Program-made: the position numbers and the translations under genes
Notes under the pieces: generated by a model
Database searches by the model: none
Seen by the model: only the letters and a program-made list of their open reading frames with translations
What the model was told of the DNA's origin: nothing
Part shown: positions 1-54,266 of the stretch, in pieces
How positions within the stretch are numbered: position 1 is the stretch's first letter
Layout of the letters: every line of letters starts with the position of its first letter
NCBI GenBank assembly: GCA_002269645.1
Contig: NIVC01000431.1
Span: forward strand, 1-54,266
From: Macrostomum lignano
Lineage: Eukaryota
Direction of reading: 5' to 3'
Length of the DNA: 54,266 nucleotides

Positions 1-684
1 TGAGTCAGGGTGTATTAAAGTGAAGGTTGAAGGTAAGGTAAAGGTGAATGTTAAGGTGAGTCAGGATGAGTTAAGGTGAGTCAAGAGGAGTTAAGGTGAG
101 TCAGAATGGGTTAAGGTGAGTCAGAATGGGTTAAGGTGATTCAGGATGATTTAAAGTGAGTCAGGATGCGTTAAGGTGATTCAGGATGATTTAAGGTGAG
201 TCAGGATGGGTTAAGGTGAGTCAGGATGGGTTAAGGTGAGTCAGAGTGAGTTAAGGTGAGTCAGGATGAGTTAAGGTGAGTCAGAGTGAGTTAAGGTGAG
301 TCAGGATGAGTTAAGGTGAGTCAGGATGGGTTAAGGTGAGTCAGGATGAGTTAAGGTGAGTCAGGATGGGTTAAGGTGAGTCAGGATGAGTTAAGGTGAG
401 TCAGGATGGGTTAAGGTGAGTCAGGATGAGTTAAGGTGAGTCAGTGAGTTAAGGTGAGTCAGGATGAGTTAAGGTGAGTCAGGATGGTTAAGGTGAGTCA
501 GGATGAGTTAAGGTGAGTCAGGATGGGTTAAGGTGAGTCAGGATGAGTTAAGGTGAGTCAGGATGGTTAAGGTGAGTCAGGATGAGTTAAGGTGAGTCAG
601 AGTGAGTTAAGGTGAGTCAGGATGAGTTAAGGTGAGTCAGGATGGGTTAAGGTGAGTCAGGATGGGTTAAGGTGAGTCAGGATG
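1..684. repeat. Minisatellite, ~20-bp unit GAGTTAAGGTGAGTCAGGAT, cut by the window start
   Basis: About 30 near-identical tandem units read directly; degenerate at 1-60. Confidence 0.97.
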
Positions 685-1512
685 AGTCCGACTGAGTCTA
701 TGTTGAGGGTGTTCACTCTAATGCAACAGAAGAGTATAGTCACTTTAGGCAGCCACAATACTGTAAATAAATTTTTATACACAAGTTTTATCCAAAGCTT
801 TACGAGCTACCTGCACCAATTAAAGCGCACTGATAAGCAACCAAATTTTTTAATTTTTAATTAAAGCCATAATCTTAAACTTCCTGTACATGCCAACATC
901 TTGAAAAAAAGAATTTTTGCAATAATTCTTTTCTTGTAAATAAAAGTAAACTAAGGCGGCTCTGTGCTTATTGATGTTTGTCTGGAGTCCAGAGGTTTAT
1001 TATTTTGCTCTTAGCTAATCTGGCATCTTACCAAACAGTTTCTTAAACCGATTCCTTTAATCGATTGTTTTGAGTAAGTTGGTGATAAAATTTAAAACTG
1101 CGATTGTCAAAGCAACCAATCTAAAATCAGTTAATTATATGAAGCAGAAAAATCATCACATCGATAAAAAATTAGGATTTACAAAATTTAGCCAGGAAAC
1201 AGTAAGTAGGTAGCATTAATATTGTAGTTGCAACTATTTAAATTAATGATAACATTACAATAGGAAAATCATATAAATGACTAATTATAAATACCCGCAA
1301 GCAGACGGTCGGAAGTTAACATTAACGTCGTTTGTAGCGACGCAACAAAATTTTAGTTGGTGTCTTTCCTGGTTAAATTCACCCAATTTTTTGTGAAGAT
1401 TTTGTACAAACTAGCACCCAATGGGGAGGGATTTTCGGTCGGGTCCAGGGGTGGGTCAGAAGCAGGTCAAGGCAGGTCACAAGTCAGAAGTCACGCGTAG
1501 GGGTCAGGTCAG

Positions 1513-3302
1513 TCACACTCGTCGCTTGATGCCGAAATCCTCGAAGTCCAGCATGGCGTCTTCCTCCTTGGAGACGTGCAGGATTCTTCGTTGCAGGCCG
1601 ATGCTGGCCGGCTTAAAGTTCTCTCCGTCGTTGGCCTCCTTGATGGATTTGACGGCTTCCACGGTCTGAGGAATTTTTTCAATTGGTTTTGGTTGCATTT
1701 CGTAAAAAACCATAAACATTTAATGTCAGGTATACTCTACTGACAAAAGTAGAAATGAAAACATTTTTTCGAGAATTTTCGTAAAAATCTATAGATGTTT
1801 CATGCAAGAGATACTCTACTGAAGAAAGTAGAAATGGAAACATTTTTCGATAACTTTTTCTACCAACAGTAAACATAAAAGCATTTTATGCATTTTAGGT
1901 TTTTGCATAGATCAAATTATGTGAGCTTTTTCTCACCCAGTCGAAGACGGCGAATGCGGCCGGACTCTGCAGGGCCATCTCGCGCCTGTCGATGCCGCTG
2001 AGAATCTGCTGACTGCGCGCGGCGATGCGCGGATCAACGCTGGTAGCGTCGAAGCCACCATTGGCGAGGCGTTCGACGCCCTTCAGCAGCGGCTGGCAGC
2101 GCTTCCATTTCTGGAGGGAATTCATTGAAATGGGCGCGCTTGTTGTCAGTGAGAGGCTTCATCACTGATTTGAAGAGGGAGAATCTGCAGTGCGCACTTC
2201 GATCTTAAACTAATTGCATTTCATTTGCTTCCCGAATTCCCTCCATTTCTCTACCGGAATCCCCTCCATTTCTCTACCGGAATTCCCTCCATTTCTCTAC
2301 CGGAATCCCCTCCATTTCTCTACCGGAATCCCTCAATTTGTCTCCATGAATTCCCTCCATTTCTCTACCGGAATCCCTCCATTTCTCTCCATGAATTCCC
2401 TCAATTTCTCTACCAGAATTCCCTCCATTTCTCTACCGGAATTCCCTCCATTTCTCTACCGGAATCCCCTCCATTTCTCTACCGGAATCCCCTCCATTTC
2501 TCTACCGGAATTCCCTCCATTTCTCTACCGGAATCCCTCAATTTGTCTCCAGGAATTCCCTCCATTTCTCTACTGGAATCCCTCCATTTCTCTACTGGAA
2601 CCCCTCCATTTCTCTACCGGAATCCCTCAATTTGTCTCCAGGAATTCCCTCCATTTCTCTACCGGAACCCCTCCATTTCTCTACTGGAATTCCCTCCATT
2701 TCTCTACCGGAATTCCCTCCATTTCTCTACCGGAATCCCCTCCATTTTTCTACCGGAACCCCTCCATTTCTCTCCATGAATTCCCTCCATTTCTCTACCG
2801 GAATTCCCTCCATTTCTCTACCGGAATCCCCTCCATTTTTCTACCGGAACTCCCTTCATCTACGCCTGGCCAAGTCCCAAGCTGCTGCTGCAGCCAGTCA
2901 AACGCTCACCCTGGTCCGTTTTTCATAGTTGCCAGCCAGCAGCAGCAGGGCCCGCACAGTTTTGTGCACCGACTCCACCGGTCGCTGGTAGGCCCGAAGC
3001 TCCAGCAGGCTGCGCGCTGTCATCATCGACTGCTGCTGTTGCTTCTTTTGCATGTCAACGCTGTTCAACTTCCGTTCGCGTTCGATCAGCTCGTCAGCTT
3101 CTTCCAGCTCTGAGCGCAGCATCAGCCGCTGATTGTCTGTCAGACTCTCCGACTTCACCTGCTCCACCAGCTGGGTCAGCCGGCCGACACTGCGATACTT
3201 CTTCGATCGGCTGATGGCCGAGCGGAGGACTGCGGAGTATGAGCGGGTCTTGCTGCAGACAGACAGACAGACAGACAGACAGACGGACAGACAGACGGAC
3301 AG

Positions 3303-3344
<42 letters not shown>

Positions 3345-6300
3345 GGACAGACAGACAGACGGACAGACAGACGGGCAGACAGACGGGCAGACAGACAGAC
3401 AGACAGACGGACAGACAGACAGACAGACAGACGGGCAGACAGACGGGCAAACAGACGGGCAGACAGACGGGCAGACAGACGGGCAGACAGACGGACAGAC
3501 AGACGGGCAGACAGACGGGCAGACAGACGGGCAGACAGACAGACAGACAGACGGGTAGACAGACGGGCAGACAGACGGGCAGACAGACGGGCAGACAGAC
3601 GGGCAGACAGACGGACAGACAGACGGACAGACAGACGGACAGACAGACGGGCAGACAGACGGGCAGACAGACGGACAGACAGACGGGCAGACAGACAGAC
3701 AGACAGACGGACAGACAGACAGACAGACAGACGGGCAGACTCACTTTTCCGCTGCTCCAGAGCGTGCAGTGTCAGCTTGGCCTCCTTGAGCTTCTTCACC
3801 TCGCGCTCCTTCAGCATGATCCGCTCGGCAGCGGCCTCGGTCTCGGAGATGGCATCGCCAATTCTGTCGGCGTTGCGCGGCTTGGCCAGCAGGGCGGAGT
3901 CGAGCTCGGCAAAGCGCAGCTTCAGCTGCTCCCGCCGCGGCGAAGTCTTGGAACCTCCGGCGCCCTGCTGTTTGGCCGTTGGCTGGCCTCTGCCCTGCGA
4001 TTGTTCGATAGAGAAAAAAGCCATCAGCTGAGATTTTAACTATAAAAGCTTTTCTCGTAAAACTGTCACTCACGGTAAAGCTACTCACAGTAGTCACTGC
4101 TCTACCGGGCGACACACCACCAGAAGGCCGAGGCGATCTGACGGGCGGAAGCGTTTTCTGCTTCGAAGAATGAGAAGCAGCAACTGGCTGCTCCTGTGGC
4201 TGCTTTGTTGGCTTCCTTTGATCTTTAGCGGCTTGTGCCTCGTCAGCTGCGAAAGCTGCCGGTTGAGCCTCCCCGGCTGGGGTAGCTTCCGGTTGAGCCT
4301 CCTCGGCTGGAGCAGCTTCCGGTTGAGTCTCCTCGGCTGGGGCAGCATCCGGTTGAGCCTCCTCGGCTGGGGTAGCTTCCGGTTGAGCCTCCTCGGCTGG
4401 GGTAGCTTCCGGTTGAGCCTCCTCGGCTTGAGCGGCTTCCGATTGAGTCTCCTCGGCTGGGGCAGCTTCCGGTTGAGCTTCATCAGTCACTGGCTGCGCA
4501 TCATCGGCTGGGGTAGCTTCCGGTTGAGCCTCCTCGGCTTGAGCGGCTTCCGGTTGAGTCTCCTCGGCTGGGGCAGCTTCCGGTTGAGCCTCCTCGGCTT
4601 GAGCGGCTTCCGGTTGAGTCTCCTCGGCTGGGGCAGCTTCCGGTTGAGCTTCATCAGCCACTGGCTGCGCATCATCGGCTGGGGTAGCTTCCGGTTGAGC
4701 CTCCTCGGCTGGGGCAGCTTTTGGTTGAGCTTCATCAGCCACTGGCTGTGCATCATCGACTGGAGCATCTTCCGGTTGAGCCTCATTTTTTGGGATAGCT
4801 TCCGGTTGAGCCTCATCAACCACTGGCTGCGCATCCTCGGCTGAAGCAGCTTCCGGTTGAGCCTCGGCTTGAGCGGCTTCCGGTTGAGTCTCCTCGGCTG
4901 GGGCAGCTTCCGGTTGAGCTTCATCAGTCACTCGCTGCGCATCATCGGCTGGGGTAGCTTCCGGTTGAGCCTCATCAACCACTGGCTGCGCATCCTCGGC
5001 TGAAGCAGCTTCCAGTTGAGCCTCCTCGGCTGGGGCAGCTTCCGGTTGAGCATCGTCGGCTGGGGCAGCTTCCGGTTGAGCCTCATCTTTTGGGGTAACT
5101 TCCGGTTGAGCCTCATCAGCCACTGGCTGCGCATCCTCGGCTGGGGTAGCTTCCGGTTGAGCCTCATCAGCCACTGGCTGCGCATCCTCGGCTGGGGTAG
5201 CTTCCGGTTGAGCCTCATCAGCCACTGGCTGCGCATCCTCGGCTGGGGCGGCTTCCAGTTGAGCCTTCTCGGCTGGTGCAGCTTCCGGTTGAGCCTCATC
5301 GGCTGGGGCTGCTTCAGGTTGAGCTTTTTCTATTGGGGCAGCTTCCGGTTGTGCCTCATCAGCCACTGGCTGCGCACCCTTGGCTTGGGTAGCTTCCGGT
5401 AGAGCCTCCTCAGCTGGGCCAGCTTCTGGTTGAGCCTCATCGGCTGGGGCAGTTTCCGGTTGAGCCTCCTCGGTAGAGACAGCTTCCGGTTTAGCCTCAT
5501 CGGCAGAGGCAGCTTCTGGTTTAGCCTCATCGGTAGAGGCAGATTCCGGTTGAGCCTCATCGGTAGAGGCAGCTTCCGGTTTAGCCTCAGCGGCAGAGGC
5601 AGCTTCCTGTTTAGCCTCATCGGTAGAGGCAGCTTCCGGTTGAACTTCATAGACTTGGGCAGCTTTCGCTTGATCCTCACCAGCCACTGGCTGCGCATCC
5701 TCGGCTGGGGCAGCTTCCGGTTGACCATCATTAGCGGAGGCAGCTTCTGGTTTAGGCTCATCGGTTGAGGCAGTTTCTCGTTGAGCCTCATCAGCAACTG
5801 TCTGCGCATCCTCGGCTGGGGCAGCTTCCGGTTTAGCTTCTTCGGTTGAGGCATCTTCTAGTTTAGCCTCCTTGGTCAAGGCAGCTTCCGGTTGAACCTC
5901 ATCAGCTTGTGAAGCTTCTTGCGCTTGAGCCTCATCGGCTTGAGCAGCTTCTTCTGGTTGAGCGTCATCGGCTTGAGCAGCTTCTTCTGGTTGAGCGTCA
6001 TCGGCTTGAGCAGCTTCTGGTTGAGCCTCATCGGCTTGAGCAGCTTCTGGTTGAGCCTCCTCGGCTGGAGCAGCTTCCTTTTGAGCATCATCGGATTGAG
6101 CAGCTTCTTCTGGTTGATCGTCATCGGCTTGAGCAGCTTCAGATTGAGCCTCATCGGCTTGAGCAGCTTCCTTTTGAGCATCATCGGGTTGTGCAGCTTC
6201 CTTTTGAGCATCATCGGATTGAGCAGCTTCTTCTGGTTGAGCCTCATCGGCTTGAGCAGCTTCCGGTTGAGCCTCACTGGCTTGAGCAGCTTCCGGTTGA

Positions 6301-8682
6301 GCCTCACTGGCTTGAGCAGCTTCCGGTTGAGCCTCATCGGCTGGAGCAGCTTCCTTTTGAGCATCATCGGATTGAGCAGCTTCTTCTGGTTGATCGTCAT
6401 CGGCTTGAGCAGCTTCCTTTTGAGCATCATCGGATTGAGCAGCTTCTTCTGGTTGATCGTCATCGGCTTGAGCAGCTTCCTTTTGAGCATCATCGGATTG
6501 AGCAGCTTCTTCTGGTTGATCGTCATCGGCTTGAGCAGCTTCAGATTGAGCCTCATCGGCTGGAGCAGCTTCCTTTTGAGCATCATCGGGTTGTGCAGCT
6601 TCCTTTTGAGCATCATCGGATTGAGCAGCTTCTTCTGGTTGAGCCTCATCGGCTTGAGCAGCTTCCGGTTGAGCCTCACTGGCTTGAGCAGCTTCCGGTT
6701 GAGCCTCACTGGCTTGAGCAGCTTCCGGTTGAGCCTCATCGGCTGGAGCAGCTTCCTTTTGAGCATCATCAGATTGAGCAGCTTCTTCTGGTTGATCGTC
6801 ATCGGCTTGAGCAGCTTCCTTTTGAGCATCATCGGATTGAGCAGCTTCTTCTGGTTGATCGTCATCGGCTTGAGCAGCTTCAGATTGAGCCTCATCGGCT
6901 TGAGCAGCTTCCTTTTGAGCATCATCGGGTTGTGCAGCTTCCTTTTGAGCATCATCGGATTGAGCAGCTTCTTTTGGTTGAGCCTCATCGGCTTGAGCAG
7001 CTTCCGGTTGAGCCTCACTGGCTTGAGCAGCTTCCGGTTGAGCCTCATCGGCTTGAGCAGCTTCCGGTTGAGCCTCATCGGCTTGAGCAGCTTCCGGTTG
7101 AGCTTCATCGGCTTGAGCAGCTTCCGGTTGAGCATCATTGGCTTGAGCAGCTTTTTCTGGTTGAGCGTCATCGGCTTGAGCAGCTTCCGGTTGAGCCTCA
7201 TTGGCTTGAGCAGCTTCAGGTTGAGCCTCATCGGCTTGAGCAGCTTCCTTTTGAGCATCATCGGCTTGTGAAGCTTCCTTTTGAGCGTCATCGGCTTGAG
7301 CAGCTTCCGGTTGAGCCTCATTGGCTTGAGCAGCTTCCTTTTGACCATCATCGGATTGAGCAGCTTCTTCTGGTTGAGTGTCATCGCTTTGAGCAGCTTC
7401 TTTTTGAGCGCCATCGGCTTCAACAGCTTCCTGTTGAGCGTCATCGGCTGGGGCAGCTTCCTTTTGAGCCTCATCGGCTTGAACAGCTTCCTGTTGAGCG
7501 TCATCGGCTGGGGCAGCTTCGTTTTGAGCCTCATCGGCTTGAACAGCTTCCTGTTGAGCGTCGTCGGCTGGGGCAGTATCAGGTTGAGCGTCATCAGCTG
7601 GAGCAGCTTCCTTTTGAGCATCATCGGATTGAACAGCTTCCGGTTGAGCCTCATTAGCTTGATCAGCTTCCGGTTGAGCCTCATTAGCTTGAGCATCTTC
7701 AGCTTGGGAATCATTCTCTTGTGCGTTGTGCTCTTGATAAGCTTCTAATTTAGCTTCATCAGCTTGAGCAGCTTCTTTTCGCTGAGCGTCATCGCCTTGA
7801 GCAGCTTTCGGTTGAGCATCGTCGGCTGGAGCAGCTTCCGGTTGAGCATTGTCGGCTGGAGCAGCTTCTGGTTGAGCATCGTCGGCTGGAGCAGCTTTTG
7901 GTTGAGCCTCATCGGCTTGAGCAGCTTCTAATTGCTTAGTCCCTCCAAGGGGCTCCGCAGCTGGTTCAGGTGCCGTGTCCTGTCTTACTGACACTCTGTC
8001 GCCTTCACTACGGCCGTTCTTAGGGCTCTGTTGACGGATGAAAAAGTTTGGAAGTGACAAATATGTTTATAGTCGAGTACATCGATAGGCTCGTACTATG
8101 GAGTAGACAAGTAGATTTGATTGGCTGTTATTATGCTCGTAAATAGTGCAAAAATATAACGTCGGTATCAAATGCGTATGAAATAATAAAGCGGTGATGT
8201 AAACAGGCCTTCCTTAAAGTGTGAGCAGATCGCTGACTTTCGCGCCACCCTGTGTGAGCGCGTGTGCATGAGTGCGTGCCTGCGTGCAACATTGGCGAGC
8301 TCGTGTGTGCTCAGGAGTGAGCGGAGACGATGTCGCTGAAGGCATGTTACCGGGGTGCCCACGGCCCTTTTGTACTCGTAATAATAATTATTATTATTAT
8401 TATGCTAGTAATTCATTTTTTGGTAACTCTGTAAGACTCAGTAATGAAAGACTCAGTTATGAAATGTTTTGAGCACAAGTATTCAACTTCATACGGTTAT
8501 AATTGTGCAAATTTGGCTACAGAATTCACGCTAGCCAGCAGGTAACCTATTGAAGTTAGTGTTGAAGCGCTTGCAAACTTGCTATGTCGGTAATGCATTT
8601 TTCAGAGAAAACCAGCAATGAAAGCGAAGCAACTCACCGCCGCCCGCTGCTCAGCAGCCAACTCAGTCGAGGCTTCTGTCAT
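1513..8682 (-). CDS. Gene A: ~1626-aa protein, giant acidic repeat plus hillarin-type C-terminal helical module
   Basis: Hand-spliced exons 8682-8638, 8027-4089, 3994-3745, 3229-2910, 2110-1937, 1665-1513. All introns are GT-AG with compatible phases (0,0,1,0,0); total 4881 nt = 1627 codons. The C-terminus (ELRAYQRP...LLLAGNYEKRTRKWKRCQPLL...DPRIAARSQQIL) is clearly paralogous to gene B. The first exon (MTEASTELAAEQRAA) is the least certain. Confidence 0.8.
2225..2850. repeat. Intronic minisatellite, ~22-bp unit CCCTCCATTTCTCTACCGGAAT(T/C)
   Basis: Tandem units fill most of the gene A intron 2909-2111. Confidence 0.95.
3256..3740. repeat. Intronic (CAGA)n / CAGACAGACGGG compound microsatellite
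   Basis: Fills the gene A intron from just after the GTGAGT donor (3744) to near the acceptor. Confidence 0.97.
4250..7910 (-). repeat. Coding tandem repeat, 30/33-bp units encoding AAQADEAQPE / AAPAEEAQPE-type decapeptides
   Basis: Open frame kept across ~3.6 kb; unit lengths are multiples of 3; higher-order blocks recur. Confidence 0.95.
8246..8359 (+). repeat. Dispersed ~110-bp element, copy 1
   Basis: CACCCTGTGTGAGCGCGTGTGCATGAGTGCGTGCCTG...GGGGTGCC aligns by eye with 18024-18148 and with the reverse complement of 38565-38631. Confidence 0.75.
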
Positions 8683-9102
8683 CTCGCAACTTCGGTGTGA
8701 CTGACCCTACTGGCCCGCGTTTTTAACTTTTTGACTCAAACGAAAGTCTGTTACGAGCTAAAGCTAACCAACTCGCTCCGAGTCTGAGACCGCCGGAATT
8801 TATCAGCTGTCACCCACTTTATTGTCTCTCTCTCTCTTCACTATGACAACGGCGGGCGTTCTTCATTTATCTTTAGGACTGGACTTTCTCTCTCTCTCTC
8901 TAGCTGAGATTAGACAACTAAACTAACAAGTTCAGACCCAGCAAAGAATCGACAGCAACACAGTTTGTTCGCAAGTGCAGGTTAATAGAGAGAAAGACAC
9001 GATTAAGAGACCAAAAAAACACACGCAGCAATGCTTGCTTGCGTTCACTCCTTGCCAACCAGCGACTCGAACGTCGAGCAGGGGGGAGGGGGAGAGTTGG
9101 CG

Positions 9103-9116
9103 GTTTCCATAACAAC
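9103..9116. promoter_or_regulatory. Candidate RFX X-box GTTTCCATAACAAC upstream of gene A
   Basis: Fits the 14-bp consensus GTHNYYATRRNAAC exactly; ~420 bp 5' of the proposed gene A ATG. Confidence 0.55.
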
Positions 9117-9878
9117 CGGTGTGAAGCGGCGAGTGACGTTTCTGTGTCATAATCATATCTTTGCCAATCTAGCCTAGCAGTACCTCTCCCCCAGAGTGCA
9201 TTAGGGTGCGAGACCGCGCTGTTTCATAATGAATATCTGGCAGTTTCTGCTGGGCAAAAACGGCTTACATGTATTCTGGCAGTCAAAGTTCGCTTGATAA
9301 ATATTTGTTCTTGGAAAATATTCTTTAGAATAAAAACTGGAACGTTGCTACAAAGCGTTGCGCTTCTCTAAGTAAACTTGGTTTGTTTTCAGATGTTGCT
9401 GGTGTACGAGTATAGTAAATGGCTTTAGAATGTATTATATATTTTCTAACATGAAGCAGTATGACTATACCGGTAGGTAAGGATAAAGCAGTAATTTTAT
9501 TCGGTTATGCATGTTCATTCAACAGTGTCTTGGTGGTTGATTTACAATAATTCTATACATGTAGGTTCGATCTTTTATGCGGTCAGAGGGGTCGTGGGCA
9601 ACGATGCCCAATAGTTATTAATCACTTATAATAAACAACTAAATAATAATATTATTAAAGTATTAATTTACTAAGTTATTATATACTATATTTATTATAA
9701 CAAATATTAATAATAACTTCATATGAATGTTAATAACAAGATAATGCTGTATACTAAAAGAATACTTAATTATAATAAAAGTAATATTTGATACAAAAGA
9801 TATCTAATAATAAGTTGTCATGACTACAGATAGAATTAACGCAGTACCGCGGACCCCTTAAAGACATTGTATACAGTT

Positions 9879-12800
9879 CTATAATTTGACATTGTTGGAC
9901 CTCGTCTTGCCAATTCCGGTCCGTAATTTTGAACTGGCAACGGAGGCGCCGCTAACGCTGCCAGTCTCCGAGTCGGAATTGTACTTGGCGTCCTCCGCGG
10001 GCGTCACGCCCAGAATGCGGGCCTGCTGTCGCACGCTGGCCGGCTTGAAGCGGTCCGGCGGAGTGGCTCGCTCTATTGTTGCAACAGTTTTCACGCCCTG
10101 TGGATGTAAAATATAAGATTAAGGCGTGTCTTTGCTAAGGCCCGTGCCGATCTTGAACTTGGAAATGCTGGCAATAAATATTCTAAATATTTAATCATCC
10201 TTTGGTAAAGAAACAAAAATTTTCTGAATTTCTGAATACTAAACTAACAAACCCGGAGAAAATTCACGAATCCTGAATTAACAAACGCTGAGAAAATAAA
10301 CAAATCCTAAATTAAAAAAAACTCGGCAGGAAATTCACGAACTCTAAAGAACAAACGCAGTGAAAAATCAGAAACCTTAAGTTAACAAACTTCGAGACAT
10401 TTCACGAATCCTAAATTAACTACTGTGAAGGAAATTCACGAATCCTATATTAACAAACCCGGAAAAACTCACGAATCTTGAATTTAAAAAATTCAGAGGA
10501 ATTAACAAACACGAAAGTAACGTCTTGAAGCTGTGAAGCCTTCGTTCCTCACCCATTCATAGAAAGCGAAGGCGGCAGCACTGCGCTGTTCAACCTCTTG
10601 AGCGTCGATGCCGGCTAGGATCTGCTTGCTTCTGGCAGCGATGCGCGGATCGACGCGGGTCACGTCCAGCGCGTCCATGTCGTGCAGGATGGTGCGGAGC
10701 AGCGGCTGGCAGCGCTTCCATTTCTGTCTTTTGGGAAACGGGGTGGATATAGTTTCAAACCGGTTCGTTTGGGGCAGTACATAATTTTTTTTCCGAGAAG
10801 CAGAGAAGAACACATGCAAAGACGTTAAATTGACAAGTCAAGTTTAGAGGCCTGATCTCTTTAGGTCTGTAAGAACTTGCATGAGGATATGTAACACATT
10901 TTGGATGCAGGATCTGTATGAGCTAGGATTCGTAGGACTTTAAGAACCTTGTATGACCTGTAGGATTTCGTACGGTCTGAAGGATCTGTGTGACCTGTAG
11001 GATTCACAGGACCTTCAGGATTTGTATGACTTGTAGGATTCTTAGGACTCGAAGGATCTGTTTGACCTGTAGGATTTCGTAGAACTCGAAGGATCTGTAT
11101 GACCTGTAGGATTCGTTAGGACTCGAAGGATTTGTATGACCTGTAGGATTTCGTACGGTCTGAGGATCTGTGTGACCTGTATGATTTCGTACGGTCTGAG
11201 GGATCTGTATGACCTGTAGGATTTCGTACGGTCTGAGGATCTGCGTGACCTGTAGGATTTCTTACGATCTGAGGATCTGTGTGACCTGTAGGATTTCATA
11301 CGGTCTGAGGATCTGTGTGACCTGTAGGATTTCATACGGTCTGAGGATCTATGTGACCTGTAGGATTAGTAGGACTCGCGAGGATCTGTATGACCTGTAG
11401 GATTCGCTAGGACTCGAAGGATCTGTATGACCTGTAGGATTTCGTACGGTCTGAGGATCTGTGTGACCTGTATGATTTCGTACGGTCTGAGGATCTGTGT
11501 GACCTGTATGACTAGTAGGACTCGAAGGATCTGTATGACCTGTAGGATTTCGGTATGACCTGTAGGATTTCGGTATGACCTGTAGGATTTCGGTATGACC
11601 TGTAGGATTTCGGTATGACCTGTAGGATTTCGGTATGACCTGTAGGATTTCGTACAGTCTGAGGATCTGTGTGACCTGTAGGATTTCGTACGGTCTGAGG
11701 GATCTGTATGACCTGTATGACTAGTAGGACTCGAAGGATCTGTATGACCTGTAGGATTTCTTAGGATCTGAGTGACTCTAAATTAGTATCTAAAGAATCA
11801 GTCGAATCCCTCGATTTCTTAAAGGACCAAAAGTGAACAACAGTAAAAACTGGCCGCCAACTCGCCCTAGTCCGCTTCTCGTAGTGTCCGGCCAGCAGCA
11901 GCACAGCCTGCACGGCACCGTGGACCGCGTCCTGCGGACTGGAGTACCGTCTGAGCTCCGTGAGGCTGCGCGAGTTCGCTCCCAGCCGGTGCCGCGGCTG
12001 CCTCGCACGCCGATTGTAACGCCACATCGCCTGTCGAGCTGCCGTCGCCTCCGCCGATACCAGCTTGGCCGCAACCGACGTCTTTGACATCGACGTAGCC
12101 GAAGTTGAGGTCAGGCCGAGATCGTCGAGCTCGCTTAGTAGGCGACGAAGCCGATGAACATCTGTCTGTTCGACAGCGCGCTGCAGATCTACATGTAAAA
12201 GCGTAGAACGTTTCAGAAGTGTCCCGAATCTATGATTATTATCCAATTATAGGTAGCTAAATACGCCACGCAAAAATATACGTGGAAAGCTAAATTTACC
12301 TACTGAATCCAACTGCACGATTAATTTAGCTGAGTTGCTAACAGGAACCAATTAGCTAAAGGACCCAATGGCGTACGCAGGAATTTTAATTGGACTGAGC
12401 GCCCCAATTTTTCAGTGTCTTGGTTGACACCTCAATCTTCTAGGTGGGCGCCCCTGTCTTCTGGTGGGTGCCCCTGTCTCTTGGTGGGCGTCCCTGTCTC
12501 TTGGTGGGTGTCCCTGTCTCTTGGTGGGTGTCCCTGTCTCTTGGTGGGCGCACCTGTCTCTTGGTGAGTGCCCCTGTCTCTTGGTGGGCGTCCCTGTCTT
12601 TTGGTGGGTGCCCTTGTCTTTTGGTGGGTGTCCCTGTCTATTGGTGGGCGTCCCTGTCTTTTGGTGGGTGTCCCTGTCTATTGGTGGGCGTCCCTGTCTT
12701 TTGGTGGGTGTCCCTGTCTATTGGTGGGCGCCCCTGTCTTTTGGTGGGTGTCCCTGTTTATTGGTGGGCGCCTATAAGCGCTAGATTATTCAAAACAACC

Positions 12801-15800
12801 CCTGGACGCCTCAGTACAGCCTTGCCAAGCCTCCAAATTTCATCACATGTCCCTGCACCAAACTCTGACTTCGTTGATCACTGACCTTTACCCATGGGAA
12901 ACTTCTGGACCTTCAACAGGTGGCACCAGGATACTCTACTTGACACTCTATTTCGAATTTCTCTAGTTTCGCTGAGCAAACCTCAACTGCTGGGCTCATT
13001 CACTCACCAACTTTGAGATCGATAGCAGCCAGCACTAAGCACGCCTTGCCAGCTAGCTTCCGTGACACCGCCGCTCCCTGCTGATCCTTCAATGCCGCTT
13101 CTATCATGTCCGAATTCGCTGCCGCTATCGCCTCTTCCAGACGCTGACACGCCGTGGTGTCGGCCGCAGCAGCCGCGGCAGATGCAGCTTCCTCGTCGCC
13201 CTCGCCCTCGCCGTCGACTCGCCATCGCCGCCAGCGTCGCCGTCGCCGTTGCTCAATCAGCCTTACTGTCTCCAGTCGACTCTGACGTCGAGCTAATCGA
13301 TTTGCCGCCTCATCCAGGAAGTCGCTGGCTCCGATCTCCGAAGTGGTTATCGACCCGAAAACTCTGACAGGATGGCAGCGGAGCACTCGCCATTCGCCGT
13401 CATCATTCCGGGCCCCGGCTGAGCGCAACAGTTTTAGCAAATAGTTGCCAGGCAGGCAAAATCGACAAGAAATTGAGCTTCCATCGTCAGACAAAGTTGC
13501 AACGGCTCCCTCTGCCGGCACCAAATCAGCCTCGGCCTCGGCCATCTCGCCGTCATGTCGCCGTCGTTCCCAACCTCGAGGGCGCCAGGCCACGCGGAGC
13601 AGCTCGACACGTTCAACTGTCTCCTTGACCGTATCGACCGGTACAGACAGTTCTGCGGCAGTTGTCGCTTTGTACGGCTCGCCAAAGACGTCTTTGGACG
13701 CGTCTGACGCTGCCGACTCCACCAGGCGCTGCCAGTTCGGCTGCGGCTGCTGCCGCCAGGCGGCTCCGTCGGCGTCGTCGGAGCCGCAGTCAGCTGCCAC
13801 CAGGAACTGACAGACGGGCCGGTCGCGCACACGCAACACCAGAGCGAATTGGCCGCCGCCGGCCGGTGCGTAAAAATGTACACCGAGTCTGGACAGGTAG
13901 GCCGTGCCGGGTGGGGTCAGACGATCACCCTGCTGGTAGACACGGCAGGTGAGCCTCAGGTAGCCATCACCGTCAATGTGCATCAATGCGACGGCCGCTT
14001 CACCATTTGATGCCGATAGTTCACCGTTGGCAATGTCGCAGCCGAGCTCTAGACTGCCACCTGTAGCGGTGTTTCTCGTTGATATGTAACTGTGATTTCG
14101 TAGTGTGGTCTTCATTAAGGATACTCTCTAAAGTATTGTGAGAATTGTGGTCTAATTGGTACTGATCTAGCTGTGGGAACTGTGGCCTAATTGGTACTGA
14201 TCTAGCTGTGGGAACTGTGGCCTAATTGGTACTGATCTAGCTGTGGGAACTGTGGTCTAATTGATACTGATCTAGCTGTGGGAACTGTGGTCTAATTGAT
14301 ACTGATCTAGCTGTGGGAACTGTGGCCTAATTGGTACTGATCTAGCTGTGGGAACTGTGGCCTAATTGGTACTGATCTAGCTGTGGGAACTGTGTGGTCT
14401 AATTGGTACTGATCTAGCTGTGGGAACTGTGGTCTAATTGATACTGATCTAGCTGTGGGAACTGTGGCCTAATTGGTACTGATCTAGCTGTGGGAACTGT
14501 GTGGTCTAATTGGTACTGATCTAGCTGTAAGGACTGTGGTCTAATTGGTACTGATCTAGCTGTAAGGACTGTGGTCTAATTGGTACTGATCTAGCTGTGG
14601 GAACTGTGTGGTCTAATTGGTACTGATCTAGCTGTGGGAACTGTGGTCTAATTGTAAGGTCAAAAGGGTCAAACCTGAACTGTCACTCCTGGGCGGCCCA
14701 AACTCGGACAGCTCGCCAGACGGGAACCCGCAACCGCCGTCGCCGCTCCCGCACCCTACTGGGCAATGCAGCGCAAAGCCAACAAAGCAATCGTCATATT
14801 GATAGTCATCGTCTTCCGTTAACAGCCGAATCTCCAAGTAGAATTTTCCTGGCCAAGGCGGCTCCACCTTGAATTTCAACACGCCGTCTCGATCGGTGCG
14901 AATTGGCCGGCTGACGCTGCAGTCGCCCGGCTGACGGCCGTCGATGGTGTTCGACAGACAGCGAAGGACGCTCGTGTAGCGACAGGGCAGGTGACGCCTT
15001 TGTTGAGTCTCTCGGAGCTCCAACTCGAGCAGCTCGCCCGGCCGGCCAAGGACAACATTCCACGGCCAGTTTAGGACGGCTAATCGGCCAGAGTGGCGCT
15101 CGAACTCCCCAGCCGTGCCGCCGGCGAGGTAAACGGGCATCCGGTCGAACTCCGACTTGGTGAGCGGTCGGGCGAGCAGCTGCCAGACGGCTGGTGAATC
15201 GGTACTTTTATCGTCGCTATTAGCATCAAGCTGGCAGGGCAGGTGGGTGATGACGAACTGCTCCGGGTCGGTCAGGAAGAAGAACTCCCTGGAGTCTGTG
15301 TCGGCCGCCATCGCCGCCCAGCCAATGTCAACCAGTCGCCATTCGCCTCGCACAAAACAGGCAAACCAGCTGCCGCCCACCGGGGTGCGAAAGCCGGGGG
15401 CCAAGCCGGCACCTTTCTTGTACCCGAGAACTCGTTGGAACGGAATGCCAGCCTCGCTGCGTGGAGATGCGAAAGTTGGTTTTCTACTTAGTCAGATGAT
15501 CAAACAGCTATTTTAAGCATTTCCACAATCTTAAACTGAAGTCACGTTAATTACCAACCTGAGCAGTTTGGCAAACACCTCAGAGTGTCTGTCCTCTCCC
15601 TTGGAGTCAGTCGATTCCGCCATCCGTCGCAGAGTCCTATAGACCGTCAGTTGAAGTTCCGACTCCGTCTTAACGAGTCTCCCAGGCCTGTTGCTGACTG
15701 CGCACACAAACCCGAACGCCGCTCTCAGTCGTTCGAGGTCGCCGCTGCATCGTCTGTACAGACGTTGGCACAAGCTTGCCCAGCTGTCATCTGGCTGCGG

Positions 15801-16055
15801 CAACTCCTCGGCTGACTGAGCGTCAATTGTCACAATGTCCGCTGGCTGTTTTTGAAACTGCAGTAGCAGCTCAGCCTTGGTGCGTCGCGGCGGGAACGGA
15901 GGCGGTGGTGGCTGCCGGACGTCGTCAAGCTGCTGCTGGTCCTCTCTGGGCGGCTGTCCCAGCTTGCGCTGGCTTGTAGCCAGGCTCTGCGGCGTCGGGT
16001 ACTGGCCTGACTGCAGCCGCTCACGAATAGAACTCGAGTGGTCTAATGCATAGTC
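9879..16055 (-). CDS. Gene B: hillarin / kyphoscoliosis-peptidase (KY)-like protein with a degenerate transglutaminase-like domain, at least 1014 aa, 5' end unresolved
   Basis: Exons 16055-15559, 15456-14675, 14060-13008, 12188-11866, 10723-10553, 10097-9879; phases compatible; 3045 nt. Motifs AGIPFQRVLGYKKGAG, GEWRLVDIGW, EFFFLTDPEQFVITHLP and WQLLARPLTKSEFDRMP are typical of the KY/hillarin/Cyk3 family. One donor is GC (11865). Confidence 0.85.
10215..10490. repeat. Degenerate ~40-bp tandem repeat (AATTCACGAATCCTAAATTAACAAAC core) in a gene B intron
   Basis: The core recurs about six times with divergence. Confidence 0.7.
10900..11770. repeat. Intronic minisatellite, ~38-bp unit GATCTGTGTGACCTGTAGGATTTCGTACGGTCTGAG, with a shorter sub-array near 11540-11650
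   Basis: Read directly; lies in the gene B intron 11865-10724. Confidence 0.95.
12443..12775. repeat. Intronic minisatellite, 20-bp unit GGTGGGTGTCCCTGTCTYTT
   Basis: About 16 tandem units in the gene B intron 13007-12189. Confidence 0.95.
14145..14652. repeat. Intronic minisatellite, ~35-bp unit GGTCTAATTGGTACTGATCTAGCTGTGGGAACTGT
   Basis: About 14 units in the gene B intron 14674-14061. Confidence 0.95.
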
Positions 16056-16369
16056 CTGCGGAGATGTTTAATTAGTTAGACTAATTAGCCTAAAATTACC
16101 GATGGAGTCATCAAACAAAAGCAATTTCTACTAGATGGTAGCTATTTTTCTAAATCGATTTGAAGGCTGGTTTAAGCAAATCTATTTGATACTTGATGGG
16201 AAATGTTTTATAAAGATTAAACCAAGTTCCTCAAAACAATCGTAGCAGCTTTTCATAGCAAAAATAAATTTACACCGTCGTCAAAGATTACAGTCGTCGA
16301 AACTCGACTGAGGACAAGGCCCGCCTGAAGACCCTAAAAAAAGCCAAAAACGTTTGCTCGCAATGAACC

Positions 16370-17455
16370 AGAGGCGTTCTCTTGCGACGAACCAGAGACG
16401 TTCACTCGAGACGAACCAGAGACATTGACTCGAAACGAAATCAGAGACGTTCACTCGAGACGAACCAGAGAAATTCACTCGAAACGAAATCAGAGACGTT
16501 CACTCGAGACGAACCAGAGACATTCACTCGAGACGAACCAGAGACGTTCACTCGAGACGAACCAGAGAAATTCACTCGAGATGAAATCAGAAACGTTCAC
16601 TCGAGACAAACCAGAGACGTTCCCTCGAGACGAACCAGAGAAATTCACTCGTAACGAAATCAGAGACGTTCACTCGAGACGAACCAGAGACATTCACTCG
16701 AAACGAAATCAGAGACGTTCACTCGAGACGAACCAGAGACATTCACTCGAGATAAAATCAGAGACGTTCACTTGAGACGAAATCAGAGACGTTCACCCGA
16801 GACGAACAAGACGATCGATCACCAGACGTTCACTCGAGACGATCACCAGACGTTCACTCAAGACGAAATCAGAGACGTTCACGTACTCGAGACGAACCAG
16901 ACGATCGATCACCAGACGTTCACTCGAGACGATCACCAGACGTTCACTCAAGACGAAATCAGAGACGTTCACGTACTCGAGACGAACCAGACGATCGATC
17001 ACCAGACGTTCACTCGAGACGATCACCAGACGTTCACTCAAGACGAAATCAGAGACGTTCACGTACTCGAGACGAACCAGACGATCGATCACCAGACGTT
17101 CACTCGAGACGATCACCAGATGTTCACTCAAGACGAAATCAGAGACGTTCACGTACTCGAGACGAACCAGACGATCGATCACCAGACGTTCACTCGAGAC
17201 GATCACCAGACGTTCACTCAAGACGAAATCAGAGACGTTCACGTACTCGAGACGAACCAGACGATCGATCACCAGACGTTCATTCGAGACGATCACCAGA
17301 CGTTCACTCAAGACGAAATCAGAGACGTTCACGTACTCGAGACGAACCAGACGATCGATCACCAGACGTTCACTCGAGACGATCACCAGACGTTCACTCG
17401 AGACGATCACCAGGCGTTCACTCAAGACGAAATCAGACACGTTCACTCGAGACGA
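16370..17455. repeat. Composite minisatellite: ~24-bp GAGACGAACCAGAGACGTTCACTC units changing into a 90-bp higher-order unit
   Basis: The 90-bp period is shown by the 30-aa periodicity of ORF 16772-17533. Confidence 0.95.
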
Positions 17456-17684
17456 CAGATAGTGACTCACTCGCTTTCTTGGAAGGAACTACATGTACTG
17501 TACATGCATGGGCTAACTTACAACAATGATTAAATCCAGCTTCTAGGATCGATAGTGCTGGCTTCAGGAACCATCTAGCAATCTAGTGCCCCCCTTCGGG
17601 GCGCGCAATTAGCGAGGAGCAAAAATTATTCATTGAAAACAATTCAAAGGCACATTCTTCACTTTTATAAATCACCTTATTCGA

Positions 17685-17885
17685 GTAAAGCAAGCATCCT
17701 GCAGATAGCAAGCATCCACCCAGATAGCAAGCATCCCCCAGATAGCAAGCATCCACCCAGATAGCAAGCATCCCCCAGATAGCAAGCATCCACCCAGATA
17801 GCAAGCATCCCCCAGATAGCAAGCATCCACCCAGATAGCAAGCATCCCCCAGATAGCAAGCATCCACCGAGATAGCAAGCATCTC
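17685..17885. repeat. Minisatellite, 19/20-bp unit CAGATAGCAAGCATCC(A)CCC
   Basis: About 10 tandem units. Confidence 0.93.
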
Positions 17886-18023
17886 TGGATGGAAAGAATC
17901 CCATACATGTAGATACATGTAGCCAGTACCCCCTGTCCCACAAAGCAAGTACCCCCTGCCCCTCGAGAGCAAGCATCCCCCGATAGTAAACATATACCTG
18001 ATGATTAGAGAGCCAAAGGGGCC

Positions 18024-18148
18024 GCTGTACACTCTGTGTGAGGTGCGTATGAGTGCGTGCCTGTGTACAGTATTGGCGCGCTTGTGTGTGCTCTCAGCAC
18101 TGGTTAATTTCGGGACAATGTCGCCAAAGACGTTGAGATGGGGGTGCC
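18024..18148 (+). repeat. Dispersed ~110-bp element, copy 2
   Basis: GCTGTACACTCTGTGTGAGGTGCGTATGAGTGCGTGCCTG...GGGGTGCC aligns with copies 1 and 3. Confidence 0.75.
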
Positions 18149-19132
18149 TGCAGTACTTCTACAATTATTAACTTTAGTGCGAACTAACCTGCAGTGGAAT
18201 CTCAGCTTCCGTTAGCCGGTAATGTCGATAGTAGCTCAGAGTTTCCAGGAAAGACATCTCAGAATGCTCTCTCTCGATCGCTCTCTCTCTCTCACTGAAG
18301 TTCTCCTCCTCCGTTAGTAGAGCTTTCTAAACATTTTGGTTGCTAAGCATAAAAACCTGACTTGAAAAAATTTAAGTAAGGAGCCACGTGTGTGCATGGC
18401 TAAGGAGCATTCCTAACACGCTCGTACTCACCAGAGCCAGCGAAATTCTTCGCAGATTCTTAGCTGTTCTTAGATTTCTTAGCCTCGGGTCTTCTGAGCC
18501 CCTGCAGTGGCTGCAAGACTGAAGCACAGGCCGCATTGGCTTATCTGGTTTTAACTTTGCATTTTTCCTTCTCTATACTTGCAGCGTATCGTTAAAAATG
18601 TCACTTCTCTGTACTCTGCGATGTACAGGCACCGGCTAGTTTACACTCTGTATAGGAGTCTTTTATGAGTCTTTAGTAAGACAATAACTTTATCGCCTAT
18701 TTTCGTCCAAAATATTGAGAAAGCAATTAAAGTCCATGTCGATGATTTAACAACTAATTAATTAGTGGTGCGAAATTAACAATGGAATTTTGTAGCACCT
18801 GTTTCGCGACCTTGTGACACAAATCAGGGAGCTGTTTTGATATGAATCAGCGCATTTTGAGGCATTATCAAGAGGTATATTGTTGGCTTGTGACACCAAT
18901 TTAGGACTCCAATTATCTTAATGGAATGTAATATCAAAAGAAGCATTTAAAAGTGCTTTTATCTATTTAACATTACACGCAAATAGCATTTCAATGAAAT
19001 CCGGCTTTGTTGAAATGTTTCTTAAACACGCCAGGAGTCCTAAACTTTTACCAGAAATGCAGATCTGCAACAACCATCAAGGTAAATCACAATTATGATC
19101 ATAACTATACAAGTTAGGTATGTAGGTCAAGG

Positions 19133-22100
19133 TCACATTTTCGACTCAGCTGTAGACGCATTGCCAGATCCTTGATTCGTCACGTGACCATTGCCGTTTG
19201 CGTGCTCTGCGACCTCCTGTAGCTTCTGTTGCTCATGTAGCTGCTGATGCTCTGCTTCTGGGTCACCAGTCAGAGCCGACTCAACCCGCCTGAGCGCTGC
19301 TATGCCTGTCAGCCAGACATTGGATCGGCAGAACCCTGCCATAGTTACCAACGCCAGGACAAAAGCGCTGCACAATAGCCAACCGATGCAGAAGCACTGG
19401 ATGCTGAGCGGTTGCAGCAGCAGACTGCACGGCAGGTACACAGCGTCGGCATAAATCTGGTGCAAGCTGCCGCATCGAACTACGGAGCTGAGGAATTTGG
19501 CGCCGATGTGTTTGCCAATCTGCACTGACCCAGCCAGAGTGCCCAGCATGATGTGCCGCTTGTACTCCGAGGCCGCCGTCTGCACCCACAGAGTTCGGTT
19601 CAACAGGTACACGTCCACAGCCTGCGGTGGTGGATGCAGTTTTTCTTAGAATGCGTTTTGATTTGTGAATCTCGTTTAAATACTCGTTCGAGCTGGGATA
19701 CAATGGACTATGGAATTCTGAGGACCCGGTGGAATGCTCTGAGGATCCGATAGAATGCTGAGGACCCGATAGAATGCTGAGGACCCGATAGAATGCTGAG
19801 GACCCGATGGAATATTGCTGAGGACCCGATGGAATATTGCTGAGGACCCGATGGAATGCTCTGAAGATTCGATGGAGTGCTGAGGACCCCCGATAGAATG
19901 CTGAGGACCCGATGGAATGCTGAGGACCCAATGGAATGCTGAGGCTCCGATGGAATGCTGAGGACCCGATAAAATGCTGAGGACCCGATGGAATGCTGAG
20001 GACCCGATGGAATGCTGAGGACCCGATGGAAAGCTCTGAGGACCCGGTGGAATGCTGAGGACCCGAAGGAATGCTGAGGACCCGATGGAATGCTGAGGAC
20101 CCGATGGAATGCTGAGGACCCGATAGAATGCTGAGGACCCGATGGAATGCTAAGGACCTGATGGAATGCTGAGGACCCGATGGACTGCTGAGCATCCGAT
20201 GAAATGCTGATGACCCGATGGAATGCAGAGGATCCGATGGAATGCTTAGGGACCGATGGAATGCTTAGGGACCGATGGAATGCTTAGGGACCGATGAAAT
20301 GCGTAGGGACCGATAGAATGCTTAGGGACCGATGGAATGCAGAGGACCCGATGGAATGCTTAGGGACCGATGGAATGCTTAGGGACCGATGGAATGCTTA
20401 GGGACCGATGGAATGCGTAGGGACCGATAGAATGCTTAGGGACCGATGGAATGCTTAGGGACCGATGGAATGCTTAGGGACCGATGGAATGCTTAGGGAC
20501 CGATGGAATGCTCTGAGGATCCGATGGAATGCCGAGATTCTAGTCGTTGTAACTGCTAATACAAGTGTATACATGATACTGCTGAATGCTTCATACCTGA
20601 TTTCGCACAATCACTTCGTCAATGACAGCGTTGACGTCTTTCTCAGTTTCCAGAGTCAGCATCATGCCGCCGACCTCGTTAGCGTAGCGTCGCAAGTAGT
20701 CGACCGCAAGCAGACTACGGGCTGCGTTTCGAGAATTCATCGTCGACAACTGCTTGACGCTGCTCTCCGATTCTGGCAGCAGTTTGTCCACGCGCTCGTT
20801 GAGTCGGCTGAACTCATTTAGCTGGACCTCGAGCTCCGCTGCCGAGACTGCTCGAGGCTTGAGCCTTCGTTGTAACTCGACGAAATCGGTGGACGTGTAG
20901 GTGCGAAAGAACGGCTTGAGGTTCTGCAGGTCCTCCGTTACTTTCTCGTCGCGCAGCTGGTCCAAGTTGACTGCCTGCATCTCTCTGATCAGAATGGCGA
21001 GTCCTTTGGCCTGGAACTGCTTAGTCTCGGCTGTCTTATCCAACACTGCTTCATCGATGTATCGATCGGCCCCCAATGCAGTTAGCAGTGGCAGATTGCT
21101 TTTGCACGAGTGCTGCAAGGCGTACTGAATCGAACCCACAGCCGTGATGGGGATTTCAGTGGCGTTCGGATCGCCAGCGCTCCGGGCGCGCAGCTCCGCA
21201 AGAACGCCGTTCACTTCCGGCACGAGAAATTCGTCCGCCTTGGACTGATTCCCCGACGACTGGGTGTCCCACAGGTAGCGACAGGCCTCGGCCTGCACAA
21301 AAGCAGTTGCTGTAGACATTGCCGCGTTGAGAACGATGGCCAGTCCAATAAGTATGAAGCTGCATAAGTACAGGGTGCCAACAAAGTATCTGGTCCGGGA
21401 ACCAGTTTTTATTGACTTAAGCACGAACGGGGTAACCCCAGTCGCCAGGGCAATCGTCGAGATGAAGAACAGCATCAGAATAAACAGGGTGATACCGAAT
21501 CTTGCACTCTCTGGACCGGATGTCCAGCTGGTGTACGAGTTGGAGAACTGTTTCCGGAGTTTTCCAAGACCTTCTCTACCTGCGCTAAGCTGAACTTCCA
21601 TCTCGATTAGCTGCGACTCAATCGAATCGATGAGGAAGGCTGTGGAGTTTAGCTCCCGGTCGAATACGGCGCTAATGTTGGCGTTCATCTCGTCTCCGAC
21701 ACGAAGCTTTTGTCGGCGAATCTCCTGCTGACGTGCTGGTGTGTTACCGCTACCGTCCAGGGCGCCCACGAGCTGGTAGACGAGCTTCGTGATGTTCTTG
21801 GCGTGCGTCTCCAAGCTGCTTGACTGTCTCTTGTCGCTTGACGAAGATGCGTTGACTGTTGTCCAGTCATTTCGAACTGCCTGCACCGCTAAAACGAGCT
21901 GCATTGCCGCCTGACTATGATTCGAGCACAGGTTGTCGGTACCGTTGTAGTACCTCCGGCAGGTGTCTTCGTAAGCAAAGAACTGCACATTTTTCAGATC
22001 ACTCAGAGCCGACTGCAACATCTCCATGGCGATGCTGAGATTCTTTCCCGAATAGTAAAAATCGCTCATTCGACGAAGCAGCTCGTCGGAGACGGCCAAC

Positions 22101-22786
22101 AGCTGGGCGGCTCCCGTTGACTGTTTGAAGGCGGTCTCGTACGCGACCTGAGCTCGAGACTTGAGCTGGTCGGTGAGTCGCTGAGCCTCTAGAATCACCG
22201 GGGCTGCCTCAGAGCGAATCTGGTCGCCGAGACCGGCCATGAAGGCGTCCACCTTGCCCAGTAGGCGGTCCACGCTGCTCGACAGGCTGTCCTCCTTGTG
22301 CCCGTCAGACCCAGCTGTCAGGCTGTAGTGCAACCGGAAGTTCGCAGCCGAGGCCAAGATCAGCGGAATGAGAGTGACAATCAGCAGCAGCAGGCAGAGC
22401 ACAGCCAGACTGCAGGACACGGACTTGGTCCGTCCCGACTCCCGAATCTGCCTCCGGCGCAGTGCCGACATCGACGCGTACGATCCCGGCCTGCTGCGCT
22501 CCTCCCTGTCGCGTCGGACAGTCCGCCAGGCGCAGCCGAAGATGCACAGACCGAACAGCAGCATTAGAAGCGAGCTGACGCCCGCCAGGATCAGCATTGC
22601 CAGGCTGCCTCCGGCGAATACGCGGCCTGGCAGGTCAGCCAGTAGGGCATCGAGCGCGGCTGCTGTTCCATTGTTCGTCAGCGTCTGCAGCAGGCGTTGC
22701 TCGCCAATCAGACGGAACAGACCGCCGTCGAAGGGCCGACCGCTGTTGAATAAAGCGATGGCAGATTCGTGGACTGCGGTCTCCAT
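19133..22786 (-). CDS. prom: Prominin-like five-transmembrane glycoprotein (~892 aa)
   Basis: Exons 22786-20597 and 19621-19133 (phase 0, GT-AG). Five hydrophobic segments in the prominin 2+2+1 arrangement, two large loops with N-X-S/T sites, Cys after TM1 (GLCIFGCAW), EACRYL after TM4, and RCGSLHQIY...PCSLLLQPL before TM5. The N-terminus may be incomplete. Confidence 0.75.
19710..20530. repeat. Intronic minisatellite, ~20-bp unit GAGGACCCGATGGAATGCT
   Basis: Fills the single prominin intron. Confidence 0.95.
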
Positions 22787-23205
22787 CTGTGTTTAGCAAT
22801 TAGATTTGTATCTAAAAGCCAGGCTAAAGTTTAGTAGGTTTTTTCTTTTTAAGATAGAGACGTGCATCTAGGAGGACTTACACGACATCTTTAGTCTGTT
22901 TTCTGCATTCTAATTACAGCCCTAGCGCCAGCCTCTGTCTATCTCTGACCCTCCCCTCCCCGTTGTGTGCGCGTAGACCTTATAATGCACGGAGTCGAAG
23001 GGTTAAGGCTAATGAGAAATATTCATATAATATCACGCCAGGTTTTAATAAGGCATGCCATGCCATATACGGCCAGTGCATTTGCAACGCCCTCGTGATG
23101 AGGAGGGGCGGCACAAGAATTCCCCTTTGGCGCATTCGAACGCACAGTCACACTTGTCTGTCCGACCCCCTCCACCACCCGCTGTTCTCGACAGAGAAGA
23201 GCGCG

Positions 23206-23206
<1 letters not shown>

Positions 23207-23247
<41 letters not shown>
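23207..23247. repeat. (TG)n microsatellite
   Basis: About 20 TG units. Confidence 0.97.
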
Positions 23248-23248
<1 letters not shown>

Positions 23249-23882
23249 TGCGTGTGTGCATTGAGCTGTCTTAGCTAGTAATGTGCTTTATCTCTTTCTC
23301 AACCCTCTCAGATAGTCTACGAGGGTAATACCTCGTGTATAGAGGAACAAACTCGAATTATAACTTGTTAACAAACTCAATTAGTTTCTTTCGAACCTCT
23401 CGGAGATTTATAGGTTATTAAATAATAAATGACGCACGCTTTCTAGGGGGGGGGTTAAAATTAACTTTTTACCTTTTACCCTAGAAATAAAAACCGCCCC
23501 CGATACCGGAAGGACTCGTTGACCTCCAAAATTACCACTAGCACCTGACGCATACTGGAATTCAGAAATTGCTTGAGCCAGCAAAATATTATTTGCTTAA
23601 CTTTCCCACGCACTTTCCCGCTCATAAAGCAGGTGTTGCATGACCACCTTCTCGTAGTTAAATATCCGGTATGTAGCACCAAAATGAAAAACTTTTACTT
23701 TCAACTCAGTCACGCAACGCAATGGCAGCTACAATATCCTTTATTAACTCGGACACAGTGTTACAGTATAAATACACCACTGTATTTGACCGCAAAACGT
23801 TATCAATTTCAGGAAAGTTCGAGCTGCCTAACGCGTCTTGATTCGATCTGGATTTTAATTGACTGTAAGTTGGGAGCGTACA

Positions 23883-24430
23883 GGGGGGTGTTTCTCGAAA
23901 CTCACGTAAGTTCTATGGTAAGTTAGATCGTAAGAAAGAAATTTACGTGTAGCGTAAGTTTGCTCGTAAGACGCTCAAAACTCCTCAAAACTTCTCAAAA
24001 CTCACTTAGACTTTGCGTGGCTTACGCTGTTCGTAAGTCGTATCTGAAACGAAAAGTTGCATGTCTATGGTCATAAATCTGTAAATATCTTTACTTTGTC
24101 TATCGTAAGTTGCTTTCGAGAAAGACCCACCTTCGATAAAGTTTAACTTGACTTGGCTTGACTAAAGCTTCACGTACTATGCGATTAGTGTTTAAGTGCG
24201 TCTTACGACTGATACCGAGCAGTCGTAGGGTTAAGATCAACCTTACGAAAGACCATAGACATACGAACGTTTCGAGAAACAGTCTTTTGCGCAAAGTTAC
24301 GAACTCGTAAAGTTGCGATCAATCTTACGCATAGCTAGAGTACTTGCGAGCCCTTCGAGCAACCCGTAAGTGTAGCTTACCCAACTTACGTCTATGGTCG
24401 ATCGTAAGTTGCTTTCGAGAAAGACCCCCC
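23883..24430. mobile_element. Non-autonomous TIR element, Harbinger/PIF-like MITE
   Basis: Left end GGGGGGTGTTTCTCGAAA; right end TTTCGAGAAAGACCCCCC (reverse complement GGGGGGTCTTTCTCGAAA). Many internal CGTAAG/CTTACG motifs. No clear TSD. Confidence 0.6.
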
Positions 24431-24469
24431 AAAACTTTAGGGCGAATTTTGTAGGAATTTTCAGTCCCT

Positions 24470-25262
24470 ATCCAGGAGTTCTCAGTGTCCCTATCCAGGA
24501 GTTGTCAGTGTCTCTATCCAGGTGTTGTCAGTTTCTCTATCCAGGTGTTGTCAGTGTCTCTATCCAGGTGTTGTCAGTGTCTATCCAGGTGTTGTCAGTG
24601 TCTCTTACCAGGGGTTGTCAGTGTCTCTATCCAGGTGTTGTCAGTGTCTCTATCCAGGTGTTGTCAGTGTCTCTATCCAGGTGTTGTCAGTGTCTCTATC
24701 CAGGTGTTGTCAGTGTCTCTATCCAGGTGTTGTCAGTGTCTCTATCCAGGTGTTGTCAGTTTCTCTATCCAGGTGTTGTCAGTGTCTCTATCCAGGTGTT
24801 GTCAGTGTCTCTATCCAGGTGTTGTCAGTGTCTCTATCCAGGTGTTTTCAGTGTCTCTATCCAGGTGTTGTCAGTGTCTCTATCCAGGTGTTGTCAGTGT
24901 CTCTATCCAGGTGTTGTCAGTGTCTCTATCCAGGTGTTGTCAATGTCTCTATCCAGGTGTTGTCAGTGTCTCTATCCAGGTGTTGTCAGTGTCTCTATCC
25001 AGGTGTTGTCAGTGTCTCTATCCAGGTGTTGTCAGTGTCTCTATCCAGGTGTTGTCAGTGTCTCTATCCAGGTGTTGTCAGTGTCTCTATCCAGGTGTTG
25101 TCAGTGTCTCTATCCAGGTGTTTTCAGTGTCTCTATCCAGGTGTTGTCAGTGTCCCTATCCAGGTGTTTTCAGTGTCTCTATCCAGGTGTTTTCAGTGTC
25201 TCTATCCAGGTGTTGTCAGTGTCTCTATCCAGGTGTTGTCAGTGTCCCTATCCAGGTGTTGA
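24470..25262. repeat. Minisatellite, 23-bp unit ATCCAGGTGTTGTCAGTGTCTCT
   Basis: More than 30 homogeneous units; all three + frames are open as an artefact. Confidence 0.97.
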
Positions 25263-25426
25263 CTTTAAATCTAACAGGATGTTGTCAATCCCTGTAGCAA
25301 GACGTTCCTTTGTCCTGGTTACGTTTCATAAGTCCCCCTGCAACTGGTGCTGTCAGGGCCTTTCTGTATATCAGTATGTTGTTTAAAAAACCTTACAGGC
25401 TTAATAAAGGACTCAACTCAAACGAA

Positions 25427-26897
25427 ATGGCGCTCCGGCCAACACTAGCTTTGCTCCTAGCCCTGTCATCCGTGCTCACTCTAACAACCGCTGTACCCAG
25501 CGACTGGATTGAGTACACTCCGGGCACGTGCAATATCGTCATCTCCTCGCCGCATGGCGGCTCCAAGCGGGTGTCCGAAATCCCGGACGACCGAACCGAC
25601 GGCTGCTTGGACGGTGGCAACGTCTGCCGATGGGAGAAAGGCTGCAGCCCGGCCGATGGCAGCAAGTGCAGGGCGAGCACCTTCAGGGACTCCTACACTC
25701 AAGAGGCAGGTTACCTGTGGCTAATGGTCAGGAAGGATGCTAAAGGATACTACGAGCTATGCTCATATTTCGAAGGACTTTAGAGTTCTGCATACAGAAA
25801 CTTTTTCAAGTACCTTCGTGAAAATCAAGCGTTTAAAATACACGACGGCATTCCACTGCAGATTGCGGCCATGGTTGTGCAGCACCTTAGCGATACCTAC
25901 GGTTGCCAGCCACACTTTGTCCGGTCCAACGTGCACCGTAGCAAGATGGACCCCAATAGGGAGCCGGCCGAGGGCACACAGGGAGACCCTGTCGCTCTGG
26001 AGGCCTGGCAGAAGTACCACGACGAGTACATGTCATCGGCGGTGGCCGCCATTCGATCCCAGTGGGTCAAAGGTCTGGTCTTCGACATCCACGGCCAGAC
26101 GCATGCTGAGCAGTGGACTGAGCTGGGATACCTGTGCGTTGCATTGTTGCTTTTAGACACTTTTATTTAGACTCACATCCACTGAGAATGCAGTGTGTGT
26201 CTCTAGACATGCACTAACATCCACTGAGAATGCAGTGTGTCTCTAGACATGCACTAACATCCACTGAGAATGCAGTGTGTACATCTAGACATGCACTAAC
26301 ATCCACTGAGAATGCAGTGTGTGTCTCTAGACATGCACTATAACATCCACTGAGAATGCAATGTGTGTCTCTAGACATGCACTAACATCCACTGAGAATG
26401 CAGTGTGTGTCTCTAGACATGCACTATAACATCCACTGAGAATGCAATGTGTGTCTCTAGACATGCGCAAACATCCCCTGAGAATGCCCAACACTGAATT
26501 CTCAATCAACCATTGGCGCAGAGTCTCCGGCTACAGACTGGACAACACTCCCAGCGACCTCGCTAGCAGCAGCATCCGTGGCCTGTGGAGCCGCAGCGGC
26601 GCTGACTCTGCCGCCACCAGCAGCCTGCTGACCGGAGCCAAGAGCCTCGGTTCTATGCTGGAGAAGCGAGGCCAGAAGGTGGTGCCTGGCCCGACCTACC
26701 CGTCACCGAACGGCGGCAACTATTTCAGCGGCGGCTACATTGTCGAACGGTACGGCTCGCTGGCCTCCGGAGAGGTCGACTCCATCCAGGTGGAAATTCC
26801 GCGGGAAATCCGATTCGACTCTGCCCGAAGGGCCGCCTTCGCCGCCGATCTGGCCGCTTCGATTGACGAGTTTCGAAAGTCGAATGGCTACGCCTGA
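25427..26897 (+). CDS. Secreted N-formylglutamate amidohydrolase-like (zinc peptidase fold) protein, ~308 aa
   Basis: Exons 25427-25705, 25862-26133, 26522-26897 (927 nt). Signal peptide MALRPTLALLLALSSVLTLTTA. Motifs ISSPHGG, RDSYTQE, HRSKMDPNR, GLVFDIHGQ, ELGYL, YFSGGYIVERYG and IQVEIPREIR. Intron 1 needs a GC donor. Confidence 0.8.
26175..26470. repeat. Intronic minisatellite, ~42-bp unit CATCCACTGAGAATGCAGTGTGTGTCTCTAGACATGCACTAA
   Basis: About 7 units in intron 2 of the FGase-like gene. Confidence 0.93.
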
Positions 26898-27180
26898 GAC
26901 CGGATGAGCACGAGTATCTCTTGGCGGTGTTGGAGAACCATGGTGAAGGGATCCAAGAAAGAACTCAAAAAAAATTAAATAGATGATGGGTCAATGTTCC
27001 AGCATATATCCGATCATTTTTCTTTGCTTTATCATTCATATTTTTTAGTCGCGACTGTACTATAACAAAGAGTTTAGAAGAGAAACAGAGCACAGAGTAA
27101 CAGTCACAGCTTGTTACAAAACAATTTAGTGGCAAAAAAAGAGAGCCTGCTGTCTTCTAGAAGAAGCAAAACATAGATTT

Positions 27181-28535
27181 TTAAAACTCAATCTCGCGCA
27201 GCAGTTCCGCTTTGCTTTCAACGATGTCTTTGAGCCATTTCTCACGGAATCTGGTCTCGCCAGGCCGGTGCACGAGCCGGTTGGTCTCGAATACGTAAAA
27301 TACATCCACTAAGTGGTCCTGGTGGGGGAAAATGATAGATCGATAGATTTATTGATTGGTTAGTGGCTTGATTGATTGATTGATAACGGACTGATAGATT
27401 GATTGATTGACTGGTTGATTGATTGATTAATTAATGGACTGATTGATTGATTGATTGACTGATTGACTGATTGACTGATTGACTGATTGACTGACTGACT
27501 GATTGGTTGATTAATTGATTGATTGATGGGTTGATTGGTTGATTAATTGATTAATTGATTGATTGATCGATTGGTTGGTTAACTGACTGACTGACTGACT
27601 GATTAATTGACTGACAGGCAGCTACTCACGGCAGGCTTGATCCTGGACACAGAGAAGGTGAAGTACACGCAGGCGGTGGCCCTGGGCACCGGCTTCCGTC
27701 TAGTCGGCACACTCCAGCGCACCCGGAACCGGTGCCGGTTGTCAAACTCGGCCGCGTCCTCGCCCAGGTAGTCGATGCAAAAAAGCCAGCTGGCGTCGAA
27801 CTCCCAAGTTTCCTGAACGAAAAAAGTCACACTTATAAAAACTGTACGCGCAAAATCAATAAACAAAGAGCGCTGAAAGTTATCGTTCTGTCAGGACGCA
27901 CTATAGTGTTTTATTTGAAGGCCTAATTCGTAGAAAGCTGCACTGGATTTCTTAGAAAAGAGATGTTAGAATTTATGCAACGGTAAATTTGTTGGATCGC
28001 TAGTGCTTTTGGTATGCTTTTTAGAGAACGCATAGTGATAAACTGGGTTCGGCCATAGACAAATCGGTCAAGAGAAATAAAAAATCCAGCTTGATTTCAA
28101 GTTTAACGATCAAGTTTAACGATTTTCTGCTGCAGGTGTTCATGAGGTTGGCCTTCAAAAAAACGTTTTTTCCATTTTAACACGAATGAAACTTTAAGAT
28201 GTCTTTGTCAATCAATTGAATGAATAGCCTCTCAGTTGATTTTTCTCAGTGAGGCTGCTCACCCGAATGAACTGCTCAATCTTGGCCTCGGCCCTGTCCA
28301 CAGAGAATTCGCCAATCCTCAGCCAGTCAATGTCTGGCACCGGCTGCTCCGGGTACTGGCTCAGGTAGGTGCCGCCGCGTTTCTTAATGGCCGAAGCTTC
28401 TCTGGAGAGTCCGGGCACCGTGGCCACGCCTTCAACGGCGTTGTCGGTGACCTCGGCAAGCTGTTGGACGGCGAAATCGATGGCCTGATCAACCAGGTAG
28501 TTCGCCTGGCCCAAATACGCGTCGTCGGCGTCCAT
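27181..28535 (-). CDS. AKAP14: A-kinase anchor protein 14 (AKAP28 family), ~197 aa
   Basis: Exons 28535-28263, 27812-27630, 27318-27181, all phase 0, GT-AG. Motifs TWEFDASWLFCIDYL, RVRWSVPTRRKPVPRATACVYF and VFYVFETNRLVHRPGETRFREKWLKDIVESK. The last exon is missing from the ORF track. Confidence 0.93.
27340..27612. repeat. (GATT/GACT)n microsatellite in AKAP14 intron 2
   Basis: Read directly. Confidence 0.95.
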
Positions 28536-29395
28536 TTTTTAAATTTAATTTTATTGTTTGCGTGCGAACTGCACTACTGGAATTGATAGTTTAAGTAGTG
28601 CAGCGTGAATAATGCGAGTATTTTACGAAAAACACAAAAATTTTTAAGTTGGGTATGCTTTCAACGTTTTGATAAATAAATTCAATAAAATAATATTGTT
28701 TACGAATGCAAAGAAAAACTTTGCTGTTAAAACGTTTTTATTAGCCTTTCAGCTGGTCTAGTGCTAAAAAATTATTTATGATAGAATTGAGATTACTGAT
28801 TGGTTGGAATTTTAATTCGGAGTGTGAGATTCCCAACTGTGACAACATCGATTCTTCGTAGATATGGACAAAGTTTGCGTGTAAAACTTCTGTTATTTTC
28901 GTAAATCAGAAATAAAAAATTCAGCAAATTGTCTTAAGCGTCAAAATCGTAAGCAATATTTTTAAAAGGCTGGACTTCTATAAAAAACGAAATTTCTAAA
29001 ATCATCATGGAAGCCGAATTCTAATAATCAGTTCAGCTCTGTTGGAGCAAAATGTGTTCCATAATATCCATGAAGAGAACATTAACAAAAGAAATTATTG
29101 TCGAAATATGTGACATAAACTGGGGTATTCGAGATCGCTCTCGAGGCTAAATTGTCCAGCAGTGCAAGAATAACAAACTGGCGTCAAGGTCATAGTGCTT
29201 CTGGAAGTGCCGGGAACTACTTGACAGGGAAGCCTTGGAAGCTGAACTTGCAATTGTGCAGTCTTCAATAATAAAATATATCGCATAAATCACTGATTGA
29301 TAGGCAGACTCATAGCTTGATTAATATCCATAATACAAGACTGTAAGCGTAACGCTGTAAAGCGATTTAAAGCGAAAAGTCTACTAGGACAAAAT

Positions 29396-29600
29396 GTTGC
29401 CACCTGGTTGCTAGGGAGTTTTTCCGGGTAACATAAATTAACGATTGATTAGGTTAGAAAAGCGTGGTACTTATTAGCAATTACTACAGACTATTAATAT
29501 GGAGGAGTGGCAAGGTTAACACGCACCGATTACATCGCGTGCAGAGCGTGATTGATGCGGGCCGGTTGCTAGGGGAACTGAAACTGGTTGCTAAGCTAGT
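29396..29600. promoter_or_regulatory. Cluster of RFX-like motifs upstream of AKAP14
   Basis: GTTGCTAGGGGAAC at 29565-29578; half-sites GTTGCC (29396), GTTGCTAGG (29407), GGGTAAC (~29426) and GTTGCTAAG (29587). Confidence 0.55.
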
Positions 29601-29889
29601 AGGGGAAGGCTTTGAAGAATAGAACGGAAGCTGCGCGCCCCTATGTGAATTTGAGCTGGTTGGAGTCGACGAGATTCAGTGCAGCAACTTGAGAACCCGC
29701 AGTTGAAACTGGCCTACACAACTGTGAGCACTCAAAGTCTGTGCAACTATGGCTAGAAAATATAGAAGAAAGGGAACTCAGCTACGTCAGAAATCCCACT
29801 CAAACAGGAATAATGGACCGGATTAGGAAAATCTAGAGTTAACTACAACACGAACAAATCAATTCAAAAGCATGTTTTACAAGCTGTGG

Positions 29890-30455
29890 CAATGGTCTGT
29901 TTTCAGTTCAAACCACAGATCGAAAATGTACATCCAGCACAACCCACCCCATTCTGCAGTCGGTCTGTTTTCAGTTCAAACCACAGATCGAAAATGTACA
30001 TCCAGCACAACCCACCCCATTCTGCAGTCGGTCTGTTTTCAGTTCAAACCACAGATCGATAATGTACATCCAGCACAACCCACCCCATTCTGCAGTCGGT
30101 CTGTCTTCAGTTCAAACCACAGATCGAAAATGTACATCCAGCACAACCCACCCCATTCTGCAGTCGGTCTGTCTTCAGTTCAAACCACAGATCGAAAATG
30201 TACATCCAGCACAACCCACCCCATTCTGCAGTCGGTCTGTCTTCAGTTCAAACCACAGATCGATAATGTACATAAAACACGCCCACCCCATTCTGCAGTC
30301 GGTCTGTCTTCAGTTCAAACCACAGATCGAAAATGTACATCCAGCACAACCCACCCCATTCTGCAGTCGGTCTGTCTTCAGTTCAAACCACAGATCGATG
30401 ATGTACATAAAACACACCCACCCCATTCTGAAGTCGGTCTGTCTTCAGTTCAGTC
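29890..30455. repeat. Tandem repeat, 68-bp unit, about 8 copies
   Basis: GGTCTG recurs at 29894, 29962 and onward. Lies between the AKAP14 upstream region and the CFAP97D2-like stop codon. Confidence 0.95.
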
Positions 30456-30675
30456 CACCCCATTTGAACACATGTCTACGGCAACAAAGAATACTTGAAA
30501 ATTCACAAAAGTTGACAGAAAAGTACAAAGCATCATAAAAAGCAAACACAGATTAAACATAGCGACGTGAATTTCTATGTAAGCAAGAGACAAAACTTCT
30601 CCACTAAGAACTTGACAGTTTTAGTTTAATATCCTTTGTTCAATTGAAAGGCCCAACGTGAAACTCCGGTGTTTC

Positions 30676-33600
30676 TCATTCCTTTTTCTGCTGTTCAGGG
30701 GCATTGTCATCGTCCGCAGATCGCTGCTGCTCCTGCTGCTGTTCCTGCTGACGCTCAGTCGACTGCTTGCCGTCGTCTTTCCGTCGGCCCGACTGGCTCT
30801 CCGAGGACCGAGTCTGCGTCTTCTCCTGACAGAGTGACAGAGTGACAGAGTTAGAGTGACAGGATTGGCTTGCGAATCTTTGGATTTGGGCGAGACTGAC
30901 TAAAATTTGGAATAGATACTTTAATTTGAGATTTTAGATTTCGGCGTGAAAGATTTCAAACTGGGCATCTTGGTGACCTTTAGATGTGACAAATCTTTTT
31001 GTCACAGATTTGGCTGTAACAGACTTGGATGTGTGACAGACGTGGGAGTGTGACAGAATTGGCTGTGACCGATTTAAGAACGTGAGAGACTTAGGTGTGT
31101 GAAAGACTTATTTGCGCGACTGACTTAGGTGTGTGACAGACTTGGGTGTGTGACAGACTTGGGTGTGTGACAGACTTGGGTGTGTGACAGACTTGGGTGT
31201 GTGACAGACTTGGGTGTGTGACAGACTTGGGTGTGTGACAGACTTGGGTGTGTGACTGATTCAAGTTGACGAACCCAGAACAGAACCAGAACTTAATTCT
31301 AAATCGTTACAAAATAACAGAAACATTAAATTTTGATTTTTCTAAACTCATCAATACTGCATGTTATGCTATGCTAATGACAGTATGTAATGTCCAGTAT
31401 GTCAAGTATCTGACTTTCTCTCTCTTAGTTTCACTGCCTACAATAAGAAGCAGTTTGTTTAACTATTATGCAGTTATACTCGTAATGTTTAACTTTGCTG
31501 CTGTCAAGTTCTTCTTGAGCAAATTTTCATGCGACCGGGTATTTTTTACGCATTACGCGTTCAAACAAAGAGACGGAGCAGGAGTTGCTAGTGGCATAGT
31601 AGTTATGAGAGCAGTGGCTTTTGCTGCTATGAGGGAAAATATCTGGTTACCATTGGCAACCATTTTACGCTTATAGAAACTTTATAGTATGCTTGAAGTA
31701 CGATGATGAGCTTTATAGGGAAGCAGTTTGCGATTTTTATGAACCTTTGGGATTTTTATTTGTTTGCCTTTTTCATCTATTTTGTTTGACTGTTCTCTCA
31801 CACTTTGATGTCTCAAGCTCCAAGTCTGTTCCCCTCTGTTACCCTCTGTTCCCCCTCTGTCACCCTCTGCTGCCCTCTGTCACCCCTCTGCTGCCCTCTG
31901 TCCCCCCTCTGCTGCCCTCTGTCCCCCCTCTGCTGCCCTCTGTCCCCCCTCTGCTGCCCTCTGTCCCCCCTCTGCTGCCCTCTGTCACCCTCTGCTGCCC
32001 TCTGTCCCCCTCTGCTGCCCTCTGTTCCCTCTGCTGCCCTCTGTCCCCCCTCTGCTGCCCTCTGTCCCCCTCTGCTGCCCTCTGTCCCCCCTCTGCTGCC
32101 CTCTGTCACCCTCTGCTGCCCTCTGTCACCCTCTGCTGCCCTCTGTCACCCTCTGCTGCCCTCTGTCCCCCCTCTGCTGCCCTCTGCTGCCCTCTGTCCC
32201 CCCTCTGCTGCCCTCTGTCCCCCCTCTGCTGCCCTCTGTCCCCCTCTGCTGCCCTCTGTTCCCTCTGCTGCCCTCTGTCCCCCCTCTGCTGCCCTCTGTC
32301 CCCCCTCTGCTGCCCTCTGTCCCCCTCTGCTGCCCTCTGTCACCCTCTGCTGCCCTCTGTCCCCCTCTGCTGCCCTCTGTCACCCTCTGCTGCCCTCTGT
32401 CACCCTCTGCTGCCCTCTGTCCCCCCTCTGCTGCCCTCTGTCCCCCCTCTGCTGCCCTCTGTCCCCCCTCTGCTGCCCTCTGTCCCCCTCTGCTGCCCTC
32501 TGTCCCCCTCTGCTGCCCTCTGTCCCCCCTCTGCTGCCCTCTGTCCCCCCTCTGCTGCCCTCTGTCCCCCTCTGCTGCCCTCTGTCCCCCTCTGCTGCCC
32601 TCTGTCCCCCCTCTGCTGCCCTCTGTCCCCCCTCTGCTGCCCTCTGCTGCCCTCTGTCCCCCTCTGTCCCCCCTCTGCTGCCCTCTGTCCCCCTCTGCTG
32701 CCCTCTGTCCCCCTCTGCTGCCCTCTGTCCCCCTCTGCTGCCCTCTGTCCCCCTCTGCTGCCCTCTGTCCCCCCTCTGCTGCCCTCTGTCCCCCCTCTGC
32801 TGCCCTCTGCTGCCCTCTGTCCCCCTCTGTCCCCCTCTGCTGCCCTCTGTCCCCCCTCTGCTGCCCTCTGCTGCCCTCTGTCCCCCTCTGTTTCCCTCTG
32901 CTGTCTGTTACCCTCTGTTTCCCTCTGCTGTCTGTTACCCTTAGCTGTTTCCCTCTGCTGTCTGTTACCCTCAGCTGTTTCCTTCTGCTGTCTGTTACCC
33001 TCTGTTTCCTTCTGCTGTCTGTTACCCCCCCTTGTTCCCCTCTCCGCTACCTCTGTTCTGAGTTCTGAAATGAATGTGGAGGCCGCTCACGAAATTGAAC
33101 CAGCTGGTCAAGGAGTCAGGTAGCAACTAGATTGATTAATGATTAAAGTATTATACGAGCTATCTCGTTCACCTTTTCCCACCAGCCCTTGGGGAAGCGG
33201 CTGATGTTGTCCATGTAGCTGAGGTTCATCTGCCAGTCTTTCTTCCAGTCCAGCTCGCTGGGGCCCATGGACTTTTGCAGGATTCGCTCCATCATCGCTT
33301 TGTTCTCGCGCGTCACCCGCAGCAGCTCGCGTTGACGCTTCGATCGGTTCAAGCTGCGGTTGCCATGGGGACGGGATAAAAGGATTGAACAGCTATTGAA
33401 ATTTATTGAGAGCAAACAAATTGTAAAGATTAACAACATGTATGAAGCCTCTTAAATGAGATAGCATGCTCCCAAAATCCCATAACCCCGAGGGCTAAAC
33501 CGATGGACAACATCCATTAAACTAACCTGTCATAAACCGCATTCAAATCCAGCACTGGCTACCGGAGCTATGGCCCTTGAAAATTGGCAGAAATTTGCTT

Positions 33601-34733
33601 TAAAAAGACAGACTGCAACTGTGGAAGATGTGGTCTGTGAAACAAGTGCCGAATAGGAGAATTGTAGGCTCTTATTGGGAGACCCGTTGTGTCTCTATAT
33701 TTCTAGGAAGGCTACCAGCATTTTCGAGATTAAGCAGAACTGACTGCGGTTAGTACAAAGGCACTATTAAATTAATAATTAGTATTAATTGGAATCCTGA
33801 CCTCTTGGTCATGTAGTTGTTGACATTGTCAATTCGGCCGCCAGTTCGCATAATCATGGACATCTTCTCCAGCAGGATCCGGTTGTCGCGTTCAATAATG
33901 GCCAGCCGCTCCTCTTCTAGTTGAAGTTTCTTCGGCTTCAGGTGCAGATGGATGTAGGTCTGCGGCGGCTTGGTGTCCACCATGGCTTTCACGCGCTTCA
34001 ACTGTGCGCATGAGGCGGGTTTAGGAATTATGAATGCAAGCCTTTTAGTTTGAAATGCTGTTTCTCTTACAGTAAAAATGAATAGATATTATTTGCAAAC
34101 CTTTTTTGCTTCTAAGTTTGGCGTCGCATAAGACTATAAAACAATTGAAAATCGGACTCAACACCATTTAAAGACTTCGGTAAATAATGGAAAAAATAGT
34201 ACACTGTGAATCACAAAATACTAAAACAGCTTCTAAGCCCAAAAGGTCCTGCACATTATTTTAGGCTTTTTATGACTTACTTACTAGTCTATTATTATTT
34301 TTTTCTGTTGTAAAAGTGAAAAAGTAAAATCAGTTACTTATTAAGAATAAATATACAATTAAATAAATTTCACCGTTGAATTTACAAAAAATGATTGAGT
34401 TTTAGAAAACATTTTCTTTAACATTTACTAACATTTACTAGCCTAAATATTAATTTTTATACAACTCAACAACAAGTGATAAAAATGACTCGGAAACATA
34501 TGATTATATAGTTGTGCACGCAAAAAAGTCGTTTTATTAAAAAAAAGTTTAAAATGTGTTGGTTTACTAGCTTTGACTCGTGTTTTTATTCTTAAAGTTC
34601 TGTTTCTTGGCTCTATCCAAACAAATTTATTTACCTCTTCTCTGTGACGTTTGTATGCAGCTTCATCATACTGCATCTGCAGCAGACGATTTTGGCAGGG
34701 AAGAACAGAATAATAGTAACGATGACGCTGCAT
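30676..34733 (-). CDS. CFAP97D2: CFAP97 / KIAA1430 (hemingway) domain protein, CFAP97D2-like, ~209 aa
   Basis: Exons 34733-34635, 34001-33802, 33353-33173, 30825-30676; phases 0,2,0; 630 nt. Motifs VDTKPPQTYIHLHLKPKKLQLEEERLAIIERDNRILLEKM and SLNRSKRQRELLRVTRENKAMMERI. The family is secure; the exact orthologue is less so. Confidence 0.85.
31085..31260. repeat. Minisatellite, 17-bp unit GACTTGGGTGTGTGACA
   Basis: About 8 units in CFAP97D2-like intron 3. Confidence 0.92.
31646..31660. promoter_or_regulatory. Candidate intronic X-box GTTACCATTGGCAAC
   Basis: Exact fit to GTNRCC(N0-3)RGYAAC; lies in CFAP97D2-like intron 3. Confidence 0.45.
31820..33050. repeat. Pyrimidine-rich minisatellite CCCTCTGCTGCCCTCTGTC(C)n
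   Basis: About 1.2 kb in CFAP97D2-like intron 3; explains ORFs 31693-33123 and 31805-32944. Confidence 0.96.
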
Positions 34734-36758
34734 TCTGAAGCACAGGCAACAACAAAGTTCAAAACACAACTAAAATACTTAAGCCCCGCTACTGCTCCTA
34801 AATTGCGACAAGCGTATAAGTTAAATTAGTGCTAAAATGCTGTCCATCGTTACGGAACGAATTTGTTATAATGCTCCGTAACTAAGCTTCAAAACTCACT
34901 CAGACTCTTGAATAATAAGGTTTTAATGAATTTAAGCAAAGAGCTAGTTTACATTATCTTCAAAATAGATATCACTTTATTTTCTGTTGTGACGTTTTTG
35001 AAATTTGTTAACTCATCTTTCCCGAGTCACAAATGCAAATGCTATCAAATGCGGTATTAGTATAGACCTCACTATTAGTATTCTACTCTGGCAAAAACTA
35101 TGAACGACGTGACTTGTTAATTGATCAGCAGATCAGGCTACAAGCTACGTTTCAGTTACTGTTTCTAGAATAAACGAAAAAACTCAAAATATTCAAACAG
35201 GGATCGTATGTATATGAATAACCCGAAGGTCTAACCCGAAGCCTGTGAGTCAGCATCAAAACATCATATATTCTTGAGACTTGAACTTTTTATAATAAAA
35301 AATTCTCTTTCTCACCACAATTAGCTAAATCAATTTAAGAGCATGAATGAAAGTTAAGGTGCGTTATAAAAAGCACACGCACAAAACTATAGCTAGCTAG
35401 TTGAAAGATAACTTCTAACTGATTGAGTCAATTGGTATTAGTGTATTTTGATAGCCAGGTCAAAAAAGCAGAAAAAACTGACTAAAAAACAAATTAAAAA
35501 TGTGGCAGTAGCTATCAACCGTGTACATTTGAATTATCAAAGCAGCACAGAACAACATCAAAATTGACAAAAAAATTAAAGGTATATAATTTATTATTTA
35601 CGTATCTGTGTACAAGATATACAGAAATTTATTACTATTACTTCTATTCAAGAAAATATACGATGAAAACTTCACACCTATCTAAAATTTCTGCCTGCAG
35701 TAGCAGCAAGCCTACTTGAAAAAGTACGCTAATTTAAAGTAAAGACAATTAAAAGGTTAATAAAATAGCCGACGAAAATAATCCATAAGCATCGCCCAGC
35801 CAAAAAACAACAGGCACAAAATTCACAAAAAGTATAAAATCGCTGACGTTTATCAAGACTGTTACATAAAGCATTGATCTAAAAAGATGTACGAAACACT
35901 TACATAACTAAAGCGCCTTTGTGGTCGCAAAATTTGTGATAAAAATTTTTACTAAATGAAAGTTGAATTACCTAAATTTATAGGATTAACAGAAATACAA
36001 TGCTGTAAAAGTTTTAAGTTCAAGTTCGTATGATGACGTAATCAAAAAGTAAAGAAGCGATAACTTTAAGCTATACTCATGTGCAACTGCTGAATTCTGC
36101 AACGAGCAGGATATAGCGAAACAGATTAACAATGAATCACAAATAAATTATAAACAGTTTCTAAAATTATCCTATAATTTATATTAAATAAGTCCATACA
36201 ATGTCGATTCACATTTGTCTCTTATGACAATAGCTAGCTACAAGATAAAAAAGCTATACAACAGTTGGTATATAATACTAATCCATATACTAAATTATAG
36301 CTAAAATCATACTAGATGCGAAATTGACACAAGAGTATAATTAAAACTAGATTTAGCAGCTATTGTATAAAAATCATGAATTATTCATTACTACAGCGGC
36401 ATCAGCATAAATGAATTATGAAATTTATAAAGTAACTAAATCTATTTAAAGAATCATAAATTTATAGTTTCTCTATTAAAATAACAGAAATCGAGCTTTG
36501 GCCCTTATAAAATGGCGACAGTGCCATGCAGCTTGCAGGCAATTTTCCCGAATCCACTGTCTCTGTGCAGCAATCCAAAGATAAAAGTACAGGACTTCGA
36601 TAGTAAAATGAAGCGAAGTTGTAAATAAAAAGATCAATTCGCATTTTATAGCTATTTTACCAGTAGTCTATGCAGTATATACGAGAGTCTTACAGAGACA
36701 ATTAATAACTGGAAATTCATGGGTCTACGGCAATCCACTGCCAAAAGTTTGACCACCG

Positions 36759-36990
36759 AACCTAACCCTAACCTAAACCCTAAACCTTAACCTAAAACCT
36801 TATTCTTCAATCCAAACTTGAAAGCTAACCTAACCCCAAACCTAAACCCTAAACTAAACCTAAATCTAAACCCCAACCCTTAACCCTAGTAGTAAACCCT
36901 AGATCTAACCACTAACCCTAAGCCCTAAACCTAAACCTAAAATCTAATTCCTAAACCCTATTCTAAAACCAAACCTAAACCCTAACCCAA
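36759..36990. repeat. Degenerate telomere-like (CCCTAA/CCTAAA)n tract
   Basis: AACCTAACCCTAACCTAAACCCTAAACC...; intergenic. Confidence 0.8.
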
Positions 36991-37314
36991 ATCACCGGCA
37001 GTCAGTTGTGGTGCTCCCAATTCTTTGTACATCATGACAAGATTTGTAACGCGATATTTCAGATTATCTTTAGATTTTATAATACTTCTAGTATATGGTG
37101 ATAGACGAATGTAAACTGGATAATCTGTTGCAATTGTCCAATGCCAGACTTGCTCGTCTCTCAATGGAGTTTCTCAGTCAGAAATGCGCGTGCTGTCTAT
37201 GGCCCAACCTGTTTTTACTCTATAGACTTTCAACTTCAGATTTCCGTTTCCTAACTCTGCATGACATACAGACAATGCTGAGCAAACTTTTGTTTACATG
37301 TAGTAGCTCAAGGC

Positions 37315-39972
37315 TTAAACAGGCGTAGCGGCTGACGTTCCAGCTGAGTTTGCAGTAGCAGTAGCCATCGAGCTGCCGCCGGCGCCGCCGTCAGCGCCTC
37401 GACAGGTCAGACTGACAGAGCGGACAAAGTGAAAATCGGCTGTGCGGCAGTGCGGACACGCCAGCGGCTGCGAGAATTGGGAAAACGCCGTCGGCAGATC
37501 GCCGGGCTCCGTGACCAGCGGTCGCCGGCAGTGGCTGCACAGAAGTCGCTCCGGGCAGCAGGGCGAACAGGCGAGTACGTCGAATGTGTAAATTCCGCCA
37601 ACTAGCAGGTGCGAGCCGTCCCAGGTGTGCTGACAGTAGCGGCAGCGACTATGCAACTGCGGCTGTCTGGTACGGCAGGCGCAGTGCAGACAGACGGCGT
37701 GCAGGAAGCCCTTTCCGCACGCGGGACCGTCCGAGCTCCGGTGCCGCACCGGGCTGAGAAAGAACGTCCCGTCAATGAGCGGGAAATGATCGTACACGGG
37801 CATCTGATGGCCGCAAAGGACGCAGGGAACTTGCGGACTCCTACAAGCAGTCAGCGTGGTGAGCACCAACGACTTAAGCTCGTCATTCTCGGTCGAGCTG
37901 TCGTCCTCAGTGACGATGTGGAATTTGTTCTGCTTGCTCCTCGGCAGAACTTTCAAGCTGTCGAAGTTGTCCAGCCGGCGGCGGAATATGTTGCCGCGGT
38001 TGCGCAGCTGGTGCTGCAGGGCCGGCGCGGCGGGCGGCGGCTGTTGCGAGTAGACCAAGGAGGTGAATGGCACCGTTGAAGTCTCCGATCTTGTCGGGCT
38101 CAGACTGAACGCGGCGCCGAAGCCGCCGTGGCTTGACGAATTGCTGAGGTTCCGCAGTCTTTTATTAAGCATGTCTGTCGGACTGTTGTAGGAGCCGACG
38201 CCGCCGCCACCGCTGCTGCCCATGAGGTAGTAGCCATTGTTGGACCCAGCTGTCTGCTGTTGCCGTCTACGGCCGATCAACTGCGGCTGCGAGGCGGCGG
38301 TCGCAGATCCCGGATGCGAATGATCTCTCACCAGCTGGCCCTTGCCGCAGGGGCAACGGAGGAGCTTCTGTTGATCGCCACGAACCGACTGAGTTGGCGA
38401 CATTGCAGATGCAAACTTTTGATGACTGCCGCTGGCGGCTGAGCGCTCCCACCGGTTGAGACAGTCCAGATGGGCCCACAGAACTGCATTCGGTATTCAA
38501 AGTATTCTTGAATTATTCTTCTATTCTTCTATTCAAAGTATTCTGCCCATTTCGCAGTCACATACAAGCGAGCTATGCAATACTGTACGCAGGCACGCAC
38601 TCATGCACACGCTCACACAGGGTGTACAGCGTCCAGCTGACTGTCTAATCGTCAGGCATGTACACTCTCTGCAGATGTACGTGTTGCCTGTGGGTAATCT
38701 ACGGTATGGATGAGTTGCCTGTGGGTAATCTACGCTGTGGATGAGTTGTCTGTGGGTAAATCTACGATGTGGATGAGTTGTCTGTTGTTAAATCTACGAT
38801 ATGGATGAGTTGTCTATGGGTAATCTACGCTGTGGATAAGTTGTCTATGGGTAATCTACGATGTGTATAAGTTGTCTATGGGTAATCTACGCTGTGGATG
38901 AGTTGTCTATGGGTAATCTACGATGTGGATAAGTTGTCTATGGGTAATCTACGATGTGGATAAGTTGTCTATGGGTAATCTACGCTGTGGATGAGTTGTC
39001 TATGGGTAATCTACGATGTGGATAAGTTGTCTATGGGTAATCTACGCTGTGGATGAGTTGTCTATGGGTAATCTACGCTGTGGATGAGTTGTCTATGGGT
39101 AATCTACGATGTGGATAAGTTGTCTATGGGTAATCTACGATGTGGATAAGTTGTCTATGGGTAATCTACGCTGTGGATAAGTTGTCTATGGGTAATCTAC
39201 GCTGTGGATGAGTTGTCTATGGGTAATCTACGATGTGGATAAGTTGTCTATGGGTAATCTACGATGTGTATAAGTTGTCTATGGGTAATCTACGCTGTGG
39301 ATGAGTTGTCTATGGGTAATCTACGATGTGGATAAGTTGTCTATGGGTAATCTACGATGTGTATAAGTTGTCTATGGGTAATCTACGCTGTGGATGAGTT
39401 GTCTATGGGTAATCTACGATGTGGATGAGTTGTCTATGGGTAAATCTACGATGTGGATGAGTTGTCTGTGGGTAATCTACGCTGTGGATGAGTTGTCTAT
39501 GGGTAATCTACGCTGTGGATGAGTTGTCTATGGGTAATCTACGATGTAGATGAGTTGTCTATAGGTAATCTACGCTGTGGATGACTTGTCTGTGGGTAAT
39601 CTACGTCTAGTACCTAGTAGCGTAGAAATCAAGCCAATTGTATTTATCAAAGAAGAGCTCACCCTGACCGCAGGAGTGCCCCGAGCACACCAGTTTAACA
39701 GCGTCTTGACACTCCTCCGGATCCGAGATGACGGCCGAATTCTGTCTGGTCTGATTCGGCGGCAGCAGATGGGAATCGACGGAGTGCAGACAGCAGGTCA
39801 CACTGTTCAGTTGATGATTATGATAATGATGATGGTTGTGATGCTGATTGGTGTTCAGACCGTTCTCGACCGCCCTCTGAGCATCCTGCAGCTTGCCAGC
39901 TGGCCTGAATCGATAGGCTGTCATTCCCCCAGAGCCGCTGCTGTTGCTGCGAGGCTGCAGGGAGGTGGACAT
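37315..39972 (-). CDS. HECA: Headcase protein homologue, ~492 aa
   Basis: Exons 39972-39663 and 38483-37315 (phase 1; 1479 nt). Motifs VKLVCSGHSC, WAHLDCLNRWE, RCPCGKGQLVRD, CVLCGHQMPVYDHFPLIDGTFFLSP, CRYCQHTWDGSHL, YTFDVLACSPCC and CPHCRTADFHFVR. Confidence 0.92.
38565..38631 (-). repeat. Dispersed element, copy 3 (partial, inverted) in the headcase intron
   Basis: Reverse complement reads GCTGTACACCCTGTGTGAGCGTGTGCATGAGTGCGTGCCTGCGTACAGTATTG. Confidence 0.75.
38690..39605. repeat. Intronic minisatellite, 31-bp unit TGGGTAATCTACGCTGTGGATGAGTTGTCTA
   Basis: About 29 units in the headcase intron. Confidence 0.97.
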
Positions 39973-40599
39973 TGCCTCGGTGACTTTTGAGTAATCAGTA
40001 GATCAGTGACTGAAGTATGGTATGGAGGCAATGAAAAGGTCGTTGAAAACAAAGTTGCAGAGCCCGCTAAACGGCCGGAGACTTTCGGACGCGGCTTTTG
40101 TAAAAAACAGAGAAAGAGAGACAGACCGAAATGCGGTGCAGTTGTAGTTAGCCTGTGTGTGGCTCTTCGTCGAGGGGGGTGTGGGCGAAGCGACAGAGGG
40201 AGAGAGAGAGAGAGAGAGGGGTGAGAGGGGCAGTGTAGACTAGACAGAGTATTAAGAGCTCTAACCCGCCTGGCTCTCTCGCCTTCAGTGCACATTAGCA
40301 TTCAGTACAGCCGGCCTTGCCCACTGTCTTCATGAACTTTTAGTGCGCGCATGTGCATGGCCTGTCGTTGCTGTAGTGGGGGAGAGAAATGACGAGTGGA
40401 AGAGAAAAACAGCTCGTAGAGACGCAAAAATAGCCAAAAAGTGTACACTGTGTGTACGCAGACACAGCAGCGCTGTGTTCAATCCCGACTTCCTCGCTTC
40501 CTCCAACGATTGCACTAAAAGCTACTTCGGTACACGCAATAAGGGAAGGCGCGTGACAATTCATAAGGACATATGAACTAGTGGGGATACATAGATGAC

Positions 40600-41435
<836 letters not shown>

Positions 41436-42054
41436 AGACGCCCGTTGAGATGACAAGAAAGATGCAACTGAAAATTACTTCAAAGGCAGGCCAAATGAAA
41501 GCCAAATGCCCCAATTACAGGGGGACTCGCGGCAAGAGGTCCCATGTCCTCATTATCCAGGTCTGCCATCAAAAACTTCAACTGATAATTTCAGGTTGTG
41601 TCTGCCGGTGGCCCGCACCATCCATGTACTTGTCTATCATGCAGGTTGACTCTATGATGAGAAAATTGCAGTCCCTGCTGAGCTCTCCGCTGCTTTTGCA
41701 GCGCCATCTGTCTGATCCGACTGAAGAAGTTTGAACGAAACGGTGCACTATATGAGGTCAATTGAGACAGCTGTGAAGCTGGATAATTTCTCAATCTTTC
41801 TCTCCATCTGTCTTCTAAGCCTGTCATTCTAGAGTTAGTTGCTTCTCAGGAGTTTTCTAGTGACTTTCAGAGTCCTTTGCGGCTGAATTTCGAGTTTATA
41901 ATTTTTTTCTGAGAAAGTACCCGGCAAAAATCTTAATCGTTGCGGTGAATAAATTCAAAACACGCATTTAGTCTACTCTTAGTAGCACGAGTACAAGCTG
42001 TTTAGCTCTGTGTTATAATTAGCTGTCATTGATGGGAAAAAATTTAATTTAAGC

Positions 42055-42435
42055 AAACCTGGCGCGTCTCGTGATAAATCTGGCGCCTCTTGAAATTAAT
42101 CTGGCGTCATTTGGATAAATCTGGCGCCATTTGAGAGGAATCTAGCGCCACTTGAAAAAAATTTCATGGAAACAATCTGGCGCCACATGGAATAAATTTG
42201 GCGCCACATGGAATAAATCTGGCGCCACTTGGGAGAAATCTAGCACTACCCGAGATAAATCTGGCGCCTCTTGGGATAAATCTGGCGCCACTCGAGATAA
42301 ATCTGGCGCCACATGGAATAAACCTGGCGCACTAACTACGGGATCATACATCCATGGAGCCAATCGAGAAAAATCTGGCACTTGGGACAACTCTGGCGCC
42401 ATATGGAATAAATTTGGAATGAATCTGGCGCCACT
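42055..42435. repeat. Degenerate ~21-bp minisatellite with core AAATCTGGCGCC
   Basis: The core recurs more than 12 times. Confidence 0.85.
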
Positions 42436-43085
42436 TAGCATAAACATGGCGCCTTTCATATATATACATGTAGGTTCAGTTGACATTAAAACAGCGTTGC
42501 AAAAGCAGAAGTACTACAATATACTCGTACAGTACCTGATAAACAGTGGAACAGGTTGACTTCAGGTAAATATAAAAATGCAGTCAATAAGGTTTGCCCA
42601 AGGAAAACTACCTGATCAAAATGAGATATACCTCCATACCGCCATACACATGCAGGTATCTAAGCCTTTCTCTAATATTCAGAGACGAAAAGCAGTGTTC
42701 TCTACAGAACACTATTTTATAGAGGGTTATGCAAGCCCCAAACAAACCATTTATGAAATGAATTGTCCATTTTTCTCCATCAGCTACGAGCAAGCTCGTC
42801 TGCCTTGAGTTGAATTTTGTGTAAATCTTAAATAGAGCTTGCTGTGTCAAACGCTTGCTCATTTAGTGGCAAACCTCTCTTGCTGTTGGAGAGTATAAAA
42901 CCGTTAGAACTACAGGCTCAAAGCCTGGGAGAGAGGGGCTGCAGTCTTCGACTGTTTTTATATCTCTTTTTCTTATCTCTGTTTGAGCACCGAAGACTAT
43001 TAAGAGATTGAAATAAACACTGCTCATTTGTTTTTAAGTTTTTTATTATAAGGGTTTTATTATGGCATTACATACACTATTAGAC

Positions 43086-46000
43086 ATGCCGGAGCTTAAA
43101 AGAAGCTCGACCACTGTTGCTGCTGCTGCTGGCTGCTCAACTGACGGAAGAGGAGAGGAGTTGATCAGACGATCCATCACCAAGATGGACTGGTGAGTTG
43201 CTGAGTGGATGGAGGTGAGTTGCTGAGTGAATGGAGATGAGTTGCTGAGTGAATGGAGGTGAGTTACTGAGTGAATGGAGATGAGTTGCGGAGTGACTGG
43301 AGATGAGTTGCTGAGTGAATGGAGATGAGTTGCTGAGTGAATAGAGGTGAGTTGCTGAGTGAATGGAGATGAGTTGCTGAGTGTATGATGGCGAGTTGCT
43401 GAGTGAATGGATATGAGTTGCTGAGTGAATGGAGATGAGTTGCTGAGTGAATAGAGGTGAGTTGCTGAGTGAATGGAGATGAGTTACTGAGTGAATAGAT
43501 ATGAGTTGCTGAGTGAATGGATATGAGTTGCTGAGTGAATGGAGATGAGTTGCTGAGTGAATAGAGGTGAGTTGCTGAGTGAATGGAGATGAGTTGCTGA
43601 GTGAATGGAGGTGAGTTGCTGAGTGGATGGAGGTGAGTTGCTGAGTGAATGGAGGTGAGTTGCTGAGTGTATGATGGTGAGTTGCTGAGTGAATGGAGGT
43701 GAGTTGCTGATTGAATGGAGTTGAGTTTCTGAGTGGATGATGGCGATCGAGACGCCAGGTAGATACTGAAGAGATATTGAGTGAACAGCTGTGAGATACT
43801 GAGCTGATAGCGGTGACGATGCTGAGTAGATGGTGCTTAGATGCTGAGCATCAGAGTCTTATAGATTATATTTTTGTATCAATGTGGCGGTATTGGCCAG
43901 CGCTAGCGCATACAAGCCTTGATAATCACAACACACGGAAGTTTTTGCACTGAGACGTCAAGAAGCCTCACCTATGAGAGCAGCTCAGCTTAATTAAGTT
44001 TAATAAAAAATGATGGAGACGGACTCACAACTGACGGTTGTGTAGAGGACCTGCAGTGGGTGGGCTCTATAGGTTCTTAGTTACAATAGCACTTGTGACG
44101 CCTTAGGCCTGCTCAAAGCTGCACTGACGGACTGAACCGGTCAATACCAATTGTTGGCGGGGGAGCTTGGGAAGGATTTGCCTCATGGGAATTAACTGTA
44201 CAGTGTACTCTCCCGTCTTCCAGTCTCACCTCATCCAATATAGAGCCTCATCATTGGTATGCGCGCGCTCACGTTTAAAGTTAAGACACGCAAGTCCGCG
44301 AGTCAGTCAGTAAGGCATTAAAATCATTATAGCTACTATAAGCCAAGCTGGTACGCGGCTAGTTGACTGTATTGTATAGATAAGTGTAACGATAATTACA
44401 TTACGCATCTCTACTATCAATAGTTAAGTAGCCTACAGTTTATTTGTTACCCGACCAGCTCCCGGTAGATTAAGGCTTTTGTTGAACCAATCTAAAGAGA
44501 GGTTGTGCAGTTGCTTCCGGAGTTGAAGGCGGAGAGGCGGAGGCGGAGGTAGAGGAGGACCCAGACAATCTGTCCGGCCCGCCTCTTCTGTCAAGAGCAA
44601 CGCCGCTAAGGTATTTAAACTCAAACTGAGCCAGAATTTCGACATGACCAATCCGCAAGCAAGACCTGTCACTGATACTGATAACATCAACAATACTAGT
44701 AGCAGCACTGGTTCGTTTCTGCAGTATCTAGTCGAGCTATTCGACTTTGAGGAGACCGACCGGCTGTTAGTTGAGTGCGAAAGGCAGTGAGTAACAACGA
44801 CATAAGGCTTGTTGTCGTGTGATTCGCGATCATGTCACGCTCACGAGCGTGAAGCATTCAAGACACTGTGCGAGTTTTACACCTCCGTGCGTGCTATTCT
44901 CAAGGACTATACTTAGAAGGATGGGAAACTACACTTCTTTTTTAACTTTAGGAGACACTTTCATTTTTTGTGACACAGTCATTAAGCTAAGAATGATATA
45001 TACTAAACAAATACAAAATCGACACTTTCAGAGTGTGCAGTAAATTCTAGCTCAGCATTGTCTTTAGTGATACAGAGTTGGTCTGGGTGTGGAGGGATTG
45101 GGAAGAGCGGAGGGCGAAGATTTGATGGACTGAAGCTTTCGCCCGGTTTTCATTGCTTTTTCAAGCACTTTTTTCATATCAAAATGATTGGCCAGGTGAT
45201 AAACGCTGGTTGAAAGACACTGCTCCCTGGGGCAAAAGCTGGCGACTTTTCAATGTTCCTGCAGGGAGTATAGATTCATAAAACCAATGAGTCGACCCTG
45301 TGCCGTTTTTATGCTCGTACGTAGGATTTAAAATTCACATAGAATCCTAAGTTTCTAAACGAAAAGCATTATGAATATCAATAGAGCTGTGAGTAAGGCA
45401 ACACATCAAAGAAATGAACATTGGGTCTTCCTCCTAGTAAACCTAAATTTTTCCAAGAAACGTATAGTTTCGCGTCCTTCTACTTTAGTAGTCCTTGATC
45501 TTTTTCTGCAAGGTGGGTGCTAAAGTGAGTCGACGGATTAAGCACAACTGCACCAAAGTACAAGACACGAAGTAGACAAGTGAATTTGCGGCATCAAAGT
45601 ATTTTGGATAATTAAAAAAAATTTGAAAATTTGAAATTTCACCCCGCAACAATCGCAGGCTGAGCACTGCCCGGCTGACTCTGCAGCTCAACGAAGAGGA
45701 GCGACGCCGAGCTGCCTGTCTCGGCAAGCTGCAGTACCTGCAGACCCGGCTGAGAGCATTCGAGCAGCGGAATCAGCTTCATCAGCAACATACTGAGCCT
45801 TCGATATCGGCTCAACCTCCAACGCCGTCTTCGTGTCAATCAACACAAAAGCCGCAGCACCAGCAGCAACCGGAGCTGCTGAGATCAGCCACAGGAATGC
45901 GCCTGACTCCCAGCACGCATCTGCTAGCCCAGCAGGAGCGCGATCGGGATATTCAACAGCGCCGTCGTCGTCGGGTTGGTCGCCAGCTACCGTCGACGAT

Positions 46001-46547
46001 GAACGGCGCGCCGCTACTCGGCCGGTCGCTGCAGCAGGCGGCCGCCGCTGGCAATGAGAGGTCGGTCAACTCAGCAGCTGGCGAAGCTTCGCTGCCAGCA
46101 CAGACTCCCGAGATCGCTGCCAGCCGACAACAAGCTGCTCTGCCACCTCCGGCGCCGCCGCCGCCTCCTCCTCCGGCGACAACGCCGCAACCGCCGCCGC
46201 TGCCAGAGTCAGTGACCCGATCTGCCGGCTTCTACAAGCTGGGCTTCGCGCCTGGCGAACGGGGCGCCGCGGCGCCGCCTCTCGATGGTCGGCTGGACGG
46301 CCAACGGGCCAGCCTGCAGCGACAGCGGCAACGGCATCGAAGGAACGGCGGGGACAGTGGCGGCGGCTCTTCCTACCTGGACGGTCAAGCGAAGCGATTC
46401 CTGAAGGTGACAGCCTCGTCATCGGGACACCAGCATCAGCAGAGGCAGCCGCCGGATTCAATTGCCGTTCGGCTGGCAATGCGAGACTACGAGCGCACCT
46501 TCCTGCAGCCGCGGAATCCGGTCAACTCGCCTGAACCGGACGCTTAA
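43086..46547 (+). CDS. Uncharacterised multi-exon gene (short coiled coil plus Pro/Gln/Ala-rich tail); 5' structure uncertain
   Basis: Exons 44725-44786 (YLVELFDFEETDRLLVECER) and 45659-46547 join in phase 2 with good splice sites. Exon 43086-43192 (ATG, GTGAGT donor) is tentative, and I could not resolve the linking exon(s) near 44440-44610. Confidence 0.5.
43193..43745. repeat. Minisatellite, 22-bp unit GTGAGTTGCTGAGTGAATGGAG, starting at a splice donor
   Basis: About 25 units beginning exactly at CTG|GTGAGT (43193). Confidence 0.95.
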
Positions 46548-47068
46548 ACGACACAGCATTGCTTGAATCCTTTCGTATATGTTTATCAATGGCCTTACTC
46601 TACTTTTCAAAACAAAAAAATATTTGACAGTTATTTAGAATCTGGAGCTGATTAATTATACTCTGCATATATATTTAAGTATGAGCAGTACAAGTGTTTT
46701 AGAATTAGAAGATAGAAGAGAAAAAGAATGAACTTAGTGTATTCAGTAATAAAAATTAGGCAAAGCCAATTCAAATAATATACATCAGATGGCGGGAGCT
46801 TACTTACTAACTATTAGTAGAGCAAATTTGATAGCATAGTGTAAATATTGTGTCAAATAATCGGTATCACTTTTAGATTTCAGTCTTTTTATAAGATATA
46901 TAGAATTTTAGGTCAACCAGTGTCCAATTTTTGTTTTCGTCTTGCTTAATAACTGACGGCTTGAATGTACAGTCATTCAAATGTACATTCGCGGGGGTAG
47001 GAGTGAAGGAGAGTGGGATAGATGGGTAGAAAGTCAGAGAGCGAAGGCTCAGCCAATCAAAACGCGCC

Positions 47069-52123
<5,055 letters not shown>

Positions 52124-52617
52124 GAAGAGTTGATAATAGAATAAGGCACTGTAGTAGTTATAAAAAAATAATTGTAGGAAAGATGTATATTGAAAAGAAC
52201 AGTTTTAAATTTGAACTTTGCTTTGTTGTTTAGGTTACTTTATTAGCTAGCTTAATCGACTGATTGATTCTTGAAGCCTGGTGGTATCTCAAAGGATTAG
52301 GAAATATGCAACTCTAACGTTAATTTTTGCTTAGGGGTTGTGTGTGGTGGTTTCCTGGATTTAGTGAACCTTTAAAAAGGTAAAGAAACGTATTTTCCAT
52401 CAAAAACTCGAATAAGCTAAAGCCGAGAAAATCAGAATTCACAGTTATATTTTCTAACTTGCAAAACAGTTATAACTACATAGGATTTATTACGTCTCGA
52501 AAGTCAAAACGTAGTTTTTTATACTGTTTGTCTTTCCATGGATCTCTATTTTAAAAAACCGAAACTTTTTGGCAATATATTTTTAGCCTGCCTGATTTGC
52601 CAAGCACTGCACTCACA

Positions 52618-53511
52618 ATGGACTCTACGTTGGGCAGTATGACCGTGCAGGCCCTCAAAGATGCCTTACGCGAGAAGGCCTTACCTACAAGTGGCAATAA
52701 AGAAGAGCTGATAGGCCGCCTGCTCGCTGCAAGCCAGGCCGAACGAGCTCCCAGCGATGACGACGGTGACGACGACCAGGACGAGGATGACGTGCGCCGG
52801 GCTGCGCCAGCGGAGGAGGCCACAGAAGCGCAGATTCGGCAGACTCAGAAGAGGATCGAGCTGCTTAAACTGCAGAAGGCTGAGGCCCAGTTGCGGGATG
52901 AAGTGCAGTCGATCCGCAGTGGCGCCGCATCGCCCCCGCTGGCCAGAGGAGGGCCGGACATCTACGCCAGCCTGTTCGGGGACCAGAGCCGACAACCGAG
53001 GTTTGATTCGGCCGGAGCCCAGCGGCCCCCATCAGCGCTGCTCATCCCGGAATTTCTGGACGAGAAGCAGCAGTCGGGAGGATGGCTGACACAGGAACGT
53101 GGTCGCCTGACTCTGAAAGGCGCAACGCCGAGCCTGTCCGGAGTCAACTTCGGCCAGTGGGTGGCTGCCAACGCGCGGATCATGCAGCGACTGCTGGAGA
53201 CCGGCCAGCTGGTGGCGCCCGGTACGGATGGACAGCCCGACTGCAAGAGTCTGAACGCCTACCTCAACTTTAACATCCACATCGGCGAGCTGATCGACGC
53301 TGGCTACGACTGGAAGGTGGTGCTCCAGTACGACCAGGACATGAGGCTGCAGCAGCACTCGCGACAGCGCGACTGGGACAGCCCCGATCTGAACCTCATC
53401 ATCAAGCATATGACGGCGCCCAAAAACCTGCGAGCTGCTGGCCCAGTCGCGGTCGGTCAAGGAGTCCAGGGTCACCGTAGCAGGGGCCAGCTAAAACGGC
53501 GACTTATCTGA
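52618..53511 (+). mobile_element. Intact gag-like ORF with an N-terminal SAP domain, resembling ORF1 of DIRS/Ngaro tyrosine-recombinase retrotransposons
   Basis: LGSMTVQALKDALREKALPTSGNKEELIGRL is a SAP consensus. LIPEFL, VNFGQWVAANARIM, YLNFNIHIGEL and YDWKVVLQYDQDMR resemble DIRS-type ORF1 (recalled, not searched). No RT, RNase H or YR follows. Confidence 0.6.
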
Positions 53512-54266
53512 GCCCATCCCAATCAACAAAGGTGTACTTCAAGGTAACCCACTATCTACCGTTCTCTTTGAGATCTATATCAATGACTTAGTTGAATACC
53601 TTGAAACCTCTACTTATCGAATTTTTTTCGTCGCACCCCCTTATCCACATACTACTCTTCGCAGATGATCAAGCCATACTAAGCAAAAACAAAACTGACC
53701 TCCAACACATGTTCCGCACAATGGAAACCTACTGTAGACAGAACTACCTCAAAATAAATGCCAGCAAAACAAAATACATGCAAGCCTGCAAGGGTAAAAA
53801 CAAGCAAATGCAAAACGACACCGAAATTCTTTACGAAATGCAACAGATAGAAGAAGTAAATGAATTTAAATACCTGGGAATCATCTTTGAACCCAATAAT
53901 AGTTTTTAAAAAATGCATTGCTTATCAGATGAAACAAGGTAACTCCGCATGTTTTCACTGCTACACAAAGTAAAAGACACCACGCTGGATATTATACTTA
54001 TCAGTAGACTATTTAATTCTTTGGTCACACCAGTTATAACGTATGGTTGTGAAATCTGGGGACCTCTAGCAACCTGTACTGAACTCAAGAACATCGACAA
54101 AATCCAAACAAATTTCTACAAATACCTCCTTAGCCTACCTAAAAGTACCTGCAACTCTGTTTTATACGCAGAACTTAATTTAAACACCTATCTCACTTAC
54201 CATCTCGAACTTTTTTCTTACATACTGGCTCAAAATCAAACATAAAAAACTGAATAGTACCACTAT
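53493..54266 (+). mobile_element. Degenerate 5'-truncated non-LTR reverse transcriptase fragment
   Basis: NGDLSEPIPINKGVLQGNPLST, LLFADD, LKINASKTKYM and VNEFKYLGIIF. One frameshift near 53620 and a stop at 53907. Confidence 0.9.

Follow-up and report, generated by a model that had tools for sequence, protein, structure and literature searches.

Two Adjacent Genes with a Common C-Terminal Module

How did two neighboring genes come to end in the same protein module while carrying unrelated N-terminal bodies? The question is raised by genes A and B, both located on the minus strand of the analyzed window (the whole 54,266-nt stretch, positions 1-54266 of NIVC01000431.1, Macrostomum lignano, Mlig_3_7) and adjoining each other in the same orientation with a gap of 1.2 kb. 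Minisatellites are abundant throughout the window. A first-pass annotation had described A and B as separate paralogues, and our analyses support this view. Both gene models agree with GenBank: entry PAA83161.1 is identical to the gene B model (1037 aa), and the GenBank gene next to it runs from 8682 to 1513 and encodes 1626 aa, exactly as the gene A model does. From the equal span and length, we infer that the gene A model corresponds to this GenBank product. Both genes are already deposited in GenBank as hypothetical proteins; the annotation of M. lignano was built on RNA-seq assemblies with the use of StringTie, TACO, and TransDecoder (PMC5730564). Gene B does not start at position 16055, where the stretch covered by the first-pass annotation ends; its exon with the ATG codon lies further upstream, and gene A likewise has a small ATG exon (Table 1).

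Table 1. Coding exons of genes A and B in the analyzed window (hyphens within sequences mark exon borders).
Gene	Exon	Position	Strand	Length, phase, and signals	Content
A	1	8638..8682	minus	45 nt, 15 residues; donor GCGGCG-gtgagt, phase 0	ATG, MTEASTELAAEQRAA
A	2	4089..8027	minus	3939 nt, 1313 aa	Acidic repeat with 30-nt basic unit (AQPEAAQADE-like) and 60-aa unique end
A	3	3745..3994	minus	250 nt, ends in phase 1	Helical, GRGQPT...LHALEQRK
A	4	2910..3229	minus	320 nt, starts in phase 1	CC1-like helix and first MTBD helices, ends ...LLLAGNYEKRTR
A	5	1937..2110	minus	174 nt, phase 0	MTBD core, KWKRCQPLL...AAFAVFDW; 56% identical to B exon 6
A	6	1513..1665	minus	Phase 0; TGA 1515-1513	CC2-like helix and conserved FKPAS..Q.RIL..EED tail
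B	1	18189..18257	minus		ATG, MSFLETLSYYRHYRLTEAEIPLQ
B	2	15559..16055	minus		N-terminal region and start of degenerate transglutaminase-like core
B	3	14675..15456	minus		Remaining KY-like transglutaminase fold and first Ig-like_KY domain
B	4	13008..14060	minus	Ends in phase 1	More Ig-like region, R-rich then acidic/Ala-rich linker, helical repeats
B	5	11866..12188	minus	323 nt, starts in phase 1; GC donor ACTAGG-gcgagt	Homologous to A exon 4
B	6	10553..10723	minus	171 nt, phase 0	MTBD core; homologue of A exon 5
B	7	9879..10097	minus	219 nt, phase 0; TAG 9881-9879	Homologous to A exon 6, with longer Ser-rich end

The three coding exons at the end of A are homologous to those of B. The first two of them are almost equal in size (320/323 and 174/171 nt), and the final one measures 153/219 nt. 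In both genes they start in phases 1, 0, and 0, and their junctions occupy the same alignment columns (EKRTR-KWKRC and W-(T/G)V). The tblastn search with the B tail against gene A matched each of these exons (E = 1e-10, 1e-16, and 1e-4, respectively), and the third exon from the end reached a Smith-Waterman score of 130 in comparison with 30.5 ± 5.7 for shuffled sequences (0/2000 shuffles scored as high). The common origin of these exons, proposed in the first-pass annotation, was thereby corroborated, and the three motifs listed in it (LLLAGxYEKRTR-KWKRCQPLL, VDPRIAARSxQILxGID, and FKPASxxxQxRIL) were present in both genes. The modules are 42% identical over the aligned region and 56% in the middle exon; A and B are old paralogues. 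No significant similarity was found between exon 3 of gene A and the end of exon 4 of gene B (p = 0.40).

Upstream of the module, the N-terminal 800 aa of B left no trace in positions 1-9881 when searched by tblastn, and the KY body (positions 1-640 of a family profile made of 45 module-bearing proteins, 32 of them with Ig-like_KY) had no match in the six-frame translation of the same region. Gene A covers only positions 648-898 of this profile (117 bits). The claimed absence of the B core from A thus held in both searches.

Adjacency, the common strand, and the short gap could also be expected if A and B were one locus, either misassembled or a single gene that uses more than one 3' end, and polycistronic, trans-spliced transcription units do exist in M. 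lignano (PMC5730564). However, the module of B is complete and is closed by a stop codon of its own with AATAAA downstream, A has its own ATG exon, and the modules are too divergent to be assembly duplicates. The same B-then-A pair was assembled independently at the homeologous locus, and both genes are annotated separately, which contradicts the notion of a single or misassembled locus and makes it hardly credible.

The Shared Module and the Dynein Microtubule-Binding Domain

A profile of the module (39 sequences including A and B) gave 78 matches in PDB, and all 60 that were listed fell in the dynein stalk/microtubule-binding domain (MTBD) region, with the yeast dynein MTBD 6kjn at the top (E = 1.1e-12, about 115 residues). 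When A exons 4-6 were modelled with AlphaFold2 (pLDDT 91.1), the top 17 Foldseek PDB matches were all dynein stalk/MTBD structures, with probabilities up to 1.00 and target-normalised TM-scores of 0.53-0.59 for isolated MTBDs; the top nine matches of the B model (pLDDT 73) were dyneins as well, the Foldseek E-values being modest (0.01-0.6). The module is predicted to form a six-helix bundle that is preceded by a helix of CC1 type and followed by a short one of CC2 type, and it has the conserved pattern E..Y..P...H......LL.G...W...Q...W in common with the dynein MTBD (PF12777 'MT'; 6kjn, 3err, 6rza, 5ayh). Six out of six near-invariant family positions are kept in gene A.

Neither A nor B alone matched Pfam PF12777, even at E ≤ 1; a single one of the 45 family members did so (8.5e-4), and the single-sequence phmmer search against PDB reached E = 0.8 only. 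Judged by profile comparison, the common module is truly homologous to the dynein MTBD, with a similarity that appears at the level of profiles and not of single sequences. The MTBD identity of the module was missing from the first-pass annotation.

The module differs from the dynein counterpart in having neither the AAA+ motor (no AAA or dynein motor domains were found in A and B in the Pfam search) nor the long antiparallel stalk. It is placed at the extreme C-terminus, within 60 residues of the end in A and about 100 in B, and is extended by the conserved tail FKPAS..Q..IL..EED. The homology suggests that the module binds microtubules; such putative binding would be static and not ATP-regulated.

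Alternatively, the module may keep the MTBD fold without binding microtubules and dock A and B, as alternative 'heads', to another common partner, e.g., an axonemal or cortical protein. The lack of the stalk and the AAA+ ring, which set the binding register in dynein, would be in line with such a role, and so would the motifs invariant in the M. lignano clade (YEKRTRKWKRCQP, VDPRIAARS, and FKPAS..Q..IL) and not present in dyneins, and the C-terminal FKPAS..EED helices with no dynein counterpart. We nevertheless consider this explanation unlikely, given the clear profile-level homology to the MTBD, the basic tail of gene A (net charge +17, pI about 10) with the K/R-rich KRTRKWKR stretch suited to the acidic surface of tubulin, and the presence of the module on proteins named after the axonemal EFCAB5.

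The KY-like Body of Gene B and the Probable Derived State of Gene A

The transglutaminase-like core ascribed to B in the first-pass annotation was found to be degenerate. Gene B scored 14.7 bits (E = 0.039) against Pfam Transglut_core and 13.5 bits (E = 0.08) against Ig-like_KY, under the cut-offs of 23 and 27 bits, respectively, and its Cys and His positions of the transglutaminase are apparently replaced by E and S in a by-eye alignment to the Transglut_core consensus. When the whole family was considered, residues 63-1003 of B aligned to the family profile with 241 bits (E = 3e-75), and residues 1-800 matched 25/45 family members in phmmer. On the strength of the family profile, gene B is taken as a divergent KY-like family member.

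In total, 251 module homologues were detected at E < 1e-3, with the module located at or near the C-terminus in nearly all long ones. The family was found in molluscs, annelids, and M. lignano, and a KY-like body preceded the module in 40/53 long homologues from these groups. Ig-like_KY was present in 8/8 and 32/45 long module homologues. KY-like proteins with Ig-like_KY (PF23265) and the C-terminal MTBD-like module include Lottia LOTGIDRAFT_233093, Helobdella HELRODRAFT_173674, Patella LOC126828203, and M. lignano BOX15_Mlig001984. Gene B shares their domain order and end-to-end profile alignment, whereas gene A lacks the entire KY/Ig body. Vertebrate KY is not known to have such a C-terminal module. 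No description was found in the literature search; the spiralian family of KY-like proteins with the module is conserved and undescribed.

The modules of A, B, and three other M. lignano sequences (P0001, P0007, and P0175) were monophyletic in 99/100 bootstraps. Within this clade, A was closer to P0001 than to B in 64/100 bootstraps, so P0001 may be a closer relative of A than B is. At P0001, exons of the KY-like kind lie upstream of the module on the same strand, and B and the P0001 locus, the clade members whose body is known, both have a KY-like one. Since A nests among KY-bearing paralogues, parsimony points to the acidic-repeat form as the derived one. The first-pass annotation had postulated that one copy swapped its core for a spacer after duplication; the derived state of A agrees with it, and the literal swap is putative, with partial duplication, deletion, or linker expansion as possible mechanisms.

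The module was also found at or near the C-terminus of Branchiostoma CLCA1-like proteins (CLCA + VWA; XP_035689228.1) and of EFCAB5-named chytrid proteins of the GAF/EF-hand type (KAJ3023323.1), which matched the M. lignano profile with E-values of 1e-6 to 1e-8. These proteins have other bodies and no giant acidic repeat, and the relationships are distant and drawn from predicted gene models. Because the module is joined to other bodies elsewhere, its shuffling is recurrent and not unique.

The Acidic Repeat of Gene A Is Coding and Gene A Is under Selection

Exon 2 of gene A encodes 1313 aa consisting mainly of A (31%), E (17%), Q (14%), D (11%), and P (11%), with a net charge of -309 and no stops, in agreement with the acidic repeat of ~1300 aa first annotated in A. 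The two other minus-strand frames contain 6 and 125 stops. The acidic frame is the sole one open from the exon 2 acceptor and fits in phase at both ends, the donors being consensus GTGAGT sites. All the anchor motifs (72/72) are in one codon phase, and their spacings, as well as all TRF periods, are multiples of three. The homeologous copy of exon 2 is 420 nt shorter and has no stops, and the alignment gaps are multiples of three in 28/28 cases. No Pfam family matched residues 1-1328 of gene A. With its acidic repeat and basic tail, the predicted protein forms a charge dipole. The gene A repeat is a coding tandem repeat and not a non-coding minisatellite, as the frame is kept across units and copies, is compatible with splicing, and is part of an annotated CDS. 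The possibility that the repeat is not joined to the tail is contradicted by the transcriptome-based GenBank gene of the same start, stop, and length. Exon 1 shows 100% conservation between the two homeologous loci, and at both of them the GenBank gene begins with this ATG. The UniProt model P0003 has the same exon 3/4 junction as gene A (EQRK-ILRSAIS).

Comparison of A with its homeolog revealed nine synonymous changes and one non-synonymous change in the module (dN/dS 0.03) and dN/dS of 0.17 for the whole tail, with dS of about 0.05-0.06. Gene A is under purifying selection. In the repeat, substitutions showed a mild third-position excess (247/179/144), although the alignment there is unreliable. 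The homeologous A copy is intact, its annotated product being 1435 aa versus 1486 aa reconstructed here, whereas the homeologous B copy has a 750-bp deletion.

Gene A might still be an evolutionary by-product, in which the 3' part of a KY-MTBD gene was duplicated beside an expanding minisatellite, free of stops because of its low T content, and is transcribed without a selected function. Minisatellites abound in the window, and 15% of the M. lignano genome consists of tandem and simple repeats (PMC5730564). Moreover, the second minus-strand frame with only six stops, the one used by UniProt models, makes the ORF length alone weak evidence, and the repeat shows only a weak bias by codon position. 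Such an origin is, however, quite improbable in view of the low dN/dS between homeologs, the strict preservation of phase in motifs, spacings, and homeolog indels, the splice compatibility of the acidic frame alone, and the survival of the homeologous A next to a damaged B.

MTBD-Anchored Spacer as a Possible Function

Taken together, the data favor, with a probability of roughly 0.55, a reading in which A and B belong to an M. lignano-specific expansion of proteins with a non-motor dynein MTBD at the C-terminus, and A acts as an MTBD-anchored polyanionic spacer on microtubules. In the conserved family, the C-terminal non-motor MTBD would tether the body to microtubules. B would retain the ancestral body, a catalytically degenerate KY-like transglutaminase fold with Ig-like_KY, presumably serving as a protein-binding scaffold. 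A would have lost the KY/Ig body; a newly gained start exon of 15 residues and a single coding minisatellite of 3.9 kb would supply the putatively disordered polyanion. The A protein would be held on cytoplasmic, ciliary, or sperm microtubules via the MTBD with the long acidic brush projecting outward. By analogy with the projection domains of classical MAPs, the brush may serve as a spacer, entropic or electrostatic in nature, or as a sink for cations or basic proteins.

MAP2/tau and MAP1B combine an acidic projection domain with a basic microtubule-binding end, and neurofilament side-arms act as entropic brushes. Gene A resembles the structural MAPs in its long, apparently disordered charged projection, the compact basic end predicted to bind microtubules, and the predicted spacer role. 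Unlike them, it has a dynein-type folded domain instead of tau repeats, its projection is encoded by a minisatellite of near-perfect 30-nt units, and there is no sequence relationship.

More tentatively, and with somewhat less than even confidence, the dynein MTBD may be seen as a free-standing, motor-less microtubule anchor placed on unrelated bodies (spiralian KY-like pseudo-transglutaminases, amphioxus CLCA/VWA proteins, and chytrid GAF/EF-hand proteins of EFCAB5 type), whose fusion to the polyanionic minisatellite in Macrostomum would have created a new structural MAP, an MTBD-anchored electrostatic brush.

What is new in this analysis is the recognition, by profile comparison, of the module as a dynein MTBD homologue that also ends CLCA/VWA and EFCAB5-named proteins. 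No major concept is changed by it, as duplication and domain loss, like the expansion of repeats, belong to the ordinary mechanisms. Should the module bind microtubules, these proteins would provide natural motor-less dynein MTBDs with a binding state not set by an ATPase, useful for studies on the MTBD mechanism. The pair also offers a clean case of architectural turnover, in which the anchor stays under strong purifying selection and a fast-evolving coding minisatellite takes the place of the functional body, and a testable role for the 'hypothetical' KY-like proteins of molluscs, annelids, and flatworms. RNAi and in situ methods have been used in M. lignano. Transgenesis is also established in this species (PMC5730564), so that the prediction is directly testable there. 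One gene-A-type protein, P0004, bears the automatic name 'MT domain-containing protein' in UniProt.

Gene Models and Their Annotation

Genes A and B, two neighbours on the minus strand, were modelled from stop-free stretches plus splice signals; the record L003 (NIVC01000431.1 1-28257, Mlig_3_7) is, as the reverse complement, identical to the first 28,257 bases of the window. The six coding exons of A encode 1626 aa, and its donors are all GT, mostly GTGAG. The seven coding exons of B encode 1037 aa.

Coding exons of genes A and B and minisatellites of the region (window coordinates)
Feature	Position	Strand	Remark
Gene A exon 1 (ATG)	8682-8638	-	coding, 45 nt
Gene A exon 2	8027-4089	-	coding, 3.9-kb repeat exon
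Gene A exon 3	3994-3745	-	coding
Gene A exon 4	3229-2910	-	coding
Gene A exon 5	2110-1937	-	coding
Gene A exon 6	1665-1513	-	coding
Gene B exon 1 (ATG)	18257-18189	-	coding
Gene B exon 2	16055-15559	-	coding
Gene B exon 3	15456-14675	-	coding
Gene B exon 4	14060-13008	-	coding
Gene B exon 5	12188-11866	-	coding, GC donor
Gene B exon 6	10723-10553	-	coding
Gene B exon 7	10097-9879	-	coding
Minisatellite	50-687		period 20 nt
Minisatellite	2234-2859		period 23 nt
Minisatellite	3256-3740		period 12 nt
Minisatellite	10234-10484		period 34 nt
Minisatellite	10909-11772		period 36 nt
Minisatellite	12443-12768		period 20 nt
Minisatellite	14137-14654		period 35 nt
Minisatellite	16365-17455		period 24/90 nt
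Minisatellite	17689-17883		period 37 nt

Both genes are already present in GenBank as hypothetical proteins. The B model equals PAA83161.1 (BOX15_Mlig018178g1) in all residues. The GenBank gene that follows that of B has a start and a stop coinciding with the A model (7170 bp, 1626 residues), and the equal span and length, together with the single open frame in the 3.9-kb exon, suggest that its product is the same as ours. Word-indexed homologue searches returned matches from M. lignano alone, and the 1626-aa GenBank product was not among them. TransDecoder and transcript assemblies built from RNA-seq underlie the annotation of this genome (PMC5730564), which lends indirect transcript support to the splicing of exon 2, with the repeat, to the exons of the C-terminus.

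The intron after exon 5 of B is of the GC-AG type (ACTAGG/GCGAGT, 11860-11865, minus strand), with an identical junction in the GenBank model, whereas the homologous donor in gene A is GT.

Genes A and B Share Their Last Three Coding Exons

Homology between A and B covers their final three coding exons (tblastn E of 1e-10, 1e-16 and 1e-4; identity of 32%, 56% and 47%). Their sizes in A/B are 320/323, 174/171 and 153/219 nt, the start phases are 1, 0 and 0 in both genes, and the exon junctions coincide in the alignment; the third exon from the end scored 130 versus 30.5 ± 5.7 in shuffles. The first-pass annotation, which had proposed from the sequence alone that these exons are shared with matching intron positions and phases, was thus confirmed in its overall observation, and the shared motifs it quoted were found in both genes. 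An upstream extension of the homology (A exon 3 against the end of B exon 4) was not significant in the pairwise comparison (p = 0.40), and the family profile gave approximately 0 bits (E = 1.6-2) on the stretch with A exon 3.

The claim that A carries no trace of the B core held as well, since tblastn detected no match to the first 800 residues of B in 1-9881; in six frames of the same interval, the family profile matched A exons 4 and 5 only. By these two approaches no relic of a KY exon (degenerate transglutaminase-like fold plus Ig-like_KY domains) lies within or upstream of gene A. As for B itself, the transglutaminase-like core assigned earlier is degenerate, with Pfam scores below the cut-offs, and the start is at 18257 and not at 16055. 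The reading of A and B as a single or mis-assembled locus is contradicted by their separate annotation and by a homeologous A/B pair at a second locus (L001, NIVC01000040.1), and we regard it as extremely improbable.

The Shared Module Is Homologous to the Dynein Microtubule-Binding Domain

Scanned against Pfam, the translated exons had no match above threshold, only weaker ones, and single-sequence phmmer of the B module against the PDB found nothing significant (DNAH17, E = 0.8). A HMMER profile of three M. lignano modules was compared with 1.84 billion representative sequences, and 251 matched at E<1e-3; in nearly all long proteins the module was at or near the C-terminus. The profile of 39 modules matched 78 PDB sequences, and all of the 60 listed were hit at the dynein stalk/microtubule-binding domain (MTBD) region, including the yeast dynein MTBD 6kjn (E = 1.1e-12), DNAH6, DYNC2H1 and mouse dynein-1. 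The identity was resolved by the family profile only, the single-sequence search not being sufficient. The AlphaFold model of A exons 4-6 had a pLDDT of 91.1 and its top 17 Foldseek matches were all dynein stalk/MTBD, while for the B module (pLDDT 73) the top nine matches were all dyneins.

Altogether, the profile matches and the agreeing predicted structures show that the module is a true homologue of the dynein MTBD, one that comes without the motor. It is laid out as a CC1-like helix, the MTBD, and a short CC2-like helix with a family-specific tail (FKPAS..Q..IL..EED). As neither A nor B individually reached a score in the PF12777 scan, we speak of MTBD homology and not of curated Pfam membership, and certainly not of a dynein. 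One public entry automatically named 'MT domain-containing protein' is the sole public hint of this identity.

The module also occurs on bodies lacking KY domains: Branchiostoma CLCA1-like proteins (P0080/P0112) with CLCA and VWA domains, a metagenome GAF/EF-hand protein (P0142), and chytrid proteins (P0131/P0081), one of them named EFCAB5. In the CLCA plus VWA and the GAF/EF-hand ('EFCAB5'-named) proteins it is placed at or near the C-terminus. For mammalian EFCAB5, the published description is of a stalk protein of radial spoke 3 in sperm, and an MTBD is not mentioned (PMC11779644). A further M. lignano protein from outside the window, P0175 (UniProt A0A1I8FKJ7), has a long charged EAEAEEQRKREE-type repeat directly upstream of a helical region and the module, and may be a second paralogue combining a charged repeat with an MTBD; the N-terminal part of its model looks unreliable. 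Such varied bodies imply that recombination of the module is recurrent and that the A/B pair is one instance, though an extreme one.

In the literature covered, which is incomplete, no publication on the KY-MTBD combination or on non-dynein MTBDs was found, so earlier descriptions may exist. The novelty lies in the identity of the module, in its spread beyond dyneins and in the extreme acidic-repeat derivative.

The Acidic Repeat Exon of Gene A Is Coding

Exon 2 of A contributes 1313 residues to the protein; their composition is A 31%, E 17%, Q 14%, D 11% and P 11%, and their net charge is -309. At its 3' end the exon is unique sequence (4250-4089). The 298-residue tail (residues 1329-1626) has a net charge of +17 and a pI of about 10. 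No family was recognized in the acidic part by the Pfam scan. By itself the length of the open frame is a weak argument, given the low T content of the strand (14%) and the mere six stops of a second frame; the acidic frame has 0 and the remaining minus-strand frame 125. Taken together, several lines identify the acidic frame as the true reading frame. All copies of the anchor motif (72/72) share one codon phase, and their spacings (27, 30, 33, 51, 57, 60, 81 and so on) are each a multiple of 3; so are all TRF periods of the exon, in contrast to the neighbouring intronic minisatellites. The acidic frame is the sole one open from the exon-2 acceptor and is phase-0 compatible with both the upstream ATG exon and exon 3. 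In the homeolog, exon 2 is 420 nt shorter and stop-free in the acidic frame only, and all 28 alignment gaps between the two copies are multiples of 3. The alternative of a minisatellite that does not code and is open by accident was rejected on the frame conservation, splice phases, annotation and homeolog.

UniProt/WormBase ParaSite models of A (P0002, P0004, P0003/P0168) read 4089-8027 in the wrong, basic frame (KLNRKL...), the one with six stops, and related entries carry the spurious automatic names COG7, Vps54_N, MAGE, Transposase and BAG.

Gene A Is Maintained in Both Homeologous Copies

The two A copies differ by a dS of ~0.05-0.06, with an intron identity of ~95%. Over the module (214 codons) there were 9 synonymous and 1 non-synonymous changes (dN/dS 0.03), and over the whole non-repeat tail (358 codons) 13 and 7, respectively (dN/dS 0.17). 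With such low values, A is a maintained gene and not a decaying fragment, and we consider it improbable that A is a neutral by-product. The homeologous A is intact next to a damaged B, in which ~750 bp are missing, among them some 170 codons at the 3' end of exon 4 together with the donor (L001 16124-16217, corresponding to 13519-12773 in the window); this B is annotated as a truncated 646-aa product without the MTBD module (PAA92778.1).

For the homeologous A (L001 20031-26254), the GenBank product has 1435 aa versus 1486 aa from the splice pattern of the window; the 51-aa shortfall may reflect an extra intron annotated within the repeat.

Gene A Probably Derives from a KY-Bearing Ancestor

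Ig-like_KY domains were found in 8/8 and then in 32/45 long homologues, usually alongside Transglut_core. Named examples of the long homologues came from molluscs (Patella, Lottia, Pinctada, Nucella, Ruditapes, Gigantopelta), the annelids Helobdella and Ridgeia, and M. lignano. A profile of these proteins aligned end to end with B (241 bits), and with A at profile positions 648-898 only (117 bits). In the neighbour-joining tree of modules, A, B and the other M. lignano proteins P0001, P0007 and P0175 formed one clade (99/100), within which A paired with P0001 in 64/100 and with B in 20/100 replicates. At the locus of P0001, KY-like exons lie upstream in the same orientation, and a further KY-like gene ending in the module precedes this locus, an arrangement which points to tandem KY-MTBD genes being common in this genome.

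On NIVC01002652.1 (L002), two KY-like genes (1-1052 and 3782-11062) lie in tandem and both end in the module. For the second, the annotation is limited to a partial product of 172 aa (PAA56222.1), although KY-like exons are present on its strand 2.5-6 kb further upstream.

By parsimony, A stems from a KY-bearing gene and has since lost the KY body. The direction of change and the architecture proposed in the first-pass annotation stand, but a literal swap of one body for another is conjectural. With 42% identity across the module, A and B are paralogues of long standing, and the loss may have come about by a partial duplication, by a deletion or by growth of an acidic, Ala-rich linker of the kind that B has (…GEGEGDEEAASAAAAAAD…). 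The mechanisms behind the divergence are ordinary ones.

Possible Roles of the Two Proteins

If the module binds microtubules, as we infer, B would be a pseudo-enzymatic KY/Ig scaffold tethered to them, and A a tethered polyanionic brush of ~1300 residues. By analogy with the projection domains of MAPs, the brush might act as an entropic/electrostatic spacer, or else might sequester cations or basic proteins. The main rival, re-use of the MTBD fold for another partner, seems to us less probable, at perhaps one chance in a few.

Sequence Context of the A/B Pair

The region is rich in minisatellites, in agreement with the 15% of simple and tandem repeats published for the M. lignano genome (PMC5730564). 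They occur in most introns of A and B, and one more lies directly downstream of A; the 35-nt array in intron 3 of B extends over ~0.5 kb in the window versus ~2.1 kb in the homeolog. Annotated neighbours upstream of B are found at ~25427-26897 (plus strand) and from ~27181 upward (minus strand). One encodes 308 aa and gives a faint FGase match; the other, of 197 aa, has an AKAP28 domain (PF14469). Both are also present, in unchanged order, at the homeologous locus.

What the first reader, a model, noticed from the sequence alone, without database searches (positions are those of the whole stretch)
1513..3229. Shared C-terminal module looks like a stand-alone dynein stalk-head microtubule-binding domain
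Seen: ELRAYQRPVESVHKTVRALLLLAG...KWKRCQPLL...FDATSVDPRIAARSQQIL...EMALQSPAAFAVFDWTVEAV, preceded by a coiled-coil-like helix. Recalled pattern of the dynein heavy-chain MTBD: E(L/I)+S+xxPPxxVxxVxxAVxxLLG...W...+xxL...FDxxxI...V...SxAAxxLxxWVxA. Inference: both genes may encode microtubule-binding proteins that use an MTBD-like fold outside a motor, plausibly in cilia or sperm.
Basis: inference. Interest (0 to 1): 0.72.

Follow-up and report, generated by a model that had tools for sequence, protein, structure and literature searches.

The report
Dynein microtubule-binding head without a motor
Two neighbouring flatworm genes each end in a small helical domain that is a true relative of the microtubule-gripping tip of the dynein motor but sits on non-motor proteins, which shows that this "foot" is a reusable module whose job outside dynein has never been tested.

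Summary
The window is Macrostomum lignano DNA. Two tandem minus-strand genes share a spliced C-terminal module that is 50% identical between them, with introns at the same places.

The single sequences do not reach Pfam PF12777. A profile of 68 relatives matches only dynein heavy-chain microtubule-binding domains (MTBDs) among solved structures, with a best E-value of 7e-14 over the whole domain. Of those 68 relatives, 24 hit PF12777 on their own. An AlphaFold model (pLDDT 92) finds dynein MTBDs as its top 14 Foldseek matches (TM up to 0.74).

There is no AAA+ motor. The return strand of the stalk (CC2) is cut short and replaced by a conserved tail.
- Gene B is a hillarin/KY-like inactive transglutaminase scaffold.
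- Gene A is about 1,300 residues of acidic 10-residue repeats plus a basic C-terminus.

The same module occurs in spiralians, tunicates, amphioxus, chytrids and protists. More distantly, it occurs in the radial-spoke proteins RSP2 and, apparently, EFCAB5.

Homology and fold are well supported. Microtubule binding is inferred, not shown. The radial-spoke relatives are the main caution, because there the fold may dock proteins rather than tubulin. I found no paper describing the family. I file it as a new variant of a known kind.

The parts
1513..1665 (-). Gene A, last coding exon. It holds the end of the MTBD-like domain's last helix (TVEAVKSIKE...), the conserved tail FKPASIGLQRRILHVSKEEDAMLDFEDFGIKRRV, and the stop codon (TGA, 1513-1515).
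   Evidence: The splice is confirmed by P0001. The tail motif PA(S/N)xxxQ(K/R)xI(L/F) is conserved in relatives. The tail is modelled with pLDDT 90-98.
1937..2110 (-). Gene A exon encoding the middle of the MTBD-like domain (KWKRCQPLLKGVERLANGGFDATSVDPRIAARSQQILSGIDRREMALQSPAAFAVFDW).
   Evidence: It holds the family's near-invariant W, S and W.
2910..3229 (-). Gene A exon: helical segment including the long helix that leads into the domain (CC1-like), then the first helices of the MTBD-like domain from about 3011 downward (SLLELRAYQRPVESVHKTVRALLLLAGNYEKRTR).
   Evidence: AlphaFold secondary structure.
3745..3994 (-). Gene A exon: basic helical or coiled-coil region (GRGQPTAK...REQLKLRFAELD...LHALEQRK).
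   Evidence: Predicted helices 2-16, 22-36 and 43-75 of the 278-residue model.
4089..8027 (-). Gene A giant exon: about 1,313 codons, mostly about 117 copies of a 30-bp unit encoding an acidic A/E/Q/D/P-rich decapeptide (such as EAQPEAAPAD), pI about 4. Choice of reading frame is inferred.
   Evidence: TRF periods of 30/60/90 bp. This frame has 0 stops, against 8 and 132 in the other two minus-strand frames. It joins in phase to an ATG exon upstream and to the next exon downstream. Database models P0001 and P0003 use another frame.
8638..8682 (-). Gene A candidate first coding exon (ATG; MTEASTELAAEQRAA) with a GTGAGT donor, in phase with the acidic frame. Inferred; no RNA evidence.
9879..10097 (-). 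Gene B last coding exon: end of the MTBD-like domain, tail motif (FKPASVRQQARILGVTPAEDA...) and stop codon.
10553..10723 (-). Gene B exon: middle of the MTBD-like domain (KWKRCQPLLRTILHDMDALDVTRVDPRIAARSKQILAGIDAQEVEQRSAAAFAFYEW).
   Evidence: The exon boundaries match those of gene A.
11866..12190 (-). Gene B exon (5' boundary approximate): helical region and start of the MTBD-like domain (SLTELRRYSSPQDAVHGAVQAVLLLAGHYEKRTR). It is followed by an intron with a GC donor (AGG|GCGAGT).
13003..16055 (-). Gene B upstream coding exons (about 15559-16055, about 146xx-15456, about 13003-14064; boundaries approximate, 5' end unresolved). They encode a hillarin/KY-like transglutaminase-like core that lacks the catalytic Cys and His, plus a probable KY-type Ig-like region.
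   Evidence: tblastn with P0006, P0009 and P0034 hits 15135-15452. Alignment. Weak Ig-like_KY hit, E 0.043. Splice sites.

Best explanation
Both genes encode non-motor proteins whose C-terminus is a homologue of the dynein heavy-chain microtubule-binding domain. It is a bundle of about 120 residues and six short helices, led into by a long helix that corresponds to the outgoing strand of the dynein stalk (CC1). Dynein's long return strand (CC2) and its AAA+ ring are absent. In their place is a conserved tail of about 35 residues, PA(S/N)xxxQ(K/R)xI(L/F)...EED.

The most likely role is a passive anchor that needs no ATP and holds the rest of the protein on microtubules or tubulin. With no ATPase to slide the stalk helices, affinity would be fixed, or set by the tail, rather than cycled.

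In gene B the cargo is a catalytically dead hillarin/KY-like transglutaminase-fold scaffold. In gene A it is a 1,300-residue acidic repeat 'brush' joined to a basic C-terminal region, a charge layout like that of classical MAPs (an acidic projection plus a basic binding part).

Shown: homology, predicted fold, gene structures, domain architectures, taxonomic spread. Inferred: microtubule binding, fixed affinity, the role of the tail, and the reading frame of gene A's repeat exon.
For: Homology:
- The profile of the 3 Macrostomum paralogues finds 200 proteins at E<=1e-3 among 1.8 billion. The 150 listed are 89-2,303 aa, so none is of dynein length.
- The profile of 68 diverse modules hits 74 PDB sequences. 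All 60 listed are dynein heavy chains, matched at their MTBD over profile positions 5-120, best 7.4e-14.
- 24 of 68 members hit Pfam PF12777, best 2.6e-6.
- The leave-out profile scores gene A at 1.4e-24 and gene B at 9.4e-28.

Fold:
- AlphaFold2 model of the 127-residue module: pLDDT 92.2, pTM 0.85.
- The top 14 Foldseek PDB matches are all dynein MTBDs. Examples: 6rzb_C, TM 0.74/0.64, rmsd 3.0 A over 120 columns; 3err_A, TM 0.70. Unrelated hits have TM about 0.2.

No motor:
- Gene models of 6 exons and 1,626 aa for gene A.
- KY-like exons for gene B.

Conserved architecture:
- Seven of eight long relatives scanned are Transglut_core + Ig-like_KY + helical region + C-terminal module; in one of the seven only Ig-like_KY was detected.
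- They come from Macrostomum, Patella, Helobdella, Lottia, Pinctada, Owenia, Pecten and others.

Consistent with binding an acidic surface:
- The module's pI is 9.9 (gene A) and 9.6 (gene B).
- Arg/Lys is kept in 85% of family members at the Arg of dynein's E-[IV]-R in helix 1, and there are basic positions around the helix-3 Trp.

Definition of the dynein MTBD and its binding site: PMC6629372.
Against: - No binding data exist for any member.
- The single sequences do not reach Pfam PF12777. The 3-sequence profile reaches dynein-2 only at E 0.45.
- Foldseek E-values are weak (0.035 and worse) even though TM-scores and ranks are clear. The model is also not independent of dynein structures, because AlphaFold was trained on them.
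- Contact residues are only partly kept. Where yeast dynein has the first Lys of KK in helix 1, 70% of family members have Asp/Glu, gene A has Thr-Ala and gene B has Ala-Asn. K3299 is a tubulin-proximal residue in mouse dynein.
- In the 278-residue model only the MTBD part superposes on dynein stalk structures (rmsd 24-30 A overall), so there is no dynein-like stalk.
- The closest non-dynein relatives with solved structures are radial-spoke proteins that lie away from the microtubule wall.
Confidence: 0.5

Rival explanations
1. The module has the dynein MTBD fold but serves as a protein-protein docking piece inside a larger cytoskeletal or axonemal assembly, without touching the microtubule lattice. 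Its relatives in radial-spoke proteins appear to work this way.
For: - hhalign of the Macrostomum modules against the modules of Dpy-30/GAF proteins named EFCAB5: probability 98.9%, E 2e-17.
- The profile of those modules hits Chlamydomonas RSP2 (7jrj_I, residues 460-601, E 1.1e-9) and a 1,509-residue chain of the bovine sperm 96-nm repeat (9fqr_Xl, E 4.6e-9) alongside dyneins.
- RSP2 lies in the spoke neck under the head (PMC3494852).
- EFCAB5 lies in the RS3 stalk and bridges to RGS22 (PMC11779644).
- The helix-1 Lys pair of dynein is not kept.
- Hillarin, the named relative of gene B's scaffold, is reported to act through septins (PMC3081291).
Against: - I could not see whether the MTBD-like parts of RSP2 or EFCAB5 are resolved, or what they touch. 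Neither chain appeared among the 50 Foldseek matches listed for the model.
- Gene A and gene B lack the Dpy-30 and GAF domains that place those proteins in spokes.
- The module is strongly basic, which suits tubulin.
Confidence: 0.35
2. The module binds another acidic polymer or peptide rather than the microtubule lattice. Candidates are septin filaments or free or polyglutamylated tubulin tails, working together with the dead transglutaminase-fold domain.
For: - Hillarin-septin link.
- Ciliary transglutaminase-like domains have been proposed to bind glutamylated tubulin (PMC3495828, cited in PMC3623635).
- Gene B's transglutaminase-like core lacks the catalytic Cys and His but keeps the Asp, like other hillarin-like proteins.
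Against: - There is no direct evidence.
- Canonical hillarin (Lingula) and vertebrate KY lack the module altogether, so septin binding by hillarin does not depend on it.
Confidence: 0.1
3. The match is spurious, or the sequences are dead fragments of a dynein gene.
For: The single-sequence Pfam and PDB searches are negative.
Against: - Profile E-values reach 7e-14, with only dyneins matched.
- Fold match.
- Intact spliced reading frames with conserved intron positions in two paralogues that are only 50% identical.
- All near-invariant family residues are kept.
- Relatives occur across phyla in fixed non-dynein architectures.
- No AAA+ match was seen in any of the window proteins scanned.
Confidence: 0.03

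Closest known systems
Dynein heavy-chain microtubule-binding domain (Pfam PF12777 'MT'; structures such as 3ERR, 6RZB, 6KJN)
   Same: About 115-120 residues with six short helices. Shared signature E-[IL]-R-x-[YM]-x-x-P-P...V...A...LLG...W...Q...S-x-A-A...Y-x-W. The family profile matches it at 7e-14 over its full length. The predicted structure superposes at TM 0.64-0.74. A long helix leads in, like CC1.
   Different: It is not inserted in an AAA+ ring. CC2 is reduced to a stub and followed by a family-specific tail. The helix-1 Lys pair is replaced. The proteins carrying it are 89-2,303 aa rather than more than 4,000.
Hillarin / kyphoscoliosis peptidase (KY) family: transglutaminase-like core plus KY-type Ig-like domains
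   Same: Gene B's upstream exons align with the transglutaminase core of spiralian KY-like proteins. Seven of eight long relatives scanned are Transglut_core + Ig-like_KY, or Ig-like_KY alone. Some are named 'hillarin-like' or 'kyphoscoliosis peptidase' by NCBI or UniProt.
   Different: Lingula hillarin, fish KY and Limulus KY-like proteins have no MTBD-like module, so the fusion defines a subgroup. The catalytic Cys present in fish KY is missing in gene B and in the other invertebrate members. Gene A has no KY part at all.
Radial-spoke proteins RSP2 (Chlamydomonas) and EFCAB5 (mammalian sperm RS3)
   Same: Their C-terminal regions are matched by the profile of the Dpy-30/GAF-type MTBD-like modules (E 1.1e-9 and 4.6e-9). 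That profile is related to the Macrostomum modules at hhalign probability 98.9%. These too are non-motor proteins.
   Different: They carry Dpy-30 and GAF (and EF-hand) domains, which are absent here. They sit in the spoke neck or stalk. The identity of chain 9fqr_Xl as EFCAB5 is my inference from its length and its match to an 'EFCAB5'-named chytrid protein; the table labels it otherwise.
Small stand-alone proteins in tunicates and molluscs already auto-named after dynein (Ciona savignyi 'Dynein heavy chain coiled coil stalk domain-containing protein', 220 aa; Haliotis 'cytoplasmic dynein 2 heavy chain 1-like', 356 aa)
   Same: The same module, preceded only by helical sequence.
   Different: No KY scaffold and no acidic repeats. 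The names come from automatic annotation, and I found no study of them.

Membership tests
Dynein MTBD (PF12777 / structural MTBD) | Significant sequence-profile match to dynein MTBDs | tested here: met
   Met at the family level. The 68-sequence profile hits only dynein MTBDs, best 7.4e-14, and 24 of 68 members hit PF12777. Gene A and gene B belong to that family at 1e-24 and 1e-27. The single sequences alone do not hit PF12777.
Dynein MTBD (PF12777 / structural MTBD) | Compact bundle of six short helices H1-H6 | tested here: met
   Prediction only. AlphaFold pLDDT 92.2. The top 14 Foldseek matches are dynein MTBDs, TM up to 0.74.
Dynein MTBD (PF12777 / structural MTBD) | Sits at the tip of a long antiparallel coiled-coil stalk (CC1/CC2) | tested here: not met
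   A CC1-like helix of about 34 residues is present. After the last helix only about 10-12 residues continue before a different, conserved tail. The whole-region superposition on stalk structures has rmsd 24-30 A. Prediction only.
Dynein MTBD (PF12777 / structural MTBD) | Part of a heavy chain with six AAA+ modules | tested here: not met
   Gene A is 1,626 aa of repeats plus helices. Gene B has KY-like exons. No listed relative exceeds 2,303 aa.
Dynein MTBD (PF12777 / structural MTBD) | Binds the alpha/beta-tubulin intradimer interface through helices 1, 3 and 6 | not testable with these tools
   Indirect evidence only. Basic pI. The helix-1 Arg is kept, but the Lys pair is replaced.
Hillarin/KY-like transglutaminase-fold proteins (gene B only) | Transglutaminase-like core | tested here: inconclusive
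   tblastn similarity to the core of P0006, P0009 and P0034, E 3e-9 to 3e-11, and the alignment. There is no significant Pfam Transglut_core hit for the exon translations.
Hillarin/KY-like transglutaminase-fold proteins (gene B only) | KY-type Ig-like domain (PF23265) | tested here: inconclusive
   E 0.043, below the curated cut-off.
Hillarin/KY-like transglutaminase-fold proteins (gene B only) | Catalytic Cys-His-Asp triad | tested here: not met
   Cys and His are replaced and Asp is kept. The same loss of Cys is seen in the other invertebrate members, whereas fish KY keeps Cys and His.
RSP2/EFCAB5-type radial-spoke proteins | Dpy-30 motif and GAF domain that place them on the spoke | tested here: not met
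   Present in P0086, P0109, P0113 and P0134. Not found in the scanned parts of gene A and gene B.
RSP2/EFCAB5-type radial-spoke proteins | Homologous MTBD-like module | tested here: met
   hhalign probability 98.9%, E 2.2e-17 over 101 columns.

The most novel reading that the evidence does not exclude
The dynein microtubule-binding head is not private to dynein. It is an old, mobile module found in several non-motor families: spiralian hillarin/KY-like dead transglutaminases, small tunicate and mollusc proteins, repeat proteins like gene A, and the radial-spoke proteins RSP2 and EFCAB5. In the spiralian branch it works as a static microtubule anchor that brings a tubulin-tail-recognising scaffold, or an acidic spacer, onto microtubules. 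This would also bear on how dynein acquired its head.
Probability: 0.35. Interest if true: 0.75.

Novelty: new variant of a known kind. Interest (0 to 1): 0.6.

Why it matters
The dynein MTBD is treated as a part unique to the motor, with its affinity governed by sliding of the stalk helices. A family of motor-less copies offers three things. First, natural 'locked' versions in which to study how the fold binds, or does not bind, tubulin. Second, a possible new class of microtubule-associated proteins in spiralians, tunicates and flagellated protists. Third, a handle on the unexplained C-terminal regions of the radial-spoke proteins RSP2 and EFCAB5. It also links the poorly understood hillarin/KY scaffold to the microtubule cytoskeleton. 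All of this can be tested with a bacterially expressed fragment of about 200 residues.

Tried and rejected
- **Direct Pfam scan** of both C-termini and gene B exons: no PF12777 hit, only noise.
- **Direct phmmer against PDB sequences:** noise.
- **Word-indexed homologue search with the single sequence:** only two Macrostomum proteins. With the family alignment it returned mostly short fragments.
- **Hillarin as a possible prior description of the module:** rejected for Lingula hillarin and for vertebrate and Limulus KY, which lack the module. I could not obtain the original leech hillarin sequence.
- **DRC7/CCDC135 as a lead,** because it has a transglutaminase-like domain: the papers read give no link to an MTBD, and it never appeared among the hits.
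- **Codon usage to settle gene A's repeat frame:** inconclusive (log-odds 0.18 against 0.15; GC3 0.32 against 0.88; reference 0.69). Stop counts and splice phases decided it.
- **Exact-sequence look-up of P0001:** not on record.
- **Ten literature searches** found no description of a non-dynein MTBD family. The library holds open-access papers only.

Full report
**What is there**

The window is genomic DNA of the free-living flatworm Macrostomum lignano. A database protein of that species is 100% identical to the spliced C-terminus (P0001).

The quoted peptides lie on the minus strand in three exons: 2910-3229, 1937-2110 and 1513-1665. They are joined by GT-AG introns in phase. A second copy lies upstream on the same strand, at 11866-~12190, 10553-10723 and 9879-10097. 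It is 50% identical in protein and its two introns sit at the same codon positions. This is therefore an old tandem duplication. A third paralogue (P0002, 52-56% identical) lies elsewhere in the genome.

**Gene models**

Gene A can be assembled into six exons, all with GTGAG-type donors and pyrimidine-rich AG acceptors:
- 8638-8682, a short exon with an ATG;
- 4089-8027, a giant exon;
- 3745-3994;
- 2910-3229;
- 1937-2110;
- 1513-1665, ending in the stop codon.

Together they make 4,881 nt and 1,626 residues.

The giant exon is about 117 copies of a 30-bp unit. In the frame that joins both neighbouring exons it has no stop in about 1,320 codons. The other two minus-strand frames have 8 and 132 stops. 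In that frame it encodes an A/E/Q/D/P-rich acidic repeat of pI about 4. The remaining 298 residues have pI 10.0, and the module itself has pI 9.9.

The frame is an inference. Two database models use a basic frame for pieces of this region, and codon statistics do not decide between them.

Gene B's upstream exons (about 13003-16055) align with the transglutaminase-like core of spiralian KY-like proteins. Its 5' end is not resolved.

**Is the module a dynein MTBD?**

On their own the sequences do not reach Pfam PF12777 or any PDB sequence. A three-sequence profile reaches the MTBD of dynein-2 only at E 0.45, although the alignment already spans the whole domain.

An exhaustive HMMER search with that profile found 200 proteins at E<=1e-3. 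The 150 listed are 89 to 2,303 residues long and most carry the module near the C-terminus.

A profile of 68 diverse modules (A2) then matched 74 distinct PDB sequences. All 60 listed are dynein heavy chains, matched at their MTBD over profile positions 5-120. The best are yeast cytoplasmic dynein at 7.4e-14, DNAH6 at 9e-12, mouse dynein-1 at 2e-11 and dynein-2 at 1e-10. Of the 68 members, 24 hit PF12777 individually.

Gene A and gene B truly belong to this family. A profile built without the flatworm clade scores them at 1.4e-24 and 9.4e-28, and both keep the near-invariant E, Y, P, G, W, S and W positions.

**Predicted structure**

AlphaFold2 with the 68-sequence alignment gives a confident model (pLDDT 92.2, pTM 0.85). 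Its 14 best Foldseek matches in the PDB are all dynein MTBDs. They include the microtubule-bound mouse domain 6rzb_C (TM 0.74 by query and 0.64 by target, rmsd 3.0 A over 120 columns) and the crystal structure 3err_A (TM 0.70). Unrelated hits have TM about 0.2. The Foldseek E-values are modest (0.035 and worse), and AlphaFold has seen dynein structures, so this agrees with the sequence evidence rather than being independent of it.

A second model covers the last 278 residues (pLDDT 89.9). It shows:
- several helices, then a 34-residue helix that leads into the module;
- the six-helix bundle, whose last helix runs on for only about a dozen residues;
- two short, confidently placed helices formed by the tail.

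Against dynein stalk structures only the MTBD part superposes; the overall rmsd is 24-30 A. So the outgoing strand of the stalk has a counterpart and the return strand does not. The tail carries a motif, PA(S/N)xxxQ(K/R)xI(L/F), that is conserved in spiralian relatives and absent from dynein.

**Who else has it**

Seven of eight long relatives scanned are Transglut_core + two or three KY-type Ig-like domains + helical region + C-terminal module; in one of them only the Ig-like domains were detected, and the eighth, a chytrid protein, has no Pfam hit. They come from Macrostomum, limpets, a leech, bivalves, an annelid, gastropods and a cephalopod. Sources name them 'KY-like', 'kyphoscoliosis peptidase', 'hillarin-like' or leave them uncharacterised.

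Lingula hillarin, fish KY and Limulus KY-like proteins lack the module. In the invertebrate members, gene B included, the catalytic Cys of the transglutaminase fold is missing, and in gene B the His as well. They are binding scaffolds, not enzymes.

Other architectures exist:
- helical region plus module only: Ciona, 206-220 aa, one auto-named 'Dynein heavy chain coiled coil stalk domain-containing protein'; Haliotis, 356 aa, auto-named 'cytoplasmic dynein 2 heavy chain 1-like';
- a form with an apparent transmembrane segment in Phallusia;
- a 1,003-residue amphioxus protein;
- gene A's repeat form.

**A more distant branch, and the main caution**

Chytrid, glaucophyte and other protist proteins with Dpy-30 and GAF (and sometimes EF-hand) domains also end in the module. 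One is named EFCAB5. Their modules relate to the Macrostomum modules at hhalign probability 98.9%, E 2e-17.

A profile of them hits dynein MTBDs (2.9e-11). It also hits Chlamydomonas radial spoke protein 2 (7jrj_I, residues 460-601, 1.1e-9) and a 1,509-residue chain of the bovine sperm 96-nm repeat (9fqr_Xl, 4.6e-9). I take that chain to be EFCAB5, from its length and its four-segment match to the chytrid 'EFCAB5' protein. The table's label for it looks shifted, like the label of a 4,583-residue chain there that is called a radial spoke head protein.

RSP2 sits in the spoke neck under the head (PMC3494852). EFCAB5 sits in the stalk of RS3 and bridges to RS2 (PMC11779644). A protist protein with a FAP42-like N-terminus also carries the module.

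But the best-placed ones are not on the microtubule wall.

**How it most likely works**

The dynein MTBD binds the tubulin intradimer groove, and its affinity is set by the register of CC1 against CC2, which the AAA+ ring drives (PMC6629372). Here there is no ring and no CC2.

The simplest reading is a static anchor: a basic six-helix head on a helical stalk stub, with the conserved tail taking the place of CC2 and fixing one state.

For tubulin binding:
- the fold itself;
- the basic charge of the module;
- retention of the helix-1 Arg (R/K in 85% of members);
- basic residues around the helix-3 Trp.

Against an identical binding mode: where yeast dynein has the first Lys of its helix-1 KK pair, 70% of members have Asp/Glu and genes A and B have neutral residues. 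K3299 is tubulin-proximal in mouse dynein.

I put microtubule or tubulin anchoring at about 0.5. A protein-docking role like that implied for the spoke proteins gets about 0.35, another acidic partner such as septins or tubulin tails about 0.1, and artefact or pseudogene about 0.03.

**Novelty**

The fold is known. Its use outside dynein is flagged only by a few automatic names. Ten searches of the open literature found no description.

I file it as a new variant of a known kind: not a member of the dynein heavy-chain family, since the defining stalk and motor are absent, but a homologue of its MTBD.

Noticed in passing
window 2234-2859, 3256-3740, 10909-11772, 12443-12768, 14137-14654: Nearly every intron of genes A and B is filled by its own minisatellite, with units of 23, 12, 36, 20 and 35 bp (14-40 copies, 84-93% matches). 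The units differ between introns.
   Followed up: partly
window 11860-11865: The gene B intron that follows ...HYEKRTR has a GC donor (AGG|GCGAGT). The matching intron of gene A has a GT donor (AGG|GTGAGC).
   Followed up: no
window 4089-8027: Gene A's 30-bp repeat array is almost stop-free in two minus-strand frames (0 and 8 stops), and one plus-strand frame has only 12 stops. Database protein models (P0001, P0003) read pieces of it in the basic K/R/L-rich frame, whereas splice phases and stop counts favour the acidic frame. Which protein is really made is unsettled.
   Followed up: partly
PDB chains 7jrj_I (residues 460-601) and 9fqr_Xl (residues 1385-1474), found through loci outside the window: Chlamydomonas RSP2 and a 1,509-residue bovine sperm radial-spoke chain (probably EFCAB5) appear to contain a dynein-MTBD-like domain. 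I did not find this stated in the papers read. Several molecule names for entry 9fqr in the search table look shifted; for example, a 4,583-residue chain is called 'Radial spoke head protein 9 homolog'.
   Followed up: partly
window 37315-38403 (-), 47181-47891 (-), 52597-53511 (+), 20591-22786 (-): Other genes in the window: a Headcase-family protein (E 8e-59), a Vta1-like protein (E 2e-30), a SAP-domain protein (E 2e-9), and a 731-residue open reading frame with no Pfam match.
   Followed up: partly
window 50-687, 16365-17406, 24394-25386, 31693-33123, 40340-41514: Long tandem-repeat arrays outside the two genes keep several reading frames open and produce many spurious long ORFs. One example is the 20-bp unit at 50-687; another is the 24-90-bp units at 16365-17406.
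   Followed up: no
L001 1-1052 and 10001-11062 (M. lignano contig NIVC01002652.1): The third paralogue (P0002) lies at a contig end, about 9 kb downstream of a 1,386-residue gene with a faint KY Ig-like signal. This hints at the same 'KY-like gene followed by an MTBD-like gene' layout as in the window.
   Followed up: no
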